Assembly: GCA_963931305.1 (NCBI GenBank)
Contig: OZ006994.1
Location: 134,882-198,881 of the forward strand
From: an uncultured Bacilli bacterium
GTDB lineage: Bacteria; Bacillota_I; Bacilli_A; RF39; UBA660
DNA: 64,000 nucleotides
Direction of reading: 5' to 3'
A program made the translations under genes and the position numbers. Below are positions 1 through 64,000 of the stretch, one piece after another (positions within the stretch are counted from its first letter, which is position 1; every line of letters starts with the position of its first letter). The notes beneath the pieces are model-generated. The model ran no database searches, was not told the origin of the DNA, and worked only from the letters and a program-made list of their open reading frames with translations.

Positions 1-522
1 GATGGTATTTTGAAAATTTCAAAACATTTAGAACAATATAAGAAAGCATGTCGTAAACGCATTTTAGATGGATTTACAATTGATAATATGGCTGAAAATA
101 TGCAACGTGAATTTGAAAAATTATTAAATAAAAAACTATCAAAAACAAGTGATTTAACCAAACATTTAGATATTACAAAAGAATTAATTACTATGTTCTT
201 CTTGGCTGATAAACCACAATATCAATGGTTAGTTGCAAAATATAATCGTGATGTTTATGGTATGGAAAAGCCAATGGAAGAATTAAGTAGAAAAGAAAGA
301 TTATTAATAAAAGGACAAGCATTAGCACTTAAATTACATATTCCAGAAGAGGCAGAATTATGTTTCCGTTTCTTCTATGAAATTGCCAGACAGATTAAAC
401 ATTTTTTCGAATCAATTATTATGGTTCCTGTGCTACTTGTTCGCTTATTCTTTAAATTTATTGCATTAGAGTATCGTCGTATTAAGAGAATCTTAAAAAG
501 AAAGTTGAGTGGAAGAAAATGA
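1..522 (+). CDS. Hypothetical protein, probably 5'-truncated by the window edge. The frame is open from position 1 and the first in-frame start is a TTG at position 10.
   Basis: ORF 10..522 has no upstream stop within the window. The C-terminus is basic and K/R-rich. The stop overlaps the start of the next gene (ATGA), so the two are translationally coupled. No recognisable motif. Confidence 0.35.
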   Translation, partial: DGILKISKHLEQYKKACRKRILDGFTIDNMAENMQREFEKLLNKKLSKTSDLTKHLDITKELITMFFLADKPQYQWLVAKYNRDVYGMEKPMEELSRKERLLIKGQALALKLHIPEEAELCFRFFYEIARQIKHFFESIIMVPVLLVRLFFKFIALEYRRIKRILKRKLSGRK

Positions 523-1292
523 ATGTATTTCAACGATTAAGTCAATACCGTGAGTTTCTTAGAACAAGTATTCGAAAAGAAATTCGTGGTAAATATAAAA
601 AATCATTTTTAGGAATTTTATGGTCATTTTTAAATCCATTACTGATGTTAATGGTATATGCGATTATTTTTCCGATCATTTTGAAATCACCGGAAAAAAA
701 TTATACGATGTTTTTAATGACTGCTTTGATTCCTTGGACATTTTTTACAACAGGAATTACGCAAGGTGCAGCTGTTGTAATTGCCAATGCAAATATTTTA
801 AAAAAGGTATACTTTCCAAGAGAAATTTTACCAATTTCAATTGTTACAAGTGGTCTTGTTAATTTCTTGATTTCTTGTATTATTATCTTTATCTTTTTGA
901 TTTTTACAGGGATTGGATTTAGTAAATATTTGATCTTTTTTCCATTATATGTTTTAATTGAATATCTTTTGATTTTGGGATTTGTATTTATCCTTTCATC
1001 TGTTACAGTTTATTTAAGAGATTTAGAGCATATTATCGGTGTTGTGATTCAAGCTTTGTTTTATGCAACACCAATTGTATATTCTATGAGTATGATTCCA
1101 AAGGCCTTTGATTGGGTATTTAAGATTAACCCAATGGCTTATGTAATTCAAGGGTTTAGAGATACACTTTATTATCAAACAATGCCAGATTTACATGGTT
1201 TAGCGATTATTTCTGTATTTAGTTTGATACTATTATATGTTGGTTATAAAATTTTCTATCGTTTACAAAAGAATTTTGCAGAGGAGTTATAG
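519..1292 (+). CDS. ABC-2 type polysaccharide/teichoic-acid export permease (TagG/Wzm-like)
   Basis: 257 aa with six predicted TM segments and the ABC-2 permease signature region (…FPREILPISIV…). It lies next to glycosyltransferase genes. No cognate ATPase is visible inside the window. Confidence 0.7.
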   Translation: MNVFQRLSQYREFLRTSIRKEIRGKYKKSFLGILWSFLNPLLMLMVYAIIFPIILKSPEKNYTMFLMTALIPWTFFTTGITQGAAVVIANANILKKVYFPREILPISIVTSGLVNFLISCIIIFIFLIFTGIGFSKYLIFFPLYVLIEYLLILGFVFILSSVTVYLRDLEHIIGVVIQALFYATPIVYSMSMIPKAFDWVFKINPMAYVIQGFRDTLYYQTMPDLHGLAIISVFSLILLYVGYKIFYRLQKNFAEEL

Positions 1293-1295
1293 TTT

Positions 1296-2258
1296 ATGGA
1301 TAAATTGTATATTGTAGTACCTTGTTATAATGAAGAAGAAGTATTGCCAGAAACATCAAAACGTTTAAAAGTGAAGATGAATGAGTTGATAAAAGCGAAA
1401 AAAATTTCACCTGATTCTCATGTTGTGTTTATAAATGATGGTTCTAAAGATAAAACTTGGGAGTTAATTTCTTCATATAGTGAAAAAGATCATTTATTTG
1501 GAGGCATTAATTTATCACGTAATCGTGGACATCAAAACGCATTATTAGCTGGACTTATGACAGTGAAAGAAGATGCCGATATGGTTATTTCTATGGATGC
1601 AGATTTACAAGATGATATTGATGCAGTCGATCGTTTTGTAGATGCATATTATGCTGGAAATGATATTGTTTATGGTGTGCGTTCTTCAAGAAAAAAAGAT
1701 ACATTTTTTAAAAGGACAACTGCACTTGCTTTTTATAAATTAATGTCTCGTATGGGAGTAGAATCTGTTTATAATCATGCGGATTATCGTCTTATGAGTA
1801 AACGTGCTTTAAATGCATTAGAAAACTTTAAAGAAGTAAATTTATTCTTAAGAGGGATTATGCCATTAATTGGTTTTCCGAGTACAGTAGTAGAATATGA
1901 AAGAAATGAAAGATTTGCAGGAGAAAGTAAATATCCATTAAAGAAAATGTTAAATTTTGCTCTTGATGGGATTACTTCTTTCAGTGTTAAACCAATTCGT
2001 TTTATTACTGCAATTGGGTTTTTGATATCTGTTATTAGTGTGGTTATGTTTATTTATACAATTGTAAGACATGTTCTTGGTTTTACCGTTGCAGGTTGGA
2101 GTTCTATTATTATTTCTTTATGGTTCTTAGGTGGTGTACAAATTTTATCAATTGGAATCATTGGAGAATATATTGGGAAAATATATATGGAAACGAAAGG
2201 ACGTCCAAGATTTATTATTGAAAATTATATGATTCATCATATAAAATCAAAAAAATAG
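1296..2258 (+). CDS. GT2-family polyprenyl-phosphate sugar synthase (GtrB/CsbB-like glycosyltransferase)
   Basis: N-terminal GT-A domain (VVPCYNEE, DGSKD, and a D-A-D motif in the form MDADLQDD). The C-terminal ~90 aa carry 2 TM helices, as in GtrB/CsbB bactoprenol glycosyltransferases. Confidence 0.75.
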   Translation: MDKLYIVVPCYNEEEVLPETSKRLKVKMNELIKAKKISPDSHVVFINDGSKDKTWELISSYSEKDHLFGGINLSRNRGHQNALLAGLMTVKEDADMVISMDADLQDDIDAVDRFVDAYYAGNDIVYGVRSSRKKDTFFKRTTALAFYKLMSRMGVESVYNHADYRLMSKRALNALENFKEVNLFLRGIMPLIGFPSTVVEYERNERFAGESKYPLKKMLNFALDGITSFSVKPIRFITAIGFLISVISVVMFIYTIVRHVLGFTVAGWSSIIISLWFLGGVQILSIGIIGEYIGKIYMETKGRPRFIIENYMIHHIKSKK

Positions 2259-2281
2259 AGCTATATTAAGGCTCTATTTTC
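2259..2281 (+). terminator. Rho-independent terminator after the GT2 gene
   Basis: Inverted repeat tagagc-N9-gctcta followed by a T-run (…atagagctatattaaggctctatttt…). Confidence 0.45.
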
Positions 2282-2315
2282 ATAGACGAAAACAGGAAAG
2301 TATTGTATAATAAAG

Positions 2316-2798
2316 ATGGTGAAGAACATGAAAAAAGTATTATTTATTTCATCAACAGGAGGACATTTTAACGAGTTAATGCAACTAGAAAGTATGTTTT
2401 CAAAATATGATTATCATATTATTACTGAAAAAACAAAAGTAAGTAAGAGTTTAAAAGATAAATATGCAGATCGTATTGATTTTTTAATTTACGGAACAAA
2501 GTCTCATCCGATTACATATCCATTTAAATTATTAATGAATTGTTTTAAAAGTGCATATTTTTATCTAAAAATACATCCAGATTATATTATCACTACTGGT
2601 ACACATACAGCAGGACCGATGTGTTGTATTGGAAAAATTATGGGAAGTCGTATCATATATATAGAATCTTTTGCTAATATTCATACAAAAACAGCAACTG
2701 GGAAATTACTTTATCCAATTTCTAATTTATTTATTGTCCAATGGAAGGATATGACAAAATTATATAAAGATGCGAAATATGGAGGTTGGATTTACTAA
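2316..2798 (+). CDS. Alg14-like glycosyltransferase accessory/membrane-anchor subunit (PssD/Cps14F-like)
   Basis: 160 aa. Alg14-family signature (FISSTGGHFNEL… ITTGTHTAGPMC). The stop overlaps the next start (TAATG). An alternative start is the ATG at 2328. Confidence 0.65.
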   Translation: MVKNMKKVLFISSTGGHFNELMQLESMFSKYDYHIITEKTKVSKSLKDKYADRIDFLIYGTKSHPITYPFKLLMNCFKSAYFYLKIHPDYIITTGTHTAGPMCCIGKIMGSRIIYIESFANIHTKTATGKLLYPISNLFIVQWKDMTKLYKDAKYGGWIY

Positions 2799-3697
2799 TG
2801 GTTTTTGTAGTATTAGGGACGAATGATAAAGATTTTTCACGATTATTAAAAGCGATTGATCATGAAATAGAAAAAGGTACTATTCAAGAAGATGTGATAG
2901 TTCAAAGTGGAACAACAAAATATCATTCTAAATATATGAAGTTAATTGATTTTCTTTCCATTGATGAATTTAATAAATATATTGAACAAGCAGATTATGT
3001 GATTACCCATGGTGGAGTAGGAACAATTTTAGATAGTTTAAAGAAAAATAAAAAAATAATTGCCGTGCCTCGTTTAAAAAAATATAAAGAACATGTAAAT
3101 GATCATCAACTTCAAATTATAACGGAGTTTGAAAAAGATGGGTATTTATTGGCTGTTGACGATTTAGATAAATTAGAAACTGCAGTTCAAAAAATAAAGA
3201 AATTTAAGCCTAAGAAGTTTCATTCTAATCAAAAGAAATTTATTCAGTTAATTGATAATTACATCAAAAAAGATAATCATACCAGTTGGTATAATCAGTA
3301 TCGAGAGATGATTAATTATTTAGTATTTGGAGGCTTAACTACAGTTGTTAATATTGTTTCCTTTTTCATTATGGATTTAATGGGAATCAATACTTATGTT
3401 AACAATACAATCGCTTGGATATTGTCTGTTATTTTCGCATATGTTACAAATAAAATGTTTGTTTTTGAGAGTAAAACAACTAATTATAAAGAACTTACAA
3501 AAGAAATTAGTTCATTCTTTGCTGCTCGCGTATTTTCATATGTAGTAGATATGGCGGGAATGTACTTATTTGTAAGTGTGATGATGGCTAATAAGATGTT
3601 TGCAAAAGTAATTATGAATGTGGTAGTGATTGTTATTAATTACATTTTTAGTAAATTATTTATCTTTAATCAAGATAAAAATGCAAAGAAGGTCTAA
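2798..3697 (+). CDS. Alg13-like GT28 C-terminal catalytic domain fused to a C-terminal GtrA-like 4-TM domain
   Basis: The N-terminal ~150 aa match the Glyco_tran_28_C/Alg13 fold (VVLGTND… ITHGGVGTILDSL… IAVPR). The C-terminal ~135 aa are GtrA-family (4 TM; SVIFAYVTNKMFVFES). An AGGAGG lies 12 nt upstream of the ATG at 2798. Confidence 0.65.
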   Translation: MVFVVLGTNDKDFSRLLKAIDHEIEKGTIQEDVIVQSGTTKYHSKYMKLIDFLSIDEFNKYIEQADYVITHGGVGTILDSLKKNKKIIAVPRLKKYKEHVNDHQLQIITEFEKDGYLLAVDDLDKLETAVQKIKKFKPKKFHSNQKKFIQLIDNYIKKDNHTSWYNQYREMINYLVFGGLTTVVNIVSFFIMDLMGINTYVNNTIAWILSVIFAYVTNKMFVFESKTTNYKELTKEISSFFAARVFSYVVDMAGMYLFVSVMMANKMFAKVIMNVVVIVINYIFSKLFIFNQDKNAKKV

Positions 3698-3757
3698 GGG
3701 CTCTTCTTTTTTTATTAGATTTATGATATGATGGAAGAGATAATAAGGGTGAGGCTT

Positions 3758-6700
3758 ATGAAGATAATACTGTATTTGAATGATAAGAAAATTGATTTTT
3801 TGTTGCCACAACAAATTTTTGGTAGTTTTGGTTTTGATGAGAACAGCCAAGAAGAAAGTAAACTTATCCATATTGAGGCGAAAGATGGAAATTGGATATT
3901 GTGTAGTACTTCTGATGTTCAAATTATTGATCATAATCAGTATGTAAAAGAGATAAAATTAGAGCCAAACCAATTTTACGTTTTAAGAAGAGATGAAAAG
4001 AATTATTTGATATATGTTCAAGAAATTACATTTCCTGGATTTCAATTATATACATATCAAAAGGATTTACAAATTACGATTGGTAATCAACAAAATTGTA
4101 GTATCCAATATTTAATTCCATATATGCAAGGAGTGTTTGCGAAAATATATTATCGTGAAAATCGTTTAATGATAGAACGCGTTGGGAAAGGGAATATTTA
4201 TATCAATCGTATTGCACTAAAAGAAAATGCTTATTATATAAAAAATGGTGATTTTATAGATATATATGGTTTACAAATGATTTTTTTAGACGGTACTTTG
4301 TTTATTCGCCGTTTAGAACAAAAGATTCTTGTAAATTTAGAACTTAGTAAATTAACTGCTTATCAATTTCCAAAGGAAGAAGAACCAGAAAATGTTGAAA
4401 TAAAAAATTTAGAATTGTATTCAAAAAACTCTTATTTTTCAAAACCACCACGTTTACGTAGAATGATAGAGACAAAAGTGATAAAGTTAAGTGCTCCTCC
4501 ACGAGATGAAAGCAAAGAGGAAATGCCAATTGCTTTAGTAGTGGGACCCATGCTGACTATGGGAATTATGTCTGGAACTATGCTTTTGAATACGTTGATG
4601 CGTATTTCAGCAAAAGAAGCAACTTGGGCTTCTTCATGGCCACAGCTAGTTACCAGTGGTGCTATGTTGATTTCTATGATTGTATGGCCTATGGTAACGC
4701 AAGTTTATAATCGTAAAATGAAAAAAAGAAAACGTATTGAAACAGTTGAGAAGTATACAAAATATTTAAATGAGAAGAAAGAAGAATTATTACAAGAGGC
4801 AAAGTTACAAACTGATATTTTATATGAGAATTTATTAACTGTTGAGCAATGTTTGAATATTATTAAACATCAAGGAATTAACTTTTGGGATAAACGAATT
4901 GATCAGAGTGACTTTTTAGTGACACGTTTAGGAATTGGAAAAGAACACTTAGATGTTAAAATTGAATATCCCGATGAGGGATTTACTGTAGATGAAGATG
5001 AACTTCGCAAACAAGCAGATCAATTAGTAGAAGAGTTTCAATATATTTCTAATGTTCCAATTGGCTATTCATTTTATCAAAATAAAACCACAGCAATTAT
5101 GGGAACGAGTTATAAAGTAATGCATTTAATGCACAATATATTGTTACAATTAATGACATTTTATAGTTATGAAGACGTAAAGATTGTATTGTTTACCAAT
5201 CAAGAAAGAAAAGAACAATGGAACTATTTAAGATATTTAAAACATTGTTTTAATAATGAAGAAAGTATTCGTTTTTTTGCTGATGATTTAGAAAGTGCAA
5301 AGAATGTTGCCGATTATTTACAATTAGAAATTCATAATCGTATGCAGCAAAAAGAAAATCATAGTTCTGTTACATTAAAGCCATATTATTTTATTGTAAT
5401 TGATGATTATGATCAAGTAAGATATCATGAATTAATTAAGTTAATTACGGAAACTGATGAAAATTTAGGGTTTAGTTTGGTAATTTTAGAAAATAGATTG
5501 AGTAAGTTACCAAGTAAATGTAATAATTTTATTTCTGTAGGGGAAAATAGTTCCGGTATTTTGAAAAATTCTTATGAAAATCAGGAACAAGTAACATTTA
5601 CGGATGAAATTAAGTATGATATCAATATGATGGATGTTGTGAAACAGTTATCAAATATACCAATTGAGTTTGAAGATGGTGTTTCTTCTATTCCAGATTC
5701 TATTTCATTTTTAGAGATGGAAAAAGTAGGAAAAGTAGAACAATTGAATATTTTAAACCGTTGGAATACAAATGATTCTACGACAAGTTTAAAAGCAGAA
5801 ATTGGTGTTGATAGTCAAGAAAACTTAATGTATTTAGATCTTCATGAAAAGGCACATGGTCCACATGGATTAATTGCTGGTATGACTGGTAGTGGTAAGT
5901 CAGAGTTTATTATTACGTATATTTTATCTATGGCAATTAATTATAGCCCTGATGATGTTGCCTTTATCTTAATTGACTATAAAGGTGGAGGATTGGCATT
6001 TGCTTTTGAAAATAAGGCTGCAAATGTGATTTTACCTCATTTAGCGGGAACAATTACAAATTTAGATAAGGCAGAATTAAATCGTACACTTGTAAGTATT
6101 GATAGTGAAATTAAAAGACGACAAGAAATTTTTAATCAGGCAAGGGAACAACTAGGAGAAAGCACAATTGATATTTATAAATATCAAAGATTTTATAAAG
6201 AAGGAAAATTACAAGAACCTGTTCCTCACTTATTTATTATTTGTGATGAATTTGCAGAATTAAAAGTTCAACAACCTGAATTTATGGATAATTTGATTAG
6301 TGTTGCTCGTATTGGTCGTAGTTTGGGAATACACCTTATTTTAGCGACGCAAAAACCTAGTGGTGTAGTAAATGATCAAATTTGGTCTAATACGAAATTT
6401 CGTGTTTGTTTAAAAGTGCAAGATGAATCAGATAGCAAAGAGGTATTAAAGGTACCAGATGCTGCTTACTTAAGACAAACTGGACGTTTTTATTTAGAAG
6501 TAGGATATAATGAATATTTTGCGTTAGGTCAATCTGCATGGTGTGGTGATAAATATTATCCATCAGAACGAATTATAAAGCATATTGATCGAAGTGTTAG
6601 TTTTATTGATGATAGTGGGAATGATATTAAAAACACACAAATTTCTAGTGGAAATAAAATAACTGCTATGGGTGATCAATTATCAGCCATTATGAATATG

Positions 6701-8329
6701 ATTATTATGGTTGCGAACCAAGTAGAGAAACATACAAGAAAATTATGGCTAGAAAATGTCCCGGATTTTATTTTAGAAACTGATTTACAAAGTAAATATC
6801 AAATGACCTTTGATAAAAAACCAGCAGCAATTATAGGAGAATATGATGCTCCTGAGAAACAGGAACAAGGAATTGTTTCATATCACTATTTAGATGATGG
6901 AAATACGATTGTTTATGGTACGGATGGAGCAGAAAGAGAGTTGTTCTTAAATACTTTATTATATTCTACAATAAAAAATTATTCATCGTCTCAAATTCAA
7001 TTTTACATCATTGACTATGGTTCTGAATCATTAAGAAGTTATTTATCTTGTCCACATGTTGGTGGTATGGTGTTTGCCTCAGAGGATGAAAAATATCACA
7101 ATTTATTAAAAATGATTCGTGAAGAATTACAAAATAGAAAACGTATTTTACGAGATTATGGTGGAGAGTATTCTAATTATTTAGAATCTGGAAAAGATAA
7201 TTTACCAGTACAAGTAATTATTATGAACAATTTTGATTCTATATACGAAAATAATCCAGATATTTATGAATTATTACCAGAATTAGTACGTGATTCTGAA
7301 CGATATGGTATCATTTTTATCTTTACTGTGAATGCATTTAATTCACTTCCAAGTAAAATCTCACAAAATTGTAGTAATATTTATGCTTTCCATGTTAAAG
7401 ATAATGATGAGTATACATCTATCTTTAATCAAAGAGTAAAGGTGATGCCACGAGATATTGTTGGTCGTGGATTATTATTAAATGATGGTATTCATGAATT
7501 TCAGGTGGCACATATTTTCAATGAAGATGAGAATGCAAGTCAAAGAATGTTAGAATTTGTGGAAGAAGAAAAAAATAAAAATCAAGTAAGTGCAAAAAGA
7601 ATTCCTACTCTCCCAGATGTTATTACACTTTCCGACATTCAAGAATATATTTCTAATATTCATCGCGTTCCAATTGGAATTGTAAAAAGTGATTTACAAG
7701 TTTGCTATGTTGATTATTTAAATAGTCTTGGTAATATTGTTACTTCTACAAAGTTAGAAAATACAACAAACTTTATTTGCAGCTTATCTCTTGTATTAGA
7801 ACAAATGAAAAGTGTTCATACTATGTTATGGGATGCTTCTTCTAATTTAGAAAAATATCAAACATGTTTTCATCAATATTATAATCAACGCTTTCATGAA
7901 ATATTAGATGATCTTATTTTATCATTAGAAAAATACTCATCTATGTCTCAAAAGCCTAAATTAGTAGTATTTATCTATGATTTTGATAAATGGATTTCAA
8001 AATTAAAAGATACGAATCGTTTACAGATATTCGTACAAAAGATCAAAGAGTATGAAAATTTATCTTTGGTAATTGCTGATTCCTCATTAAAAATTAAAAA
8101 ATATGTATTTGAACCATGGTTTGCAAGTATATTTAGTGTAAATCAAGGTGTATGGATAGGTAGAGGCATCTCTGATCAGAGTTTGTTACATTTATCAAAC
8201 GTTACACGAGATATGACTAAAAATTATAAAAATGATATGGGATATTTTGTAGATGATGGTTTAGCAACACTTTGTAAATGGATTGACTTTTTTGTAACCG
8301 AAGATGTAGGTGATGATCATGAAGAATAA
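3758..8329 (+). CDS. essC: Type VII secretion system FtsK/SpoIIIE-family ATPase EssC (YukB-like)
   Basis: ~1523 aa: N-terminal FHA-like region, 2 TM helices and three FtsK-like ATPase domains. D1 carries a canonical Walker A (GLIAGMTGSGKSE) and Walker B (LFIICDEFAEL). There is long collinear identity to S. aureus EssC around IPDSISFLEM…LHEKAHGPHGL…LIDYKGGG. D2 and D3 have degenerate P-loops. The RBS aagggtgagg sits 4 nt upstream of the ATG at 3758. Confidence 0.9.
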   Translation: MKIILYLNDKKIDFLLPQQIFGSFGFDENSQEESKLIHIEAKDGNWILCSTSDVQIIDHNQYVKEIKLEPNQFYVLRRDEKNYLIYVQEITFPGFQLYTYQKDLQITIGNQQNCSIQYLIPYMQGVFAKIYYRENRLMIERVGKGNIYINRIALKENAYYIKNGDFIDIYGLQMIFLDGTLFIRRLEQKILVNLELSKLTAYQFPKEEEPENVEIKNLELYSKNSYFSKPPRLRRMIETKVIKLSAPPRDESKEEMPIALVVGPMLTMGIMSGTMLLNTLMRISAKEATWASSWPQLVTSGAMLISMIVWPMVTQVYNRKMKKRKRIETVEKYTKYLNEKKEELLQEAKLQTDILYENLLTVEQCLNIIKHQGINFWDKRIDQSDFLVTRLGIGKEHLDVKIEYPDEGFTVDEDELRKQADQLVEEFQYISNVPIGYSFYQNKTTAIMGTSYKVMHLMHNILLQLMTFYSYEDVKIVLFTNQERKEQWNYLRYLKHCFNNEESIRFFADDLESAKNVADYLQLEIHNRMQQKENHSSVTLKPYYFIVIDDYDQVRYHELIKLITETDENLGFSLVILENRLSKLPSKCNNFISVGENSSGILKNSYENQEQVTFTDEIKYDINMMDVVKQLSNIPIEFEDGVSSIPDSISFLEMEKVGKVEQLNILNRWNTNDSTTSLKAEIGVDSQENLMYLDLHEKAHGPHGLIAGMTGSGKSEFIITYILSMAINYSPDDVAFILIDYKGGGLAFAFENKAANVILPHLAGTITNLDKAELNRTLVSIDSEIKRRQEIFNQAREQLGESTIDIYKYQRFYKEGKLQEPVPHLFIICDEFAELKVQQPEFMDNLISVARIGRSLGIHLILATQKPSGVVNDQIWSNTKFRVCLKVQDESDSKEVLKVPDAAYLRQTGRFYLEVGYNEYFALGQSAWCGDKYYPSERIIKHIDRSVSFIDDSGNDIKNTQISSGNKITAMGDQLSAIMNMIIMVANQVEKHTRKLWLENVPDFILETDLQSKYQMTFDKKPAAIIGEYDAPEKQEQGIVSYHYLDDGNTIVYGTDGAERELFLNTLLYSTIKNYSSSQIQFYIIDYGSESLRSYLSCPHVGGMVFASEDEKYHNLLKMIREELQNRKRILRDYGGEYSNYLESGKDNLPVQVIIMNNFDSIYENNPDIYELLPELVRDSERYGIIFIFTVNAFNSLPSKISQNCSNIYAFHVKDNDEYTSIFNQRVKVMPRDIVGRGLLLNDGIHEFQVAHIFNEDENASQRMLEFVEEEKNKNQVSAKRIPTLPDVITLSDIQEYISNIHRVPIGIVKSDLQVCYVDYLNSLGNIVTSTKLENTTNFICSLSLVLEQMKSVHTMLWDASSNLEKYQTCFHQYYNQRFHEILDDLILSLEKYSSMSQKPKLVVFIYDFDKWISKLKDTNRLQIFVQKIKEYENLSLVIADSSLKIKKYVFEPWFASIFSVNQGVWIGRGISDQSLLHLSNVTRDMTKNYKNDMGYFVDDGLATLCKWIDFFVTEDVGDDHEE

Positions 8330-8588
8330 AGTATTAGTAAGATTAATTGTACCAGAATTAGATACTAGTTTTGATGTCTTTGTACCAATTAATGAAGTGA
8401 TATGGAGATTGAAAGCTCTATTTATAAAATCAATTTCGGATTTAAGTAGTTTTTCTCTTCCCACAGATGTGAATTATTTATTGTTAAATAAAGATACTGG
8501 TAAAATTTATCAGAATAATGAATTAGTATTAAATACGGATATCCGTAATGGTACAGAATTGTTTTTTGTTGCACGTAGTCAATTGTAA
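8319..8588 (+). CDS. esaB: T7SS ubiquitin-like protein EsaB/YukD
   Basis: ~89 aa with a beta-grasp-like pattern resembling EsaB/YukD (VLVRLIVPELDTSFDVFVPINE…). The start overlaps the essC stop, so the genes are translationally coupled. AGGTGA lies 5 nt upstream of the ATG at 8319. Confidence 0.65.
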   Translation: MKNKVLVRLIVPELDTSFDVFVPINEVIWRLKALFIKSISDLSSFSLPTDVNYLLLNKDTGKIYQNNELVLNTDIRNGTELFFVARSQL

Positions 8589-8605
8589 ACTATTGTAAAC
8601 AATAT

Positions 8606-8634
8606 TTGACTTTTTAAAAAACTTATATTAATAT
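8606..8634 (+). promoter_or_regulatory. Sigma-A-type promoter upstream of the EsxA-like gene
   Basis: TTGACT, a 17-nt spacer, then TAATAT. It is preceded by two tandem copies of attgtaaac (8582-8600), which could be an operator. Confidence 0.4.
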
Positions 8635-8677
8635 GAAATTAGATAGGATACTATCTATTATTAAAGGAGGCATAGAT

Positions 8678-9322
8678 ATGGCATTAACTGGATTTAATCC
8701 TGATGTAGTAAATTCATCAATTAATTCTGTAAAAGCAGCATATGAAAATTTAATTCAAGCGTTAGGAAATGATATGCAGACACGTTTTGTGAATGGAATG
8801 GCAGATAAATGGGCTTGTAATCAAGCACAAACATTCTTTAACAATTCTTTCAAACCTGCAATTGATAATTTAATTACAAGTTCAAATGCAATTTTTGAAA
8901 GTGTAGTAGCATCAATGAATAGTGCTGGACAAGCTTGGGCAGCACAAACTGATTCTTCATATTCTCCACAATCATTTTCAGCAATTTCAAAAACAATCGA
9001 TACAAGTGTGATTCGTGAAAATATTGGTGGAGTCAGAGGAATTGATTTATCATCAGCAACAACAGTTGCAAATCAATTAACTTCAATTGCTGACTCTGCA
9101 AAATCTGCACTAACAAGTGCACAACAAGCTGTACAAAATTGTGGATTTATTGGTGGAAATCAAGCAAGTAATTTAATTAATTCTTTAGGAGTTATTAAAA
9201 CTAAGATTGATAATGCTACTCAAGAAATTTCAAATCAATCAAGAACAGCCATCAACAACACTGTTGAAAGCTATTCTGATACAGAAGGAAGAGTTTCACA
9301 AGCGTTTTCTTCTGAAGGATAA
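8678..9322 (+). CDS. WXG100 (EsxA)-like T7SS substrate with a ~115-aa Ser/Thr/Asn-rich C-terminal extension
   Basis: The N-terminal ~100 aa align in pattern with EsxA/YukE (…RFVNGMADKWACNQAQTFF…, where WAC replaces WXG). The protein is helical and A/S/T/Q-rich. AAGGAGG lies 7 nt upstream of the ATG at 8678. The gene sits directly downstream of essC-esaB. Confidence 0.5.
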   Translation: MALTGFNPDVVNSSINSVKAAYENLIQALGNDMQTRFVNGMADKWACNQAQTFFNNSFKPAIDNLITSSNAIFESVVASMNSAGQAWAAQTDSSYSPQSFSAISKTIDTSVIRENIGGVRGIDLSSATTVANQLTSIADSAKSALTSAQQAVQNCGFIGGNQASNLINSLGVIKTKIDNATQEISNQSRTAINNTVESYSDTEGRVSQAFSSEG

Positions 9323-9350
9323 AATGATATAAAGAATACCAGGTGATAAT

Positions 9351-9905
9351 ATGGAAATTCATATTGATAAATTAAAGACAACGGTATTACAATTAAATCA
9401 TTGTATAGAAGAATATGAAGAAATTTATATGAATTTTTATCATGTAATTTCTTCTTCTTCTTTTTTTTGGAATGATAATCGTTCTAAAAAATTTTACGAG
9501 GCAATGTATACCGAGAAAAATCAAGTAAAAACAGTAATTGATGAACTATATAATTTAAAAAATATTTATGATTATATGATTGCAGAATATGAGAAAATTG
9601 GTACTAGAATACAAATTCAGTTAAGTGAAAAACAAAATGTAATTCAGTTGTTTGAAAAATATTTGGAAAAAATTCATCGCTGTATACAAATATTGTATTC
9701 AATTTCTTTAGATGCATATCCAGAAGTTGCTCCATTATTAGTAGAAGAAAAAAATAATTTTATCAGATTAGAACAACAAGTTCAAACATTAAAAGATAAG
9801 TTATCACAATTATTTGATAAAATAGAAGAATTGGAAAATCATATAAATAAAGAAATAAATAAATTACAGATTCAAAAAATATCAGAGATAGAAGGAGAAT
9901 ATTAA
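9351..9905 (+). CDS. WXG100-like / coiled-coil small protein (putative T7SS effector helper)
   Basis: 184 aa. The N-terminal helical hairpin has an FFWNDNRSKKFYEAMY motif in the WXG position, and the C-terminal half is a long coiled coil. It is tightly linked to the two following small ORFs. Confidence 0.4.
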   Translation: MEIHIDKLKTTVLQLNHCIEEYEEIYMNFYHVISSSSFFWNDNRSKKFYEAMYTEKNQVKTVIDELYNLKNIYDYMIAEYEKIGTRIQIQLSEKQNVIQLFEKYLEKIHRCIQILYSISLDAYPEVAPLLVEEKNNFIRLEQQVQTLKDKLSQLFDKIEELENHINKEINKLQIQKISEIEGEY

Positions 9906-9906
9906 T

Positions 9907-10200
9907 ATGGAACAATTTATGAACGAAGAGAAGTTTGCACAAGCAATTGAAAAATTAAAAATGTATTATAAAGAGGAGTCGCTATTATTTGATTCAATGA
10001 CAAAGTTGTTGACTAGCTTCTCACAAGATTATATTTCTGATAACGTAGATGATTTTCAAACATTAGATAATGAATTTTTAACAAAATTTCGTGCGATAAA
10101 AGAAAAACAAGCATATGGGATAAAATCTATGGAACAGTCGTTATTTGGTTACCAAGAAACAAAAATAAAAGTAGAAAATAAGTTAAAGGATATGATGTGA
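9907..10200 (+). CDS. Small helical protein (putative T7SS effector chaperone/adaptor, LapA/DUF3958-like by context)
   Basis: 97 aa and helical. The intergenic distance to the upstream gene is 1 nt. Confidence 0.3.
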   Translation: MEQFMNEEKFAQAIEKLKMYYKEESLLFDSMTKLLTSFSQDYISDNVDDFQTLDNEFLTKFRAIKEKQAYGIKSMEQSLFGYQETKIKVENKLKDMM

Positions 10201-10201
10201 T

Positions 10202-10450
10202 ATGAATACAGAAGAAATGATAAGAAAACAACAATATCAGTTGTTATTGAAACAAATGAAAATGCTACAAAATGAGATAGATGAATTAGAAGATGATTAT
10301 CAAATGGCAAAAAGCCAAGTAGAAAAAAGTATAATGGTTGATCATCATATTGGCTTTGAAAAAGAGTTTGAAACAATTCAAAATAGTCAAACGGCTTTGA
10401 AACAATATTTGATTTATGATATAATTTCTATGATATCAAAAAAAATATAA
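10202..10450 (+). CDS. Small coiled-coil protein (WXG100-like size; putative T7SS helper)
   Basis: 82 aa, Q/E/L-rich coiled coil. It is 1 nt from the upstream ORF and 12 nt from the CHAP-domain gene. Confidence 0.3.
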   Translation: MNTEEMIRKQQYQLLLKQMKMLQNEIDELEDDYQMAKSQVEKSIMVDHHIGFEKEFETIQNSQTALKQYLIYDIISMISKKI

Positions 10451-10462
10451 AGGGGGAGGTAT

Positions 10463-11842
10463 ATGGCATCTAAAATTAAAACTTCTTTAGCAAAAAATAC
10501 AAATATTGAGTTTGATAGTAAACCTCAAAGTCCTAATATTCTTAGTATAGAACAAAATAAAACCAATGTTGATAGTCAAAATAAAAGCAGTGGGAGTTCT
10601 CAAACTTCAAATCTTAATTCAGGACTTAACAAATCAACATCTTCTGTAGAAGAAATATCATATGAAGATTTAAATCTCCCTTTTTTTAAATCGATTGAAA
10701 AAAAAGCGGTTGATTGCTTATCTGCATTAAATCTAAATAATATAAATGAAGATATGATTGAATCAGTAGATGGAAATAAAATTCGTTTAAAAAATGGTAC
10801 TATCATTACTTTATATTCAAATTTGTTAAATGCAAAAAATCACACTTTTGAATTCAATACAATTCCTTATGAATTTCAAGCAGGTATTATTCAAGATATC
10901 AATGGCAATCAATTCATTTTTGATGAAAACGGTGTGCAAGAAGCTAATATAAAAGATTCAAAAGCATATAAAATTGGGAATCATATTGATTGGAATGAAG
11001 ATATTCACAGTATTTTATTGCAGTCTTTTAAAAATGTTGAAAATAAGCAAGAATTTGCATTTATTAAAAAGATCGAAAATAATTATTCATTGTATGAAAA
11101 AGCGCTTAATCAGATATTAGAAAAATATAAAGGTAATGAAGAGCAATTTGTAAAAGATTTTGGATTTTCAATGTATACTTTGGATTCAGATGGAAGTGTT
11201 CATTTTAATTATGAAACACTTGCAGTTTATCTAGGTAAAACATTATGGAATGATTATTATGGATATAAAGATATAAACGAAGTGAATAAGGCTCAATTAC
11301 AATTACGACCAGAATCTGGTAATCAATTATTTCGTATTATGAATGATGGGTCGATTGGTATTAATAATACAAATTATCCTATTGTTTCAATTTCTGAATG
11401 GGATAGAGAAATTGACAATTTTTCTGATTTAGATGTAAAGAAGTATGGCGTAGGAAATAATTTATTAATTGGACAGTGTACTTGGTTTGCTTCTAGAAGA
11501 TATCATCAAACGCATGGAGTAGTACCAGTTACTAATGGAAATGCAACTGATTGGATTTATAATGCGAATCAAAATAGCGTTGGTAGTGTTCCTAAGAAAC
11601 ATTCTGTTATGGTATTGGGAGGAACAGAATATGGACATGTAGCTTTTGTTGAAGATGTAAAATATGATGCTGCTGGGAATGTCACATCTATTACGATTTC
11701 CGAAGCTAATGTAAATGGGGATCCTAATAACGTAGAAAGTACAGTGGCGCGTGCAGAGCAATTAACACGTGTAAATACTTATAGTAGTGTTCAAGAATAT
11801 GCAAATTTAGTAAAAATGCCTGTCAAAGGATTTATTTATTAG
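10463..11842 (+). CDS. CHAP-domain (NlpC/P60-superfamily) peptidoglycan hydrolase/amidase with no signal peptide; candidate T7SS-exported effector
   Basis: The C-terminal ~120 aa form a CHAP domain with catalytic Cys and His (…GQCTWFASRRYHQ… GHVAFVEDV…). The N-terminal ~330 aa are hydrophilic and low-complexity, with no Sec signal or TM. GGGGGAGG lies upstream of the ATG. Confidence 0.65.
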   Translation: MASKIKTSLAKNTNIEFDSKPQSPNILSIEQNKTNVDSQNKSSGSSQTSNLNSGLNKSTSSVEEISYEDLNLPFFKSIEKKAVDCLSALNLNNINEDMIESVDGNKIRLKNGTIITLYSNLLNAKNHTFEFNTIPYEFQAGIIQDINGNQFIFDENGVQEANIKDSKAYKIGNHIDWNEDIHSILLQSFKNVENKQEFAFIKKIENNYSLYEKALNQILEKYKGNEEQFVKDFGFSMYTLDSDGSVHFNYETLAVYLGKTLWNDYYGYKDINEVNKAQLQLRPESGNQLFRIMNDGSIGINNTNYPIVSISEWDREIDNFSDLDVKKYGVGNNLLIGQCTWFASRRYHQTHGVVPVTNGNATDWIYNANQNSVGSVPKKHSVMVLGGTEYGHVAFVEDVKYDAAGNVTSITISEANVNGDPNNVESTVARAEQLTRVNTYSSVQEYANLVKMPVKGFIY

Positions 11843-11912
11843 AAGGAAGTATATATTACTTTCTTTTTGTTTTATATGATTTAAAAACGCATATATTTTA
11901 TTAGGTGATACT

Positions 11913-12578
11913 ATGCTGAAGTATAAATTATATGTGTTTTTTTCGTTTCTTATATTACTTTGTCTTGTTTCTTTTGGCCAAGCAAAGACTGTAAGTAAAC
12001 CTTTATATCAAAAAACTATTTTTTTAGATGCTGGGCATGGTGGTCCTGATAGTGGTGCATTATATCGAAATATATATGAAAAAGATATTAATTTGAGTAT
12101 TGTCAAAAAATTAGAAAAAAAATTAACTGATAAAGGAGCGAAAGTTTTTTTAACACGCGATGGTGATTATGATTTATCTGTACCATATACTGTGAATCGC
12201 AAGCGTAGTGATCTTTCAAGAAGAAGTAATATGATAAACCGTTCTCAGTGTGATTTATACATTTCTATTCACTTAAATGCCGATACTTCTACTACCTATC
12301 ATGGGGCACAAGTATTTTACGATAGTAAAGTAAAACAAAATAAAAAAATTGCTGAAATCATTCAATCTGATTTAAAACAATATTTGTATACCACAAGAGA
12401 AGCAAAACAAAAGAACGATATGTATTTATTTCATCGCTTAGAAAAACCTGGTGTTTTAGTAGAAATAGGATATATTACGAATCCAAATGATCGTTATTTG
12501 CTATTGCAAAATGAATATCAAGAAAAAGTCGCTAAGATTTTAACAAATAGTATTATCCGTTATTTTTATAAAAAATAA
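11913..12578 (+). CDS. cwlD: Germination-specific N-acetylmuramoyl-L-alanine amidase CwlD (Amidase_3)
   Basis: 221 aa: signal/anchor segment plus Amidase_3. Near-collinear motif matches to B. subtilis CwlD (IFLDAGHGGPDSGA, LYISIHLNA, HGAQVFY, KPGVLVEIGYITNP, YQEKVAKILTNSIIRYF). Confidence 0.8.
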   Translation: MLKYKLYVFFSFLILLCLVSFGQAKTVSKPLYQKTIFLDAGHGGPDSGALYRNIYEKDINLSIVKKLEKKLTDKGAKVFLTRDGDYDLSVPYTVNRKRSDLSRRSNMINRSQCDLYISIHLNADTSTTYHGAQVFYDSKVKQNKKIAEIIQSDLKQYLYTTREAKQKNDMYLFHRLEKPGVLVEIGYITNPNDRYLLLQNEYQEKVAKILTNSIIRYFYKK

Positions 12579-12633
12579 CTATATTTTTTTATTTGATAAT
12601 AAAACATAAAAAAAACATATTTCACCACAATTT

Positions 12634-12646
12634 TTGTGATATAATT
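12634..12646 (+). promoter_or_regulatory. Extended -10 promoter element upstream of the Abi_2 gene
   Basis: TGtgaTATAAT motif ~15 nt upstream of the RBS taggtgag. Confidence 0.35.
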
Positions 12647-12661
12647 AACCTAGGTGAGAGT

Positions 12662-13594
12662 ATGAGGAGCAAGATATTTAAAACCCTGGATGAACAACTT
12701 GCTATCTTAGAGGAACGTGGTTTAGTAATTCAGGACTATGATAAAGCAAAGGCAATTTTATTCCGTGAAAATTATTTTTTCATTAATGGATATCGTCATT
12801 TATTTGCAAAAAGTCCTAAAAATGATCAATTTATTACTGGAACGACTTTTGATGAATTATATGCAACTTTTACTTTCGACCGTAGTCTTAGAAATTTAAT
12901 GTTTAAATATTTGCTCATTATAGAAAATAATATAAAATCTATTATTAGTTATCAATTATCTAGAAAATATGGATATAAAGAAAAAGAATACTTAAACCCA
13001 AATAACTTTACACAAGATTCTATGAAAACAAGACAAGTACATGATATTTTGTCAAAAATGAAGAGACAGATTCGTGTTAATGGAAAGCAGCATACTGCGA
13101 CCTCTCACTATCTATTAAATTACGGATATATTCCAATGTGGATCTTGGTAAAAGTATTGTCTTTTGGCATTGTTTCTGAATTATATACAATTTTAAAATC
13201 AGAAGATCAATTAGTAATTGCTGATTTTTATCATATTGATACAGAAACATTAGGTATCTTTTTAGCGCTTCTTTCTAATTTTAGAAACTTATGTGCGCAT
13301 GAAGATATTTTATATGATCATAGGACACAACGCTCTATACCAGATAATAAATACCATTATGCACTTCATGTTGATAAAACAGATGATGAATATAATTATG
13401 GGAAAAATGATTTATTTGCTTTAATTATTATTATGAAATATATGTTATCTTCTGAAGAGTTTTCTGATATGATGAATGAACTCAGTTATGAGATTGATCG
13501 GTTAGATGGTATTGTGAATGTTGTCCCATTAAATACAATATTAAATAAAATTGGTTTTCCAGATAATTGGCGTGATATTGAACTTTTAGATTAG
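12662..13594 (+). CDS. Abi_2 family abortive-infection protein (AbiD/AbiF/AbiD1-like)
   Basis: ~310 aa. The N-terminus is the typical Abi_2 start (…FKTLDEQLAILEERGLVI…) and conserved blocks follow (NYGYIPMWILVKVLSFG, FRNLCAHED). The start is taken at the ATG at 12662 after a GGTGAG RBS. The ORF extends upstream to 12593. Confidence 0.7.
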   Translation: MRSKIFKTLDEQLAILEERGLVIQDYDKAKAILFRENYFFINGYRHLFAKSPKNDQFITGTTFDELYATFTFDRSLRNLMFKYLLIIENNIKSIISYQLSRKYGYKEKEYLNPNNFTQDSMKTRQVHDILSKMKRQIRVNGKQHTATSHYLLNYGYIPMWILVKVLSFGIVSELYTILKSEDQLVIADFYHIDTETLGIFLALLSNFRNLCAHEDILYDHRTQRSIPDNKYHYALHVDKTDDEYNYGKNDLFALIIIMKYMLSSEEFSDMMNELSYEIDRLDGIVNVVPLNTILNKIGFPDNWRDIELLD

Positions 13595-13602
13595 GAGGTT
13601 TT

Positions 13603-14694
13603 ATGAAACAAAATACAAAACAAAAAGTAATTTATATTGTATCAATCATTATTGCAATTTTTGTTGGTGTGATTGCAACAGTATTAGTTTTAAAATTTGT
13701 TCCTGGAACAAAAGAGGTTGTGAATCGTACTGTAAAAGATGTAAGTATTGAGGAAACAAATACCATTAAAGAATCAATTACCAAAATAAAAGATGCGGTG
13801 GTGGTAATTGAGGCATATAAAAATGGCCAGAAGATATCTCAAGGATCTGGATTTGTATATAAAAAAGAAGATCAAAAAGGTTATGTATTAACAAATCATC
13901 ATGTTATTGATGATGCTGATGAAATAAAAGTAGTAAATAACAACGATCAATCTGTTGATGCAAAATTATTAGGTAGTGATGAATTATCTGATTTAGCAGT
14001 TCTTTCAATTGATGAAAGTGCGGTTATGGATGTTGCAACCTTTGGAAAGAGTGATAATGTAGAGGTAGGAGATACAGTGTTTACTGTAGGAACCCCTCTT
14101 GGAAATGAATATAAAGGAACGGTTACAAAAGGAATTTTATCTGGGAAAAATCGTCTCGTATCAGTTGATACAACTTCTGGAGGATTTGTGATGGAAGTAT
14201 TACAAACAGATGCTGCAATGAATCCAGGAAATAGTGGTGGTCCGCTTGTAAATATTAATGGAGAAGTAATCGGTGTTAATTCTTTAAAACTTGTTGAAGA
14301 TGAAATTGAAGGTATGGGTTTTGCCATTCCGTCTGAATTAGTACAAACAGAATTAGAGTCTTTAGAGCAAGGAAAGGAAATTGTACGTCCTAAATTAGGA
14401 GTTGAATTTACAGATTTATCTAATTCTTATCTTTTATATCGTAGTGGTATTATGATTGATAAAGATATTGATCAAGGAATTGTAGTAGTAAGTGTATCTA
14501 AGGGAACGCCTGCTAGTGATGCTGGTTTACAAACAGGAGATGTTATTACTGAAATGGATGGAACAGAAGTAAAAAGTACTAGCCATTTTAGATATTTATT
14601 ATATAAACATAAAGTAGGAGATACAGTTACTATCAAATATATTCGCAATGGTAATACAGAAGAAGTAAAATTACATTTAAATCAAGAAGCATAA
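13603..14694 (+). CDS. htrA: HtrA/DegP-family serine protease (trypsin-like domain + PDZ)
   Basis: N-terminal TM anchor; catalytic His (TNHHV), Asp and Ser (GNSGGPLVN); C-terminal PDZ domain. Confidence 0.85.
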   Translation: MKQNTKQKVIYIVSIIIAIFVGVIATVLVLKFVPGTKEVVNRTVKDVSIEETNTIKESITKIKDAVVVIEAYKNGQKISQGSGFVYKKEDQKGYVLTNHHVIDDADEIKVVNNNDQSVDAKLLGSDELSDLAVLSIDESAVMDVATFGKSDNVEVGDTVFTVGTPLGNEYKGTVTKGILSGKNRLVSVDTTSGGFVMEVLQTDAAMNPGNSGGPLVNINGEVIGVNSLKLVEDEIEGMGFAIPSELVQTELESLEQGKEIVRPKLGVEFTDLSNSYLLYRSGIMIDKDIDQGIVVVSVSKGTPASDAGLQTGDVITEMDGTEVKSTSHFRYLLYKHKVGDTVTIKYIRNGNTEEVKLHLNQEA

Positions 14695-14730
14695 AAACTA
14701 ACTTTATTGGTTAGTTTTTTTTCGCCCACA
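14695..14730 (+). terminator. Rho-independent terminator after htrA
   Basis: aaactaac-ttta-ttggttagttt followed by a T-run. Confidence 0.5.
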
Positions 14731-14806
14731 TATTTAAATCTCTCATTTTATAGTTTTTTTGTGACAAAGTATAATCATTTACATATTTTAATATAGGGGT
14801 GAAAAC

Positions 14807-15100
14807 ATGAATAATCCAAGAATTGTCATTGATGCAGGACATGGTGGTACGGATGGAGGAGCAACAGGAAATGGAATTATAGAAAAAAACTTAACTTTAG
14901 ATATTTCTAAATATATGTATAATCGTTTTCGTGAGCTTGGAATTCCTGTTACAATGACTAGAACTACTGATGAAACTTTATCTCCTACAGAGCGTGTAAA
15001 TCGTATTATGGATGCATATGGTGATGAGAAGGGAGTCATTATTATTTCAAATCACATCAATGCGGGGGGAGCGGAGTTTAGTTACCATTACATAATTTAA
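14807..15100 (+). CDS. 5' segment of a split Amidase_3-LysM cell-wall amidase gene (N-terminal catalytic half, interrupted after …HINAGG)
   Basis: Amidase_3 N-terminal motifs (IVIDAGHGGTDGGA… ISNHINAGG). After codon GGA (15068-15070) the frame reads 10 foreign codons and then stops. The rest of the domain resumes at 20188. Confidence 0.7.
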   Translation: MNNPRIVIDAGHGGTDGGATGNGIIEKNLTLDISKYMYNRFRELGIPVTMTRTTDETLSPTERVNRIMDAYGDEKGVIIISNHINAGGAEFSYHYII

Positions 15101-15408
15101 TTGGGCAGTTATAAGAGGCTCAGTAAGATATAAGACTTATATTAGAACTTATCTTATAGAAATATAAGATGAATACAGTTTAAACTATTACATATTTCAA
15201 AGAACTAAAATGAAATATGAAAAGGGGTAAAAAAACATATGTTATAGTTTAAACATATCAAAGGAGACTTTCTCCTTTAGAGGGATTTTGTTTACTATTT
15301 TTTGTAATTAGGCTTATAAAATGTAAGTCTTTTTTGTTGTTTAATTTAAATAAATATAGGAGAAATGTTAAAAATTAATACTAAAGAATTAAGAAAAAAG
15401 GCTGATAA

Positions 15409-15708
15409 ATGAACTTCGACAAGTATTTAAAAATTCCAATGTTTTTAGCTGATGATAAGAATATAGGACATAGTGGTAAATTGTTATATGCTAGACTATT
15501 ATTACTTACACATAAAGAAGGTTATTGCTATGCTGATAATAGCTACTTAGGTAATTTAATAGGGGTAGGATCTAGAAGAATAACTAAACTATTAAAAGAA
15601 TTATCAGATAATAATTATATAACTATGGAATATAAACATAAATTTCAAAGAAAAATTTATATTAATAAAAATAAATATACATCCATTACTTTAGAAGAAA
15701 TGTTCTAA
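15409..15708 (+). CDS. Small putative winged-helix DNA-binding protein (phage/plasmid RepA-N / HTH_36-like); possible excision/regulatory factor of the element
   Basis: 99 aa with the pattern …GKLLYARLLLLTHKEGYCYADNSYLGNLIGVGSRRITKLLKELSDNNYI…, typical of phage helix-turn-helix proteins. It is followed by a hairpin at 15712-15736. Confidence 0.35.
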   Translation: MNFDKYLKIPMFLADDKNIGHSGKLLYARLLLLTHKEGYCYADNSYLGNLIGVGSRRITKLLKELSDNNYITMEYKHKFQRKIYINKNKYTSITLEEMF

Positions 15709-16074
15709 TTAATTGGATGTATATTTTACATCCAATGGATCTTTATATCTACAATAATATAATAAATAGAATATAAAAAATATTAATAGGATATATTTAT
15801 TATAAAATTATTTTATATATTTAAAAAGAGAAAGGAAGTTGATATATGTATGATAAAAAAATAATTTTAAACATAAATTTAAATAGGTGGTTTAAATATG
15901 AGAGGAGCCTATTTGAATAAAATTTCATTTAAAGATCTTATTTTGAAGTACTTAATCGAAGAGATAATGAAACAAGAAGGAGTAAAAAATAATTAATGAT
16001 TTGCAATTATTCATTAATGATGTTATCATTCATTTGTCTAAATACCCAATTAAGTAAGAAGATTGGAGGAATGA

Positions 16075-17730
16075 ATGAATAATACTTACTTAAATGGATT
16101 AGATTTCAATGTTGGAATCTATATAAGATTATCTCAAGAAGATAAGGACAAAAAATATGAATCTGATAGTGAAAGTGTAATAAATCAAAAAGAATTATTA
16201 AGAAATTATGTTAAAAATAATAATTTTAATTTAGTTAAAGAATATGTTGATGATGGATTTTCTGGAACCGATTTTGAAAGACCAGGATTTAAAAGTTTAT
16301 TAGAAGATATTAATAATAAAAAAATTAATTGTGTAATAGTAAAAGATTTATCAAGACTCGGTCGTGATCATGTTATGACTGGTTATTATATTGAAACGTT
16401 TTTTCCAGAGAACAATATAAGATTTATTTCTATATTAGAATCCTTTGATAGTTTTAAAAATCAAGCTAGTAATGATTCATCAACATTTATAATTGCATGT
16501 AATGATTATTATAGTAAACAAAATTCTGTTAAAATTAGAAATGTATTAAACGAAAAAAGAAAGAATGGAAAGTTTATAGGGAGTTTACCTAGTTTTGGAT
16601 ATATGAGAGATCCAAAAGATAAAGGACACTTAATCCCTAATCCAGAAACTGCTCCAATTGTTAAAAAGATATTCAAGTGGAGAGCAGATGGTATTGGACC
16701 TACTGAAATAGCAACTAGATTAAATAATAATAATGTTCCAACTCCAAGTGGCTATAAGAAAACAAACTTTTCTTCTAGATTAATTGATAGGGATACTTGG
16801 AATATTTCCACAGTAAAGAAAATTTTAACAAATAGAATTTATACTGGAGATATGGTTCAACACACTCAAGCTAAAGCGAATTATAAGTCTAAGAAAAAAA
16901 TAAATCTTGATGCAAGTTTATGGATGATAGTAGAAAATACACATCAACCTTTAGTTGATAAAACAACATTTGAATATGTTCAATCGCTTAGAAAAAGATA
17001 TACTAGAAATGTACCTATAAAAACAGGTAGGGAAAAAAGAATTTTGGAAGGTAAGTTATTTTGTAAGGAATGTGGAAATAGATTATCGGTTTATTATAGA
17101 AAAAAACAAGATTATTGGTCTATTAATTGTAATAGATATTCTAGAGATCCAAAAAGAGGGAGATGCAGTTCACATTTCTTTCCATATAACTATCTAGAAG
17201 ACCAGATATTAGAAAAAATTGATGAATCAGTATCTAGTTTTATTAAAGAATTAAATATAGATGAATTAAATAAAAAAGTAATAAAAACAATTTATAAGCA
17301 AACACAAAGCGTTGATAAAAAAATTAGTGATTTAAATAAAGATAAAGAACAAATATTAAATAGGTTATCAAATTTGTATAATGATAGATGTGAAGGTATT
17401 ATAACGGGAGTATTATATCAAGAATTATCTTTAGAATCAGAAAAAAAGTTAAAGAAGATAAATGAAAGTATTAAAAATGAAAAAATAAAAAAATTAAATA
17501 TTAAAAATAAAAGTGCAACATTACCTAATTATACTAAAAAAATAAAAGAATTATTAGATTTAAAGAAGCCTCGGAAATCATTAATAGATACACTGATAGA
17601 CACAATAGCAATTGATGAAAAAAGAAATATATGTATAAAATTTAAATATGAAGTGATTCCAAATATTAATTTTAAATATGAAAATAGAAACTTGGCTAGA
17701 AATCCGTATGGTAGAAAAGGAAAGAAATAA
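16075..17730 (+). CDS. Large serine recombinase (resolvase/invertase catalytic domain + recombinase + zinc-ribbon/coiled-coil C-terminal region)
   Basis: 551 aa. N-terminal serine-recombinase catalytic motif (VGIYIRLSQED… DDGFSGTDFERPGF… VIVKDLSRLGRD), a central recombinase domain and a Cys-rich zinc ribbon (CKECGN…C…C), as in SpoIVCA, SprA, CcrB and phiC31-type integrases. Confidence 0.85.
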   Translation: MNNTYLNGLDFNVGIYIRLSQEDKDKKYESDSESVINQKELLRNYVKNNNFNLVKEYVDDGFSGTDFERPGFKSLLEDINNKKINCVIVKDLSRLGRDHVMTGYYIETFFPENNIRFISILESFDSFKNQASNDSSTFIIACNDYYSKQNSVKIRNVLNEKRKNGKFIGSLPSFGYMRDPKDKGHLIPNPETAPIVKKIFKWRADGIGPTEIATRLNNNNVPTPSGYKKTNFSSRLIDRDTWNISTVKKILTNRIYTGDMVQHTQAKANYKSKKKINLDASLWMIVENTHQPLVDKTTFEYVQSLRKRYTRNVPIKTGREKRILEGKLFCKECGNRLSVYYRKKQDYWSINCNRYSRDPKRGRCSSHFFPYNYLEDQILEKIDESVSSFIKELNIDELNKKVIKTIYKQTQSVDKKISDLNKDKEQILNRLSNLYNDRCEGIITGVLYQELSLESEKKLKKINESIKNEKIKKLNIKNKSATLPNYTKKIKELLDLKKPRKSLIDTLIDTIAIDEKRNICIKFKYEVIPNINFKYENRNLARNPYGRKGKK

Positions 17731-17812
17731 CTTTAATATGTTCTATTTTAAACATAACTAATAAAATTATAGTATAATAATATTGTAGTTTGATATGAAG
17801 GGATGTAACTAT

Positions 17813-18541
17813 ATGATTAAAGTGGAATTAACAAAAAATTATACTGGTGTTAATATATCTGGTGACTATGAAGATTTAGATTTTCTATATGATTCAATTC
17901 ATTATTTTATAAAAGAAGAACCTAAAAGTTTAATTGAAGAATCTATGCAAGATCATATTTTTGGATTTTTATATGAGGTTAGACATTGTTATCAAGGTGA
18001 TAGAGATTTTAAATTTGTTGATAATGAACTTAGAGATGAAGTTAGAGAATATCAAAAGATACAAAAAAATGAGATCTCAAATAACAATTTATATTATAGT
18101 TTTGACTATGTTTTAACTGATTTATTTACGGATATGGTATTAATTAAATATTTTATTATGAATATTCCAAAAACCGAAAAAAATGATTATAATCCATATT
18201 TGAACAATGTCAAATTGTTTTATTCGCAAATTTTAAATTTGATGCAAGAGATTTTAACACCTACAAAGATGAGAAAATTAGAAAAAGGATTTATTGATAC
18301 AATAATTTCGGACAAAATATTTTTTCCACAATGGTTTGATGTTATAACGTGCAATTACTTAAAACAAACTAAAGAAAAAAGAGTAAAAGAGTTATCTAAA
18401 ACTTTAGATGCTATTTATAATTATAGTGATTATATGGATTACTCTAAAATGAAAATAGAAGTAGAAAAATATTGCAATGAAAATAATTGTTTAATAACAA
18501 ATGTAACAATATGTGAATATCCTGGTGAAATAGAATGGTAA
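17813..18541 (+). CDS. Hypothetical protein (element cargo)
   Basis: ~242 aa with no recognisable motif. The start is taken at the ATG at 17813, 9 nt downstream of an AAGGGA RBS. An in-frame ATG at 17795 is also possible. Confidence 0.3.
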   Translation: MIKVELTKNYTGVNISGDYEDLDFLYDSIHYFIKEEPKSLIEESMQDHIFGFLYEVRHCYQGDRDFKFVDNELRDEVREYQKIQKNEISNNNLYYSFDYVLTDLFTDMVLIKYFIMNIPKTEKNDYNPYLNNVKLFYSQILNLMQEILTPTKMRKLEKGFIDTIISDKIFFPQWFDVITCNYLKQTKEKRVKELSKTLDAIYNYSDYMDYSKMKIEVEKYCNENNCLITNVTICEYPGEIEW

Positions 18542-18615
18542 TATGCAAATATTTTTAAAATATCGACAATAAAAACATTTTATAGTATGTATAATAAATA
18601 TAAGGAGATGATTCG

Positions 18616-20133
18616 ATGACTGAAGCTGAAGTAATTGAGGCAATAAATCATGTAAGAAAATATAATACAGAAACAAATACGATTGAAGTTAAGACAGCAT
18701 CAATGGATTTCCCTAAAAAATGTTATGATACTTTTTCAAGTTTTTCTAATAAATATGGTGGAATTATAATTTTTGGTATAAATGAAGAAAATGGTTTTAA
18801 AACTGAAGGTGTATATGATTTGAATGACTTACAAAAGAAAATTTCTTCTTTATGTAGTGATTCTATGGAACCGGCAATTAGACCTGATATTTTACCTATG
18901 GAATTTGAAGGTAAAAATATATTGGCTGTTAAAATAGATGAAATTCTTCAAAATAAAAAACCATGCTATTATATACCGAAGGGGTTAAATAAAGGTTCAT
19001 ATACAAGAGTTGGAGATAGAGATGAAGTAATGACTGATTATGAAATTTATGCACTCCAAAGTTATAATGATCATATTTTTGAAGATACTAGACCTACAAA
19101 GAGAGCAAGTATTGATGACTTGAATCAAGAAGAACTAACAAAATATATAAATAAGTTAAAAGAAGAAAAACCAAATTTTGCTAAAAATGATTTTGATAAA
19201 TGTTTAAAAATATGTGGCATTACGGATACTAATGATGAGAAAGTATATCCAACTTTAGCTGGTACGATGTTGTTTGGAGAATTTCCACAGACTTATTACC
19301 CTCAATTATTTGTTGCTTGTGTTGTAATTCCAGGTATCGAAATTGGAGATACAGGTGTTTTAGGTGAAAGATTTATTGATAATAAAAGAGTTGAAGGAAC
19401 TATAGAAGAAATGATTACAGGTACTATGAATTTTTTGACACGTAATATGAAAAATAGTGTAATAATTAATTCTCAAGGAAAAAGAATTAATAGAACAGAG
19501 TATCCGTTAGAAGCATTAAGAGAAGCTGTTGCTAATGCTTTGATTCATAGAGATTATAGTACACAAACTGAAAATGCATATGTATCAGTTTATATGTATA
19601 ATGATAGAATTGAAATTATAAATCCAGGTGCATTATATGGTACTAATAAATTAGAAAAATTAGGGACAGCAACAACTATGGAATCGAGAAATCCAACTAT
19701 TGTTAGAATTCTTGAAGAAAAAGGTGATGTAATTGAAAATCGACATTCTGGAATCCCAACAATGATAAGAGAAATGGAAAAATATGGATTACCTGAACCT
19801 GAATTTTATGAAGAAAGAGATAGTTTTAAAGTTATTTTTAGAAACAAAACTGTTGTTATTAATGAAGAAAGTGATACACAAAGTGGACAACAAAGTGGAC
19901 AACAAAGTGGACAACAAAAAAGCAGTATTACTGAATATCAAAATATGGTATTAGAATACTGTAAAGAAGCCAAAACAGCCAAGGAAATAAAAAGTTATTT
20001 ACAAATTAAATCAAGACAATATATTTCTACAAATATTATCAAGCCTTTAATTAATAGTGGAAAATTAGATTATACAAATAAAAATAGTATTAATGCTAGA
20101 AATCAAAAATATTTAACTATAAAAAAGGATTAA
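18616..20133 (+). CDS. AlbA_2 (Schlafen-like divergent AAA) + HATPase_c_4 + C-terminal winged-HTH protein (family annotated 'RecG-like' / putative transcriptional regulator)
   Basis: 505 aa. N-terminal AlbA_2-like region; central HATPase_c_4 signature (LREAVANALIHRDYS); an SGQQ x3 linker; a C-terminal wHTH. AAGGAG lies 8 nt upstream of the ATG. Confidence 0.55.
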   Translation: MTEAEVIEAINHVRKYNTETNTIEVKTASMDFPKKCYDTFSSFSNKYGGIIIFGINEENGFKTEGVYDLNDLQKKISSLCSDSMEPAIRPDILPMEFEGKNILAVKIDEILQNKKPCYYIPKGLNKGSYTRVGDRDEVMTDYEIYALQSYNDHIFEDTRPTKRASIDDLNQEELTKYINKLKEEKPNFAKNDFDKCLKICGITDTNDEKVYPTLAGTMLFGEFPQTYYPQLFVACVVIPGIEIGDTGVLGERFIDNKRVEGTIEEMITGTMNFLTRNMKNSVIINSQGKRINRTEYPLEALREAVANALIHRDYSTQTENAYVSVYMYNDRIEIINPGALYGTNKLEKLGTATTMESRNPTIVRILEEKGDVIENRHSGIPTMIREMEKYGLPEPEFYEERDSFKVIFRNKTVVINEESDTQSGQQSGQQSGQQKSSITEYQNMVLEYCKEAKTAKEIKSYLQIKSRQYISTNIIKPLINSGKLDYTNKNSINARNQKYLTIKKD

Positions 20134-20187
20134 ATATAAAAATTTTTTAAAATAAGTTGTAGTGGAGAGTAGAATATTCGTGGTGGA

Positions 20188-21297
20188 GATGGTGCCGAAG
20201 TAATTTATGCCCTTCGCGATGATGCAACTTTAGCCAATGATATTTTAACAGAATTAGAAAAAAGTGGTCAAAATGTGAGAGAAGCATTCCAAAGAAGATT
20301 ACCAAGTAATACTGCCAAAGATTATTATTTCATTCATAGAGATACAGGAATAAATACAGAGCCAGTAATTGTAGAATATGGTTTTTTAGATAGTACTGGA
20401 GATGATCCTGAGCAGTTGAAAGAAGATTATGATATCTTAGCAGAGGCAGTTGTTCGTGGTGTGATGAAATATATTGATAAACCATATTCTGGTGGAGAAA
20501 TAGAAGGTACTTATACAGTTAAAAGTGGAGACAGTCTATGGAGTATAGCCAATCGTTTTAATACGACTGTTGCCGAAATAAAACGATTGAATAATTTAAA
20601 TACGAATGCACTGCAAGTAGGTCAAGTTTTGAAATTGCCAACAGGAAATGAGAATGCAAATGATAGTCAAGAAAATACTTACACCGTAAAAAGTGGAGAT
20701 AGTTTATGGAGTATAGCTAATCGTTTTCATACAACTGTTCCTGAGTTAAAAACATTAAATAATTTAAATACGAACATTTTACAAATTGGGCAAATATTAA
20801 AATTGCCAACCAACACTGGAAATACAAATATTAACCAAGAAAGTACTTATACAGTAAAAATCGGGGATAGCTTATGGAGTATTGCTCGCAAATATGATAT
20901 AAGTGTTAGTGAATTACAAAATTTAAATCATTTAACTTCTACTACTCTACAGGTAGGTCAAGTGTTAAAGATACCACAAAATAATTCAAGTAATGAAGAT
21001 AGTACTTTTAATACTTATATTGTACAAAGTGGAGATAGTTTGTGGAATATAGCCAATCGTTTTGGAACCACAGTAGATGAGTTAATACGTTTGAATGGAT
21101 TAAATAGTAATATTTTAAATATTGGGCAAGTGTTAAAGTTGCCAAGTAATATAAATTCTAATCAAACATATATTGTAAAAGCTGGCGACAGCTTATGGAA
21201 TATTGCACAACGTTTTGGAACAACAGTAAATGCATTAAAAAAGAAAAATAACTTAGTTAATAATAATTTAATGATTGGTCAAGTTTTGAAAATATAA
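20188..21297 (+). CDS. 3' segment of the split amidase gene: C-terminal half of the Amidase_3 domain plus five LysM repeats
   Basis: …GDGAEVIYALRDDATLANDIL… PVIVEYGFLDST… completes the Amidase_3 fold. Five LysM motifs follow (YTVKSGDSLWSIANRF…LNNLN…LQVGQVLKLP). No RBS or start codon sits at the junction, and the frame opens only 13 nt upstream. Confidence 0.7.
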   Translation, partial: DGAEVIYALRDDATLANDILTELEKSGQNVREAFQRRLPSNTAKDYYFIHRDTGINTEPVIVEYGFLDSTGDDPEQLKEDYDILAEAVVRGVMKYIDKPYSGGEIEGTYTVKSGDSLWSIANRFNTTVAEIKRLNNLNTNALQVGQVLKLPTGNENANDSQENTYTVKSGDSLWSIANRFHTTVPELKTLNNLNTNILQIGQILKLPTNTGNTNINQESTYTVKIGDSLWSIARKYDISVSELQNLNHLTSTTLQVGQVLKIPQNNSSNEDSTFNTYIVQSGDSLWNIANRFGTTVDELIRLNGLNSNILNIGQVLKLPSNINSNQTYIVKAGDSLWNIAQRFGTTVNALKKKNNLVNNNLMIGQVLKI

Positions 21298-21298
21298 A

Positions 21299-21322
21299 TA
21301 AAGCCGGGGAAACCGGCTTTTA
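21299..21322. terminator. Bidirectional terminator shared by the convergent amidase-LysM and cwlJ genes
   Basis: Perfect hairpin aaagccggg-gaaa-cccggcttt flanked by A/T runs on both strands. Confidence 0.6.
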
Positions 21323-21748
21323 ATGAATTTCTTTGCATTCTCCAGGATCAGGAGCATAAAAACAGTGATTTTTATATTTTCCTGTATTATATTGTCCCCA
21401 CCAAGTGGTTTGACACGCATTCCCTGTTCCTGGAGCATAAAACCATAATGCATTTGTAGCTGGATGAAAATATTCTCCACGTATGACACGATCTGCGAGA
21501 TTACGCTCTGATGTAGTTGGATTACTATAAAATAATGGACTATTTACTCCCGTAAATCCTCCTGGTGATTGATAGATTACATCACTGATTGTATTGACAT
21601 TACCAAATGTTAAACAGTTTGCAATCCCTCTATTTACTACCACATTACCAACCATAAGCTGTCCTAAATTTCCTTCTCCAGTTGCTTCAGCACGCATTAA
21701 TCTAGCCAGCAAATCTCGCTCTTTTGATGTTGTTTTAATAATCCCCAT
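21320..21748 (-). CDS. cwlJ: Spore cortex-lytic cell wall hydrolase CwlJ (Hydrolase_2 / SleB C-terminal domain family)
   Basis: 142 aa, the same length as B. subtilis CwlJ. Conserved Hydrolase_2 blocks (RLMRAEATGEG… VVVNR… VIYQ…GGFT… WWGQ). Confidence 0.75.
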   Translation of the reverse strand: MGIIKTTSKERDLLARLMRAEATGEGNLGQLMVGNVVVNRGIANCLTFGNVNTISDVIYQSPGGFTGVNSPLFYSNPTTSERNLADRVIRGEYFHPATNALWFYAPGTGNACQTTWWGQYNTGKYKNHCFYAPDPGECKEIH

Positions 21749-21759
21749 AAATCCCTCCT

Positions 21760-21800
21760 TTTCATATTATATGTATGATATAACACAATTTGACAAAACT
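21760..21800 (-). promoter_or_regulatory. Possible sigma-E-type sporulation promoter upstream of cwlJ
   Basis: On the minus strand the sequence TCATACATA (rc of 21769-21778) matches the SigE -10 CATACA-T. An A/T-rich -35 region lies ~15 nt upstream. It is followed by the RBS AAAGGAGGG. Confidence 0.25.
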
Positions 21801-21840
21801 AGGAAAAGAAGCTAAAATACGGGCATAAGAGGGGATCAGA

Positions 21841-22626
21841 ATGAAAGAAAAACATAATGATTATATCATGATGATTCTTGTAGTATTTTTAATTTTATTC
21901 TTTTTGGGTAGTTTTATTTATGTACAGAGTTTAAATAGAGTTTCATCAAATAAAACAAAGAAAGAAGAAAATTCTATTACTGAATTAAAGAAGAAAGAAG
22001 ATAATCAAGAAGCAATAAACGAAGAAGCAGATGATGAAAATAGACAAATTAATGAAGTAAAGGTAACAGATATTGTGCCAATACCAAAGAGTGGGATTCA
22101 AAGCGAACAAGATGTAATTGAATATGTAGAAAACATGGAATCTTCTATTGTGAATTCTGTTGAAAAAGATACTGTCGACTGGAAAATTAAAGCAAAAAAG
22201 TTATTTATTACTGTAATTGATTTTATTTTTTATGATGGGAAGATTGGAAATTATACTTTTCAACAATTAAGTGATACAGGAAAACAAAAAGTTCTTCAAA
22301 TTACAACTAATATAGATGGAATAATTGAATCATATTCCCCAAATTATAAAGAAAGACTTGTTTCTCAAGGTAAAAGAACTTATCAAACTGTTTCAGAGAA
22401 ATTAACTGAATATAAAAATCAATATTTTGCTGATGTAAAATCAGTAATTGGAGAAGACAATTACGAACAAGCTGGAACTGTTTATGACGAAGTAAAAGAA
22501 AAAGCAAGTTCTGTGAAAGATAAAGTTGTAGATAAATCAAAGGATATATATCAACAAGGAAAAGAAACAGCAGGAAAATTAAAAGATAAATGGAATGATT
22601 GGTATCAATCATGGAAGCAAGAATAG
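21841..22626 (+). CDS. Hypothetical membrane-anchored protein (N-terminal TM, charged extracytoplasmic region)
   Basis: 261 aa with one N-terminal TM segment and a K/E-rich remainder. No motif. Confidence 0.35.
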   Translation: MKEKHNDYIMMILVVFLILFFLGSFIYVQSLNRVSSNKTKKEENSITELKKKEDNQEAINEEADDENRQINEVKVTDIVPIPKSGIQSEQDVIEYVENMESSIVNSVEKDTVDWKIKAKKLFITVIDFIFYDGKIGNYTFQQLSDTGKQKVLQITTNIDGIIESYSPNYKERLVSQGKRTYQTVSEKLTEYKNQYFADVKSVIGEDNYEQAGTVYDEVKEKASSVKDKVVDKSKDIYQQGKETAGKLKDKWNDWYQSWKQE

Positions 22627-22637
22627 AGGTGATAATT

Positions 22638-23240
22638 GTGAAAAATAAAATTAAAAGATTACGAATTTTTTCTGGTGCATCATTACTCGTTTTTTCATTT
22701 GTTTTAGTTGGATGTGGAAATCAAGAAGAAATAGTACCTGATGTGAAAGAAGAAGTAATTCCTGAGGTAAATTCCGACCAAAATAGTGAAGAAGAACAAA
22801 CTTTCTCGGATAAATATATGAACTTACCAATTTATAATGACCGTGATAGAGCTGCTTTTGAGGACATAAAAGATAGTTTTGAAGGGGCTGTTGATACATC
22901 TTCATTAGAAGAATTTAAAGAAGAATGGGCCTTAAAAATTGATTATTTCAAGCGTTTTTTACAAAATGATCCTAGTGCAACATATGGTGGATATACATTG
23001 AGTGAATTATCTGATGAGGCACAAAATAAAGCGAAAGAGTTATACCATAGTATAGATCGTTATTTTAGTGAGCATATTAGTTCTTATGATGAAATAAAAG
23101 AAAAAGTAAAAAGTGGAACACAAAAAATGATAGAACGTGGTAAAAATGGTTGGGAACGTTTTAAAGATAATGAAGGGAAACAAATTAAAGATAAAGCAAA
23201 TAAATGGTTAGATACTTATTTCCCAGAAAATTATGAATAA
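22638..23240 (+). CDS. Putative lipoprotein
   Basis: GTG start after an AGAGGTGA RBS. Signal peptide with lipobox LVGC|GNQ. Acidic mature domain. Confidence 0.45.
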   Translation: MKNKIKRLRIFSGASLLVFSFVLVGCGNQEEIVPDVKEEVIPEVNSDQNSEEEQTFSDKYMNLPIYNDRDRAAFEDIKDSFEGAVDTSSLEEFKEEWALKIDYFKRFLQNDPSATYGGYTLSELSDEAQNKAKELYHSIDRYFSEHISSYDEIKEKVKSGTQKMIERGKNGWERFKDNEGKQIKDKANKWLDTYFPENYE

Positions 23241-23323
23241 TTATTCATGAAAATAGAGAAATGTTTTAATTATGACAATTTTGATGTATAATATAATTAG
23301 CTATCATAAAAGGAGCAGTTAGT

Positions 23324-23503
23324 ATGAACAAAAGAAGTAAAATCCTAATTATAACATTTTTTATCGTAGCAATAGTTCTCATTACATTGGGAATATTCCT
23401 CATGAGTGATATTAGTTTTTTATTAATTGGACTTGCTACCATTCTAATTGGACTTGCTCTTTTTATTATAATTTATGAATATTCACATAGAATAAGAAAA
23501 TAA
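23324..23503 (+). CDS. Small 2-TM membrane protein (59 aa)
   Basis: Not in the ORF track because it is under 60 aa. AAAGGAG lies 8 nt upstream of the ATG. Two hydrophobic helices. Followed by a hairpin aagggatttccctt plus a T-run (23502-23522). Confidence 0.3.
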   Translation: MNKRSKILIITFFIVAIVLITLGIFLMSDISFLLIGLATILIGLALFIIIYEYSHRIRK

Positions 23504-23635
23504 GGGATTTCCCTTATTTTTCAATGCTTTTTAGTGATTTTAATCTAGTTTTATTACACCTCAATTTGACATATTTCGACTTTTTTGTTAAAATCGAACA
23601 TGTTTTCCGAAAAAATTTTTGATGAGGTGAAAATT

Positions 23636-24262
23636 GTGAAAGAAAAACGGTATGTAAATGCCATTATCGGATTAGGAGTGTCTATCTTCTTATTAGGTGC
23701 TTCTACAATTGGGACAACCCCAAAAATGGATTTCTTAAAAGAATCTGACAAAGATAATACATTTACATCTTCAATCAAGACAACTCATAAAAGTTTGATT
23801 GAGAAAAGCGAAGAGATAATCGTATCAGGTCAGCAAGTAAAATTAAGTGCTGGTGTTAGTACTGTATACGATGGTATGACTTTAGAACAATTAGCAGAAA
23901 AGATAGAACGTAACTTAAATTCAACATTAACGGGTAAAGGTTATTTGATTGCTAGTTATTCTTTACAACAAGGAGTAGATCCATATTTAGCGCTTGCAAT
24001 TATGTTGCATGAAACTGGATGTGCTTGGAGTTGTAGTACATTAACACAAGTAAATCATAACGTTGGAGGTATGAGAGGTAGTAATGGATACTTATACTTT
24101 GCAACGATCGATGAAGGAATCAAAGCTTTTATCGATAATTTAAGTAGAAATTATGTACGATATGGTTTAACAACTGCAGAGGCAATGAATAGTAAATATG
24201 CGGAAAACCCAAATTGGCATGTAGCTGTAAACCGTTATATCGAACAAATAAAGGCAAGTTAA
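23636..24262 (+). CDS. Membrane-anchored glucosaminidase-domain (GH73-like, Glucosaminidase/FlgJ C-terminal) cell-wall hydrolase
   Basis: N-terminal TM (AIIGLGVSIFLLGA). The C-terminal domain carries the catalytic-Glu context …LALAIMLHETG… and …YAENPNW…. The start is taken at the GTG at 23636 after GAGGTGA. The ORF is open from 23585. Confidence 0.5.
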   Translation: MKEKRYVNAIIGLGVSIFLLGASTIGTTPKMDFLKESDKDNTFTSSIKTTHKSLIEKSEEIIVSGQQVKLSAGVSTVYDGMTLEQLAEKIERNLNSTLTGKGYLIASYSLQQGVDPYLALAIMLHETGCAWSCSTLTQVNHNVGGMRGSNGYLYFATIDEGIKAFIDNLSRNYVRYGLTTAEAMNSKYAENPNWHVAVNRYIEQIKAS

Positions 24263-24323
24263 TTTGCCTTTTTTTGTTACTTATGTTATAATATGCCCCG
24301 TTAAGCAAAAGGGGGAACTTTAT

Positions 24324-24902
24324 ATGGTATGTAAGAAATGTGGAGAATATGTGAATGATAAATTTGAATACTGTCCATATTGTGGTGACTTCTTAGATAA
24401 GAGTCAATACATGGAAAATGATATAGAATATAAAATTTATCCTACTTGTAGTGTGTGGACAGAATTAATACCCGATTTAAAAACAATTTTAATTTTAGTG
24501 CTTTTAACATTTATTAATTTTTATTTTCAAGATTTTTTATTGATGAATGAATATTATAGTCCAAACTATATTTGGATTTTATATATTATAGTATTTTTAT
24601 GGTATGACTTGAAAGCAATTGTGAAAAAATTACGTTTTCAAAAAATTGAATATTGTTTTTATAAAGATCATTTAGAATATCATGAACGTTTTGGTAGAAA
24701 AATTATGCATAGTGTTCGTTATAATACCATTAGTGATGTTGCAATCCATCAATCATGGATAGAATCTATATTTCACCGTGGTACACTAGCGCTTTATACT
24801 TCTAATCGTGAAGATTATGGAATTTATATTCATGACATAAAAAATGTAGAAGAAGTTTATTATCAAGTAAAGAATATGATTGATAGTGCAAATCACCATT
24901 AA
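24324..24902 (+). CDS. Zinc-ribbon + bPH_2 (YdbT/DUF304-like) membrane protein
   Basis: N-terminal CxxC…CxxC (CKKCGEY…CPYCGD), two TM helices and a C-terminal bacterial PH-like region. The start is at the ATG at 24324 after a GGGGGAA RBS. Confidence 0.4.
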   Translation: MVCKKCGEYVNDKFEYCPYCGDFLDKSQYMENDIEYKIYPTCSVWTELIPDLKTILILVLLTFINFYFQDFLLMNEYYSPNYIWILYIIVFLWYDLKAIVKKLRFQKIEYCFYKDHLEYHERFGRKIMHSVRYNTISDVAIHQSWIESIFHRGTLALYTSNREDYGIYIHDIKNVEEVYYQVKNMIDSANHH

Positions 24903-24930
24903 AAGCAGTTTTCTGCTTTTTTTGTTGACT
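24903..24930 (+). terminator. Rho-independent terminator
   Basis: aaagcag-tttt-ctgcttttttt. Confidence 0.5.
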
Positions 24931-24964
24931 TTCTAATTTAACATCGACTATGATATAGGTAGAA

Positions 24965-27004
24965 GTGGGTGAGATAGTGAGACAATATCAGTTAATTGGT
25001 TTAAAAACGATAGAAGATGCTATAAAAATTGAAGATGAATTAAAAAAGGTGACTCAATTAGATCAAGTTTCGGTAGATTATATGAGTGCAACTTTAAATA
25101 TATCAACAAAAAAAGTATCCAAGTCCTTATTCATGAAAATTAAAGCAATTATCAAAATGATTGATGAACGTATCGTTATCCACAAAAAACAACAGAAAAA
25201 ATTATTTTTATCCACAGTATTATTTATTTGCTCATTCATTTTATTTACTTTTTATTACTTTTTTCAAACTCAAGATGTTTTATCCACAGTATTTTTTATA
25301 GCAAGCCTTGTGCTTAGTATTATTTTGCTGTTTTATCCACGGGAAAACTTTTTTTCTAAATTTTATAGTTGGCAAGAACGTATATTTGTTTTTATAGTTG
25401 TTATAGTTTTATTAACAATACATCTTCCGTTCTTATCTATTTTTGTTTTTATATTAACAAATGGAGTTAATTTATTTGAAAATTTCTTATATGAATTTAT
25501 TTTTAAAAAACAATTTTCTATGACGGAATCTATATTGTTTGCTAATATAAAAAGAGAAAATCATATAGTTCGTATTCCAGTAAAAGAAGTCCAAGTAGAT
25601 GATATTATTTATGTCAAACCAGGGGAGAGAATTCCTGTTGATGGTATTATTATCGATGGTAAAAGTCATGTCTTCTATGATAGGTTAAATCCACATGAGA
25701 AACAAAAGATAACACATTTACATATGGAAGTATATAGTGGAATGTTAAATGTAGATGGGGTAATAGCAATTCAAGTGACGCATGATTTCATGCATTCTAA
25801 GTGGATTCAAATGGAAGAATTTGTAAGGGATTACCAATTATCTTTTATTCAAACAGTTAAGCATATTAAAAAGTGTATTTTAATTTATAAGATTTTAATA
25901 TGGATATTGCTATTATTTTCTATTAGTATTCTTTTGTTTTATTCACAGAATCATATTCCCATTTCATTTATATGTTCTTTGTTATTGTTATCTCATATTG
26001 GTTTTATTGGTGAATACATTTTATTATATTGGAATAGAGAATGGAATGATTTAAAACAAAAAGGTATTTTAGTAAGAGGAATAGAACCATTGGATTTATT
26101 AAGTCGGATGAAACATATTATCTTTGATTTAGAGCACACTTTGACTTATGGACGTGATATGGTTGCAAAAATTGTAAATCATACTCGTTATAGTGATGAA
26201 GAATTATTATATTATGTTGCTTGTGCAGAAGAATATTCTATTAATCCGATTGCTTTAGCAATAAAAAATAGTTATGGGAAACGCATTCATACAAGTGTTT
26301 TAAGTAATTATCAAGAGTTATCTGGTTTAGGAGTTAAAGTGAATGTAGAAAAACAAACAGTTTTAGTGGGGAATGAAAAGTTATTAACAAAATTTGGTGT
26401 TTGGGTAGAAGAACCAGAAAAAGAAATTGGAACTGTCTTACATATTGCGATAGATCAAGAATATGCTGGTTATATAGTAGTGCGAGATGAATTGAAAGCA
26501 GATGCTATTACTTGGTTACAACAGTGTCGCAAAAGTGGATTTCATCACATTAAAGTAATTAGTAGTGAATCAGAAAACTTTGTAACTATGGTTTGTAAGA
26601 AATTAGAAATTTCAAATTATTTAAGTCATTTATCATTGTTAGATAAAAATCGAGCGTTAGAACGATATCGCTTTGAAGAAAAAAAAGGTTTTGTTCTTGT
26701 ATCCAATCATGAAAAATTATTAGCCGCTCATCATGCCGATTTAAATATTATGATGAAAAATATAGATGATGATTTTTGTCATGATGCCGAAATATTGATT
26801 TGCAATGGAAATGATTTAGGTATTGTTAAAAAAACTGCAAATCGTTTGCGTAAACGATCATGGATGGGAGTTATTTTATTTCTATTTATCCAATTTTGTT
26901 TATTGTATTTATTATTTATTGGATATTTACCTGTTTATTTTATACCAATTACAAAATTTATATTTGATAATTTATTTATTCTATTTTACCGAAAAGGAGC
27001 ATAG
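24965..27004 (+). CDS. Heavy-metal P1B-type ATPase homolog with degenerate catalytic motifs (probable pseudo-enzyme)
   Basis: The architecture and spacing follow CopA/ZntA-type pumps: an HMA-like N-terminus, 8 TM helices, and A, P and N domains. The HMA CxxC, TGES, the TM CPC, DKTGT (here FDLEHTLT) and GDGxND (here NGNDLG) are all altered. Confidence 0.55.
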   Translation: MGEIVRQYQLIGLKTIEDAIKIEDELKKVTQLDQVSVDYMSATLNISTKKVSKSLFMKIKAIIKMIDERIVIHKKQQKKLFLSTVLFICSFILFTFYYFFQTQDVLSTVFFIASLVLSIILLFYPRENFFSKFYSWQERIFVFIVVIVLLTIHLPFLSIFVFILTNGVNLFENFLYEFIFKKQFSMTESILFANIKRENHIVRIPVKEVQVDDIIYVKPGERIPVDGIIIDGKSHVFYDRLNPHEKQKITHLHMEVYSGMLNVDGVIAIQVTHDFMHSKWIQMEEFVRDYQLSFIQTVKHIKKCILIYKILIWILLLFSISILLFYSQNHIPISFICSLLLLSHIGFIGEYILLYWNREWNDLKQKGILVRGIEPLDLLSRMKHIIFDLEHTLTYGRDMVAKIVNHTRYSDEELLYYVACAEEYSINPIALAIKNSYGKRIHTSVLSNYQELSGLGVKVNVEKQTVLVGNEKLLTKFGVWVEEPEKEIGTVLHIAIDQEYAGYIVVRDELKADAITWLQQCRKSGFHHIKVISSESENFVTMVCKKLEISNYLSHLSLLDKNRALERYRFEEKKGFVLVSNHEKLLAAHHADLNIMMKNIDDDFCHDAEILICNGNDLGIVKKTANRLRKRSWMGVILFLFIQFCLLYLLFIGYLPVYFIPITKFIFDNLFILFYRKGA

Positions 27005-27043
27005 CTCTTTTTTTTATACATATATTTAATTGGGGTGAAATTC

Positions 27044-27874
27044 ATGGCATATATGATTAATATTATAAAAGGATGTTTCATTGGAATCGGTAAAATTTTA
27101 CCTGGTGTAAGTGGAGCAATGATAGCCATGAGTTTCGGAATTTATGATCAAGCAATTCACGCATTACGTCATTATCAAAAAGATATCTTAAAAAATACGT
27201 TATTTTTAGGAAGTTTAGCACTAGGTATTATTTTCGCAATGGTATGTTGCAGTCACGTCGTATCTTTTTGTTTAGAACATTATTATTTAACAACTATGTT
27301 ATTATTTATTGGTTTAATTTTAGGAGGAATTCCTAGTATTTATCACAAAATGGAAAAAGATATTGTTCATGTTTCTTATTTACTTATCTTTTTCATATCT
27401 TTCTTGTTTGTATTTTGTTTAAGTAAATTTCAAATCACTGATATACAATTACAAATAGAATCTCCAACTATGATGTTTTTATACATGTTATTGATTGGGT
27501 TAATTGATGCTTTTACAATGGTAATACCAGGTATTAGTGGAACTGCAGTCTTTATGATTTTAGGTTTATATCCTATGTATTTAAGTTTCATTCAAAACAT
27601 AGGAAATTTTTCTTATATAATACAATCCATGGGTACTTTTTTTCCATATGGAGTTGGGTTGTTATTTGGTATAGTAGTGATGGTATGGATTATGGATTAT
27701 CTTTTAAATCAACACTATAAAATTACTTATTGTGGAATCTTAGGTTTTTCTACATCTTCTTTGTTGTATTTATTTTTAGAAACTTTATCTAGAAATTACA
27801 CAATTACTGATATTGTTGCTGGGTTAATGTGTCTTGTTGTCGGATATATTTTTGGACATAAGTTTGATGGGTAG
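27044..27874 (+). CDS. DUF368-family membrane protein (putative undecaprenyl-phosphate translocase, UptA/PopT-like)
   Basis: Two copies of the family signature G-x-S-R-S/G (LPGVSGAM and IPGISGTA). Multi-TM. GGGGTGA lies 5 nt upstream of the ATG at 27044. Confidence 0.6.
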   Translation: MAYMINIIKGCFIGIGKILPGVSGAMIAMSFGIYDQAIHALRHYQKDILKNTLFLGSLALGIIFAMVCCSHVVSFCLEHYYLTTMLLFIGLILGGIPSIYHKMEKDIVHVSYLLIFFISFLFVFCLSKFQITDIQLQIESPTMMFLYMLLIGLIDAFTMVIPGISGTAVFMILGLYPMYLSFIQNIGNFSYIIQSMGTFFPYGVGLLFGIVVMVWIMDYLLNQHYKITYCGILGFSTSSLLYLFLETLSRNYTITDIVAGLMCLVVGYIFGHKFDG

Positions 27875-27899
27875 GAATATAAATATAGTGGAGGCTATT

Positions 27900-28223
27900 A
27901 TGAATAAAAAATTACCTAAAGTATTTCAAAATAATTTAACGCATCCTGTACAAAATAATCGTGATGTTTATTATTCTAAAATGAAAGATGTCAATACGAA
28001 AGAAGAAAGCAAACATTCTATACGTGGTAATACAGTTTATGAGAAAATACAAAACATGTTTGCATCGCCTACTTATGTGTATAAAATAGATGTAGAAATT
28101 GTACTTACAAATGGAAAACGTATCGTAAGAAAAGTAATAGGTAGTCAGCAAGGCCAGTTAATTACGATAGAAAATGAATTTATACCAATTAGTCAGATAC
28201 AGGATATTTATTTTCACAAATAA
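27900..28223 (+). CDS. Hypothetical small protein
   Basis: 107 aa. GTGGAGG lies 6 nt upstream of the ATG at 27900. No motif. Confidence 0.3.
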   Translation: MNKKLPKVFQNNLTHPVQNNRDVYYSKMKDVNTKEESKHSIRGNTVYEKIQNMFASPTYVYKIDVEIVLTNGKRIVRKVIGSQQGQLITIENEFIPISQIQDIYFHK

Positions 28224-28246
28224 AAAGAACCATTTGGTTCTTTTTA
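28222..28246. terminator. Bidirectional terminator between convergent genes
   Basis: aaaaagaacca-ttt-ggttcttttt. Confidence 0.55.
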
Positions 28247-28696
28247 GATACAGACAAATGTATCATTTAAACAACGCAATGCACATACACAGTTTAAATT
28301 CATGGTAAAGAATGAATTTGTTGCTACATATGGATTTAGTGTGTCAGTTGTATCTGGATTTGGTGCTAAAACACGGAATGTTGCACAACAACCATCAATT
28401 TTTTCTACACGGAAAACATTAGAACAAGTAGTACCTACATTTTCGCAATTGATATCTTCTTTTGTGATCGGCATACTCCATGGTGTTCCATTACCACAAC
28501 AAGTGTATAAGATAACTGGTCTGGTATTACAACTTAATGGTGTTGTAACGCCACAACCTAGGAATCCTCTATCACAGGTATCTAGACAGTTATCGGCCTT
28601 ACAATTCGCATTTTGTTGTAGAATGCAGATGACTGTAAGTATTTCAGCAATACAACGACAATCATTGTTATTTGAAGCATCATTGTTATTACACAT
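28244..28696 (-). CDS. Cysteine-rich spore coat protein, CotY/CotZ family
   Basis: ~150 aa with ~25 Cys. A block FRVEKIDGCCATFRVL matches B. subtilis CotY FFRVEKLCDCCATLSIL. The start is taken at the internal ATG at 28696, preceded by AAAGGGGTGGA. Confidence 0.55.
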   Translation of the reverse strand: MCNNNDASNNNDCRCIAEILTVICILQQNANCKADNCLDTCDRGFLGCGVTTPLSCNTRPVILYTCCGNGTPWSMPITKEDINCENVGTTCSNVFRVEKIDGCCATFRVLAPNPDTTDTLNPYVATNSFFTMNLNCVCALRCLNDTFVCI

Positions 28697-28725
28697 ATTA
28701 TCCACCCCTTTATTTGTTTTCAATA

Positions 28726-28757
28726 TAACATATGCGATTATATATTTGATGTGTGAG
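28726..28757 (-). promoter_or_regulatory. Possible sigma-K-type promoter for the CotY/CotZ-like gene
   Basis: The minus-strand sequence CATATGTTA (rc of 28726-28734) fits the SigK -10 CATA---TA, with 'AC' ~17 nt upstream. It sits just 5' of the RBS and start at 28696. Confidence 0.3.
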
Positions 28758-28821
28758 TGATTTACCTAATTTTATAGAACCAAATAAAAGAAATATACAT
28801 ATAGTAAAGTGGGGGTATAAT

Positions 28822-29526
28822 ATGAAACCACTCATAGGAATTTTAGGGCGTAGCGAAGAATCTAAAACGGAGATGCCATTAATTTCTATTCAAGAAAAAG
28901 AAAGAATGGCGGTTATAAAATCTGGAGGAATTCCTATTTTAATTCTTCCTCCACAGACAGTTGAATATCGTCGCAGTATTCCTCGTGAATTACCTAAATT
29001 AACAAAAGAGGAAAAAGAGATAATAGATAAACAATTAAGAGTTGTCGACGGTATTTTGTTGCCTGGGGGTGATATTAGTTATGAATATGACCGTTATGTT
29101 GTTTCAAGAGCAATAGAAAAAGATATACCATTATTAGGAATATGTATGGGAATGCAAGTTATGACTTTTTACAATAAACAGCCCAATTTGAAAAAAATTG
29201 AAAAAGAAAGTAGTCATTTTAATCGCAGAAAAAAATATGTACATGGTACATTTATTGATACAAAATCTAAATTATATGAAATTGTAAAACAAGAAAAGAT
29301 AGAAGTAAATAGTATTCATCGTTATGAAGTGCAGAAAGATAATCAATTTAAAATTGCAGCAGTTAGTGCAGATGGTGTGATTGAAGCAATAGAATATCCA
29401 AAGTGTCGTTTTTGTCTCGGTGTTCAGTTTCATCCAGAATTAAACATTGATACAGATGTGAATAGTCAAAAAATATTAGAGGCATTTATAGAAGCAGCTT
29501 TACTTTATCATAACCAACATATATAA
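28822..29526 (+). CDS. Class-I glutamine amidotransferase-like peptidase C26 (gamma-glutamyl-GABA hydrolase family)
   Basis: GICMGMQ nucleophile elbow and a C-terminal His/Glu (QFHPE). GGGGGTAT lies upstream of the ATG at 28822. Confidence 0.6.
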   Translation: MKPLIGILGRSEESKTEMPLISIQEKERMAVIKSGGIPILILPPQTVEYRRSIPRELPKLTKEEKEIIDKQLRVVDGILLPGGDISYEYDRYVVSRAIEKDIPLLGICMGMQVMTFYNKQPNLKKIEKESSHFNRRKKYVHGTFIDTKSKLYEIVKQEKIEVNSIHRYEVQKDNQFKIAAVSADGVIEAIEYPKCRFCLGVQFHPELNIDTDVNSQKILEAFIEAALLYHNQHI

Positions 29527-29542
29527 TAAAAATGGTGGTAGT

Positions 29543-30733
29543 ATGAAACGAGCGATTGTTTTATCTGGAGGAGGAGCAAAAGGCGCTTATCAGATAGGCG
29601 TTTGGAAAGCTCTTCGAAAGTTAAAATTAGATTATTCAATTGTTACTGGTACAAGTGTTGGTGCTTTAAATGGTGCATTTTTTGTACAAAAAGATTATTT
29701 AAAGGCAGTTCATATGTGGTATCATATGAGTTTCTCACATGTTTTTGAACATATGGATGGAGATTATCACACATTAGAAGGAAAAAAGAATATCTTGTTA
29801 ACATATGCGAAAGGCATATTAAATGGAGGTATGGATATTACTCGTTTAGAAGAAACGCTAGATAAATATTTAAGTGTGAAGCGATTTTACCATTCCCCAA
29901 TTGATTTTGGTTTGATTACAGTCAATCTAAGTGATATGAAACCAGTACCAATTTGCAAAAAAGATATAAAACCACAAGAATTGAAAGATTATTTAATTGC
30001 TTCTGCATCGTGTTTTCCAGCTTTTCCAGTAAAGGAAATTCATGGTAAAAAATATGTAGACGGAGGATATTATGATAATATTCCAATTCATCTTGCACTT
30101 GATTTAGGGGCTGATGAAATTATTGCTGTTGATTTAAAAGCAATTGGGTTAAAAAAGAAAGTGAAAGATTGTTCCGTTCCGATTACTTATATTACACCAC
30201 GTTGTGATTTGGGGTCTTTTCTTGTCTTTGATAAAACTTTAGCCCGTCGTGCCATGCGTTTAGGTTATTTAGACACTATGAAAACATTTCATAAATTAGA
30301 AGGTAATTACTATACGTTTTACGCAGGAGAATTAAAAAAAATCACACATAAATATTTTGAACCATTTTATCAAGTATTGGATTCTAAACTACAAGAATAT
30401 ATAAAATCGAAATCCAGTGATTTAAATGCATTCGTTTTAGAAATGGTAGAGTTTTTGGGGAAAAGTTTTGCAATATCTGAAGAAAAAATATATACAGCGA
30501 GAAAGTTTCACCATATATTAAAGAAACAATTTAAAAAAACAAAACTATTAGATATTCGAACGTTGAAAGAAGATTTTAAGCAGAACGAATTCAATAATTA
30601 CATGGGAATGGTACTAAAACATTGGTGTCAATTAAAAGATCATCAAGAAGAAATTAATAAGAAGTTTCATTTTTTACCGATGATGAAAATTGCTGCTTTT
30701 TATTTAGAGTATATAGTAAATCATACGATATAA
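29543..30733 (+). CDS. Patatin-like phospholipase
   Basis: GGGAKGAYQIGV oxyanion motif and a GTSVGA nucleophile motif; D-G-G later (YVDGGY). Confidence 0.75.
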   Translation: MKRAIVLSGGGAKGAYQIGVWKALRKLKLDYSIVTGTSVGALNGAFFVQKDYLKAVHMWYHMSFSHVFEHMDGDYHTLEGKKNILLTYAKGILNGGMDITRLEETLDKYLSVKRFYHSPIDFGLITVNLSDMKPVPICKKDIKPQELKDYLIASASCFPAFPVKEIHGKKYVDGGYYDNIPIHLALDLGADEIIAVDLKAIGLKKKVKDCSVPITYITPRCDLGSFLVFDKTLARRAMRLGYLDTMKTFHKLEGNYYTFYAGELKKITHKYFEPFYQVLDSKLQEYIKSKSSDLNAFVLEMVEFLGKSFAISEEKIYTARKFHHILKKQFKKTKLLDIRTLKEDFKQNEFNNYMGMVLKHWCQLKDHQEEINKKFHFLPMMKIAAFYLEYIVNHTI

Positions 30734-30742
30734 TATAACACG

Positions 30743-30768
30743 GTTTTTAAAATCGTGTTTTTCTGTGA
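30743..30768 (+). terminator. Terminator after the patatin-like gene
   Basis: acacggttttt-aaaat-cgtgtttttc. Confidence 0.4.
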
Positions 30769-30786
30769 TATACTAATATTGGTGGT

Positions 30787-32247
30787 ATGATGGATTTTGG
30801 CTTAGTATTTGTTTTATCAATTTATGTAGTTAATTTAATTGCTGTTGTATTACTTTTATTTTTTGAAAAGAAGACACCAACAGTTACTTTATCGTGGTTA
30901 TTAGTACTTACTTTTATGCCATTATTGGGATTACTTTTATATTTTATGTTAGGAAGTACTTATAAATTGAAATTGATGACACGAAAATATTCTTTAGAAA
31001 AAGTAGAAGAAGAATACAATGAAGCTTTTTTAAAATTCCATCACAATGGATCTCTTCCAAAAGAATATCGATATTACGAGGATATGATTTTATTAAATGA
31101 GAAGAATTCTAGTAGTCTATTAACTTTTAAAAATGATTGTAAATTATATACAGATGCGCATCAAAAATTTGATGATTTGTTAGTAGATATAAAAAATGCG
31201 AAAAAAAGTATTCATATTGCTTATTTTATATTTAAAACAAATGATCAAATAGGGAAACAATTATTACAATTATTAACAGAAAAAGCAAAAGAAGGAGTAC
31301 AAGTAAAATTAATATATGATCGATTAGGGTGCTTAAGAACACATATCAAAGATTTTGAAATGTTAAAAGAGGCTGGTGGACAGGTACTTCCCTTTTTGCC
31401 AAGTTTATTTCGTACGTGGTTTCACTTTAATTATCGATATCACCGTAAAATTGTTGTAATTGATGGTAAGATTGCTTATACAGGTGGTATAAATGTTGGA
31501 GATGATTATTTATCAAAATATGCGCATATTCGTCCTTGGAGAGATAGTGCCATTCGTTTGGTTGGAGATAGTGTAGCAATTATGCAATTACGTTTTTTAT
31601 GTGATTGGTATTTTCTTTATAAACAAGATATCACGAATCAGCAACCTTTTTTTATAGAAGATATCTTTGACAAATCTATTACATCATCTACCGTAGAAAA
31701 TAATATGGGAATTCAAATTTTATCTAGTGGTCCTGATAGTGAAACATCATATATTAAAGAATCATATATTAAAATGATTATGAGTGCGAAAAAATATATT
31801 TATATAGAAACACCGTATTTTGTACCAGATGAAACCTTTTTAACTGTGCTTAGAATGGCATGCTTATCAGGAATTGATGTAAGGATTATGTTACCACAAA
31901 AACCGGATAAACCTTATGTATATGGTATTACTTTATCATATGCCGAAGAATTATTAAAAGTAGGGGCAAAAATATATTTGCGAGAAGGTTTTTTACATGC
32001 GAAAAGTATTGTGATTGATGATTTTGTTACGAATATAGGAAGTTGTAATATTGATATTCGTTCTTTTGCGTTAGATTATGAATTAAATGCTCTTATTTAT
32101 CAAAAAGAGTTTGCTTTAAAAAATAAAGAAGCATTTCTTGAAGATATAAAACATAGTCGAGAGCTTTGTTTACAAGATATGAAAAAACGGAGTGTTTTTA
32201 TAAGAGCAATCCAAAAGATATTACGTCTTTTTGCTCCTTTATCATAG
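30787..32247 (+). CDS. cls: Cardiolipin synthase (PLD superfamily, two HKD motifs)
   Basis: N-terminal 2 TM segments. HKD motifs HRKIVVIDG and HAKSIVIDD with the correct spacing. Confidence 0.85.
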   Translation: MMDFGLVFVLSIYVVNLIAVVLLLFFEKKTPTVTLSWLLVLTFMPLLGLLLYFMLGSTYKLKLMTRKYSLEKVEEEYNEAFLKFHHNGSLPKEYRYYEDMILLNEKNSSSLLTFKNDCKLYTDAHQKFDDLLVDIKNAKKSIHIAYFIFKTNDQIGKQLLQLLTEKAKEGVQVKLIYDRLGCLRTHIKDFEMLKEAGGQVLPFLPSLFRTWFHFNYRYHRKIVVIDGKIAYTGGINVGDDYLSKYAHIRPWRDSAIRLVGDSVAIMQLRFLCDWYFLYKQDITNQQPFFIEDIFDKSITSSTVENNMGIQILSSGPDSETSYIKESYIKMIMSAKKYIYIETPYFVPDETFLTVLRMACLSGIDVRIMLPQKPDKPYVYGITLSYAEELLKVGAKIYLREGFLHAKSIVIDDFVTNIGSCNIDIRSFALDYELNALIYQKEFALKNKEAFLEDIKHSRELCLQDMKKRSVFIRAIQKILRLFAPLS

Positions 32248-32262
32248 AAAGAAGGTTGTTGT

Positions 32263-33522
32263 ATGAAAAAGTTATTTATATCTATGGTTGGACTCTTTTT
32301 ACTTTATTTTTTGTTAAAAGGTGTTTTCTTTTTATTTCGAGGTAATACTGTATATCGTTACGAAATTATGAATGAGGGAAATGCGATTACTGTAGAAGAA
32401 AAAAGATATACTAAAACAAAGAAAACAAGTGAATATTATGATTTTAGTATCAATATAGCCAAAGAGAATTATAGATTTCGTATTTGGGCAAAAAATTTAG
32501 AAGGTCATCAACATTTTATTCAAGATATTAAGACAATTGAAACAGATAAATATCATTGCTATTTACCAATCTTTCAAGATGAAAAAATATTGACTGATAT
32601 GGTTTGTAAAGATAATCATACTGAAATATTATATCCATATCATGAAATTCGTTTAAATGATACAAAATTAGACATAGAAGTAGATAAAAAATATTTTAAG
32701 CAGTTGAAGAAATTTATGCCACAAACAGATGGTAGTAAAGAAGTGGCTCAAATGAAAATAGAAAAGTCTTTACCATCAGCAATCCAAAAGATAGGAATGA
32801 GTACTTATCGTGGACTTTCTATTGTTGATATGAATGGCCATGTAGATCAGATAACTTTATTTTCTTCAGACTGCTATGATCAACCATTACATGTATTTAT
32901 ACAAAATTATTATTTAGTTGCAGATTATGATGAATCATATGATTTTCAAACTTGGTATTTGGTAAATATGAATACTGGAAAAATAGATCAGATTACAATG
33001 CCTATTACCATTTCTTTTGATTCTTATATTCAAGGTGTTGTTGAAGACCGTGTTTATATTATGGATCGTAGTAATCGTGTTCAATATTATTTTGATTTAA
33101 ATGACCAATTGATTCATAAATGTAATAATGAAGAAGGAATGATTCAATATTATAATGGAGCTAAATTTGAAAATCGTAATATTTATGATGCTTTAAATTC
33201 TGATTTATATTTTGTTTCCAGTGATATTGTACAAAAATCAGATGATGAGATATTCATATTTGATGAAACTTCTAATTATTATTATTTATGGAAAAAGGAA
33301 GGTAATCATTATAATGTATATCGTAGTATGGATGATTCATTAGACCAGATGACATATTTATTTGAAACTACAAGTAATGATGTAATTTATTGTGAAGATG
33401 GAATTGTTTTTCAAAATGGAAATGATGTTTGGTACATTTCTGATACGGTGGGGACAAAAAAAATTCTTGAAAATAAAGAATTTGAATTTAATGATACAAT
33501 TATTTATGGAGTTGTGAAATAG
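32263..33522 (+). CDS. Hypothetical secreted/membrane-anchored protein
   Basis: N-terminal TM. 419 aa. No motif. Confidence 0.3.
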   Translation: MKKLFISMVGLFLLYFLLKGVFFLFRGNTVYRYEIMNEGNAITVEEKRYTKTKKTSEYYDFSINIAKENYRFRIWAKNLEGHQHFIQDIKTIETDKYHCYLPIFQDEKILTDMVCKDNHTEILYPYHEIRLNDTKLDIEVDKKYFKQLKKFMPQTDGSKEVAQMKIEKSLPSAIQKIGMSTYRGLSIVDMNGHVDQITLFSSDCYDQPLHVFIQNYYLVADYDESYDFQTWYLVNMNTGKIDQITMPITISFDSYIQGVVEDRVYIMDRSNRVQYYFDLNDQLIHKCNNEEGMIQYYNGAKFENRNIYDALNSDLYFVSSDIVQKSDDEIFIFDETSNYYYLWKKEGNHYNVYRSMDDSLDQMTYLFETTSNDVIYCEDGIVFQNGNDVWYISDTVGTKKILENKEFEFNDTIIYGVVK

Positions 33523-33612
33523 TCATAAATTTATGGCTATTTTTGTTTTAATAACTGACCTTAGCTCTTTTCATTTTTTGAATTATAGTATATAATTGTA
33601 GAGTAAAGGATG

Positions 33613-34038
33613 ATGAAAATGAAAAGATGGTTATGTCTGTTTTGCGTGATATTATCTATTACGTTTATTACAGCATGTTCTAAATATACGACTTATGAGG
33701 AAGTGTCTTTTGATACGGTCATTGAAATGTTGGAGAATAAACAAAGTTTTATATTGTTTATTGGTTCTAGTAATTGTTCTCATTGTGCGACATACGAACC
33801 TAAATTAAACAGTGTGATTAAAGAATACCAAGTAAAAGTATATTTTATAGATGTTAATAAATTAAGCGAAACAGAAAATTCTAAATTAAATGCGAAAATT
33901 AGTTATGGGAATGCTACTCCAATGACAGTTTTTATTAAAAAGGGGACAGAAGAGAGTTCTTATAACCGTATTCGTGGAGATCAAGATCGAGATGTGATTG
34001 TATCTATGTTTCAAAAAAATGGTTATATTAAAAAATAG
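33613..34038 (+). CDS. Thioredoxin-fold lipoprotein with CxxC (CSHC)
   Basis: Lipobox ITAC|S. The Trx-like motif is …FIGSSNCSHCATYEP…. Confidence 0.5.
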   Translation: MKMKRWLCLFCVILSITFITACSKYTTYEEVSFDTVIEMLENKQSFILFIGSSNCSHCATYEPKLNSVIKEYQVKVYFIDVNKLSETENSKLNAKISYGNATPMTVFIKKGTEESSYNRIRGDQDRDVIVSMFQKNGYIKK

Positions 34039-34049
34039 GAGGGAATCAT

Positions 34050-35180
34050 ATGGATAAAGTAGAATTGATAGATGGTTCTAAATCTACAAATGAAGTGGAT
34101 AGTATGCGTGTGGGTTCTTTAAATGAAGAAACAACGTTAAAGGCTCAGCCAGAAGTATTAGAAAATAATGTAATGACTGTGGAATCACCAGAACAATCTA
34201 TTACCCCGATTCCAACAGATACAAGCGATGAAGAAATATCATTTAGTGTTTTAGATACATATGGTGAAGATCTTACTTTAAAAAGTTATGTTACCAATCC
34301 TGCAATTGCTCGTGAAGAGGAATTAAAGCGTCTAATGATTGTTTTATTAACACCTGAAAAATCTGGATTATTAGTCGGAAAACCAGGTATTGGTAAAACA
34401 GCAATTGTTGAAGGGCTTGCTTATTTAATTCAACGTGGGAACGTACCTAATGCCTTAAAGAATTATCACATTATTAAATTAGTTTCTAGTTCTTTAGTGG
34501 GAAAAGTACAAGTGGGAAATCAAGAAGAAATGATTATGCACTTATTAGTGGAAGAATTAAAACATAAAAGTAAAATTATTTTGTTTATTGATGAGATTCA
34601 TACTTTAATTGGTAAAGGAGAGTCAATGGATTTAGCCAATATGTTAAAAGCTGGTCTAGACCGTGGTGAAATTAAAGTAGTAGGTGCAACTACAACGATT
34701 GAATATGATACATATGTTGTTCGTGACCGTGCGTTTTTAAGACGTTTTGAACGTATTGATGTTTTAGAACCGGATCGTGATACAACTGTTAAAATATTAA
34801 CAGGAACACTACCAAAGTTAGAAAAACAAACAGGTGTTAAAGTTGCATATAATGGGTATGTTGTACAAATGTTGATGGAAGCGATTGTCGATGCAACTTC
34901 AGAATTCAAACGTGTTTATGGATTATCAGCAATGTATCCGGATGTTGCTTTGTCTGTTTTAACACAAGCTTTTTCTAACGCATTATTTCAAAATAAAGAT
35001 AAAGTTACATTGGAAGATTTTTATATGGCAATTAAGACAAGTAAGCGTATATATCCTGATAGTATTGTAAAAGAATTAGCAAAGTTTAGAGAGAATTTTA
35101 AAGAATTGGCGGCAGAGGAACATATTACATTACCAGTCGTAACGATTCAAGATGTAGAAGTAAAAGAAGACGTGGAATAG
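34050..35180 (+). CDS. AAA+ ATPase homologous to the ClpA/ClpB/ClpC D1 module only (no N-domain, no D2, no ClpP-binding loop)
   Basis: Collinear with Clp D1: …LKRLMIVLLTPEKSGLLVGKPGIGKTAIVEGLAYLIQRGNVP… (Walker A), ILFIDEIHTLIGKG (Walker B / sensor-1 region) and GEIKVVGATT…RDRAFLRRFERIDVLEPD (arginine finger/sensor). The ~90-aa N-terminal region is acidic and unrelated. Confidence 0.55.
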   Translation: MDKVELIDGSKSTNEVDSMRVGSLNEETTLKAQPEVLENNVMTVESPEQSITPIPTDTSDEEISFSVLDTYGEDLTLKSYVTNPAIAREEELKRLMIVLLTPEKSGLLVGKPGIGKTAIVEGLAYLIQRGNVPNALKNYHIIKLVSSSLVGKVQVGNQEEMIMHLLVEELKHKSKIILFIDEIHTLIGKGESMDLANMLKAGLDRGEIKVVGATTTIEYDTYVVRDRAFLRRFERIDVLEPDRDTTVKILTGTLPKLEKQTGVKVAYNGYVVQMLMEAIVDATSEFKRVYGLSAMYPDVALSVLTQAFSNALFQNKDKVTLEDFYMAIKTSKRIYPDSIVKELAKFRENFKELAAEEHITLPVVTIQDVEVKEDVE

Positions 35181-35184
35181 GAGG

Positions 35185-35700
35185 ATGAGTATGAGAGAAA
35201 TTCCTAAGAAAAATTATATTATTTTCGCATTTGTTATTGTTGTTAGTATAGGTATTATTTTATATTGTATGAGATGGTATACTATGTCACAAAGTGTAGA
35301 TAAATCTAATGTAATGGATGGGATTGTGTCAGAGTTAAAAAGCGATGAATTATCTAGTTATTTATTAGATAATCCCAATGTGATTGTTTATTTAGCGCCA
35401 AGTGATAGTGATGAAAATAAAAGCTTGGAAGATGAGTTACAGAACTTAATTGTGAGTAAAAATTTAACCAATGAGTTTATTTATTTAGATAGTAGTTTGA
35501 TTACTGATAATCGTATTTATGAAGATTATGGGGAAAGATATTTATCAGAAACTTTAAAAAATCAATCCATTGATTTATCTGTTACACCGAATTTGTGGTA
35601 TTTTCACGACGGAAAGATTACGGATGTTATGAATACTGTTTCACGTAAATCTAGTATTCAAGATGTAGAATATTTTTTAGAAAAAAATGGAGTTTATTAA
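35185..35700 (+). CDS. Membrane-anchored protein, possibly a Cys-less thioredoxin-fold paralog of 33613..34038
   Basis: N-terminal TM. The pattern VIVYLAPSDSDEN…EFIYLDSS parallels FILFIGSSNCSHC…VYFIDVN in the lipoprotein two genes upstream. The similarity is weak. Confidence 0.25.
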   Translation: MSMREIPKKNYIIFAFVIVVSIGIILYCMRWYTMSQSVDKSNVMDGIVSELKSDELSSYLLDNPNVIVYLAPSDSDENKSLEDELQNLIVSKNLTNEFIYLDSSLITDNRIYEDYGERYLSETLKNQSIDLSVTPNLWYFHDGKITDVMNTVSRKSSIQDVEYFLEKNGVY

Positions 35701-36207
35701 ATGATTCATGTAGTATTGTATCAACCAGAAATTCCACAAAACACAGGAAACATTATGCGTACTTGTGTTGCTACTAATACACATTTACATTTAATAAAGC
35801 CGCTTGGATTTCGATTAGATGAGCATAGTATTAAGCGTAGTGGGGTAAATTATATTTCTAAATGTCATTATACAATATATGAAAATTATGAGGATTTTAA
35901 AAGTAAGAACCCAGGTACTTATTATTATTTAACAAGATATGGAAGAAAACCACACACATCATTTGACTACCATGATTGTAATGAAAACATATATTTTATT
36001 TTTGGTAAAGAAAGTACTGGTATTCCAAAAGAAATTCTAAAAGATGATATAGAACATTGTATGCGTATACCAATGACAGATAATGTACGTGCTTTAAATG
36101 TATCAAATACAGTAGCAATTATGGTTTATGAAGCTTTGCGTCAACAAGATTATCCCAATTTATTGAAAGAAGAGCCATTTAAAGGTGCTGATTATTTAGA
36201 AAGATAA
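35701..36207 (+). CDS. trmL: tRNA (cytidine34/U34-2'-O)-methyltransferase TrmL (SpoU/TrmH family)
   Basis: 168 aa. N-terminus MIHVVLYQPEIPQNTGNIMRTC is typical of TrmL/YibK/CspR. Confidence 0.75.
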   Translation: MIHVVLYQPEIPQNTGNIMRTCVATNTHLHLIKPLGFRLDEHSIKRSGVNYISKCHYTIYENYEDFKSKNPGTYYYLTRYGRKPHTSFDYHDCNENIYFIFGKESTGIPKEILKDDIEHCMRIPMTDNVRALNVSNTVAIMVYEALRQQDYPNLLKEEPFKGADYLER

Positions 36208-36272
36208 ATAATGCTTGTTATCAAAAGATAAATGTGATAAACTGAAAGTAGTGTAAGAATAGGAGGGGAACT

Positions 36273-37010
36273 ATGGATTTTATCATTAATAACTATATTT
36301 GGATTATTGTTATTTCTATTATTTTAGTGATGGCATTAATTGGATATTTAGCTGAAAAAACTGATTTTATCCATGAAAATAAACAAAAAAAGAAAGAATA
36401 TAAAAAAGCTGTGAAAGAAGAAAAAGAAGAAGAAGTAGTAGTAGAAAGTCCAAAAAGTGAAATTCCTGTTACTCCTTTGGTAAGCCCAGTAGCGGAAGTG
36501 AATAGTACCGCAGATAGTTTAGGGTTTGAAGATCCATTTGCTATGACCAAGGATACAGTTTCTGCAGAAAAAATTGAAGAACAGCAAGTAGAAAATGAGT
36601 CTAATACTAAAATGAATTCTGAGTCTACACCTAATGCTTTAGAAGATGAAAAGGTGGATGAATCTTTATTTGCTCCTGTAGAAAAGCCAAAATTTGGAGA
36701 ACCATTTTCTGTTCCAGAAGATTATGTGAATCATGAGGAACCAAAAGAAACTCAGAATAACGGGGATAGTCAATTAGAAACATTAGAGCCACTTGAAAAT
36801 TTAAATGATAAAGCAGACTCTACAGAAGAGGTAAAATCTGAGAATGAAAAAACAGATGTATCACCAGTAGTAGAAGAAATTAATGATAATGATATATATG
36901 GAACTTCTAATGCAACAAAAGAGATAGCTACTATTCCAGAAGAGGATCAAATTGCAGCACCAAAATTAGAAGAAGAAACTACGGATGAAATGGATGAATG
37001 GAAAATTTAA
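36273..37010 (+). CDS. Acidic membrane-anchored protein, hypothetical
   Basis: N-terminal TM, then a low-complexity E/D/P/V-rich tail. Confidence 0.3.
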   Translation: MDFIINNYIWIIVISIILVMALIGYLAEKTDFIHENKQKKKEYKKAVKEEKEEEVVVESPKSEIPVTPLVSPVAEVNSTADSLGFEDPFAMTKDTVSAEKIEEQQVENESNTKMNSESTPNALEDEKVDESLFAPVEKPKFGEPFSVPEDYVNHEEPKETQNNGDSQLETLEPLENLNDKADSTEEVKSENEKTDVSPVVEEINDNDIYGTSNATKEIATIPEEDQIAAPKLEEETTDEMDEWKI

Positions 37011-37040
37011 AGAGACTTTGTCTCTTTTTTGTTTTAAAGT
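37011..37040 (+). terminator. Rho-independent terminator
   Basis: aagagac-ttt-gtctctttttt. Confidence 0.5.
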
Positions 37041-37087
37041 GTGCCAACTTATGGTATAATTGGTTATAGTGTAGATGGAGGTAATAT

Positions 37088-37906
37088 ATGACATTTGATA
37101 GTATGATTCTGTTTGGAAAACGACTACTAGATGTATTACTGGTATGGCTTGTTTTTTACTATATTTTGAAAAGTTTAAGAAAAAATGTAAAAATGATTCT
37201 TTTATTTAAAGGAATTCTATTTATTGTTGTTTTAAAAATTGTTAGTGATTTATTAGATCTTGTAACAATTGGATATTTGTTAGATTATGTAATTATGTGG
37301 GGACCACTTGCTCTCATTATTATTTTTCAACCTGAAATTCGTAATGTGTTAGAACAATTAGGTCGCAGTCAATTGTTAGGACGTCATAAAGTGTTAACAG
37401 TAGATGAACGTGAAAAAATGGTATATGAAATTATTCAAGCAGTTGATTATTTAAAGAAAGCACATATTGGTGCATTAATTGTTTTAGAACGTGATAATAG
37501 TTTAACGGAATATATTGAAAAAGCAAAGAAAATATATGCTGATATTTCAAGTGATTTGTTGATTTCTCTATTTTTCCCTAACAATCCAATGCACGATGGT
37601 GGAGTGATTATTCAAGGAGACAAAATTACATGTGCTGGAGCTGTTTTTCCAACGAGTGATAGTATGAAAATCAGTAAACGTTTAGGCACAAGACACCGTG
37701 CTGCACTTGGAATTAGTGAAGAGACAGATTGTATTGCTTTAGTGGTTTCTGAAGAAACAGGAAGAATTTCAATTGCTATTGGTGGTGTTCTAAATTATAA
37801 TTTGACTTTAGATGAATTTAAGCTAATGCTTTTAGATGAATTGCGTCCAAAAAAAGCATTTATTACAACGGAAGAAGAGGAGGATGAGGAACATGAAAAT
37901 ATTTAA
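37088..37906 (+). CDS. cdaA: Diadenylate cyclase CdaA (c-di-AMP synthase)
   Basis: 3 N-terminal TM helices plus a DisA_N (DAC) domain (…GALIVLERD… HDGGVIIQ… RHRAALGISEETD…VVSEETG). Confidence 0.9.
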   Translation: MTFDSMILFGKRLLDVLLVWLVFYYILKSLRKNVKMILLFKGILFIVVLKIVSDLLDLVTIGYLLDYVIMWGPLALIIIFQPEIRNVLEQLGRSQLLGRHKVLTVDEREKMVYEIIQAVDYLKKAHIGALIVLERDNSLTEYIEKAKKIYADISSDLLISLFFPNNPMHDGGVIIQGDKITCAGAVFPTSDSMKISKRLGTRHRAALGISEETDCIALVVSEETGRISIAIGGVLNYNLTLDEFKLMLLDELRPKKAFITTEEEEDEEHENI

Positions 37907-39245
37907 AACATTCAGAATCTTTTTTCGTAATATTTGGAAGATTATTGATCGCCGTATTGTTGTTCCAATCACAAAACTTGTATTATTGATTAGTGATTCG
38001 TTTAAATCATCAAGCAAAAAAATAGAACGTTGGTTATCAAAAACAAATACATTGTTATTTTTATCTTTATTTATGGCTATTATTGTCTTTGTCATTATTG
38101 ATCAAAAGATTTTATTATTTTCTGAAAATTCTGCAGAAGTGTTAAAAGAACAACCAGTTCGTGCTACATATAACGAAGAGGCATATGTGGTTGAAGGTTT
38201 ACCAAAAAAAGTAGATGTTACTTTAATTGGACGTAAAGCAGATTTGTATTTTGCAAAACAAAGTCCATCACAAGACATTACGGTAGATTTATCTGATTTA
38301 AAACCGGGAATGCATAAGGTAAATATTAAGTATAATCAAATTTTACCTTCCATTGAATATAAAGTAAATCCAAGTGTCGCAACTGTTATGATTTACCCTA
38401 AGGTGTCAGAAACAAGAACATTGGATACAGATATTTTAAATCAAGATTCATTAGATAGTAAGTTAGTATTAAAGAGTGTGAATTTAGATACAGATAAAGT
38501 TGTCATTAAAGGAGCAGAACATCGTTTAAAAGAGGTTTCTACTGTGAAGGCTTTGGTTGATATTGAAAACCTTGTTTCTCAAGAAAAAGGAACGGTAGAA
38601 TTAAATGATATTCCTTTAAAAGCATATGATAAGAATGGAGATTCTGTTAATGTAGAAATTGTACCAAATAAAGTTTCAGCAGATATAACAATTGATTCAC
38701 CAAGTAAAGAATTACCAATTCGTGTCATTCCAAATGGAGAAATTAGTTTTGGATATGCAATTAGTGAAATTACGACAAATGAATCACGTATTACAGTATA
38801 TGGAAGCGAAAGTGCTTTAGATAAATTAAGATATGTTCCGGTATATATTGATGTAAAAGATTTAAATACTGATAGACAATATAAACAAGAAATTAAACGA
38901 CCAGTTGGTGTTCGTTCTATGAGTGTTAATAATATTACGATTAATGTAAAACTTGGAAAATCAGTTGATAAAGAAGTAAATGATGTATCTATTGAATATC
39001 GTAATTTAAGTGATGAATATACTGTTCAAGGCCTTTCTGCTGCAGATACAAAAGTTTCAGTGGTTTTAAAAGGTGTTAATACAGTATTAGATAGTATTAA
39101 AACAGAAGATATTACAGCGTATTTAGATTTAGATGGATATACTGAAGGAGAACATGAAGTTCCAGTGGAAGTAGAAGGAGAAGATGTTCGTATTCAATAT
39201 ATTCCAAAAACGAAAAAGGTAAAAATAAAAATAGTAAAAAAATAA
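37893..39245 (+). CDS. cdaR: CdaA regulatory protein CdaR (YbbR-like domain repeats)
   Basis: It overlaps the cdaA 3' end. N-terminal TM plus ~4 YbbR-like beta-rich repeats. GGAGGATGAGG lies upstream of the ATG at 37893. Confidence 0.7.
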   Translation: MKIFKTFRIFFRNIWKIIDRRIVVPITKLVLLISDSFKSSSKKIERWLSKTNTLLFLSLFMAIIVFVIIDQKILLFSENSAEVLKEQPVRATYNEEAYVVEGLPKKVDVTLIGRKADLYFAKQSPSQDITVDLSDLKPGMHKVNIKYNQILPSIEYKVNPSVATVMIYPKVSETRTLDTDILNQDSLDSKLVLKSVNLDTDKVVIKGAEHRLKEVSTVKALVDIENLVSQEKGTVELNDIPLKAYDKNGDSVNVEIVPNKVSADITIDSPSKELPIRVIPNGEISFGYAISEITTNESRITVYGSESALDKLRYVPVYIDVKDLNTDRQYKQEIKRPVGVRSMSVNNITINVKLGKSVDKEVNDVSIEYRNLSDEYTVQGLSAADTKVSVVLKGVNTVLDSIKTEDITAYLDLDGYTEGEHEVPVEVEGEDVRIQYIPKTKKVKIKIVKK

Positions 39246-39284
39246 ATAAAAAAGAATATGTATCAAAATATGATATATATTCTT

Positions 39285-39485
39285 TTATTTTCGATCTAAA
39301 TCGGTAAAAAAGATTCCTATATTAATAAGACCACATATTCCTACTATAATATATATAATTCTTGCAATTATAGATTGGTCACCAAACAAGGAAGCAACAA
39401 GGTTAATATCAAATAATCCATAAATTCCCCATACAACGGCGCCAATAATTGTAAATACTAATGCGATTTTTTGCAATGTTTCCAT
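39285..39485 (-). CDS. DUF378-family small membrane protein
   Basis: METLQKIALVFTIIGAVVWGIYGLFDINLVASLFG is a canonical DUF378 sequence. GAAAGGAAGG lies upstream of the ATG at 39485. Confidence 0.6.
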   Translation of the reverse strand: METLQKIALVFTIIGAVVWGIYGLFDINLVASLFGDQSIIARIIYIIVGICGLINIGIFFTDLDRK

Positions 39486-39596
39486 AATACCTTCCTTTCT
39501 TTTCTTTTTTATCATATCCGAAATTTAAAAAAATATTCATTCATAAACAAAATTGTATTCCATATAATTTAATGAATGAAATATTGAGGTGATAAA

Positions 39597-40601
39597 ATGA
39601 AAAAAAGAATTGCTTTTTTGATATTGATATGTGGTTGTTTTCTTTTGTCTGGTTGTGGCAAAGAAAGCGCGAAAAGTGTAGTAAATGATTTGGAAAAAAG
39701 ATTGGAAAAAATGGATGCTTATCAAGTAACAGGAGATTTAAGTATATATAGCAATGAAGATCAATATGCTTATGATGTAACAGTTTCTTATCAAAAAGAT
39801 AATCAGTTTCGAGTTTTGTTAAAAAATAAAACAAATAATCATGAACAAATTATATTACGTAATGATGATGGAATATATGTTCTAACACCATCTTTAAATA
39901 AAAGTTTTAAATTTCAAAGTGATTGGCCATATAATAGTTCTCAATCATATATTTTACAACCTTTATTAGACGATATGAAAAATGAGGAAGATCGTGAATT
40001 TAAAACAACAGATGATGGTTATGAATTTACTACGAAAGTAAATTATGTCAGTAATCAAAACTTAGTGAAACAAAAAATTGTGTTAGATAAAAATTTAAAT
40101 TTTAAAACAGTAGAAGTGTATGACAAAAATGGAAATATTAGTATTTCAATGAAATTCAAAAAAATAGATGATAATGCAAGTTTTAAAAAGAATTATTTTG
40201 CTTTGAATAACAATATGGAAGTAGCACGTGAAAATGTGGAGGAAGAAAAAGAAGTAAGTAAAATGGATGATATTATTTATCCCATGTATATTCCTAAAAA
40301 TACAAGTCTTGAAAGTCAAGATAAAGTAGATAAAGAAACTGGTGAACGTGTTATTTTGACATTTGCAGGAGCAAACCCATTTGTTTTTGTACAAGAGACT
40401 TCTCCTGTTAGTTCTGAGATGATTGTAACACCAGTTGATGGCGAACCTGTTTTATTAGCAAGCGGAATTGGTGCTCTTACTGATTCCAGTGTAACTTGGA
40501 TTGACGATAATATTGAATACTATATTACTGCCTCATCACTATCACAAGAAGAAATGCTATCGGTTGTAAATTCAGTGAGTGTGATGCCGATTGGGAAATA
40601 G
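39597..40601 (+). CDS. Putative lipoprotein
   Basis: Signal peptide with lipobox LLSGC|GKES. 334 aa. No catalytic motif. Confidence 0.45.
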   Translation: MKKRIAFLILICGCFLLSGCGKESAKSVVNDLEKRLEKMDAYQVTGDLSIYSNEDQYAYDVTVSYQKDNQFRVLLKNKTNNHEQIILRNDDGIYVLTPSLNKSFKFQSDWPYNSSQSYILQPLLDDMKNEEDREFKTTDDGYEFTTKVNYVSNQNLVKQKIVLDKNLNFKTVEVYDKNGNISISMKFKKIDDNASFKKNYFALNNNMEVARENVEEEKEVSKMDDIIYPMYIPKNTSLESQDKVDKETGERVILTFAGANPFVFVQETSPVSSEMIVTPVDGEPVLLASGIGALTDSSVTWIDDNIEYYITASSLSQEEMLSVVNSVSVMPIGK

Positions 40602-40656
40602 AAAAAACTATTTCCTTTTTTTTGATTTATGTTATAATAAATACGTGGTGATGAAA

Positions 40657-41172
40657 ATGAGTAAAAATAAGATGCAAATTAAAGAAATATCAACAGTAGA
40701 TGAAGGAAGTAGACTATTTAAAATTATTGTAATTATTTTAATTTTATTTGCTATCTTTTATTTTTTAACTGGCTATGTTAGTAAGTATATGAACAAACGT
40801 AATAATAAAATAGATAACACACCAGTTACAGCCGTCATTCAATATGATAAGATTATGATTGGAGAAATTTTAAATCAAAGTCCATCGGAATATTACGTAT
40901 TGTTAAATAAGAATGATGATTCATATCAATCATTATATGATTCTTATATTACGACATATAAGAATGAAGGGGATCATTTAGATATCTATACAGTTGATTT
41001 AGATGATTCATTTAATAAAAAATATTTAAGTGAAGAAGAAAATTTACAACCAGAAAAAATTTCTGACTTTCGTATTCATAATAAAGCTTTGTTAAAAATA
41101 ACTAATCATAAAATTACAAATGTTTATCAGGATGATGCTATCGCATCAGAGTTAAAAGAGTTAGCACAATAG
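40657..41172 (+). CDS. Hypothetical single-TM membrane protein
   Basis: One TM after ~25 aa. Start at the ATG at 40657 (GGTGA 6 nt upstream). Confidence 0.3.
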   Translation: MSKNKMQIKEISTVDEGSRLFKIIVIILILFAIFYFLTGYVSKYMNKRNNKIDNTPVTAVIQYDKIMIGEILNQSPSEYYVLLNKNDDSYQSLYDSYITTYKNEGDHLDIYTVDLDDSFNKKYLSEEENLQPEKISDFRIHNKALLKITNHKITNVYQDDAIASELKELAQ

Positions 41173-41259
41173 TGCTGCTTTTTTTGTAAAACTTTTGTTT
41201 CTTGTTTTTAACATGGACAATGATTTGTAAAATATGATATAGTAATAAAAGGTGATACT

Positions 41260-42549
41260 ATGGAAAGACCAACAGAAAACGATGAAGTAAAAAACAATTA
41301 TAAAGCACAAAATCATAATATAAAAAGTAAAAAAAAGAAAAATGTGAAAAATCCTTTTACAAATGTAGAAGTCATTTTTTTAGTTGTTGTAACAGTAATT
41401 GTATCCGTGTTGATGACTTATATTTTTACGAGCTCTTTTTATTTAAAAGATGAAGTAAATGAAACTTATGAAGAGGATTCGGCACTACAAGAATTTATTG
41501 ATACTTATCAAAATGTAATTGATAGTTATTATGAGGAAGTGGACGAACAAGAATTAATTGATAATGCAATTAAAGGTATGTTATCGGGATTAGATGATCC
41601 ATATTCTACATATTTAGATGAAAACACTTCCTCTAATTTTGATGTGAATTTAGAGGGAACTTATCAGGGGATTGGTTTAGAAGTTTACAATGACAGTGAT
41701 ATGAATGTTGTTGTTTCCCGTGTGTTTGAGAATTCTTCAGCGGATCAAGCAGGGATTCAAGCCGGTGATATTATCAAAAAAATTGATAACAAAGATTTAA
41801 CAAATAAGAAGACGAGTGAGTTTGCGAATTATACTAAGAATAAAAAGAATGGAAAGTTTGAAGTTGTATATAGTCATGAAGGCGAAGAAAAAACCGCACA
41901 ATTAGAAAGAAAAATCATTATTATTCAATCAGTATCTTCAGAGGTAATTGAAAGAAATAGTCATAAGATGGGTTATATTCAAATTGATATTTTTTCGGCT
42001 ACAACATATAGTCAATTTAAAAAAGCTGTTGAAAAATTAGAAAAAGAACAAGTAGAAGGCATGGTTATTGATGTGCGTGGTAATACTGGAGGGCACCTTA
42101 CGGTAGTGTCTGATATGTTGTCATTATTTATGGATAAAAAACATGTAATTTATCAAATAGAAGACAAGAACAAAAAGACAAAATATTATTCAACCGGAAA
42201 AGACACAAAAGAGTATCCAGTTGTCGTACTTCAAAATGAAGGTTCTGCTTCTGCATCTGAACTATTTACAGCAGCTATGAAAGAATCATATGGAGCAAAA
42301 ATTGTAGGAATGAAAAGTTATGGGAAAGGTACTGTTCAAGAATTAAATACATTACAAGACGGAACACAGTATAAATTCACAACGAAAAAATGGTTAACTC
42401 CAAAAGGTAATTGGATACATGAAAAAGGTATTACACCTGATGTAACAATAGAGTTAAATGAAAAATATTTAGAAAATCCGACACATGAGAATGATGAACA
42501 ATTTCAAAAAGCTTTTGATGTTTTAGAAGAACAACTCAATGGGAAGTAA
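41260..42549 (+). CDS. Carboxy-terminal processing protease, S41 family (CtpA/CtpB-like) with a PDZ domain
   Basis: N-terminal TM, PDZ domain, and the S41 catalytic region (…GNTGGHL… GSASASELF…). Confidence 0.8.
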   Translation: MERPTENDEVKNNYKAQNHNIKSKKKKNVKNPFTNVEVIFLVVVTVIVSVLMTYIFTSSFYLKDEVNETYEEDSALQEFIDTYQNVIDSYYEEVDEQELIDNAIKGMLSGLDDPYSTYLDENTSSNFDVNLEGTYQGIGLEVYNDSDMNVVVSRVFENSSADQAGIQAGDIIKKIDNKDLTNKKTSEFANYTKNKKNGKFEVVYSHEGEEKTAQLERKIIIIQSVSSEVIERNSHKMGYIQIDIFSATTYSQFKKAVEKLEKEQVEGMVIDVRGNTGGHLTVVSDMLSLFMDKKHVIYQIEDKNKKTKYYSTGKDTKEYPVVVLQNEGSASASELFTAAMKESYGAKIVGMKSYGKGTVQELNTLQDGTQYKFTTKKWLTPKGNWIHEKGITPDVTIELNEKYLENPTHENDEQFQKAFDVLEEQLNGK

Positions 42550-42608
42550 AGTTTTTTACTTTCTTTTTTTTCTTCTTTATTATATAATGATGTCGAAGGA
42601 AGGTTAAT

Positions 42609-43157
42609 ATGAAAGAGTTGAAAGTGGGGGATTGCTTACAGATACAGTGTTATAAACATAATAAAAAAGTGCATCGTTCGTGGAACGAAGCAATTGTACT
42701 AGATATTCAAGATGACTATATTGTATTTGGAGATAATAAAACATTGGTGATTGAATCTGATGGTAGTTATTGGAAGACGAAAGAACCGGCAATTTTATAT
42801 TTTTTTAAAGATCGTTGGTATAATATTATTGTTCAATTAAAAAAGAATGGCATTTATTATTACTGTAATATCGCAACACCTTTTTTAATTGAAGATAATA
42901 CAGTAAAATATATAGATTATGATTTAGACCTTCGCGTGTTTCCAAATGGAAGTTATAAGATTTTAGATCGTATGGAGTATCAATATCATAAGAAAATTAT
43001 GCATTATTCAAAAGAACTGGATTATGTAATTAATAGAGCTTTAGATGAATTGATCCACGAATATAAAAACCATTTTTTTGCGTTTTCCAAATCTAGAAAT
43101 TTAAAATATTATGAGCAGTATCAAAAAATAGTAAAGCAAAACCAAAATAGTAATTAA
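42609..43157 (+). CDS. DUF402 (FomD-like) family protein, putative nucleoside di/triphosphatase
   Basis: 182 aa. DUF402 pattern (…YYYCNIATP… IDYDLDL…). Confidence 0.5.
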   Translation: MKELKVGDCLQIQCYKHNKKVHRSWNEAIVLDIQDDYIVFGDNKTLVIESDGSYWKTKEPAILYFFKDRWYNIIVQLKKNGIYYYCNIATPFLIEDNTVKYIDYDLDLRVFPNGSYKILDRMEYQYHKKIMHYSKELDYVINRALDELIHEYKNHFFAFSKSRNLKYYEQYQKIVKQNQNSN

Positions 43158-43186
43158 ATACCAATATTGGTATTTTTTTTAATAGT
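43158..43186 (+). terminator. Rho-independent terminator (perfect palindrome aataccaatattggtatt plus a T-run)
   Basis: Seen directly in the sequence. Confidence 0.55.
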
Positions 43187-43264
43187 AATACATATAATAT
43201 ATGGTAAAGGAATTAGCCTTTATCAACTTTATGTTAAATTTTCTAAAAAAGTCAAAAAAAAGTA

Positions 43265-43293
43265 TTGACAATGAAAAAAGCAGATGATATATT
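43265..43293 (+). promoter_or_regulatory. rRNA operon promoter (copy 1)
   Basis: TTGACA, a 17-nt spacer, then TATATT, preceded by an A-rich UP-like tract. It lies ~125 nt upstream of the mature 16S 5' end and is repeated exactly at 51754-51782. Confidence 0.5.
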
Positions 43294-43418
43294 AGTAGTG
43301 CTTTCTTTGAGAAAGCAAGAGAAATTGAAGAAATTCAATGAATGATCTTTGAAAACTGAGCAAAACGTGAATTCCAAATCGCTAGGAAAAAAACAATAAA
43401 AAAATGAAAATAAATTTT

Positions 43419-44976
<1,558 letters not shown>

Positions 44977-45174
44977 ATGGAGAAAGAAAAAACCGTAAGA
45001 TAGCGAAAAGGAAAGAGAAGTTTTGCTTAGTTTTGAGAGATTGTTCTCTCAAGAAATTGTTCTTTGAAAACTTGATAATGTGGTAGTGATATACGAAAAG
45101 AAAGCCGACTAGAAATAGTCAACGTCGCGCGTATATCACATTAAAACTCAATCAATTAGGATAAATAACGAAAT

Positions 45175-48102
<2,928 letters not shown>

Positions 48103-48165
48103 CAAGTTATTTATGAAGATTGAAACACATTATCATGTTTTCAGAGAATAATTTCTGTAAAGTAA

Positions 48166-48270
48166 ATTGGTAACAATAGCAATGAGGGTACACCTGTTCC
48201 CATCCCGAACACAGAAGTTAAGCTCATTCACGCCGACGATAGTTTATCGCGAAAATAGGTAGTTGCCAAT
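48166..48270 (+). rRNA. rrf: 5S ribosomal RNA (copy 1)
   Basis: …CCTGTTCCCATCCCGAACACAGAAGTTAAGC…; the terminal helix pairs attggtaac with gttgccaat; followed by a T8 run. Confidence 0.8.
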
Positions 48271-48360
48271 TTTTTTTGTATACTCCGTTACCATTAGGTA
48301 GCGTTTTATTTTACTTTTTTTTATTATTTGATATAATATATACCCACAAGGGGTGTTTTT

Positions 48361-48996
48361 ATGAATCGCTTTCATTTATATAATCAAGAAATATTTGATC
48401 GATATTTGACATGTGTCAAAGAACAACCAAGGGAACTATCTTATCCTTTATTAGTTTCTCCAGATATTTTAAATACAACTGGAAAAATTCTTTATATAGG
48501 TCAAGAAACGAATACTTGGGGAAATCAATTGCCTTCTAGTGTGACGGTTGAAGATCTGGAAACTTTATATGATTCTTTTTTACAATCAGGAGCAACAAAT
48601 AGACCATATTGGAAATTTATCAAAAGTATGATAGATAAACCATTATATGATTCTGTTGTTTGGTCTAATTTATTAGTATGTGGAAAACGAGATGGGCTAG
48701 GTACACCTGAAGTATCTGATGAATTGTTTCAATTAAGTACAGAATATCTCTATCACTTATACGAAATATCTAAACCATCCCAGGTTATTATACTTTCATC
48801 TCCTCGCTTGGTATACGCTAAATTAATTCGTTCTTTTTTAGAAAATATTGGCTGTGTTATGAATGAGACGATTTCTTCGACACAATCTATATTAGTAAAT
48901 CAAGAAAAAAATATAATATGGACTTATCATCCGAAATATTTAGCAATGTCTAAACAAACTGAAAAAGTAAAATCCATTTGTAAAAAATATCTTTAA
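48361..48996 (+). CDS. Hypothetical protein
   Basis: 211 aa. Its own -10-like element (ttgatataat) lies upstream. No confident family. A motif ILYIGQETNTWG is vaguely UDG-superfamily-like; this is unverified. Confidence 0.3.
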   Translation: MNRFHLYNQEIFDRYLTCVKEQPRELSYPLLVSPDILNTTGKILYIGQETNTWGNQLPSSVTVEDLETLYDSFLQSGATNRPYWKFIKSMIDKPLYDSVVWSNLLVCGKRDGLGTPEVSDELFQLSTEYLYHLYEISKPSQVIILSSPRLVYAKLIRSFLENIGCVMNETISSTQSILVNQEKNIIWTYHPKYLAMSKQTEKVKSICKKYL

Positions 48997-49115
48997 TATA
49001 ATACATGTTATATTATACAGTGATTTACCATTATCTTTTTACAATATTTGATAAATAACTATCATGTTTTTAATGTTTATGATATACTGTTAGTAATAAG
49101 GAGGAGTGTTTTTAT

Positions 49116-49463
49116 ATGATACGTAAAAGAAATTTGGTAACATGTATTTTACTATCAATTATTACATGTGGTATTTATGGTATTATTTGGTTCATCAATA
49201 TGACAGATAATGTAGCATATTTAAGTGATGATCCTGAAATGAGTGGTGGAAAAGCATTTTTATTCACTTTGATTACATGTGGTATTTATTCTTATTTTTG
49301 GGCTTATAAAATGGGAAAAAATATTTATCGTGCACAAGTAAAAAGAGATATGCCAGCAAGTGATAATTCTGTATTATATGTTATTTTACAAATTTTTGGA
49401 CTTGGCATTGTAAATTACTGCTTAATTCAAAATGATATTAACAGTATGGCAACAGAAGATTAA
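49116..49463 (+). CDS. DUF4234-family small membrane protein
   Basis: Duplicated TCGIYG/TCGIYS…W motifs in two TM hairpins. Confidence 0.5.
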   Translation: MIRKRNLVTCILLSIITCGIYGIIWFINMTDNVAYLSDDPEMSGGKAFLFTLITCGIYSYFWAYKMGKNIYRAQVKRDMPASDNSVLYVILQIFGLGIVNYCLIQNDINSMATED

Positions 49464-49483
49464 TTAATGGAAGATGATAAGGA

Positions 49484-49903
49484 ATGAAGACGATATTAAT
49501 GTTCAATAGAAAGAAATTATTATTTAGTGTATCAATATTGATATTAGGAGCAGTAGCACTTTTATTATTTCTTTTCTTGAATCATACATATTCGTTTTAC
49601 ATTCCTTGTTTTTTTCATCAAATCACAGGACTTTATTGCCCGGGATGTGGTATTACTAGGATGATCATTTCTATATTACAATTTGATTTTTATCAAGCAT
49701 TTCACTGGAATCCTTTTTTATTTTTGCTCATTCCATTTTTTGTGATTTATGGAACTTTATACTATTATCATTGGTTATATAATAAAAATATTCCCAAATT
49801 ACCTAATCTAGTTTGGAATATATTATTGATTTTGGCGATTCTATTTATGGTTTTACGTAATATACCTATATTTGATTTTTTGAAACCTACCTTAATTAAT
49901 TAA
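49484..49903 (+). CDS. DUF2752-family membrane protein
   Basis: CPGCGITR motif in a multi-TM protein. Confidence 0.5.
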   Translation: MKTILMFNRKKLLFSVSILILGAVALLLFLFLNHTYSFYIPCFFHQITGLYCPGCGITRMIISILQFDFYQAFHWNPFLFLLIPFFVIYGTLYYYHWLYNKNIPKLPNLVWNILLILAILFMVLRNIPIFDFLKPTLIN

Positions 49904-50144
49904 AAAAGCTGAGATGAAAAAGTAAACGCAACTTTGAAAAGTTAAATGCAATTTTAAATATGATCTAATGTTGATAACAAATAAAACTGAACTTTATTTG
50001 GTTTTAAATTGTATCACTTTTATCTCTGTCAAGGGTAAAATGAACGTTTTGTCCTTGACAAAGCATGGTTTTGTGCATAAAATATGACTTGTAAGTATTA
50101 TTTATTGCATGACGAAAAGAGAATGCATTTTTAGAAATTTTTTT

Positions 50145-51585
50145 GAAATTCAAAACGCAACCTTTTTGTAGTATTATGAATGATAGTGCTTATGAATGTC
50201 GATTTTATTTTAAAATATTAGAGGTTAAATTAATATTGTTAGAATTAATTTTTCTAATATTCAACTTATCTAAGGTATTTTTACCGTAGATAGTACTGAA
50301 CATTTTGTATGGGGATACATTGTTCAGTTTTTTTCTTTTGTAAGAATTGATGTGTGACATAATTAAATCTATATCTTCTTGAGTTAAATTATCAAAAGAT
50401 GTTCCTTTGGGAAGAATTCTTCTTAACAATTCATGATTAACTTCACAAGATCCTTTTTCATAAGGACTTGAAGGATGACAATAAAATATTTGTGTTCTTT
50501 TTTCACCAGTATTAAGATCAACTTCTATTTCAGTAGGATTGGAAAACTCACTACCATTGTCTGTTAATATGAGTATAAATAATTCTTTAAATTTATTTAT
50601 GCCTAATATATTTTGAAGATAATTAAAAATATCAACAACTGATTGAGCATCATTATATTCTCTTATAAAAGCTAGCATAAATAAACAGTTTACAAAATGA
50701 AGAGTAAGTAAAACTTTTCCTCCTTTTCTGCCTTCTACGGAGTCCATTTCAACAATTGGAGTATCAGGGTTTTGTTCTATATATTTTAAGAAATCTTCAT
50801 AAGTTCTATTTTCTAAACAATTTTTATCGATTTTATACACTTTAGCTTTCTTTGTCCGTTGTCTAAATCTAACCTTTCTAGGTAAGTCTATATTTCTAAC
50901 TTCTAAAAGTCCTAAATCAATTAGTTTATATATTTTCTTTTCTGAAAACATAATCTTATTTCTGTTATTTATCACAGCATGATGAATTGATTGACCATTT
51001 TCTTTTATAAGTGGAGTTAAAATATCATTTAAATGTTCCACTTCTTCTTGAGTAATAACGATGCCACAACGAGACTCTTTTAAATTATCTTCATATTCTT
51101 CTTGTGCATAATTTGCATCATAAAATCTTTTAGAAAGAGTACATTGACTTCTTCTTTTACAACCATTACAAACATAAGGAGAATGGTTAAGTAAAGAACA
51201 TTTTTCTTCTACAAAATCAACACAGTTTTTGATATTACAATTTTTACCTCTATTAGGACAAATTTTTCTGTATAAGCAATTATTAAATCGTCTGCCCACA
51301 GAACCAGTATGTTTGGTGATATAGTGATTTCTTATTTCTCTAGAAATAGAAGAGGGATGTTTATGAACATTTTTTGAAATTTGTTTTAATGAAACATGAT
51401 TGTTTAAATTGTTTTCGATCGTATATCTGTCATCTTTAGTAAGATGCATAATAATAACTCCTTTCAAACAGCATAAGCACTATCAAGGAGTTATTATAAT
51501 TATTTGTATGGTTAAAAGCAACTACATACCTTTTCCCAGTTAAATACAACCTTTTACGAAATAAGAGGTCGCGTTTTGAAAAACT
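50145..51585 (-). mobile_element. IS30-family insertion sequence (boundaries approximate)
   Basis: Encodes an IS30-type transposase. Imperfect terminal inverted repeats ttcaaaacgcaacc (50149-50162) and ggtcgcgttttgaa (51567-51580). Subterminal gatagtgcttatg copies lie in inverted orientation near both ends. Confidence 0.55.
50205..51449 (-). CDS. IS30-family transposase (N-terminal HTH, C-terminal DDE/rve core)
   Basis: The N-terminus (…LTKDDRYTIEN…SLKQISKNVHKHPSSISREI) is HTH_38-like. The DDE core carries the IS30-diagnostic LTDNGSEF. A Cys-rich insert lies between them. AAAGGAG lies 8 nt upstream of the ATG at 51449. Confidence 0.7.
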   Translation of the reverse strand: MHLTKDDRYTIENNLNNHVSLKQISKNVHKHPSSISREIRNHYITKHTGSVGRRFNNCLYRKICPNRGKNCNIKNCVDFVEEKCSLLNHSPYVCNGCKRRSQCTLSKRFYDANYAQEEYEDNLKESRCGIVITQEEVEHLNDILTPLIKENGQSIHHAVINNRNKIMFSEKKIYKLIDLGLLEVRNIDLPRKVRFRQRTKKAKVYKIDKNCLENRTYEDFLKYIEQNPDTPIVEMDSVEGRKGGKVLLTLHFVNCLFMLAFIREYNDAQSVVDIFNYLQNILGINKFKELFILILTDNGSEFSNPTEIEVDLNTGEKRTQIFYCHPSSPYEKGSCEVNHELLRRILPKGTSFDNLTQEDIDLIMSHINSYKRKKLNNVSPYKMFSTIYGKNTLDKLNIRKINSNNINLTSNILK

Positions 51586-51753
51586 TTTCACTATTAATTA
51601 AAAAAATAAAAAAAGATGAAAAAAAGTATTGCATTTCTAAAGAAATTGGAATATAATGAAAGAGTGCTGTTCATTGAAAGACCAATATTTTTATTAATTC
51701 TTACTAAGAATTAGTCGATTTTGACTATTTTTTTTGTAAGTCAAAAAAAAGTA

Positions 51754-51782
51754 TTGACAATGAAAAAAGCAGATGATATATT
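51754..51782 (+). promoter_or_regulatory. rRNA operon promoter (copy 2)
   Basis: Identical to the copy-1 promoter. Confidence 0.5.
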
Positions 51783-51907
51783 AGTAGTGCTTTCTTTGAG
51801 AAAGCAAGAGAAATTGAAGAAATTCAATGAATGATCTTTGAAAACTGAGCAAAACGTGAATTCCAAATCGCTAGGAAAAAAACAATAAAAAAATGAAAAT
51901 AAATTTT

Positions 51908-53465
<1,558 letters not shown>

Positions 53466-53663
53466 ATGGAGAAAGAAAAAACCGTAAGATAGCGAAAAGG
53501 AAAGAGAAGTTTTGCTTAGTTTTGAGAGATTGTTCTCTCAAGAAATTGTTCTTTGAAAACTTGATAATGTGGTAGTGATATACGAAAAGAAAGCCGACTA
53601 GAAATAGTCAACGTCGCGCGTATATCACATTAAAACTCAATCAATTAGGATAAATAACGAAAT

Positions 53664-56591
<2,928 letters not shown>

Positions 56592-56654
56592 CAAGTTATT
56601 TATGAAGATTGAAACACATTATCATGTTTTCAGAGAATAATTTCTGTAAAGTAA

Positions 56655-56759
56655 ATTGGTAACAATAGCAATGAGGGTACACCTGTTCCCATCCCGAACA
56701 CAGAAGTTAAGCTCATTCACGCCGACGATAGTTTATCGCGAAAATAGGTAGTTGCCAAT
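56655..56759 (+). rRNA. rrf: 5S ribosomal RNA (copy 2)
   Basis: Identical to copy 1; followed by a T9 run. Confidence 0.8.
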
Positions 56760-56877
56760 TTTTTTTTTGCTTTAAAATTATATTCAGATTTTATAATTTA
56801 TGTTAAAAAGATTGTAAATAAATGAAATAATATTGTTTTTGAAATTTATTTCTAATATAATAAGATTGGTGATGAAA

Positions 56878-57327
56878 ATGGAATATAAGGTTACAACTAG
56901 AAATGAAATGGATACGATTGAAATAGCTCAAAATTTCGAATCTGAAAAGTTTCCTAATATGATTATTTGTTTAGATGGAGAATTAGGTAGTGGGAAAACT
57001 GTATTTACGAAAGGTATTGCTAATGCACTTGGTGTAAAAGAAAGTGTTACTTCTCCAACTTTTACGATTATCAAAGAATATGATGGAGAATTACCTTTAT
57101 ATCATATGGATGTATATCGTTTAAATGGTAATGTGGAAGGTACGGGAATTGAAGAGTATTTTACTAAAGGTGGTGTTGTTGTGATTGAATGGGCAGACAC
57201 CATTAAAGATATTCTTCCAGAAGAGCGTTTAGATATTAAATTTAAAGTAGTTGGCGAAAATACGCGTATATTAATTTTGACTCCACATGGACAAAAATAT
57301 GAAGAATTATGTGAGGCAGTATTATGA
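56878..57327 (+). CDS. tsaE: tRNA t6A37 biosynthesis ATPase TsaE (YjeE)
   Basis: ~149 aa with the P-loop GELGSGKT. The start is the ATG at 56878 after GGTGATGA. First gene of a tsaE-tsaB-rimI-tsaD operon. Confidence 0.8.
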   Translation: MEYKVTTRNEMDTIEIAQNFESEKFPNMIICLDGELGSGKTVFTKGIANALGVKESVTSPTFTIIKEYDGELPLYHMDVYRLNGNVEGTGIEEYFTKGGVVVIEWADTIKDILPEERLDIKFKVVGENTRILILTPHGQKYEELCEAVL

Positions 57328-57950
57328 TAAAATTGTTTATTGATACAGCTGCTAGTCAAATTATATTAGGTTTGTCTCAAAATGATACGATTTTAAAAGA
57401 AATTAATGAAGAAAATGATCATCAACTTTCTGTTCGTATTTTTCCCTTATTAGATCAATTATTTCAGGATGCAAATATTTCTCCTAAAGATGTAGATGAA
57501 ATTGTTGTTGTAACTGGTCCGGGTTCTTTTACTGGAGTTCGTATTGGCGTTACAATCGCAAAGACTTATGCATGGGCATTTCGTAAAAAGATTATATCAG
57601 TTTCAGAATTGCAATGTATGGCTTCTACTAAAGTGAATACTGATTATTGTGTATCTATGATTGATGCTAGAAGGAATGCTGTATATGCTGGTATTTATGA
57701 TAAGAATTTAAATGCAATTATGCCAGATCAATATATTCAGTTAGATGAATTAAAAAGAAAAGTTGAAGAACTTGATGGAACCTATACATTTATTTGTGAT
57801 CAAATATTTACTTCTATGGAAATTAAAAAGCCTAACATGGATTTAAAAATGATATTGAAGAAACATGAAAAGGATATCAGTATAAATCCCCATAAAGTAA
57901 ATCCTAATTATTTAAAAAAGACAGAAGCAGAAGAAAATTTACAGAAATAA
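57324..57950 (+). CDS. tsaB: tRNA t6A37 biosynthesis protein TsaB (YeaZ)
   Basis: Kae1/YgjD-like fold lacking the metal-binding His pair. Overlaps tsaE by 4 nt. Confidence 0.75.
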   Translation: MIKLFIDTAASQIILGLSQNDTILKEINEENDHQLSVRIFPLLDQLFQDANISPKDVDEIVVVTGPGSFTGVRIGVTIAKTYAWAFRKKIISVSELQCMASTKVNTDYCVSMIDARRNAVYAGIYDKNLNAIMPDQYIQLDELKRKVEELDGTYTFICDQIFTSMEIKKPNMDLKMILKKHEKDISINPHKVNPNYLKKTEAEENLQK

Positions 57951-57951
57951 T

Positions 57952-58371
57952 ATGAATATAGTGAAAGTAGAAAGAGCAAATTTTCGACAGTTTCAAAATA
58001 TATTGAAGATGTCAGAGAATCCTATGGAGGATTTGGACCAATATTTGGATGCTCCTTTTCGACGTTGTTATATATTAAAAGATCATAATATTATTTGTGG
58101 TTATATTGATTTTTCTATATTATATGAAAGAGCTGAATTAAATCAAATTTATATCATAAAGTCATATCGTAAAAAGCATTGTGCTTGTCTGTTAATGGAT
58201 TTCATGTTACAACAATGTGTAATGAATCACTGTTGTAATATTACTTTAGAAGTGAGAGAAAGTAATATACCTGCACAAAAACTGTATCAAAAATATCAAT
58301 TTCAAGTAGTTGCTAAACGCTATCGTTATTATAAAAATGAAGATGCAATATTAATGGAAAGGAAGTTGTAG
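57952..58371 (+). CDS. rimI: GNAT acetyltransferase, RimI-like (ribosomal-protein-alanine N-acetyltransferase)
   Basis: 139 aa GNAT. Canonical position between tsaB and tsaD. Confidence 0.65.
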
Positions 58372-58372
58372 T

Positions 58373-59383
58373 ATGAAGTCAACTTATATTTTAGCAATTG
58401 AATCTAGTTGTGATGAAACAAGTGTTTCTATTATCAAAGATGGTTATGAAGAAATTGCGACAGTTGTTTTAACACAGATAGATATTCACAAACTATTTGG
58501 TGGAGTAGTACCAGAGGTTGCAAGTAGACATCATATTGAAAATATTACAATTGTAATTGAGGAATGCTTACATAAAGCAAATATGGAGATGGAAGAAATA
58601 GATGCGATTGCTGTAACGTATGGACCAGGATTAATTGGTTCCTTATTAATCGGTGTACAAGCAGCAAAAACACTTGCATATATATACCAGAAACCTTTAA
58701 TTCCTGTACATCATATTGCAGGTCATATTTATGCAAATAATTTGGTAGAAAAGATGGAATTTCCATTAATTGCACTTGTAGTGAGTGGAGGACATACAGA
58801 ATTAATGTATATGAAAGAAGATTATTCTTTTGAAAAAATAGGTGGAACTTTAGATGATGCAGTTGGCGAAGCATACGATAAAGTAGCACGTGTGATTGGA
58901 CTACCATATCCTGGTGGACCTGCTGTTGACAAATTAGCACATGAAGGAAAAGATACTTATGATTTACCATTGCCATTAGATGATGATAGTTATAACTTTA
59001 GTTTTAGTGGATTAAAAAGCGCGGTTATTAATTTATCTCATAATGAACAACAACGTGGACATGAAATACGAAAAGCAGATTTAGCTTGTTCTTTTCAAAA
59101 TCGTGTTGTAGAAATATTAACGAAAAAAGCAATGAAAGCATTGAAAGAATTTGGCGTCAATCGTTTAATTGTAGCTGGAGGTGTAGCGGCTAATCAAGGG
59201 CTTCGTGAAAAATTACAAATATTATGTGAACAAGAAAATATACATTTAATTATTCCTCCAATGAAATACTGCACGGATAATGCTGCTATGATAGGTGCAG
59301 CTGGTTATTTCGCATATAAGTTAGGAATTCGTGGGGATCTTACTTTAAATGCGAAAGCTACAGGCGAGTTGAAGAATAAATAG
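58373..59383 (+). CDS. tsaD: tRNA N6-adenosine threonylcarbamoyltransferase TsaD (Kae1/OSGEP/Gcp)
   Basis: The His pair (HHIAGH) and ASKH/GGVAAN motifs are present. Confidence 0.9.
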
Positions 59384-59417
59384 CGAGCATCTATTTTTTC
59401 AGTAAAATAGTTGATAT

Positions 59418-59452
59418 TATAAAAACACATTTCAAGATTGAAATGTGTTTTA
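59418..59452. terminator. Bidirectional terminator between tsaD and a convergent gene
   Basis: aaacacatttcaa-gat-tgaaatgtgtttt. Confidence 0.5.
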
Positions 59453-59911
59453 TTTCGTTTTAAGCTTTATTGTTTCAAAATAATGTAACAATAGATCTTT
59501 TGGTGAATGATCTATTGTTTGTTGTATTTCTTCTCCTTGCAAAAATCCATTTTCTAATGTAAGGTGATGTAAAATACGAACACGATATGGTTGTAGATGT
59601 TCTGCAAAGGCCAATGTTTGTTCTTGTTGTTCTAGGGAAATTTCTTCTGGTAGAATAAATAATCCTGTATATCCGTGTCTTTCAATATCTTTTGTAGTAT
59701 TTAAAAATATGACATCTCCTAATAAGGTGTAAAAATAACTAATGGTTTCGGGTGTATGACGATAATTTAATTTATTAAATATAGGTATATTTTTATATTG
59801 TTTTTGAGCATATTCTAATAGCTCTTCTGAATGAGTATTATTAGATGTAATATCGCCTAAATAATCAATAGCTTGATTTTGATGAATGATAACTAGTTTA
59901 TGTTGATCCAT
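59450..59911 (-). CDS. Hypothetical protein
   Basis: 153 aa, no motif. Confidence 0.3.
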   Translation of the reverse strand: MDQHKLVIIHQNQAIDYLGDITSNNTHSEELLEYAQKQYKNIPIFNKLNYRHTPETISYFYTLLGDVIFLNTTKDIERHGYTGLFILPEEISLEQQEQTLAFAEHLQPYRVRILHHLTLENGFLQGEEIQQTIDHSPKDLLLHYFETIKLKTK

Positions 59912-59974
59912 AATTTCACTTCCTATTTATATTATACCAGAGTAGAAAAAAAATGGAATGCATGATTCCATTTT

Positions 59975-60661
59975 TTAAAAAATAGCAGGTAGAATAAACA
60001 TTGTAATAATTAAAATGATAAGATATACAATTCCGTATGTGTATCCTACTTTGTTTTTATCTATATCTGTTGCGTATTGAAATCCTTGAATCATATATAC
60101 ATTAGATATTGTAATTCCACATAATAAGAATAAAATCATCAGTTGTACTGAAACATACATTAGTACAATTGTTCCTAATACGGTTGCTGTTAAGATAGTT
60201 GAAGTGATTCCAAGATAAGTAATCATTTTTTTATAACTAGAATTACCATGGAATAATTTATCGCTAACAAGATAGAATAATCCAGCAACAATTGCATAAG
60301 TAACAAGTACAATAATAAGTGTTGTAAAGAAAATTCTAGCATAAGGAATTTCAATAGATGAAGATAATAAACTACTAAGTCCACTTGCACTTGTAAATAA
60401 ACCAATTAACTCTTTAGAACCTAAGCAACAGAAAAGAGCAATTATCACTGCATTTATAGCAATTAGAATTCCTGCAATTGTAATATTTTCTGTTTCAATT
60501 ATTTCTTTGATTGTGTCTATTGGTTTTGTAAACATTCCTTTTACAGCTGTTAATAATTCATTAAAATCAAAAGTTGTTGCAACCTCTGTTGCTTTATTTT
60601 CACATTTTGGACATTTTCCATCCACTAACTTTGATCCACATTTTGTACAAAATTTTGCCAT
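59975..60661 (-). CDS. Zinc-ribbon + Yip1-like (DUF1282) multi-TM membrane protein
   Basis: N-terminal CTKCGS…CPKCE zinc ribbon, then 5 TM helices of Yip1-family type. Confidence 0.45.
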   Translation of the reverse strand: MAKFCTKCGSKLVDGKCPKCENKATEVATTFDFNELLTAVKGMFTKPIDTIKEIIETENITIAGILIAINAVIIALFCCLGSKELIGLFTSASGLSSLLSSSIEIPYARIFFTTLIIVLVTYAIVAGLFYLVSDKLFHGNSSYKKMITYLGITSTILTATVLGTIVLMYVSVQLMILFLLCGITISNVYMIQGFQYATDIDKNKVGYTYGIVYLIILIITMFILPAIF

Positions 60662-60673
60662 TTCAATTCCTCC

Positions 60674-61948
60674 TTAAAAATATCTTGAAAAATAAGTTGG
60701 TAGACTGCTTACATCTACGAGATGATAAGTGTCATCTACATAACTGTATGAAACATAAATACCATCAGATGAAGATTTTGATTTTTCCTTTGTTTCTCCA
60801 TTGTCGTCATATGATACTGTATAATCATAGGTTCCATAAAGATACATTGTTAAATATCCATCATCATCTAATTCTAAATCTCTTAATTCCATATCTTTGA
60901 AATCAATTTTTTTAAGTGTCGTAGTACTATATGAAGTCATATCTTCTTTTAAATCTTCAAAAGCTTCTTTTAAATCATCTAAATCTACATTTTTTCCTTC
61001 AAAGTTTGATTTCATATCATCGAAGTTTTTATTATCAATAACTCCTTGATAAATTGTTTTTAAATCCTTTTTTGCTTGATTTATCATTTTTGTTTTTTCT
61101 TTTGCTGGAATATTATCTTCATCAAAATGAATTGTTTGTGAGTGAGAATATGTATTTACATTTAATTCATCTTCTAATGAGAATCCAAATGGTAATTCAA
61201 TTTTCATTTGGTATGAAAGAGAAAATAATGCTGGTAATTTATATACATCCATTGAAGAAGTGCTTTCTTCTTTGTCAATATATTTTTTATCTACTTTTAC
61301 TCCTTCTAACGTTACTGTTGAATCTTTTAATACAGAAAGTTCAAAGTCATCTACTATTTCTAAAGTATTATCAGCGATTTTCCAATTATCAAAGAATAAA
61401 AATTTATTTTCTTTTTCTTTGGTTAATGTAATATGTTCTGTTTGATCTGTTGTTTTTCCTTCTTCGGTATAAGTGATAGTAATATACATAGAAAGTCCGC
61501 TACTACTTTTTTCTGCTTTGGTAACTTTATAGTTTGTAATTTTTTCTTCTTTGTTGTCTTTTTTCATCCTATTTATAATACTTGTAAATACTTTTTTGTC
61601 TGTAAATTCACTTTTTTTCACATCCAAATAAGAATATAATTTATCAGCATCATAATTCATTGCTGCTTCAAAATAATCAGATGCGATTTTTTTAGGATCT
61701 GTCAAATTTTTTCCGATTACAAATCCGATAATAAGCAATATAACAACGATAATACCAATTGTTAAACCAATTTTTGTTTTTTTACTCATCGGTTTTCTTT
61801 CCTTAGGTGTTACTTTTTTTGGAGCTTTCTTTTCTTCAGCTTTCACATCTGTATTGAGTGGTTTTCCACATTCTGCACAAAACTTTGCGCCAGGGTCATT
61901 TTTAAATCCACATTCACCGCAAAACACTTCTATCATCCTCCTTTGCAC
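60674..61948 (-). CDS. Zinc-ribbon – TM – large extracytoplasmic domain protein (TcaA-like architecture)
   Basis: N-terminal CGECGF…CAECGK zinc ribbon, a K-rich linker, one TM and a ~330-aa extracellular domain. The start is ambiguous: GTG at 61948, ATG at 61936, or GTG at 61927 with AGGAGG 8 nt upstream. Confidence 0.4.
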   Translation of the reverse strand: MQRRMIEVFCGECGFKNDPGAKFCAECGKPLNTDVKAEEKKAPKKVTPKERKPMSKKTKIGLTIGIIVVILLIIGFVIGKNLTDPKKIASDYFEAAMNYDADKLYSYLDVKKSEFTDKKVFTSIINRMKKDNKEEKITNYKVTKAEKSSSGLSMYITITYTEEGKTTDQTEHITLTKEKENKFLFFDNWKIADNTLEIVDDFELSVLKDSTVTLEGVKVDKKYIDKEESTSSMDVYKLPALFSLSYQMKIELPFGFSLEDELNVNTYSHSQTIHFDEDNIPAKEKTKMINQAKKDLKTIYQGVIDNKNFDDMKSNFEGKNVDLDDLKEAFEDLKEDMTSYSTTTLKKIDFKDMELRDLELDDDGYLTMYLYGTYDYTVSYDDNGETKEKSKSSSDGIYVSYSYVDDTYHLVDVSSLPTYFSRYF

Positions 61949-62049
61949 TCCTAATTATAATGTAACCTATTTTATGTTTCCTGTCAATTTTATGTTTATG
62001 AAATAAATAAAAAAAATATACAAGATTTTAATTTTTTTCTTGTATATTT

Positions 62050-62841
62050 TTATTTATTTTTTATACAGCGTTTTTCTAGAAAATTTACTACATAATACAT
62101 AATGGTTGCGACAATTCCTAAGATAATAACACCAGACATAACTAAATCTAAATTAAATACTTGAGAACCATACATGATTAAATATCCAATTCCTTCTTTT
62201 GATACTAAAAATTCTCCCATGATAACTCCGATTAATGACATACTAATATTAATTTTTAAGGCATTGATAATTGTTTGAATACTATTTGGCATAATTAATT
62301 TGTAATAAATTTGCCATTTTGTTGCTTTCCAAGATTGTAGTAGTTTAATTTTGTGGAAATCTGTTTCAATAAAACTTTGATATATATTGATAATTGTAAT
62401 AATTACTGATATGAATAGAGCCATTAGTATGATAGATCCTTTTCCAGCTCCTGCCCATATAATGATAATAGGGCCAAGTGCTACTTTTGGAAGGCTGTTT
62501 AAAATAGTAAGATATGGATCTAATACCTTGGCAAGAAATGGCCACCACCATAGTAATGTAGCAATGAAAAAGCCAAGGAATGTACCTAGTAAAAAACTGA
62601 TGATTGTTTCATATGTAGTAACCCATACGTGATACCATAAATCACCACTTTTCATGAGTCCATAAATCGTTTCTGAGATGTTTTTTGGACTTGATGAGAT
62701 AAATGTATTAATAAGATTAAAATTCGCTGCTAATTGCCATATAATGAGAAATAAAAGGAGAATGAGTAATTGTGTTAGTTTTACTTGTCTGTTTTTCTTT
62801 TTTAACTTCTTTAAAAACGTAAGATGTTCTTGACTATACAT
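62050..62841 (-). CDS. ABC transporter permease, NitT/TauT family (SsuC/TauC-like)
   Basis: 6 TM helices. The EAA-like loop (…ALKINISMSLIGVIMGEFLVSKEGIGYLI…) lies after TM4. The ATG at 62841 overlaps the upstream ATPase stop. Confidence 0.7.
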   Translation of the reverse strand: MYSQEHLTFLKKLKKKNRQVKLTQLLILLLFLIIWQLAANFNLINTFISSSPKNISETIYGLMKSGDLWYHVWVTTYETIISFLLGTFLGFFIATLLWWWPFLAKVLDPYLTILNSLPKVALGPIIIIWAGAGKGSIILMALFISVIITIINIYQSFIETDFHKIKLLQSWKATKWQIYYKLIMPNSIQTIINALKINISMSLIGVIMGEFLVSKEGIGYLIMYGSQVFNLDLVMSGVIILGIVATIMYYVVNFLEKRCIKNK

Positions 62842-63595
62842 GAAAATCAATCTCCTTCCATATTTGATCATAGTATTTAGAAAACTCTTTACATTTTCGG
62901 TTTTCAATTGGAGTACTACGATGTTCAAAATAAATGGAATGAATATTTTTTATACGGCATGGTCTTTCTGTTAACACAATAATTCGATCCGCCATACTAA
63001 TTGCTTCTGCTAAATCATGTGTTACCATAATTGCGCTTTTCTTTTCTTTTTTTATAATACGATATACATCATCAGAAACAGCTAATCTTGATTGATAATC
63101 TAAAGCCGAAAATGGTTCATCCAATAGTAAGATATCTGGTTTTGTTGCTAGTGTTCTAATAAGAGCAACTCTTTGTCTCATACCACCAGACAAATTAGAC
63201 GGATAACTGTGGATAAATTCTTCTAATCCATAAGTCTTAAGTAGTTTTAATACATGTTTTTGATTTTCTTTTGTATTTTGTTTCGTAATTTCTAATCCTA
63301 GTAAACAGTTATCTAAAATCGTTCTCCAAGGAAATAAACAATCTTGTTGCAACATATATCCAAAAGATGTATTTTTATCTGTTTCAATTGTTCCATCTGA
63401 TTTTTCTAATAAATTACAAAGAATAGATAAAATAGTTGATTTTCCACATCCACTTGGTCCTACAATCGCAATGAATTCTCCTGGATTGATAGAAAAAGAA
63501 ACTTCATCAATGGCAGGTGTTTCTCCTTGTTTTGTATGATATGTTTTTTTTAAATTATTAACACACAAAATTGGTTTCATATTATTTTTGTGCAA
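62834..63595 (-). CDS. ABC transporter ATP-binding protein, SsuB/TauB-like
   Basis: Walker A GPSGCGKST, signature LSGGMRQRVAL, Walker B LLLDEPFSALD. Confidence 0.85.
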   Translation of the reverse strand: MHKNNMKPILCVNNLKKTYHTKQGETPAIDEVSFSINPGEFIAIVGPSGCGKSTILSILCNLLEKSDGTIETDKNTSFGYMLQQDCLFPWRTILDNCLLGLEITKQNTKENQKHVLKLLKTYGLEEFIHSYPSNLSGGMRQRVALIRTLATKPDILLLDEPFSALDYQSRLAVSDDVYRIIKKEKKSAIMVTHDLAEAISMADRIIVLTERPCRIKNIHSIYFEHRSTPIENRKCKEFSKYYDQIWKEIDFHV

Positions 63596-64000
63596 ATTCA
63601 GTGGTTACTAGTTTCTCATAAGGAGCACTTTTTTCTAATTCACCTGCATTTTTCACAATTTCTTGTATATGTTCAAAATTTTCTTTTTCAATATAAGTTG
63701 TATCAAACCATGAATCAATACTACGATAACGTTTTACAATTTTTGTAATATCTTCTAAAGAAGTATCTGGAAATTCATCTAGGATTACTTTTGCTACTTC
63801 TTCATCAGTATGATTTTGGACATAATCAATCCCTTTTTGAATTGCGTTTGAAAATCCTTGAATGACATCTTTATTATTTTCTATATAACTTTTTCTAGCA
63901 TGATAAGCAGTATATGGTACCACACCACCTAATTCTCCTAGGGAAGCTACAACATACCCATATCCTTGTTTTTCTAATTGTAAGGCATTTGGTTCAAATA
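63582..64000 (-). CDS. Substrate-binding protein of the NitT/TauT ABC system (SsuA/ThiY/NMT1-like), 5' end beyond the window
   Basis: The frame stays open to the window edge. The C-terminal region is typical of NMT1/SsuA-type periplasmic binding proteins. Overlaps the ATPase start. Confidence 0.5.
   Translation of the reverse strand, partial: FEPNALQLEKQGYGYVVASLGELGGVVPYTAYHARKSYIENNKDVIQGFSNAIQKGIDYVQNHTDEEVAKVILDEFPDTSLEDITKIVKRYRSIDSWFDTTYIEKENFEHIQEIVKNAGELEKSAPYEKLVTTEFAQK

Follow-up and report, generated by a model that had tools for sequence, protein, structure and literature searches.

A compact type VII secretion locus in uncultured RF39-like gut Bacilli, probably a pared-down variant of the Firmicutes T7SSb

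Does an essC gene with no essB, esaA, or essA nearby belong to an ordinary T7SSb whose other genes lie elsewhere, or to a pared-down type VII secretion system (T7SS)? The locus that raises this question occupies positions 3758 to 11842 of a 64-kb stretch of DNA (the window, meaning the whole stretch analyzed) from an uncultured gut bacterium with a small genome. Its seven genes encode, in order on the + strand, EssC, a ubiquitin-like protein, W214, h184, h97, h82, and a CHAP protein. An initial annotation had put forward the same two alternatives, which we accept as the right ones, and every element that it listed was found where it had been placed. Because an identical EssC occurs with the same layout in three independent metagenome contigs and 28 species-level loci have EssC beside the core, the layout is no assembly artefact, and the rearranged assembly for which the annotation had allowed was not encountered. 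Judging from sequence comparisons, the locus is probably a functional pared-down T7SS that descends from the T7SSb of Firmicutes; it is conserved in a clade of RF39-like gut Bacilli, which are uncultured.

Upstream of essC, a Pfam scan identified an ABC-2 permease, a GT2 protein, an Alg14-like protein, and a Glyco_tran_28_C domain fused to GtrA, in keeping with the polysaccharide glycosylation genes annotated there; the next 10 kb upstream, read on a contig encoding an identical EssC, contained additional glycosyltransferases, Wzy, and an ABC ATPase. Spore-cortex genes (CwlD-like, SleB/CwlJ-like, and Amidase_3-LysM) were among the neighbors, the cwlD-like gene being the next after the CHAP gene, and relatives' loci adjoin spoVG/yabP or spoIIR/gerQ.

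The first gene, essC (tsxC; 3758 to 8329, + strand), encodes a membrane FtsK/SpoIIIE-type T7SS ATPase; its open reading frame (ORF) opens at 3728, and its probable start, 3758, lies behind the Shine-Dalgarno (SD) sequence AGGGTGAGG. The product scored 953.8 bits against TIGR03928 (T7_EssCb_Firm; cutoff, 778.4), which upholds its annotation as EssC and types it as T7SSb. It also matched Pfam FtsK_SpoIIIE (3.1e-41), had B. subtilis YukB (9qks_G, 1.3e-118) as its closest PDB relative, and was ~40% identical to a named Pontibacillus EssC. Its architecture comprises an N-terminal FHA-like region, transmembrane (TM) segments, and domains D0, D1, D2, and D3. The FHA-like region (residues 106 to 169) scored 19.7 bits, and FHA matches were obtained in 11 of 21 relatives (up to 6.6e-13). 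To our knowledge, the sole known role of FHA in T7SSb is EssB binding, and the retention of this domain by EssC speaks against a pared-down reading.

The sole canonical P-loop of the whole EssC is the D1 Walker A motif GMTGSGKS (residue 718; 5879 to 5902, + strand); the D1 Walker B motif, FIICDE, ends at ~6250 on the same strand. Family alignment showed the D1 motifs to be invariant in 26/26 EssCs, except for M/T at the second position, with a median D1 identity across the family of 83%. In D2, aligned to that of Geobacillus EssC, a pseudo-P-loop (GTDGAEREL; 6917 to 6943, + strand) takes the place of the Walker A motif (GTDGAERE / MNNFD here versus GSAGYGKST / LDNFD in Geobacillus); canonical Walker A/B motifs, expected of T7SSb in both D1 and D2, were thus present in D1 and absent from D2. 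D3 has no P-loop, and D2 and D3 are both degenerate, being noncanonical yet conserved, in agreement with the earlier statement that only D1 is intact. D2 was degenerate in all 26 family members, 25 of which share the pattern G-x-D-G-x-E-[RKN]-E, and its Walker B counterpart is NN[FY]D across the family. Since the degenerate motif is itself conserved, the D2 change is an evolved loss and no lesion; the ORFs are intact across dozens of species, and the inactivating lesions that had been considered were not seen, the D1 motifs being invariant and the altered D2 motif conserved. This is unlike S. aureus, where the D2 Walker motifs are canonical and required and keep EssC, EsaA, EssA, and EssB together (PMC9436818). 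By analogy, loss of the D2 motifs here parallels the absence of the EssB, EsaA, and EssA partners. The link between D2 decay and partner loss is not a strict one, however, since two compact outgroup loci (L050 and L051) retain a canonical D2 P-loop.

Directly behind essC lies the gene for an 89-aa ubiquitin-fold protein (8319 to 8588, + strand), an analogue of EsaB/YukD/TsxB according to AF2 and Foldseek. Because its ATG (8319) lies 11 nt inside essC (stop, 8327 to 8329), with an AGGTGA SD 5 nt upstream, the overlap and the coupling to essC that had been claimed for it are real. The AF2 model is a beta-grasp (pLDDT, 90.7) whose top Foldseek PDB match was the EccD5 UBL domain (7np7_D2; E, 3.6e-6), and the protein has no C-terminal Gly-Gly. 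The YukD Pfam model (PF08817) matched neither this protein nor any of 86 homologues. Fold, size, position, and absence of Gly-Gly thus fit YukD/EsaB and the PF08817 HMM does not, so that the EsaB/YukD label stands at the level of the fold and lacks its Pfam counterpart. The ubiquitin-like gene was directly 3' of EssC in all related and outgroup loci examined.

The third gene (8678 to 9322, + strand) encodes W214, a soluble 214-aa protein predicted to form a single-chain four-helix bundle of two hairpins. The true start is 8678, behind the SD sequence AAAGGAGG, and all homologues are 211 to 218 aa long. Its motifs are a DKWAC turn, with W-A-C in place of W-x-G, a second turn GFxGG, and a C-terminal tail Y-x-[DN]-x-E...AF. 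Pfam returned no match to WXG100 (PF06013) at an E value of ≤0.1, the only related match was a weak one to ESAT6_2 (0.024), hhalign against two WXG100 proteins from one outgroup locus was not significant, and neither the sequence nor the fold of W214 matched WXG100 proteins significantly. Membership of the WXG100/EsxA family is not supported, given the missing PF06013 match, the length of 214 aa, the W-A-C turn, and the two hairpins. The earlier name "EsxA-like" does not fit the length, the turn, or the Pfam family; going by its predicted structure, "double-hairpin WXG-like protein" suits W214 better. Topology, position, and motifs make it a candidate fused EsxA/EsxB-like core substrate (TsxA), which may function like an EsxA/B pair. 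We compared it with the ESX-1 substrate EspB of M. tuberculosis, which forms a PE/PPE-like bundle of four helices from one chain; EspB has no sequence similarity to W214 and is a T7SSa protein with a long C-terminal extension.

Three small genes follow on the + strand, separated from one another by 1-nt gaps and described here from alignments: h184 (9351 to 9905; 184 aa), a helical WXG100/YwqH-like (Lap-like) core partner, and h97 (9907 to 10200; 97 aa) and h82 (10202 to 10450; 82 aa), both probably helical. The turn motif W-x-D of h184 is invariant (W40, D42); its YwqH-like match was subthreshold (5.6e-5), one of its relatives matched WXG100 (9.3e-5), and hhalign against the equivalent outgroup protein gave an E value of 9.3e-5. 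In h97, Asn46 and Tyr82, the latter near the C terminus, are invariant. The succession is fixed, h97 always standing behind h184 and h82 always behind h97.

A census of 40 species-level loci from uncultured gut Bacilli (a low-GC, small-genome, RF39-like clade) found W214 in 40, h184 in 37, h97 in 33, h82 in 32, the ubiquitin-like protein in 29, and EssC in 28; any other gene family was found in at most 23. The order of the core genes is fixed, and the flanking housekeeping genes differ between loci. The initial annotation had read W214 and the three helical ORFs as an effector module; they are instead the most conserved part of the locus, so that W214, h184, h97, and h82 belong to a conserved six-gene core with EssC and the ubiquitin-fold protein, which leaves the CHAP gene as the sole variable cargo. 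Among the outgroups, the five nearest EssC loci that were sampled (43 to 48% identity) were equally compact, containing EssC, the same ubiquitin-like family, and WXG100 or small helical genes in differing housekeeping contexts. Because the layout with EssC recurs in ~28 related species-level genomes, it appears to represent a machine of known type in a new and simpler form.

The last gene (10463 to 11842, + strand) encodes the 459-aa CHAP protein (PF05257), cargo or accessory, and was present in 5 of the 40 loci. A fast-evolving N-terminal region (residues 1 to ~200) and a better-conserved middle precede a C-terminal CHAP peptidoglycan amidase/endopeptidase domain (residues 332 to 416), placed in PF05257 by 55.9 bits against a cutoff of 26 (6.2e-15). 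Its catalytic residues are intact (Cys in GQCTWF and a conserved His in GHVAFVE); the domain matched staphylococcal CHAP structures at 7e-9, with the GQCTW Cys aligned to 2lrj. A scan of the protein for a hydrophobic segment or signal peptide found none. Against the three closest homologues (65 to 93% identical overall), the C-terminal third was mostly 79 to 98% identical and the first 200 alignment columns 28 to 50%; the N-domain formed only 4 clusters among 5.8 billion proteins. No LXG domain was matched by Pfam in the CHAP protein or the large f6 cargo proteins of relatives, or by NCBIfam in the CHAP protein and one f6 protein.

The cargo genes beside the core vary between species: some relatives encode LysM enzymes there, and T7SS-typical cargo occurs as DUF4176 proteins and as large mosaic proteins accompanied by putative immunity genes. 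An N-terminal motif, VE-x-h-[SD]-h, is common to the CHAP protein and other cargo encoded behind h82, and a position-specific scoring matrix from CHAP- and LysM-type N termini gave scores well in excess of background for an unrelated family of large cargo proteins (p = 4.7e-7); HMM cross-tests of CHAP-type against LysM-type N termini were not significant. The CHAP protein resembles EssH in coupling an N-terminal domain to a C-terminal CHAP domain, homologous to the staphylococcal ones, and in being encoded at a T7SS locus. EssH carries a Sec signal peptide, whereas the protein here has none, and its gene occurs in few species; what EssH assists is the passage of EsaA through the wall, and EsaA was not found at this locus. 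The protein could instead be no T7SS cargo at all and rather a cytoplasmic wall hydrolase released otherwise, e.g., by mother-cell lysis like B. subtilis CwlC, its gene merely positioned between the T7SS core and cwlD. The missing signal peptide, the lack of an adjoining immunity-like gene, the cwlD-like gene that comes next, the restriction to 5/40 species loci, and a catalytic half that is conserved, not diversified, agree with this. We nevertheless find it somewhat unlikely, given that h82 ends only 12 nt away on the same strand, that the same slot in other species holds signal-peptide-less LysM-NAGPA or LysM-M91-like wall enzymes or large cargo proteins, that these share the N-terminal motif, and that the S. 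aureus T7SSb has in EssH a dedicated two-domain CHAP wall hydrolase (PMC13059805).

Are the membrane partners encoded elsewhere? Pfam scans of 50 of the larger ORFs of the window (~12 ORFs of 90 to 230 aa lay outside these scans) contained no YukC/EssB, EssA, or other T7SS family, and EsaA was not matched in the 10 of these ORFs also run against NCBIfam, which holds its model. No EssB, EsaA, or EssA family match was present in the 10 kb farther upstream, and neither Pfam nor NCBIfam matched EssB (PF10140), EssA, or EsaA among the relatives' insert genes tested. The absence of all three from the neighborhood, noted at the outset, therefore held for the scanned ORFs of at least 74 kb and, unlike in canonical T7SSb, for the related loci. 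The other core proteins have no TM segment, making EssC the sole membrane protein of the core, and no locus of the 40-locus set contained another conserved TM protein family. An ordinary T7SSb with essB, esaA, and essA at another chromosomal site and EssC in the canonical EssC-EsaA-EssA-EssB complex would account for the score above the trusted cutoff of a T7SSb equivalog model and for the FHA-like domain (in S. aureus, FHA2 of EssC binds EssB, and FHA recruits EssB and EssA [PMC9436818]), and our inspection covered the window, a further 10 kb upstream of it, and flanks of ±10 kb at relatives' loci. Such a split is nonetheless improbable: no extra family was conserved within ±10 kb of 28 species-level EssC loci and 5 outgroup loci, the genes for the four soluble helical proteins have kept their linkage to those for EssC and the ubiquitin-like protein despite many flank rearrangements, the D2 Walker motifs needed for assembly of the S. 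aureus complex are lost (PMC9436818), and described T7SSb core genes cluster with essC (PMC11217815). That EssC and the ubiquitin-like protein form no secretion system, being a decaying relic or a machine reused in sporulation-linked or DNA/protein translocation beside unrelated helical and CHAP genes, is very improbable, for although two of three ATPase domains are degenerate and the locus adjoins spore-cortex genes (CwlD-like, SleB/CwlJ-like, and Amidase_3-LysM) here and spoVG/yabP or spoIIR/gerQ in relatives, the ORFs are intact in dozens of species with invariant D1 catalytic motifs (median D1 identity, 83%), the D2 motif is conserved in its degenerate form, relatives show T7SS hallmarks (WXG100 genes, DUF4176, and polymorphic-toxin-like cargo), and flanking genes are not conserved and therefore give no stable sporulation linkage.

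In a pared-down T7SS, which we favor and which fits the reductive evolution of the lineage (PMC10868615), oligomers of EssC alone would form the membrane conduit, and the ubiquitin-like protein might bind and stabilize EssC, by analogy with YukD and YukB and with the EccD ubiquitin-like domain and EccC. W214 would be the equivalent of an EsxA/EsxB pair in one chain and may bear a bipartite W-x-C / Y-x-x-x-E signal; together with h184, h97, and h82 it could constitute an obligatory co-secreted helical substrate/adaptor set, comparable to EsxA with Lap proteins. Hydrolysis at D1 would power the export of cargo that has no signal peptide, presumably the CHAP peptidoglycan hydrolase in this genome, which would either open the producer's own wall for secretion (as EssH does) or attack neighboring cells. 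More tentatively, and with rather more doubt than conviction, we suggest that EssC and one ubiquitin-like protein could be the entire membrane machine of a minimal T7SS with a new substrate grammar, widespread in uncultured gut Bacilli that have reduced genomes. The first element of this grammar would be the W214-type EsxA/B fusion (W-x-C, Y-x-x-x-E) with three helical adaptors, and the second a short leader, M..[VI].KI[KD], followed 30 to 70 residues in by [VI]-E-x-h-[DSE]-h; the leader would replace the ~200-aa LXG domain in targeting wall-degrading enzymes and large toxins.

The first T7SSb core-complex structure dates from 2025 (PMC12637312), and the locus bears on the still-open questions of which proteins make up the T7SSb channel and which components the system cannot do without. 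A naturally minimal system with six core genes and one membrane protein, present in dozens of species, would be a compact test bed for asking whether EssC can form the translocon unaided, what role the ubiquitin-like protein has where EssB is missing, and in what way helical substrates gate the one active ATPase site. The cargo (CHAP, LysM-NAGPA, and M91-like enzymes and large mosaic toxins) suggests that these commensals, abundant but uncultured, conduct or control interactions directed at the cell wall.

Set against canonical T7SSb (S. aureus Ess; B. subtilis Yuk/Yue), the locus shares an EssC with FHA-like region, TM segments, and D0 to D3, a small ubiquitin-fold gene right behind essC, small helical WXG-type proteins, DUF4176 and large polymorphic cargo (in relatives), and a CHAP hydrolase, as with EssH. 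It differs, beyond the missing partners and degenerate D2, in its core WXG protein, which is a double hairpin of 214 aa carrying W-A-C, and in having three further helical genes conserved in the core, cargo with no LXG match, and a CHAP protein with no signal peptide. The T7SSc to T7SSj variants surveyed by Garrett, Higginson, and Palmer in 2024 share with it a universal trio of TsxC (ATPase), TsxB (ubiquitin-like), and a TsxA-like helical protein, and several Bacillota architectures in that survey provide a precedent for systems without EssB, EsaA, and EssA, those of T7SSg and T7SSh being simple (PMC11217815). The survey drew on RefSeq, and MAG-only lineages such as these lie outside its coverage (PMC11217815); the locus extends the catalogue of variants into such gut lineages. 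The literature searched named no subtypes beyond T7SSa to T7SSj, and we think it likely, on balance, that this T7SSb-derived variant falls outside them. The T7SSf (Clostridia) proteins TsfF (PPM phosphatase), TsfJ (DUF6382-FHA), and TsfV (AAA+/TadZ-like ATPase) were absent from the window Pfam results and the related loci's called genes. The ATPase here keeps an FHA region that is absent from T7SSc, T7SSg, and T7SSh, and the locus has no DUF5050 propeller, EspG-like protein, or adjoining Tad pilus genes, in contrast to T7SSg/h. The membrane Ser/Thr kinase TsxD and the large Sec-dependent Ig-like TsxI of T7SSd/e/j were absent from the window; a small soluble Pkinase protein (76.7 bits, no TM segment) was encoded in 8 of the 40 loci.

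Seven closely packed genes occupy positions 3758 to 11842 of the window on the plus strand, and the gene identities and layout given for this type VII secretion (T7SS) locus in the initial annotation were confirmed. The essC reading frame opens at 3728; its start had been placed at the ATG at 3758, and both a Shine-Dalgarno sequence ahead of that ATG (AGGGTGAGG) and the lengths of EssC homologues (1515 to 1525 aa) agree with it. The gene for an 89-aa ubiquitin-fold protein (UBL) starts at 8319, 11 nt within essC (Shine-Dalgarno sequence AGGTGA upstream), followed by the gene for a 214-aa double-hairpin protein (W214), whose real start, preceded by AAAGGAGG, is at 8678. Genes for three small proteins of 184, 97 and 82 aa (h184, h97, and h82) come next, with gaps of single nucleotides, and after a 12-nt gap a 459-aa protein with a C-terminal CHAP domain (6.2e-15) completes the set. 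Polysaccharide genes were again found upstream of essC (Pfam scan), and on a metagenome contig encoding an identical EssC they go on for another 10 kb. Downstream lie a CwlD-like amidase (11913 to 12578; 199.6 bits, slightly below the equivalog cutoff), an Abi_2 gene, and HtrA. The membrane components EssB, EsaA, and EssA had been reported as missing from the neighborhood, and a Pfam scan of 50 of the window’s larger open reading frames returned no T7SS family besides the FtsK_SpoIIIE domain of EssC; NCBIfam, run on 10 of those 50, gave nothing beyond EssC models. A phage or mobile origin of the locus is unsupported, with no IMG/VR relative and no GC deviation (window GC content, ~28%). No Rfam regulatory elements were found near the locus, and promoter and terminator scans gave counts at shuffle level.

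EssC scored 953.8 bits against TIGR03928 (T7_EssCb_Firm; cutoff, 778.4) and matched Pfam FtsK_SpoIIIE at 3.1e-41; its closest solved structure is Bacillus subtilis YukB (1.3e-118). The sole canonical P-loop, GMTGSGKS at residue 718, lies in the first ATPase domain (D1), as first described, and the D1 Walker A and B motifs are essentially invariant across 26 family members. In nearly every family member, G-x-D-G-x-E-[RKN]-E and NN[FY]D take the place of GSAGYGKST and LDNFD, the D2 motifs of Geobacillus EssC, and all 26 members have degenerate D2 motifs. Since this degenerate form is common to the family, the D2 change is, judged by sequence, a fixed, conserved degeneration and not a lesion. Staphylococcus aureus EssC has canonical motifs in both D1 and D2; its D2 motifs are needed to hold EssC, EsaA, EssA, and EssB together, and its FHA2 domain recruits EssB and EssA (PMC9436818). 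A strict tie between D2 degeneracy and loss of these partners was rejected because the D2 P-loop is still canonical in two of the compact outgroup loci. An FHA-like region is kept, with 11 of 21 N-termini matching Pfam FHA; the window EssC scored 19.7 bits, below the cutoff of 20.7.

Neither the UBL protein nor any of its 86 database homologues matched Pfam YukD. An AlphaFold model from the database homologues is a beta-grasp fold (pLDDT, 90.7). Among PDB entries, it most closely matches the EccD5 ubiquitin-like domain from the ESX-5 complex (E value, 3.6e-6); the protein ends without a C-terminal Gly-Gly. W214 has 166 homologues, all from MAGs of uncultured gut “Bacilli/Tenericutes/Mycoplasmatota,” and no WXG100 match. 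It carries an invariant DKWAC turn, a second turn (GFxGG), and a Y-x-[DN]-x-E...AF tail, and was modeled (pLDDT, 88.7) as a single chain of two long helical hairpins. In h184, a W-x-D turn is invariant, and YwqH-like and WXG100 matches were subthreshold. The fast-evolving h97 and h82, which we take to be helical, each have an invariant Tyr and at most one other invariant residue. No transmembrane segment or signal peptide was found in UBL, W214, h184, h97, or h82, and profile searches of all PDB sequences with the UBL, W214, and h184 alignments had no significant result. Because hhalign comparisons of W214 with h184, with two WXG100 proteins from one of the outgroup loci, and with its positional equivalent in another outgroup locus (L048) were all nonsignificant, an origin of W214 by fusion of two WXG100 genes is proposed here as a hypothesis.

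Scanning one genome per species yielded 40 loci, in which all open reading frames were clustered and gene order was mapped. W214 was present in 40/40 loci, h184 in 37, h97 in 33, h82 in 32, UBL in 29, and EssC in 28, most EssC-less loci being cut by contig ends; any other family was present in at most 23. Core gene order was constant, and the housekeeping flanks varied between species. EssC, UBL, and W214 are contiguous in 11 loci, as in the window, and variable genes separate UBL from W214 in 14 of the other 17; in the remaining three (L024, L030, and L046), the W214 block immediately precedes essC. These variable genes encode DUF4176 proteins, large mosaic proteins, and, in fewer than half of the loci, a small soluble Ser/Thr kinase. 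Close relatives of the window have the CHAP protein in the slot after h82, where other species have LysM-NAGPA enzymes, LysM-M91-like enzymes, or large mosaic proteins. Given the conserved order of the helical genes and this variable slot, the four helical genes belong to the core, with the CHAP gene as cargo or accessory. One orphan W214 homologue (L045, 10001 to 10630) has no EssC, UBL, or helical partner within 10 kb on either side.

A search of 1.84 billion representative proteins placed EssC in a continuum of identity from 61% to 34%, with a single P-loop, in D1 only, in about half of the 150 closest cluster representatives; among named proteins, a canonical EssC from Pontibacillus comes closest (40%). 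Five of the nearest outgroup EssC loci (L047 to L051; 43 to 48% identity) were checked, and all five are very compact, sit within housekeeping regions, and share the UBL family. One (L047) consists of EssC, UBL, and just two WXG100 genes; L048 adds small helical genes, DUF4176, and large cargo to EssC and UBL; in L049, EssC and UBL are flanked by LXG-like paralogues and WXG100s; in L050, they lie with a few small genes within the dcw (division and cell-wall) cluster; and in L051, they lie between uvrB and uvrA. No YukC, EssA, or EsaA family match was found in any of the five. Garrett, Higginson, and Palmer defined T7SSc to T7SSj from RefSeq, all with the ATPase and nearly all with a WXG100 and a ubiquitin-like protein (PMC11217815). 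Their subtype-specific additions (kinase, phosphatase, FHA protein, AAA+, Ig-like giant, propeller, or EspG-like protein) are all absent from this locus, and none of the later papers searched names a further subtype or mentions T7SS in RF39. Candidatus Faecimonas gallistercoris, a member of the W214 clade, belongs to the GTDB order RF39 and has a 1.4-Mb genome with a GC content of 28% (PMC8035907); RF39 is uncultured and predicted to keep peptidoglycan and sporulation during reductive evolution (PMC10868615).

The initial annotation had read the locus as a minimal type VIIb system, either split or pared down, with the helical genes as an effector module; the outline holds, and the effector role gives way to that of a conserved core in the 40-locus census. 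What the analysis shows is the identities and conservation of the genes, their synteny, the state of the motifs, and the predicted folds. The most likely reading, which we consider probable, is a conserved, pared-down variant derived from T7SSb, with EssC as the sole membrane component at the locus. A split locus, with its partner genes elsewhere in the genome, is a rather unlikely alternative; our searches covered locus neighborhoods. In the pared-down variant, EssC alone would form the channel, W214 would serve as a fused EsxA/B equivalent, the helical proteins would act as adaptors, and the CHAP protein would be exported by this T7SS.

The CHAP domain aligns with staphylococcal CHAP structures and has intact catalytic Cys and His. 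The protein is mostly 79 to 98% identical to the three closest homologues in its C-terminal third (65 to 93% over all blocks) and 28 to 50% identical in the first 200 alignment columns; W214 in the same genomes is 99 to 100% identical to that of the window. Among 5.8 billion proteins, just four clusters contain the N-domain of the CHAP protein, and no signal peptide in the protein and no immunity-like gene behind it were found. Secretion by the S. aureus T7SSb requires EssH, a two-domain CHAP hydrolase dedicated to that system (PMC13059805), and the protein described here may be EssH-like or antibacterial. The cargo proteins start alike (M..[VI].KI[KD]) and carry [VI]-E-x-h-[SDE]-h at residues 31 to 70. 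Group-specific HMMs (CHAP type versus LysM type) gave no significant cross-matches, and an all-seed HMM was discarded as circular; the leader signal came only from a PSSM of the short motif, for which an independent family served as the test set. Built from CHAP- and LysM-type proteins only, this PSSM gave that family, the large-cargo proteins, scores far above background (Mann-Whitney P = 4.7e-7), with 9/25 members exceeding the background 95th percentile, and the top “background” matches were genes just downstream of helical core genes in L032 and L015. These motif scores are suggestive of a shared N-terminal cargo leader.

The large mosaic proteins of relatives (325 to 1784 aa; L004, L016, L020, L025, L027, L032 to L037, and L040) have no Pfam domain, and their N- and C-terminal modules are shuffled between species. 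A DUF4176 gene usually lies ahead, and small candidate immunity genes behind them track the C-terminal module; together, these resemble polymorphic toxin-immunity cargo that lacks an LXG domain. This family (f6) was rejected as an EsaA/YueB analogue, having no multi-transmembrane ends, variable size, 0 to 2 copies per locus (fragments uncounted) before or after the core, and shared-module mosaics followed by putative immunity genes. Two further families, each found in fewer than half of the loci and missing from the window, were rejected as EssB remnants: f13, which had no matches, and f14, a small soluble kinase (~250 aa) with HGDLKPTN catalytic-loop and DFA motifs. The kinase (Pkinase, 76.7 bits; L020, 9159 to 9908, and 7 other loci) is without a transmembrane segment in 7/8 copies, lies just upstream of W214 in most of its 8/40 loci, and may regulate the FHA-bearing EssC or be immunity related. 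In the slot of the window’s CHAP gene, L035, L039, and L041 encode LysM proteins that lack a signal peptide and have, at the C terminus, an NAGPA phosphodiester glycosidase or Peptidase_M91-like “effector” domain; in L039 and L041, a ~200-aa gene and a ~80-aa gene follow.

Elsewhere, the Abi_2 gene (12593 to 13594; 144.6 bits; abortive-infection-like), between the cwlD-like gene and htrA, occupies the same place in three metagenome contigs with the same EssC (L001 to L003) and three close relatives, and homologues occur in other contexts in three more distant relatives. A SleB/CwlJ-like Hydrolase_2 gene (21320 to 21748, minus strand) and a CtpB-like S41 protease (41260 to 42549) are also present; the spore-related wall genes around the locus fit an organism that forms spores and contains peptidoglycan, despite “Tenericutes/Mycoplasmatota” titles. 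A 5,112-bp insertion (15070 to 20181; GC content, 24%; flanks, ~29%), seen against a 99%-identical metagenome contig, splits an Amidase_3 gene with five LysM repeats into halves at 14807 to 15100 and 20275 to 21297. On it lie genes for an HTH_36 protein, a large serine recombinase (16075 to 17730), a DUF6904 protein, and a Schlafen/AlbA_2-HATPase_c_4 protein, and its junctions have a common 2-bp GG core. This insertion may be a sporulation intervening element of the skin type or else a small integrative element. Further along the window, two complete rRNA operons (16S-23S-5S; 43417 to 48271 and 51906 to 56760) stand in tandem ~3.6 kb apart, and the spacer holds several small open reading frames and a 420-aa HTH_38 protein (50205 to 51467, minus strand) that may be an IS30-type transposase. 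At ~59500 to 64000, gene orientation changes from plus to minus, and GC skew is negative from ~60 kb; this convergent arrangement suggests a replication terminus or a local inversion.

Follow-up and report, generated by a model that had tools for sequence, protein, structure and literature searches.

How a peptidoglycan hydrolase without a signal peptide would leave the cell, and what it would cut, is the question raised by a 459-residue protein with a C-terminal CHAP domain, which is encoded behind three small helical proteins in the 64,000-nucleotide stretch of DNA from an uncultured Bacilli bacterium analysed here (the window). The initial annotation had proposed a toxin delivered by a type VII secretion system (T7SS) with the aid of the three small proteins, or alternatively an EssH-like factor remodelling the cell wall. 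Our best reading is that the CHAP protein serves as an accessory peptidoglycan hydrolase and leaves the cell through the type VII system.

The ORF coordinates initially assigned to positions 9351–11842 were reproduced; on the forward strand, where all features described here lie, this region encodes the three small proteins, of 184, 97 and 82 aa, and then the 459-aa protein, with spacers of 1, 1 and 12 nt, so that the reported tight coupling holds. Directly upstream are EssC, a small ubiquitin-like protein and a 214-aa double-hairpin protein, and positions 3728–11842 as a whole form a compact seven-gene type VII secretion operon whose genes overlap or lie 1–45 nt apart. EssC (3728–8329, 1533 aa), the first gene of the cassette in the conserved block, is an FtsK/SpoIIIE-type type VII secretion ATPase, scoring 953.8 bits against NCBIfam TIGR03928 (T7_EssCb_Firm; cutoff 778.4). 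The 92-aa protein (8310–8588), whose gene overlaps the end of essC, stands at the YukD/EsaB position and is possibly ubiquitin-like, its sole match being a weak one to the ubiquitin-like family PF23326 (E 2.5e-4, below cutoff); a gene for 86–95 aa occupies the same position in all related EssC loci, and the orthologue at locus L084 is 54% identical. At the other end, the CHAP gene (10463–11842) has a strong ribosome-binding site, AAAGGGGGAGG, and directly 3′ of its stop codon a terminator-like hairpin and T-run mark the operon end (11841–11875; an 11-bp stem of −9.7 kcal/mol by RNAfold, then TTGTTTT). A simple consensus terminator scan did not call this hairpin, whose stem contains too few G-C pairs.

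The order EssC, 90 aa, 214 aa, 184 aa, 97 aa, 82 aa, CHAP recurs at L002–L008, with flanks matching those of the window except at L007; L007 and L001, which has the same order, carry Spo0A upstream and no cwlD downstream. Since other metagenomes thus keep the block, and do so in two distinct genomic settings, the arrangement is not due to chance. Sporulation-related genes occur near several of the loci: a cwlD-like gene in the window, Spo0A in L001, and SpoVG and YabP in L084. No EssA, EssB or EsaA gene turned up at the locus, so that a working channel formed by EssC is an assumption.

The first of the module genes, p214 (8678–9322; the ORF opens at 8633, with the likely start at 8678), encodes a fused double helical hairpin and is probably the core secreted substrate. 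Together with p184, p97 and p82, all soluble helical proteins, it makes up a constant module, which is found again at many related EssC loci where there is no CHAP gene. p184 (9351–9905, 184 aa) always follows p214 in related loci and combines a conserved N-terminal half with a variable C-terminal half. Within the FFWNDN motif that had been noticed at its WXG position, W40 is kept as W-x-D/G by all nine homologues compared, even at 23% identity. Members of the p184 family, alone among the three helpers, gave recurrent sub-threshold YwqH-like (PF16888) matches (4 of 9 members, best E 4.9e-5). p97 (9907–10200, 97 aa) keeps its position in all related loci, with 23–28% identity to the distant members and no match in Pfam or PDB. 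p82 (10202–10450, 82 aa), with homologues of 72–103 aa in all related loci, borders a variable effector slot at the 3′ end of the module. None of the three helpers matches WXG100 or the solved Lap/Esx structures by sequence.

The CHAP protein is the occupant of this slot in the window. Directly 3′ of p82, its place is taken by a 347-aa protein in L088, a peptidase effector in L092 and an RHS-like protein in L093, and in L094 an effector with its partner gene lies just 5′ of p82; at most related EssC/module loci, even those encoding large toxins, a CHAP gene is lacking. At L084, L086, L091 and L095 the module has no adjacent downstream effector at all; the helpers may be core substrates rather than chaperones.

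The C-terminal CHAP domain that had been claimed is clear (PF05257 on residues 332–416, E 6e-15, 55.9 bits against a cutoff of 26), and together with a C-terminal extension it covers aa 331–459 (11453–11842 including the stop codon). Cys339 and His392 are unchanged in nine orthologues and the fold of the domain matches CHAP hydrolases; the amidase/endopeptidase domain is intact and on these grounds predicted to be catalytically competent. By Kyte-Doolittle analysis the protein has no signal peptide, membrane helix or hydrophobic segment (top 19-mer 0.72, N-terminal 12-mer −0.31; the neighbouring CwlD-like and HtrA proteins reach 3.2), which agrees with the initial reading. That reading also saw no LXG hallmarks in the N-terminal region, and indeed LXG/WXG100 Pfam models did not match the protein even at E ≤ 1. 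An AF2 model, of moderate quality (pLDDT 61, nine sequences), shows a disordered segment at residues 1–71, a small beta domain and then a helical domain, without a long LXG hairpin or a WXG-like targeting domain.

The protein begins with a nonapeptide, MAxKIKTSL (10463–10489), in which M1 and K4–L9 are fixed in the nine orthologues and after which about 55 residues are hypervariable. Similar N-terminal motifs stand in related effectors (MSKINTNL, MGEINTNV, MGEIKTDV, MSKIKVSI and MINKTNSTV), and the nonapeptide is a candidate export or recognition motif. It is followed by a fast-evolving region (10490–10948) made up of the S/N-rich linker (aa 10–71; pLDDT below 50 for residues 1–71) and the small beta-rich domain (aa 78–162, strands at 99–162), whose strand motif LKNGT.I also recurs in related effectors. 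The helical domain (aa 179–276, 10997–11290, pLDDT 81–91) is, according to the AF2 model, profile search and alignment, a decayed N-lobe of a papain-like cysteine peptidase. To our knowledge, a helical LXG or WXG-type targeting domain is the sole kind of T7SSb signal characterised so far, and the N-terminus of the CHAP protein is no such domain, a point against export by EssC.

These features bear on the strictest form of the initial proposal, in which the protein is an analogue of LXG toxins and the three helpers are its dedicated Lap-like adaptors, forming a helical pre-secretion shaft with its N-terminus. The small genes are translationally coupled directly upstream, p184 has its YwqH-like matches and its tryptophan at a WXG-like position, p97 and p82 diverge together with the CHAP N-terminus, and T7 substrates are typically flanked by small WXG100-like genes (PMC11217815, PMC13492133). 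We nevertheless consider this proposal very improbable. A disordered and beta-rich N-terminus offers no long helical hairpin to pack into a shaft, neither LXG/WXG100 models nor solved Esx or Lap structures are matched, and the C-terminal domain is constant in the family rather than polymorphic. The helpers, moreover, are kept with p214 in CHAP-less loci, some of them without an adjacent effector, and a role as adaptors dedicated to the CHAP effector does not survive this comparison.

Where the N-terminal region comes from was indicated by a profile of residues 1–322, which matched 162 proteins, mostly at the helical segment aa 179–276. The best matches are encoded in sister EssC/module loci: P0145 (L091), P0148 (L092), P0193 (L093) and a 647-aa protein (L094). 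The first 280 aa are homologous to these sister-locus effectors, whose toxin domain is a papain-like cysteine peptidase of an uncharacterised kind. The shared domain also stands at the C-terminus of two large DUF4176-associated effectors, L084_1195 and L091_756, and is elsewhere fused to LXG-like helical heads or Sec signals, and this variety of heads amounts to polymorphic-toxin behaviour. In the alignment, the CHAP proteins have Ser or Pro opposite the catalytic Cys of the homologues' GCGYTA motif, the QYGGNQ and GHAM peptidase motifs are absent from the window protein, and the CHAP domain occupies the place of the peptidase C-lobe. By homology, the CHAP protein is a chimera, in which about 280 residues from a lineage-specific, signal-less effector family (the MAxKIKTSL motif, the disordered linker, the small beta domain and the inactive peptidase N-lobe) are joined to a CHAP domain of about 130 residues. 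It looks like a former toxin whose toxic end was exchanged for a wall hydrolase.

The link between the CHAP protein and EssC is genomic. The protein remains the plausible T7 cargo it had been taken for, because its N-terminal homologues are encoded in sister EssC loci, and it has no Sec signal and is the last gene of an EssC operon conserved in two contexts; an EssC-exported CHAP hydrolase of effector ancestry is, in our judgement, a probable description. It could instead be an autolysin unconnected with type VII secretion, released by cell or mother-cell lysis, a holin-like pathway or vesicles, for example one with a sporulation or germination function placed by chance at the operon end. The nearby sporulation-related genes, the want of a recognisable T7 targeting domain and the missing EssA, EssB and EsaA would suit such an enzyme. 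Against it, linkage to EssC and the module survives the change of flanks but linkage to cwlD does not, the relatives of the N-terminal region themselves sit in EssC/module loci, and an N-terminal motif that stays invariant ahead of a hypervariable linker points to a recognition signal; we regard an autolysin of this kind as highly unlikely.

Wall-degrading antibacterial toxins are normally paired with an immunity gene. No conserved immunity gene lies downstream of the CHAP gene in either genomic context, which speaks against an antagonistic role. The next gene, an Amidase_3 member scoring 199.6, just below the CwlD equivalog cutoff of 221.55, had already been discounted as an immunity gene, rightly so: it is missing 3′ of the CHAP gene in L001 and L007, is separated from it by the hairpin and T-run, and is unlinked to the CHAP operon. 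A gene for 216–235 aa adjoins every active peptidase effector examined (L084, L091 twice, L092, L093 and L094) and is a candidate immunity gene by its position; tblastn of the window found no member of this family. The missing immunity is thus best explained by death of the ancestral, cytoplasm-acting toxin domain and loss of its partner gene. Immunity had initially been considered absent, unconventional or encoded elsewhere; decay of the toxin domain is a more specific explanation.

The genes of the locus evolve at very different rates. Identity to the closest MAG is 95–99.6% for EssC, p214, CwlD, Abi2 and HtrA, as against 86, 82 and 72% for p184, p97 and p82 and 63% for the CHAP protein; p82 is the fastest-diverging helper (72% versus 99.6% for p214). 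dN/dS is 0.18 for p184, 0.14 for p97 and 0.36 for the whole CHAP protein, in which it rises to 0.44–0.90 over the N-terminal 200 residues (sliding window, two relatives) and falls to 0.06–0.15 in the CHAP domain, indicating strong purifying selection. dS is raised across p97 (to 0.75), p82 and the CHAP gene, which suggests a recombination block spanning the three. The CHAP protein would be an accessory, fast-evolving cargo.

The CHAP domain is closest to the hydrolases that pierce the wall for conjugative type IV systems and to PcsB-like division enzymes of related bacteria; at L017 the conjugative hydrolase is encoded beside a coupling protein, PrgI and a VirB4-like ATPase. As these closest relatives are self-wall enzymes, they fit EssH-like housekeeping at least as well as antagonism. 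The CHAP protein would in that case open the producer's own peptidoglycan locally, to let through the type VII machinery or the helical proteins that it exports, p214 and partners, reaching the wall, unlike EssH, via EssC itself. Such a role would agree with the purifying selection on the CHAP domain, with nearest relatives that serve another envelope-spanning machine, with the lack of an immunity gene in both contexts, and with the locus in this clade having no other toxin, so that the system may mainly export p214. EssH also sets a precedent, as a CHAP enzyme dedicated to T7 secretion that can be required for it and whose N-terminal domain is non-catalytic, and genes of its type are patchily distributed (PMC13059805, PMC10765036). 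However, the CHAP gene is missing at most related EssC/module loci, large-toxin ones included; a domain docking onto a machine conserved at 95–99% would not be expected to evolve faster than all other parts of the locus; the N-terminal region stems from toxin-type effectors; and EssH is Sec-dependent and explicitly no T7 substrate (PMC13059805), so that the mechanism would differ. We therefore hold housekeeping to be unlikely, though a serious contender, and lean towards an antagonistic, lysin-like role.

Staphylococcus aureus EssH (T7SSb) shares with the window protein a C-terminal CHAP domain with catalytic Cys and His, a featureless non-catalytic N-terminal domain, a type VII locus and the lack of an immunity gene, but it is a 297-aa protein with a 24-residue Sec signal peptide, encoded divergently from esxA (PMC13059805, PMC10765036); the window protein has 459 aa, no signal peptide, a toxin-effector-derived N-terminal region and the last place in the essC operon. 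With LXG toxins and their Lap/WXG100-like partners, such as TelA-D and EsaD with EsxB/C/D (PMC13492133, PMC10765036), it has in common a signal-less effector downstream of essC beside several small helical proteins, a toxin domain that is shuffled among N-terminal heads in its relatives, and partner genes that co-diverge with the effector. Unlike them, it has neither an LXG domain nor a long helical N-terminus, its C-terminal domain is a wall hydrolase constant across the family, its small neighbours belong to a constant module rather than to one effector, and its locus has no immunity gene and no DUF4176 gene. CHAP genes also occur in streptococcal and enterococcal T7SSb loci that possess the complete machinery, for example in S. 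agalactiae CJB111, and have not been tied to the system there (PMC13492133, PMC10765036); the streptococcal matches we retrieved had only the catalytic domain in common (about 36% identity) and no EssC within 10 kb. The closest CHAP sequences, those of conjugative hydrolases of the PrgK/TraG/CwlT type and of PcsB (about 40% identity, covering the C-terminal extension ...TRVKTYSS..EY...GFIY), are likewise joined to a non-catalytic N-terminal region tying the enzyme to a machine, but they differ in having a membrane helix or Sec signal, other N-terminal domains, and type IV or division contexts. As in T7SS subtypes c–j (Garrett, Higginson and Palmer 2024, PMC11217815), the locus combines an EssC-type ATPase, extended at its N-terminus, with a small ubiquitin-like protein and helical substrates, and p214 recalls EspB of ESX-1 in being a double hairpin fused into one chain. 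Gene sets as simple as T7SSg are known, yet no subtype described there combines EssC, a ~90-aa protein, p214 and three helical proteins without a second membrane component at the locus (PMC11217815); by its TIGR03928 score, the window EssC still counts as a T7SSb-type equivalog.

We propose that the CHAP protein is synthesised in the cytoplasm and would be recognised through its N-terminal region, probably with the aid of neighbouring helical proteins, small WXG100-related partners being common beside T7 substrates (PMC11217815, PMC13492133); p82 and p97, which diverge together with the CHAP protein, would be the most likely aides. EssC would then export it without Sec, and outside the membrane the CHAP domain would cut peptidoglycan stem peptides or cross-bridges, the conserved catalytic domain acting on peptidoglycan while the fast-evolving N-terminal domain may track variable surfaces. 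Only tentatively do we extend this to the complete chain, an EssC-exported chimeric CHAP hydrolase attacking neighbouring cells. Found in an uncultured small-genome gut bacterium, the arrangement would be an interesting variant of a known theme rather than a new kind of system.

In the window, the CHAP gene lies at the end of a same-strand run of genes headed by essC, in a region with a G+C content of about 28%. The EssC gene (3728-8329) encodes an EssC of the Bacillota type, scoring 953.8 bits against the T7SSb-type equivalog TIGR03928 (cutoff 778.4), and its end is overlapped by a gene on the same strand (8310-8588) for a 92-aa protein, whose sole match was a weak ubiquitin-like one. The next ORF opens at 8633, and a start at 8678 has a good ribosome-binding site and fits the length of the orthologues, giving a protein of 214 aa (p214). 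Three small genes, p184 (9351-9905), p97 (9907-10200) and p82 (10202-10450), and then the gene for the 459-aa CHAP protein (10463-11842) follow on the strand of EssC, and the spacers between these last four genes are 1, 1 and 12 nt. Directly 3' of the CHAP stop codon we found a hairpin (-9.7 kcal/mol when folded separately) and then a T-run; this A/T-rich hairpin was not called by the terminator scan, and the promoter scan gave matches no more than, or fewer than, the shuffle expectation. The genes further 3' encode an Amidase_3 protein just below the CwlD equivalog cutoff, an Abi_2 protein and an HtrA-like protease. The Abi_2 (abortive-infection-like) protein (12593-13594), encoded between the cwlD-like gene and htrA, is 96-99% identical across the related MAGs with a dN/dS of 0.01, more conservation than is usual in a gene of the defence type.

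The order EssC, ~90 aa, 214 aa, 184 aa, 97 aa, 82 aa and CHAP is unchanged in two genomic settings among the related loci in other metagenome bins. In L002-L006 and L008 the flanks of the cassette are those of the window, whereas in L001 and L007 they differ: Spo0A is located upstream in L001, and in neither locus is the CHAP gene followed by cwlD. The adjacency of cwlD is thus incidental, because it is lost in these two loci while the cassette order is kept, and cwlD can be ruled out as a partner or immunity gene, as the initial annotation had already supposed of the latter.

The CHAP domain itself is well defined. PF05257 matches aa 332-416 with 55.9 bits (cutoff 26, E 6.2e-15), Cys339 (GQCTWF) and His392 (GHVAFVE) are invariant in nine orthologues, and the domain aligns to the solved CHAP domains 2lrj and 2k3a with these two catalytic residues lining up; its fold is the papain-like one of CHAP domains. 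The protein has neither a hydrophobic N-terminal segment nor any other hydrophobic stretch (maximum 19-residue hydropathy 0.72), while the N-terminal hydropathy of the CwlD-like and HtrA proteins, examined for comparison, is above 3. Outside its own family, the best matches of the CHAP domain are about 40% identical, with the C-terminal extension included, and fall into two groups. The first consists of ~600-aa single-pass membrane proteins from related Bacilli bins; in L017 they are encoded directly 3' of a type IV coupling protein, a PrgI protein and a VirB4-like ATPase, so that they are conjugative wall hydrolases. The second consists of PcsB-like proteins of Breznakia and other Erysipelotrichaceae, composed of a signal peptide, a coiled coil and CHAP. 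No EssC was found near these conjugative and PcsB-like relatives. Streptococcal and staphylococcal CHAP matches from the genome scan were set aside, as their similarity is confined to the catalytic domain and no EssC is encoded close by. The CHAP protein of the window is encoded in a cassette with EssC in both genomic settings, and we regard its exit by a route other than the T7 system as unlikely.

The initial annotation had likened the three small helical proteins to dedicated adaptors of a CHAP toxin, a view that the sister loci do not support. Wherever the surroundings of p214 were examined, homologues of these three proteins (~186, 97 and 72-103 aa) come after it, and many of the loci have no CHAP gene. 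In L084, the order is EssC, 87 aa, DUF4176, 1195 aa, 235 aa, the module and YabP; in L086, it is EssC, 86 aa, DUF4176, a 1019-aa ADP-ribosyltransferase/HD effector, 104 aa, a 236-aa kinase-like protein, the module and DnaJ; and L091 and L095 have a similar layout. Because p184, p97 and p82 follow p214 also in loci without a CHAP gene, they are constant members of the module and go with p214, not SPECIFICALLY with the CHAP protein. The p214-headed four-gene module occurs in at least 10 locus types. At ≥50% identity, p214 yields 165 or more homologues; close homologues of the CHAP protein number only about ten, and p184 is likewise restricted at the sequence-word level. L094 carries two p214 paralogues, of 236 and 214 aa. 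The 236-aa protein of L086 (9191-9901, just 5' of p214) is soluble and has a Pkinase domain (E 1.6e-20), which recalls the kinases and pseudokinases that other T7SS subtypes include.

In a high-confidence model of p214 (pLDDT 89), two helical hairpins pack together as a four-helix bundle, and W45 is located where the first hairpin turns; the fold is EspB-like, a fused double WXG-like hairpin. Its C-terminus carries a YSDTE (YxxxE) motif, and a weak ESAT6_2 match (E 0.024) but no WXG100 match was seen when an EsxA-type protein was looked for. The protein is nearly frozen, with a dN/dS of 0.007 and 99.6% identity to that of the closest MAG (L005). We infer that p214 is the core secreted substrate and that the three helical proteins are its partners. 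The FFWNDN Trp of p184 (W40) is invariant down to homologues of 23% identity; in most members x-D comes next, and in a single one x-G, whereas p97 and p82 have no conserved Trp. Four of the nine p184 members are YwqH-like below threshold. PDB profile searches with the p184, p97, p82 and p214 alignments returned only coiled-coil or four-helix noise, and an FxxxD (FQTLD) in p97 was dropped as a candidate Lap1-type export motif since it is not conserved.

Genes that look like cargo cluster at p82, the last small gene of the module. In the window and L001, p82 is followed by the CHAP protein, in L088 by a 347-aa Ser/Asn-rich protein, in L092 by a 554-aa effector (P0148) and in L093 by a 460-aa RHS-like protein with the N-terminus MINKTNSTV, and in L094 the insertion, made up of a 647-aa effector gene and a 222-aa gene, comes immediately before p82. 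Thus the proposed link between helpers and effector stands in part: the CHAP protein does not have the helpers to itself, but effectors of one class are regularly encoded next to p82 in particular.

We found no LXG or WXG100 (PF06013) Pfam match in any of the proteins, even at E≤1. In an AF2 model of the CHAP protein of moderate confidence (overall pLDDT 61), aa 1-71 are disordered, a small beta-rich domain occupies aa 78-162 (strands 99-162), and a confidently modelled helical domain (aa 179-276, pLDDT 81-91) is connected by a linker to CHAP. A profile of aa 1-322 gave 162 significant matches among 1.84 billion representative proteins, the majority of which align to the helical domain. The matched homologues share an unannotated domain with the motifs QYGGNQ, GCGY(T/I)A..N.IF..Y.GRE.EF..FG..MY and GHAM.V.G...G..VSSWG; in this QYGGNQ/GCGYTA/GHAM pattern we recognise the Cys/His signature that marks papain-like peptidases. 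One family member weakly matches Peptidase_C39_2; the domain corresponds to no Pfam family, and a PDB profile search with the family alignment gave nothing. The domain is found behind LXG-like helical heads, Sec signal peptides or short heads (MSKINTNL, MGEINTNV, MGEIKTDV), and it forms the C-terminus of large DUF4176-associated effectors in L084 and L091. In its arrangement in these sequences, it behaves like a polymorphic toxin module. The genes are located at 5583-9170 in L084, 5708-7012 and 7409-9679 in L091, 2735-4399 in L092, 4188-5285 in L093 and 10619-12562 in L094, and the family proteins are P0145-P0291.

Each located active member of the peptidase family adjoins a member of one family of cytoplasmic proteins of 216-235 aa, namely L084_235 (9179-9886), L091_225 (5028-5705), L091_235 (9683-10390), L092_228 (1778-2464), L093_216 (5299-5949) and L094_222 (12579-13247). 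This family has no Pfam match, is unrelated to the 236-aa kinase-domain protein of L086, and we consider it a strong candidate for the role of cognate immunity or chaperone protein of the peptidase toxin. The CHAP protein of the window keeps only the N-lobe of the peptidase domain. The position of the catalytic Cys is Ser in the window protein and Pro in some orthologues, QYGGNQ is gone, and the His-bearing C-lobe is replaced by CHAP. A tblastn search of the 64-kb window found no member of the 216-235-aa family. The missing immunity gene can thus be accounted for: the putative old toxin is dead, and its candidate partner was lost. The initial annotation was right that no immunity gene is recognisable here, and the genes downstream differ between the contexts; what it had missed is the 214-aa head of the module, the logic of the effector slot and the decayed toxin domain that explains the absence of immunity.

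The evolutionary rates differ strongly along the cassette. Compared with L005, the closest bin, identity is 95% for EssC, 96% for the protein at the YukD position and 99.6% for p214, then 86% for p184, 82% for p97, 72% for p82 and 63% for the CHAP protein, and again 95%, 99% and 97% for the CwlD-like, Abi2 and HtrA proteins. When dN/dS was computed against L005 and L002, we obtained 0.01-0.06 for the flanking genes, 0.13-0.30 for the three helpers and 0.36 for the CHAP protein as a whole, in which the first ~200 codons gave 0.44-0.90 and the CHAP domain, its most conserved part, 0.06-0.15. A value of 1.43 for EssC against L001 is an alignment artefact and was ignored. Synonymous divergence was 0.72-1.13 for p97, p82 and CHAP versus 0.22-0.28 for p214, Abi2 and HtrA, a two- to four-fold excess over 9907-11842 within the same genome pair (against L005 and L002). 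This raised dS across the three genes points to a recombination block travelling together and suggests that the segment from p97 to CHAP is exchanged by recombination between strains.

Inside the fast-evolving N-terminus of the CHAP protein, one stretch shows no change at M1 and K4-L9 (MAxKIKTSL). A constant nonapeptide followed by a linker that is hypervariable and disordered looks like a recognition signal. The effector N-termini MSKINTNL, MGEINTNV, MAINSNIG and MASKIKTSL resemble those of flagellins (M..INTN); such N-termini were seen in the window (10463-10510) and in P0145, P0148, P0155, P0167, P0189, P0193 and P0228. Homologues of p214 have faint Flagellin_C matches. The likeness to flagellin may be a coincidence or an effect of composition.

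How does the locus compare with known systems? EssH also combines CHAP with a non-catalytic N-terminal domain and is encoded at a T7SS locus, but it has a 24-aa signal peptide (PMC13059805), which the CHAP protein does not. According to reviews, EssH homologues, defined by >50% identity, are not found outside staphylococci, and CHAP genes at some streptococcal and enterococcal T7SSb loci have no established link to the system (PMC13492133). LXG toxins have an N-terminal helical LXG/WXG100-like domain of ~200 aa, a variable C-terminal toxin domain and an adjacent immunity gene, none of which applies to the CHAP protein; they are also accompanied by Lap-type partners, to which the three small upstream genes might be likened except that these are constant in p214-module loci without CHAP. 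Comparison of the gene set and the N-terminus therefore indicates an effector or hydrolase that is linked to a T7SS and whose N-terminus is unusual in not being of the LXG type. Every element in the initial annotation is present, namely the CHAP domain, the small ORFs, the lack of a signal peptide and the FFWNDN Trp, and its description of a Sec-independent, T7SS-linked CHAP protein without LXG features is borne out. Of the T7SSb apparatus, EssC is present, and EssA, EssB (YukC) and EsaA were not found at this or the sister loci, nor among 20 other large ORFs of the window. A survey of T7SS subtypes c-j (PMC11217815) reports small genes related to WXG100 as the usual neighbours flanking candidate substrates. 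The gene set of the cassette occurs in none of these subtypes. The background is thus possibly a new minimal T7SS subtype. A fuller version, which we put forward as doubtful, is that small-genome uncultured Bacilli have an undescribed minimal T7 subtype (EssC, ~90 aa, an EspB-like double hairpin and three helical proteins; no EssA/EssB/EsaA) that would export non-helical effectors by a short linear, flagellin-like N-terminal signal (M-x-x-I-K/N-T-x-L) rather than an LXG-type helical domain, with the CHAP protein as the first wall hydrolase so delivered.

As for mechanism and ALTERNATIVES, the best-supported reading is that the CHAP protein would be an accessory peptidoglycan hydrolase exported through EssC, in which a CHAP domain was presumably grafted onto the export region of a decayed effector and the product would fill the effector slot of the module. 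Which wall it acts on can be read in two ways. We give somewhat more weight to an antagonistic lysin, for which the effector ancestry and the variable slot, the rapid evolution of the N-terminus together with a conserved catalytic end, and the lack of the gene in most sister loci all argue. Somewhat less weight goes to an EssH-like opening of the producer's own wall; the lack of an immunity gene, the relationship of the CHAP domain to self-wall enzymes that are associated with machines and the lack of another toxin in the locus of this clade agree with such a role, but EssH itself is exported by Sec and is not a T7 substrate (PMC13059805).

The closest public genomes are metagenome bins labelled as uncultured Mycoplasmatota, Tenericutes or Acholeplasmataceae, and an identical copy of p184 (P0012) is carried on a 1.26-Mb contig. 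Wall and sporulation genes are kept in these organisms, including the cwlD-like gene in the window, Spo0A in L001, and SpoVG and YabP in L084, and therefore the host is a small-genome, walled and probably spore-forming member of the Bacilli. Elsewhere in the window, a 5.1-kb insertion (15070-20181) splits a gene encoding Amidase_3 and five LysM domains (flanks 14807-15069 and 20182-21297). It carries a large serine recombinase (16075-17730) and HTH_36, DUF6904 and Schlafen/AlbA_2-HATPase_c_4 proteins. In L005 the Amidase_3/LysM gene is intact (458 aa), with the precise junction at 14517/14518. In a probable spore-former, this insertion could be a skin-like intervening element, or it could be an integrated mobile or defence island. 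Two complete rRNA operons (16S-23S-5S; 43417-48271 and 51906-56760) lie 3.6 kb apart, and between them, on the opposite (-) strand, is a 420-aa HTH_38 ORF (50205-51467), possibly a transposase; L088 has an HTH_38 ORF of 408 aa.

How T7 substrates cross the thick Gram-positive wall is an acknowledged open question, as is the role of CHAP genes located at T7SS loci (PMC13492133). In the window, a wall hydrolase is apparently built onto the export region of an effector, which would make the hydrolase itself cargo. If its export is EssC-dependent, a T7SS would be shown to be able to carry a wall-active enzyme, and an N-terminus that is neither LXG nor, for the most part, helical, but that has an invariant motif of nine residues, would be able to target it. 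The analysis also exposes an unannotated family of cysteine-peptidase toxins with a candidate immunity family, as well as a very compact EssC gene set, matching none of the published subtypes, in reduced-genome gut Bacilli. The locus also records a clear evolutionary step: the toxin domain fell into decay, the candidate immunity gene that went with it disappeared, and what remained received a new catalytic domain.

Follow-up and report, generated by a model that had tools for sequence, protein, structure and literature searches.

In prokaryotes, the SLFN domain joined to PF13749 forms the "Schlatpase" supradomain, which is present in 58.6% of 103,533 prokaryotic SLFN proteins; Schlatpase proteins are mostly small and their C-terminal HTH is optional (bioRxiv 10.64898/2026.05.29.728809). 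Proteins of the Slfn-HisKinase-HTH type make up 19.2% of prokaryotic Schlafens, Ex4(E/D)xK is the Schlafen catalytic motif, and when HisKinase-type Schlafens were tried in E. coli, none protected against the phages of the panel (PMC13056530). Defence has been demonstrated for other Schlafen architectures and for none of the standalone Schlatpase-HTH type; DIP2311 (PDB 3LMM) is a solved example of a standalone Schlatpase. The family has traditionally been annotated as transcriptional regulators or DNA-binding proteins. In Enterococcus, a Schlafen protein adjoining a small serine recombinase confers strong defence (PMC13552941). As to vehicles, the non-phage, gene-intervening element gin of Bacillus cereus (GirC/GirX; PMC5595907), together with skin, SPbeta and skinCd, carries a large serine recombinase (LSR), lies inside a coding sequence and is excised during sporulation.

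The window analysed here, 64,000 nt of DNA from an uncultured Bacilli bacterium, holds a locus that recalls both groups (Table 1). On balance, we judge it probable that the region is the load of an LSR element of about 5.1 kb lodged in an amidase gene, and that this load includes two independent passengers, a Schlatpase-HTH protein, which we propose to be a defence nuclease, and a DUF6904 protein. The first-pass annotation had treated these genes as cargo of an intervening element with a recombinase, and our results support this, the element being small and of non-phage type and its driver a large serine recombinase; the four ORFs of that annotation are all present on the + strand.

Table 1. 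Features of the intervening element and of the gene it interrupts (positions of the window).
Feature	Position	Strand	Basis or remark
5′ fragment of interrupted N-acetylmuramoyl-L-alanine amidase gene	14807..15071	+	Amidase_3, residues 1-88; runs as far as the shared core
Left junction core GGAG, inside GGGGGAG	15068..15071	.	Junction sequences compared directly
Intervening element, ~5.1 kb	15072..20188	+ (all genes)	Junction comparison and gene content; without phage structural genes
HTH_36 winged-helix protein, 99 aa	15409..15708	+	PF13730, E 4.9e-8
ORF of 32 aa	15898..15996	+	ORF list; 78 nt upstream of the recombinase gene; putative gene
Large serine recombinase (LSR), 551 aa	16075..17730	+	Resolvase, Recombinase and Zn_ribbon_recom domains
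DUF6904 protein, 242 aa, standalone single domain	17813..18541	+	PF21845
Prokaryotic Schlafen, Schlatpase-HTH type, 505 aa	18616..20133	+	AlbA_2 nuclease, GHKL ATPase, QSGQ-repeat linker, C-terminal winged helix
3′ part of interrupted amidase gene	20182..21297	+	In frame from 20182 (GGDGAEVIY...); five LysM repeats at end
Right junction core GGAG, inside GGTGGAG	20185..20188	.	Junction sequences compared directly

The element shares with the skin/SPbeta/gin type a site-specific recombinase, an interrupted coding sequence and a short core at both junctions, at which excision would restore the frame. The recombinase matches Resolvase (E 1.2e-22), Recombinase (E 3.6e-25) and Zn_ribbon_recom (E 1e-10) in Pfam and the integrase family phrog_95 in PHROGs (E 2.6e-99). 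The 5′ fragment of the interrupted gene matches positions 1-78 of the 174 of the Amidase_3 profile (E 6.9e-20), and the 3′ part, for which the mechanical ORF call was 20275..21297, matches LysM in 5 stretches (E 1.9e-92). Joining the halves at the GGAG core gives the in-frame INAGGDGAEVIY, in which INAGG runs into DGAEVIY; the intact target is an Amidase_3 + 5xLysM cell-wall hydrolase split by the element. We regard GGAG as a candidate core that would contain the crossover. In a decayed copy (L011), homology to the window stops at 20183, and a metagenome contig (L003) corresponds to window 15015-20236, that is, the element plus about 55 nt of either flank, an indirect hint that occupied and empty alleles occur in one sample. 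Like gin, the element is small and a PHROGs search found no phage structural, packaging or lysis genes in it, its only matches being the integrase, a replication-initiator N-terminal domain and a family labelled "DNA helicase" (the Schlafen protein). It differs from gin, skin and SPbeta in its target, which is an Amidase_3-LysM hydrolase gene instead of gerE, sigK or spsM, in a core of only 4 bp and in its host, an uncultured low-GC gut lineage of Bacilli; moreover, the described elements are excised during sporulation, whereas excision of this one is putative.

Two small genes precede the recombinase gene. The 99-aa product, earlier described as winged-helix-like, belongs to HTH_36; its resemblance to PHROG replication initiators and DnaD-like loaders (phrog_19658, phrog_186) is confined to their N-terminal winged-helix part, and it is the equivalent of the N-terminal DNA-binding domain of phage and plasmid replication initiators. 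A homologue of 33% identity lies beside DUF6904 at another locus (L012). The protein is a candidate element regulator or recombination directionality factor (RDF). The putative 32-aa ORF is present as annotated and has no family match; its description as unconserved was not confirmed, since copies were seen only in near-identical elements, too alike to judge conservation from. It occupies the position where small RDF genes sit in some elements, and small ORFs are also found upstream of other LSR genes in related loci.

What kind of protein is the larger passenger? Judged by its sequence, the 505-aa protein belongs to the standalone Schlatpase-HTH Schlafens of prokaryotes, a class that is common and was described recently. 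The composition of AlbA_2, HATPase_c_4 and winged helix first proposed for it was borne out by SLFN_AlbA_2 (PF04326, E 1e-16, residues 19-139), HATPase_c_4 (PF13749, E 8.4e-24) and a modelled C-terminal winged helix. The latter gives in the window copy a weak Fic-like_C match (E 0.0017, under Pfam's cut-off) and in a 40%-identical homologue a match of E 6.4e-6; in the predicted model, residues 438-505 adopt a winged-helix topology of three helices plus a hairpin with pLDDT of about 80-89, within a whole model that is only moderate (pLDDT 62). The sequence matches PDB 2KYY (E 4.5e-9), and with Foldseek the model matched DIP2311 (3LMM), 2KYY and the nuclease domains of human SLFN5/11/12/13/14, as well as histidine-kinase ATP-binding domains and winged-helix proteins. 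The nuclease motif E19-TNTI-E24-V-K26 and the GHKL motif E303-x3-N307 are both intact, and none of E19, E24, K26, E303 and N307 varies among the 37 homologues aligned; E303 and N307 are the counterparts of RzAgo E314 and N318. The protein thus unites AlbA_2, Ex4(E/D)xK, PF13749 with ExxxN and a C-terminal HTH, the domains that define Schlatpase-HTH. Comparison of diverged copies gave dN/dS of 0.09-0.19 for the two passengers (0.19 for the Schlafen gene), so that the protein combines this architecture and intact catalytic motifs with purifying selection.

With the standalone Schlatpases (pSlfn-HisKinase-HTH, Perez Taboada et al. 2026, PMC13056530; bioRxiv 10.64898/2026.05.29.728809), the window protein shares the three-part architecture, the Ex4ExK and ExxxN motifs, a similar size and a mobile or variable location; it differs in its QSGQ-repeat linker and in residing inside a gene-splitting LSR element. 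The characterised relatives, in contrast, carry extra sensor modules (Argonaute core, DUF262, Ig-like domains). As in serine-recombinase-marked defence cargo (PMC13552941), a Schlafen-domain gene adjoins a serine recombinase on a mobile element, although the recombinases there are small and the one here is a large serine integrase, and the Schlafen validated there lacks recognisable C-terminal domains. Proteins of this kind, whose modules the earlier remark had described as recurring in defence contexts, have since been linked with defence against phages by way of other architectures (PMC13056530; bioRxiv 10.64898/2026.05.29.728809). Likewise, as first noted by eye, no known defence system could be recognised: no complete PADLOC system is present and none in PADLOC-DB 2.0 has both passengers as components, DUF6904, the LSR and HTH_36 gave no matches there, and the 505-aa protein matches only partially, to the pAgo and Aga models (Schlafen-carrying Argonaute), via the shared Schlafen/GHKL domains. 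The Schlatpase class is likely antiviral. For the window protein, we infer nuclease target, trigger and defence phenotype as follows: the assembled AlbA_2/Schlafen nuclease sites (E19-x4-E24-x-K26) would cut tRNA or other RNA, this cutting would lead to an abortive-infection response to invading phage or other foreign DNA, and the C-terminal winged helix may be the nucleic-acid-sensing or autoregulatory part. The window Schlafen exemplifies in clean, natural form the bacterial Schlafen architecture that is most common and still awaits validation; sitting on a tiny mobile element of a Gram-positive gut lineage, it lends itself well to a first functional test of a standalone Schlatpase-HTH.

The 242-aa protein had been regarded as an orphan without recognisable domain. 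This has to be revised, since it is a full-length DUF6904 (PF21845, E 7.2e-48; 163.9 bits, with the gathering cut-off at 27; profile positions 1-238 covered, of 238) of the typical standalone type. With the ATG further upstream (17795) as start, the protein would have 248 aa; the start that yields 242 aa agrees with the N-termini of all homologues and has AAGGGA about 10 nt 5′ of it. Among 1.84 billion proteins, the family has 438 representatives at 50% identity, almost all of them standalone and of 240-265 aa, and the motifs TxNxxGxxIxGD, YDxRHAxxGDR, QYxDxLN and C-terminal YPExIEW occur family-wide. The predicted model (pLDDT 93) depicts a self-contained soluble protein with a confident fold, for which structure searches found no known relative. 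DUF6904 is absent from IMG/VR and GenBank phages, gave one weak match among plasmids and is not mentioned in the literature searched.

In the gut Bacilli lineage, DUF6904 usually takes second place in a UPF0158-DUF6904(-SEC-C) operon: within the clade at ≥43% identity, 16 of the 26 loci have UPF0158 directly upstream, and other DUF6904 genes of the lineage lie beside UPF0158, SEC-C-motif and Abi/TA genes. The window copy differs from these in having neither UPF0158 nor SEC-C neighbours. Among the neighbours of the family are AbiEi/AbiEii, AbiLi, AriA-like and several PADLOC candidate families, and DUF6904 is also cargo of other LSR elements, which split dacF-like and SpoVD-like PBP genes. DUF6904 behaves like a mobile gene belonging to the accessory content of variable regions and has been picked up by several different serine-recombinase elements; its role lies most likely in genetic conflict (defence or immunity). 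In the distant clade, represented by 80 metagenome loci, no neighbour recurs and many are ordinary metabolic genes, which leaves only part of the contexts in support of the conflict-related reading. That DUF6904 is the core of a new conflict system, repeatedly captured by gene-splitting LSR elements of a spore-forming-looking lineage, we hold to be unlikely; if true, this lineage would have a specialised carrier of defence cargo in elements that split genes and are excised during development. The family is rare, its fold is without known relative, and its genes lie in Abi/TA-rich variable neighbourhoods and on gene-splitting elements, which makes DUF6904 a reasonable target for defence discovery.

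Do the two passengers belong together? The pair 17813..20133 had been proposed as a two-gene accessory module, that is, DUF6904 and the 505-aa protein as a dedicated defence or regulatory unit, for instance a sensor or inhibitor with its effector. The genes are indeed adjacent and co-oriented, with a gap of 74 nt and no terminator predicted in between, L010 and L011, although diverged, still have them side by side, and both are under purifying selection; they may be co-transcribed and functionally linked within this lineage. Yet among the 32 genome loci with DUF6904, a 505-aa homologue is adjacent only in copies that align to the window at 88.5-89% nucleotide identity (L010, L011); all co-occurrences fall within one element lineage, near-identical copies of it, and the pairing fails the co-localisation test of the first-pass annotation. 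No Schlafen neighbour was found at the other DUF6904 loci (27 genome, 80 metagenome and 6 contig look-up loci), and 505-aa homologues of 38-80% identity, examined in six independent contexts (three different ones at 80%, 77% and 73% identity, chromosomal ones at 38-40%), have DUF6904 in none of them. The Schlafen family is also far larger (5085 matches at E 1e-10 among 8000 candidates scored, versus the 438 DUF6904 representatives), and DUF6904 has its own recurrent partners in the UPF0158 and SEC-C proteins. A dedicated module thus seems very improbable to us; it is the shared vehicle that puts the two genes side by side here, and what had been an orphan plus Schlafen-like pair resolves into two genes that can be tested separately. 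The promoter-like sequence at 18560-18600, assigned earlier to the Schlafen gene, does not rise above chance: it has a perfect TATAAT (18590-18595) and, as the sole -35-like hexamer, TCGACA (18563-18568), 21 nt away; the region is AT-rich, with 48 consensus sites versus 49.1 expected, and the consensus promoter scan did not list this site.

Other roles can be imagined for each passenger. DUF6904 might be an element-maintenance factor such as the RDF of the LSR, as its gene lies directly downstream of the recombinase gene and occurs in at least 5 other LSR-bearing loci (L004, L005/6, L017, L020, L022), some of them gene-splitting, and RDFs in general lack conserved sequence or synteny (PMC12286644). 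We consider this very unlikely, because most DUF6904 genes have no LSR in the available flank (LSRs are present in only 3 of 80 distant-clade loci and absent at many close-clade ones), its position relative to the LSR varies, and the gene is intact in L010 and L011 despite the loss of their LSRs; furthermore, the accompanying LSRs are about 24% identical to each other versus 50-58% for the DUF6904 proteins, the opposite of what is expected from a co-evolving binding partner. Somewhat more room, still well short of an even chance, must be left for the 505-aa protein being a DNA-binding transcriptional regulator (COG2865-type) that acts on genes of the element or the host and plays no part in immunity. 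The C-terminal winged helix, the name "putative DNA binding domain-containing protein" given to homologues and the published test without defence (PMC13056530) would suit it, as would the surroundings of several close homologues, which are housekeeping genes of the envelope and no defence islands. Of the three close contexts, one is defence-like and two are not, and the window copy is on a mobile element. The defence-nuclease reading is favoured by the invariant nuclease triad and GHKL ATPase residues, superfluous for a pure repressor, by SLFN-pAgo, in which this supradomain works as a tRNase effector gated by ATP, by the SLFN-g3_helicase and AAA_13/nSTAND3 genes adjoining the 73%-identical homologue and by relatives carried by Streptococcus phage satellites. 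Finally, L011 has a frameshifted Schlafen gene and has lost its recombinase, and L010 has an IS30-like transposase at the recombinase position, as would suit neutral or decaying baggage with no current function; in the window, however, both ORFs are intact with ribosome-binding sites and all catalytic residues are kept, which together with the dN/dS between diverged copies makes this reading extremely unlikely.

The surroundings of the element also bear, indirectly, on a putative link with sporulation. A sigmaK-like AC-16-CATAnnnTA lies at 14764-14790, just 5′ of the amidase start, but the pattern occurs 5 times in the window versus 3.7 expected; the gene neighbouring the amidase encodes a SleB/CwlJ-type domain, and related contigs carry spo0A-like, sigF and spoVA genes. 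The uncultured gut Bacilli host lineage is apparently spore-forming. To judge by the related loci, serine-recombinase elements commonly interrupt cell-wall and sporulation genes in these uncultured Bacilli. The genes seen to be split by LSR elements encode peptidoglycan enzymes (Amidase_3-LysM, dacF-like and SpoVD-like PBP), and sometimes two elements lie in a single gene.

All five ORFs of the element are located between the two halves of a single amidase gene (see the table), in a low-GC part of the window (about 22-34% across 8-28 kb), and every ORF that the first-pass annotation had listed proved to be real, with its limits unchanged. Because both junctions share the core GGAG, the size of the element is about 5.1 kb. 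When joined at this core, the amidase halves read in frame (...SNHINAGG followed by DGAEVIYALRDD...), and the predicted attB and attP junctions are AATGCGGGGGGAGATGGTGCCGAAG and TTCGTGGTGGAGCGGAGTTTAG, respectively. A PHROGs search found no structural, packaging or lysis genes within the element. It is a small non-phage integrative element whose nearest kind is the gin element of B. cereus (PMC5595907), likewise non-phage and gene-intervening, and it adds another case to a kind that was already known.

Coordinates of the element, of the interrupted amidase gene and of loci with a split penicillin-binding protein (PBP) gene
Feature	Position	Remarks
Amidase 5′ half	ORF 14807..15100	first 78 profile positions of Amidase_3 (Pfam)
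Amidase 3′ half	from 20182 on	rest of Amidase_3, then five LysM repeats (Pfam)
Shared junction core GGAG	15068-15071 and 20185-20188	junction comparison
HTH_36 protein	15409..15708	99 aa
Tiny ORF	15898..15996	32 aa
Large serine recombinase (LSR)	16075..17730	551 aa, three-domain
DUF6904 protein	17813..18541	242 aa; 248 aa if upstream ATG 17795 used
Schlafen protein	18616..20133	505 aa
PBP-splitting loci	L005 4642-13778; L017 1645-11714; L020 2513-7559

Are the DUF6904 and Schlafen genes the two halves of one defence or regulatory module, as had been proposed for 17813..20133? When one genome per species was scanned with a profile, 32 DUF6904 loci emerged, and a Schlafen homologue adjoins DUF6904 only in two of them, the contigs L010 and L011. 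Both carry the same element as the window, since nucleotide identity is 88.5-89% across its entire right part. From the other side, the Schlafen family is large (5085 matches at E 1e-10 among 8000 candidates scored) and its members are found without DUF6904: a homologue with 80% identity adjoins DUF2975/HTH_26 genes, another with 77% lies amid envelope housekeeping genes and a third with 73% adjoins SLFN-g3_helicase and AAA_13/nSTAND3 genes, while homologues with 38-40% identity in GenBank "Bacteriophage sp." records sit on chromosomal fragments (GGDEF, SpoIIID, GH3, MatE) with neither DUF6904 nor an LSR. Surveys from both sides thus place the adjacency in one element only, and the co-localisation on which the module had been staked does not hold. 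The two genes travel on one vehicle but do not form a system. Each is nevertheless maintained: comparison of the window with L010/L011 gives dN/dS values of 0.09-0.14 (DUF6904) and 0.19 (Schlafen gene). As for the two copies themselves, both are decayed; L010 (297-1691) has an IS30-like transposase at the recombinase position, and in L011 (4205-6758) the recombinase gene is reduced to its final 125 nt, DUF6904 is kept and the Schlafen gene is frameshifted; this remnant borders on two tandem spo0A-like genes, not on the amidase gene.

The company that DUF6904 keeps elsewhere is of another type. In the clade with 43-58% identity, UPF0158 (PF03682) lies directly upstream in 16 of 26 loci, usually at a spacing of 5-9 nt, a SEC-C-motif protein often follows on the 3′ side, and Metallophos_2, AAA_14/DUF4143, AbiEi/AbiEii and AAA_21 with a partner gene recur nearby. 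PADLOC identified AbiLi, AbiE, AriA-like, Cas2 and several candidate families among DUF6904 neighbours. For the distant clade, whose proteins share about 25-30% identity with that of the window, the metagenomes were scanned with the alignment subset A5, as the full family alignment A4 was too diverse; no recurrent neighbour emerged in 80 metagenome loci: across 148 neighbour clusters, even the most frequent Pfam families reach just 2-3 members each, and ordinary metabolic genes are numerous. Two distant loci, in a Geobacter MAG (L034 10674-11555) and a Pedobacter MAG (L035), carry the same unannotated 294-aa protein with a Cys-rich N-terminus 3′ of DUF6904, an adjacency kept across phyla.

The most interesting by-product of the analysis is the occurrence of DUF6904 on other gene-splitting elements. 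In the contig L004 (1-9351), a dacF-like carboxypeptidase gene just 5′ of spoIIAA-sigF-spoVAC/D/E has two interruptions, one near residue 158 and one near residue 250: a different LSR element precedes residue 158, and a 6.9-kb element, with the LSR first, KilA-N and a sigma-70-like gene as further cargo and DUF6904 last, parts residues 158-253 from 248-419. A 7.2-kb element interrupts a SpoVD/FtsI-like PBP gene at residues 412-415 in L005/L006 and L017; besides its LSR, it carries AbiEi/AbiEii, UPF0158-DUF6904 and a TrpB-like gene. Contigs L017 and L020 have an extra LSR insertion further upstream within the same PBP gene. In L013 and L014, the PBP gene is intact and a similar island stands on its 5′ side. 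DUF6904 is therefore a module that various recombinase elements of this lineage have repeatedly captured. Such recurrence beside recombinases could also be read as the mark of a recombination directionality factor (RDF). However, the LSRs at these loci, which blastp with the window LSR recovered and phmmer missed altogether, are only about 24% identical to it, whereas the DUF6904 proteins are 50-58% identical, so DUF6904 is not a co-evolving recombinase partner. Moreover, most members have no nearby LSR (3 of 80 loci have one in the distant clade), which also argues against this role, and we rejected it as the main reading. A 240-aa ORF after another LSR in L004 is unrelated to DUF6904 (17% identity only).

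Other candidates for directionality factors are the small ORFs that precede the recombinase genes in related loci, a position that the 32-aa ORF of the window shares. Those at L005 11313-11480, L017 1475-1636 and L022 13843-14142 have a common KLY(D/N)..I(T)..Y-type helical motif, to which the window ORF shows no obvious similarity. The 99-aa protein, described earlier as winged-helix-like and of phage type, indeed matches replication initiators of phages and plasmids, but in their N-terminal winged-helix domain only; it stays a candidate RDF or repressor. Several observations hint at sporulation-specific excision: the in-frame split; a sigmaK-like AC-16-CATAnnnTA at 14764-14790, immediately 5′ of the amidase start, although this pattern is unenriched in the window (5 versus 3.7 expected); the SleB/CwlJ-domain gene that neighbours the interrupted gene; the sporulation genes on related contigs; and the contig L003. 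The latter (ENA ERZ21549445 NODE_26213, SPAdes-style, 5222 nt) equals window 15015-20236, that is, the element with about 55 nt of amidase flank per side. These limits are the signature of an assembly-graph bubble and suggest that this sample contains occupied alleles side by side with empty (or excised) ones.

What kind of protein is DUF6904? The 242-aa product had been taken for an orphan, but it matches the whole profile of an existing, uncharacterised Pfam family (PF21845, E 7.2e-48). When 1.84 billion representative proteins were scanned in full with HMMER, only 438 proved to be members (E 0.001 or better), nearly all standalone and of 240-265 aa, with the family-wide motifs TxNxxGxxIxGD (N-terminal), (C)YDxRHAxxGDR, QYxDxLN and YPExIEW (C-terminal). 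The family was found neither in IMG/VR nor among 50,697 GenBank phage records, and 72,556 plasmids gave a single weak, partial match. The literature searched does not mention DUF6904 and contains one incidental mention of UPF0158. Its AlphaFold2 model is very confident (pLDDT 93, pTM 0.88), and the predicted fold is without a known relative. This fold, together with the Abi and toxin-antitoxin company and the recurrence on gene-splitting elements, makes DUF6904 worthy of experimental follow-up.

The domain reading of the 505-aa protein (AlbA_2, HATPase_c_4 and a winged helix) was correct: Pfam gives SLFN_AlbA_2 (E 1e-16), HATPase_c_4 (E 8.4e-24) and, weakly, a Fic-like_C winged helix. The Schlafen catalytic motif Ex4(E/D)xK (PMC13056530) corresponds to E19-TNTI-E24-V-K26 and the GHKL ExxxN pair to E303/N307, and these five residues are invariant in 37 of 37 homologues with 69-92% identity. 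The structural model is moderate overall (pLDDT 62), being confident in the nuclease domain and in a C-terminal three-helix-plus-hairpin domain; Foldseek matched it to 3LMM (full-length, COG2865-type), then 2KYY, the nuclease domain of human SLFN5/11/12/13/14, histidine-kinase ATP-binding domains and winged-helix proteins. The protein is a further member of a known, recently named class. Slfn-HisKinase-HTH proteins make up 19.2% of 5,930 prokaryotic Schlafens (PMC13056530), and SLFN plus PF13749, named the Schlatpase supradomain, occurs in 58.6% of 103,533 prokaryotic SLFN proteins, mostly small and with an optional C-terminal HTH (bioRxiv 10.64898/2026.05.29.728809). In SLFN-pAgo, this supradomain acts as an ATP-gated tRNase effector, in which nuclease assembly leads to tRNA cleavage and abortive infection (same preprint). 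By analogy, a similar mechanism may apply here. Defence has been demonstrated for DUF262-Slfn, Ig-Slfn, SLFN-pAgo, type III CRISPR-associated Schlafen and an Enterococcus Schlafen adjoining a small serine recombinase (PMC13056530; PMC13552941); HisKinase-type Schlafens, when tested in E. coli, failed to protect against the phage panel used (PMC13056530). PADLOC returned partial matches to Schlafen-carrying Argonaute models. With the Schlafen class, the kind of element and the DUF6904 family all known already, nothing here is categorically new.

A phage origin of the Schlafen gene was considered and discarded: IMG/VR held no close relative, and the best "phage" matches are mislabelled chromosomal fragments. 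Three such records from human faeces (L042-L044; GenBank MT837137, MT836711, MT839573; "Bacteriophage sp.") encode GGDEF, SpoIIID, HAD, GH3 and MatE proteins and look like bacterial chromosome rather than phage. Among the matches listed, homologues are between 412 and 652 aa long. In the window protein, the linker that joins the GHKL and winged-helix domains contains (QSGQ)x3, encoded by a 12-nt tandem repeat at window 19865-19912.

It is possible that the Schlafen gene has its own promoter. The promoter-like sequence reported at 18560-18600 contains a perfect TATAAT (18590-18595), about 20 nt 5′ of an AAGGAG ribosome-binding site. Its -35-like hexamer stands 21 nt away, and such sites are at chance level (48 versus 49.1 in shuffled sequence). 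No terminator is predicted between the DUF6904 and Schlafen genes. In sum, the observations of the first-pass annotation stand as regards the ORFs, not as regards orphan status or the promoter, and its interpretation is partly supported.

Elsewhere in the window, a patatin-like phospholipase (29543-30733) shows weak similarity to CBASS/antiphage phospholipase models, well below cut-offs. In the region 3728-12578, the gene of a 1533-aa protein that matches FtsK_SpoIIIE in two stretches is followed by small ORFs, one of them weakly YwqH-like, and by genes for a CHAP protein (459 aa) and an Amidase_3 protein (221 aa). The region resembles a type VIIb secretion locus whose substrates would be peptidoglycan hydrolases; a prophage tail/lysis block, with the 1533-aa protein as tape measure, was rejected because the FtsK_SpoIIIE domains of this protein are EssC-like. 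On the 5′ side of the locus are ABC-2, GT2, Alg14/Alg13-like and GtrA envelope genes. Between this locus and an HtrA-type protease, an abortive-infection (Abi_2) protein is encoded at 12593-13594, so that a second gene of conflict type lies less than 2 kb from the element.
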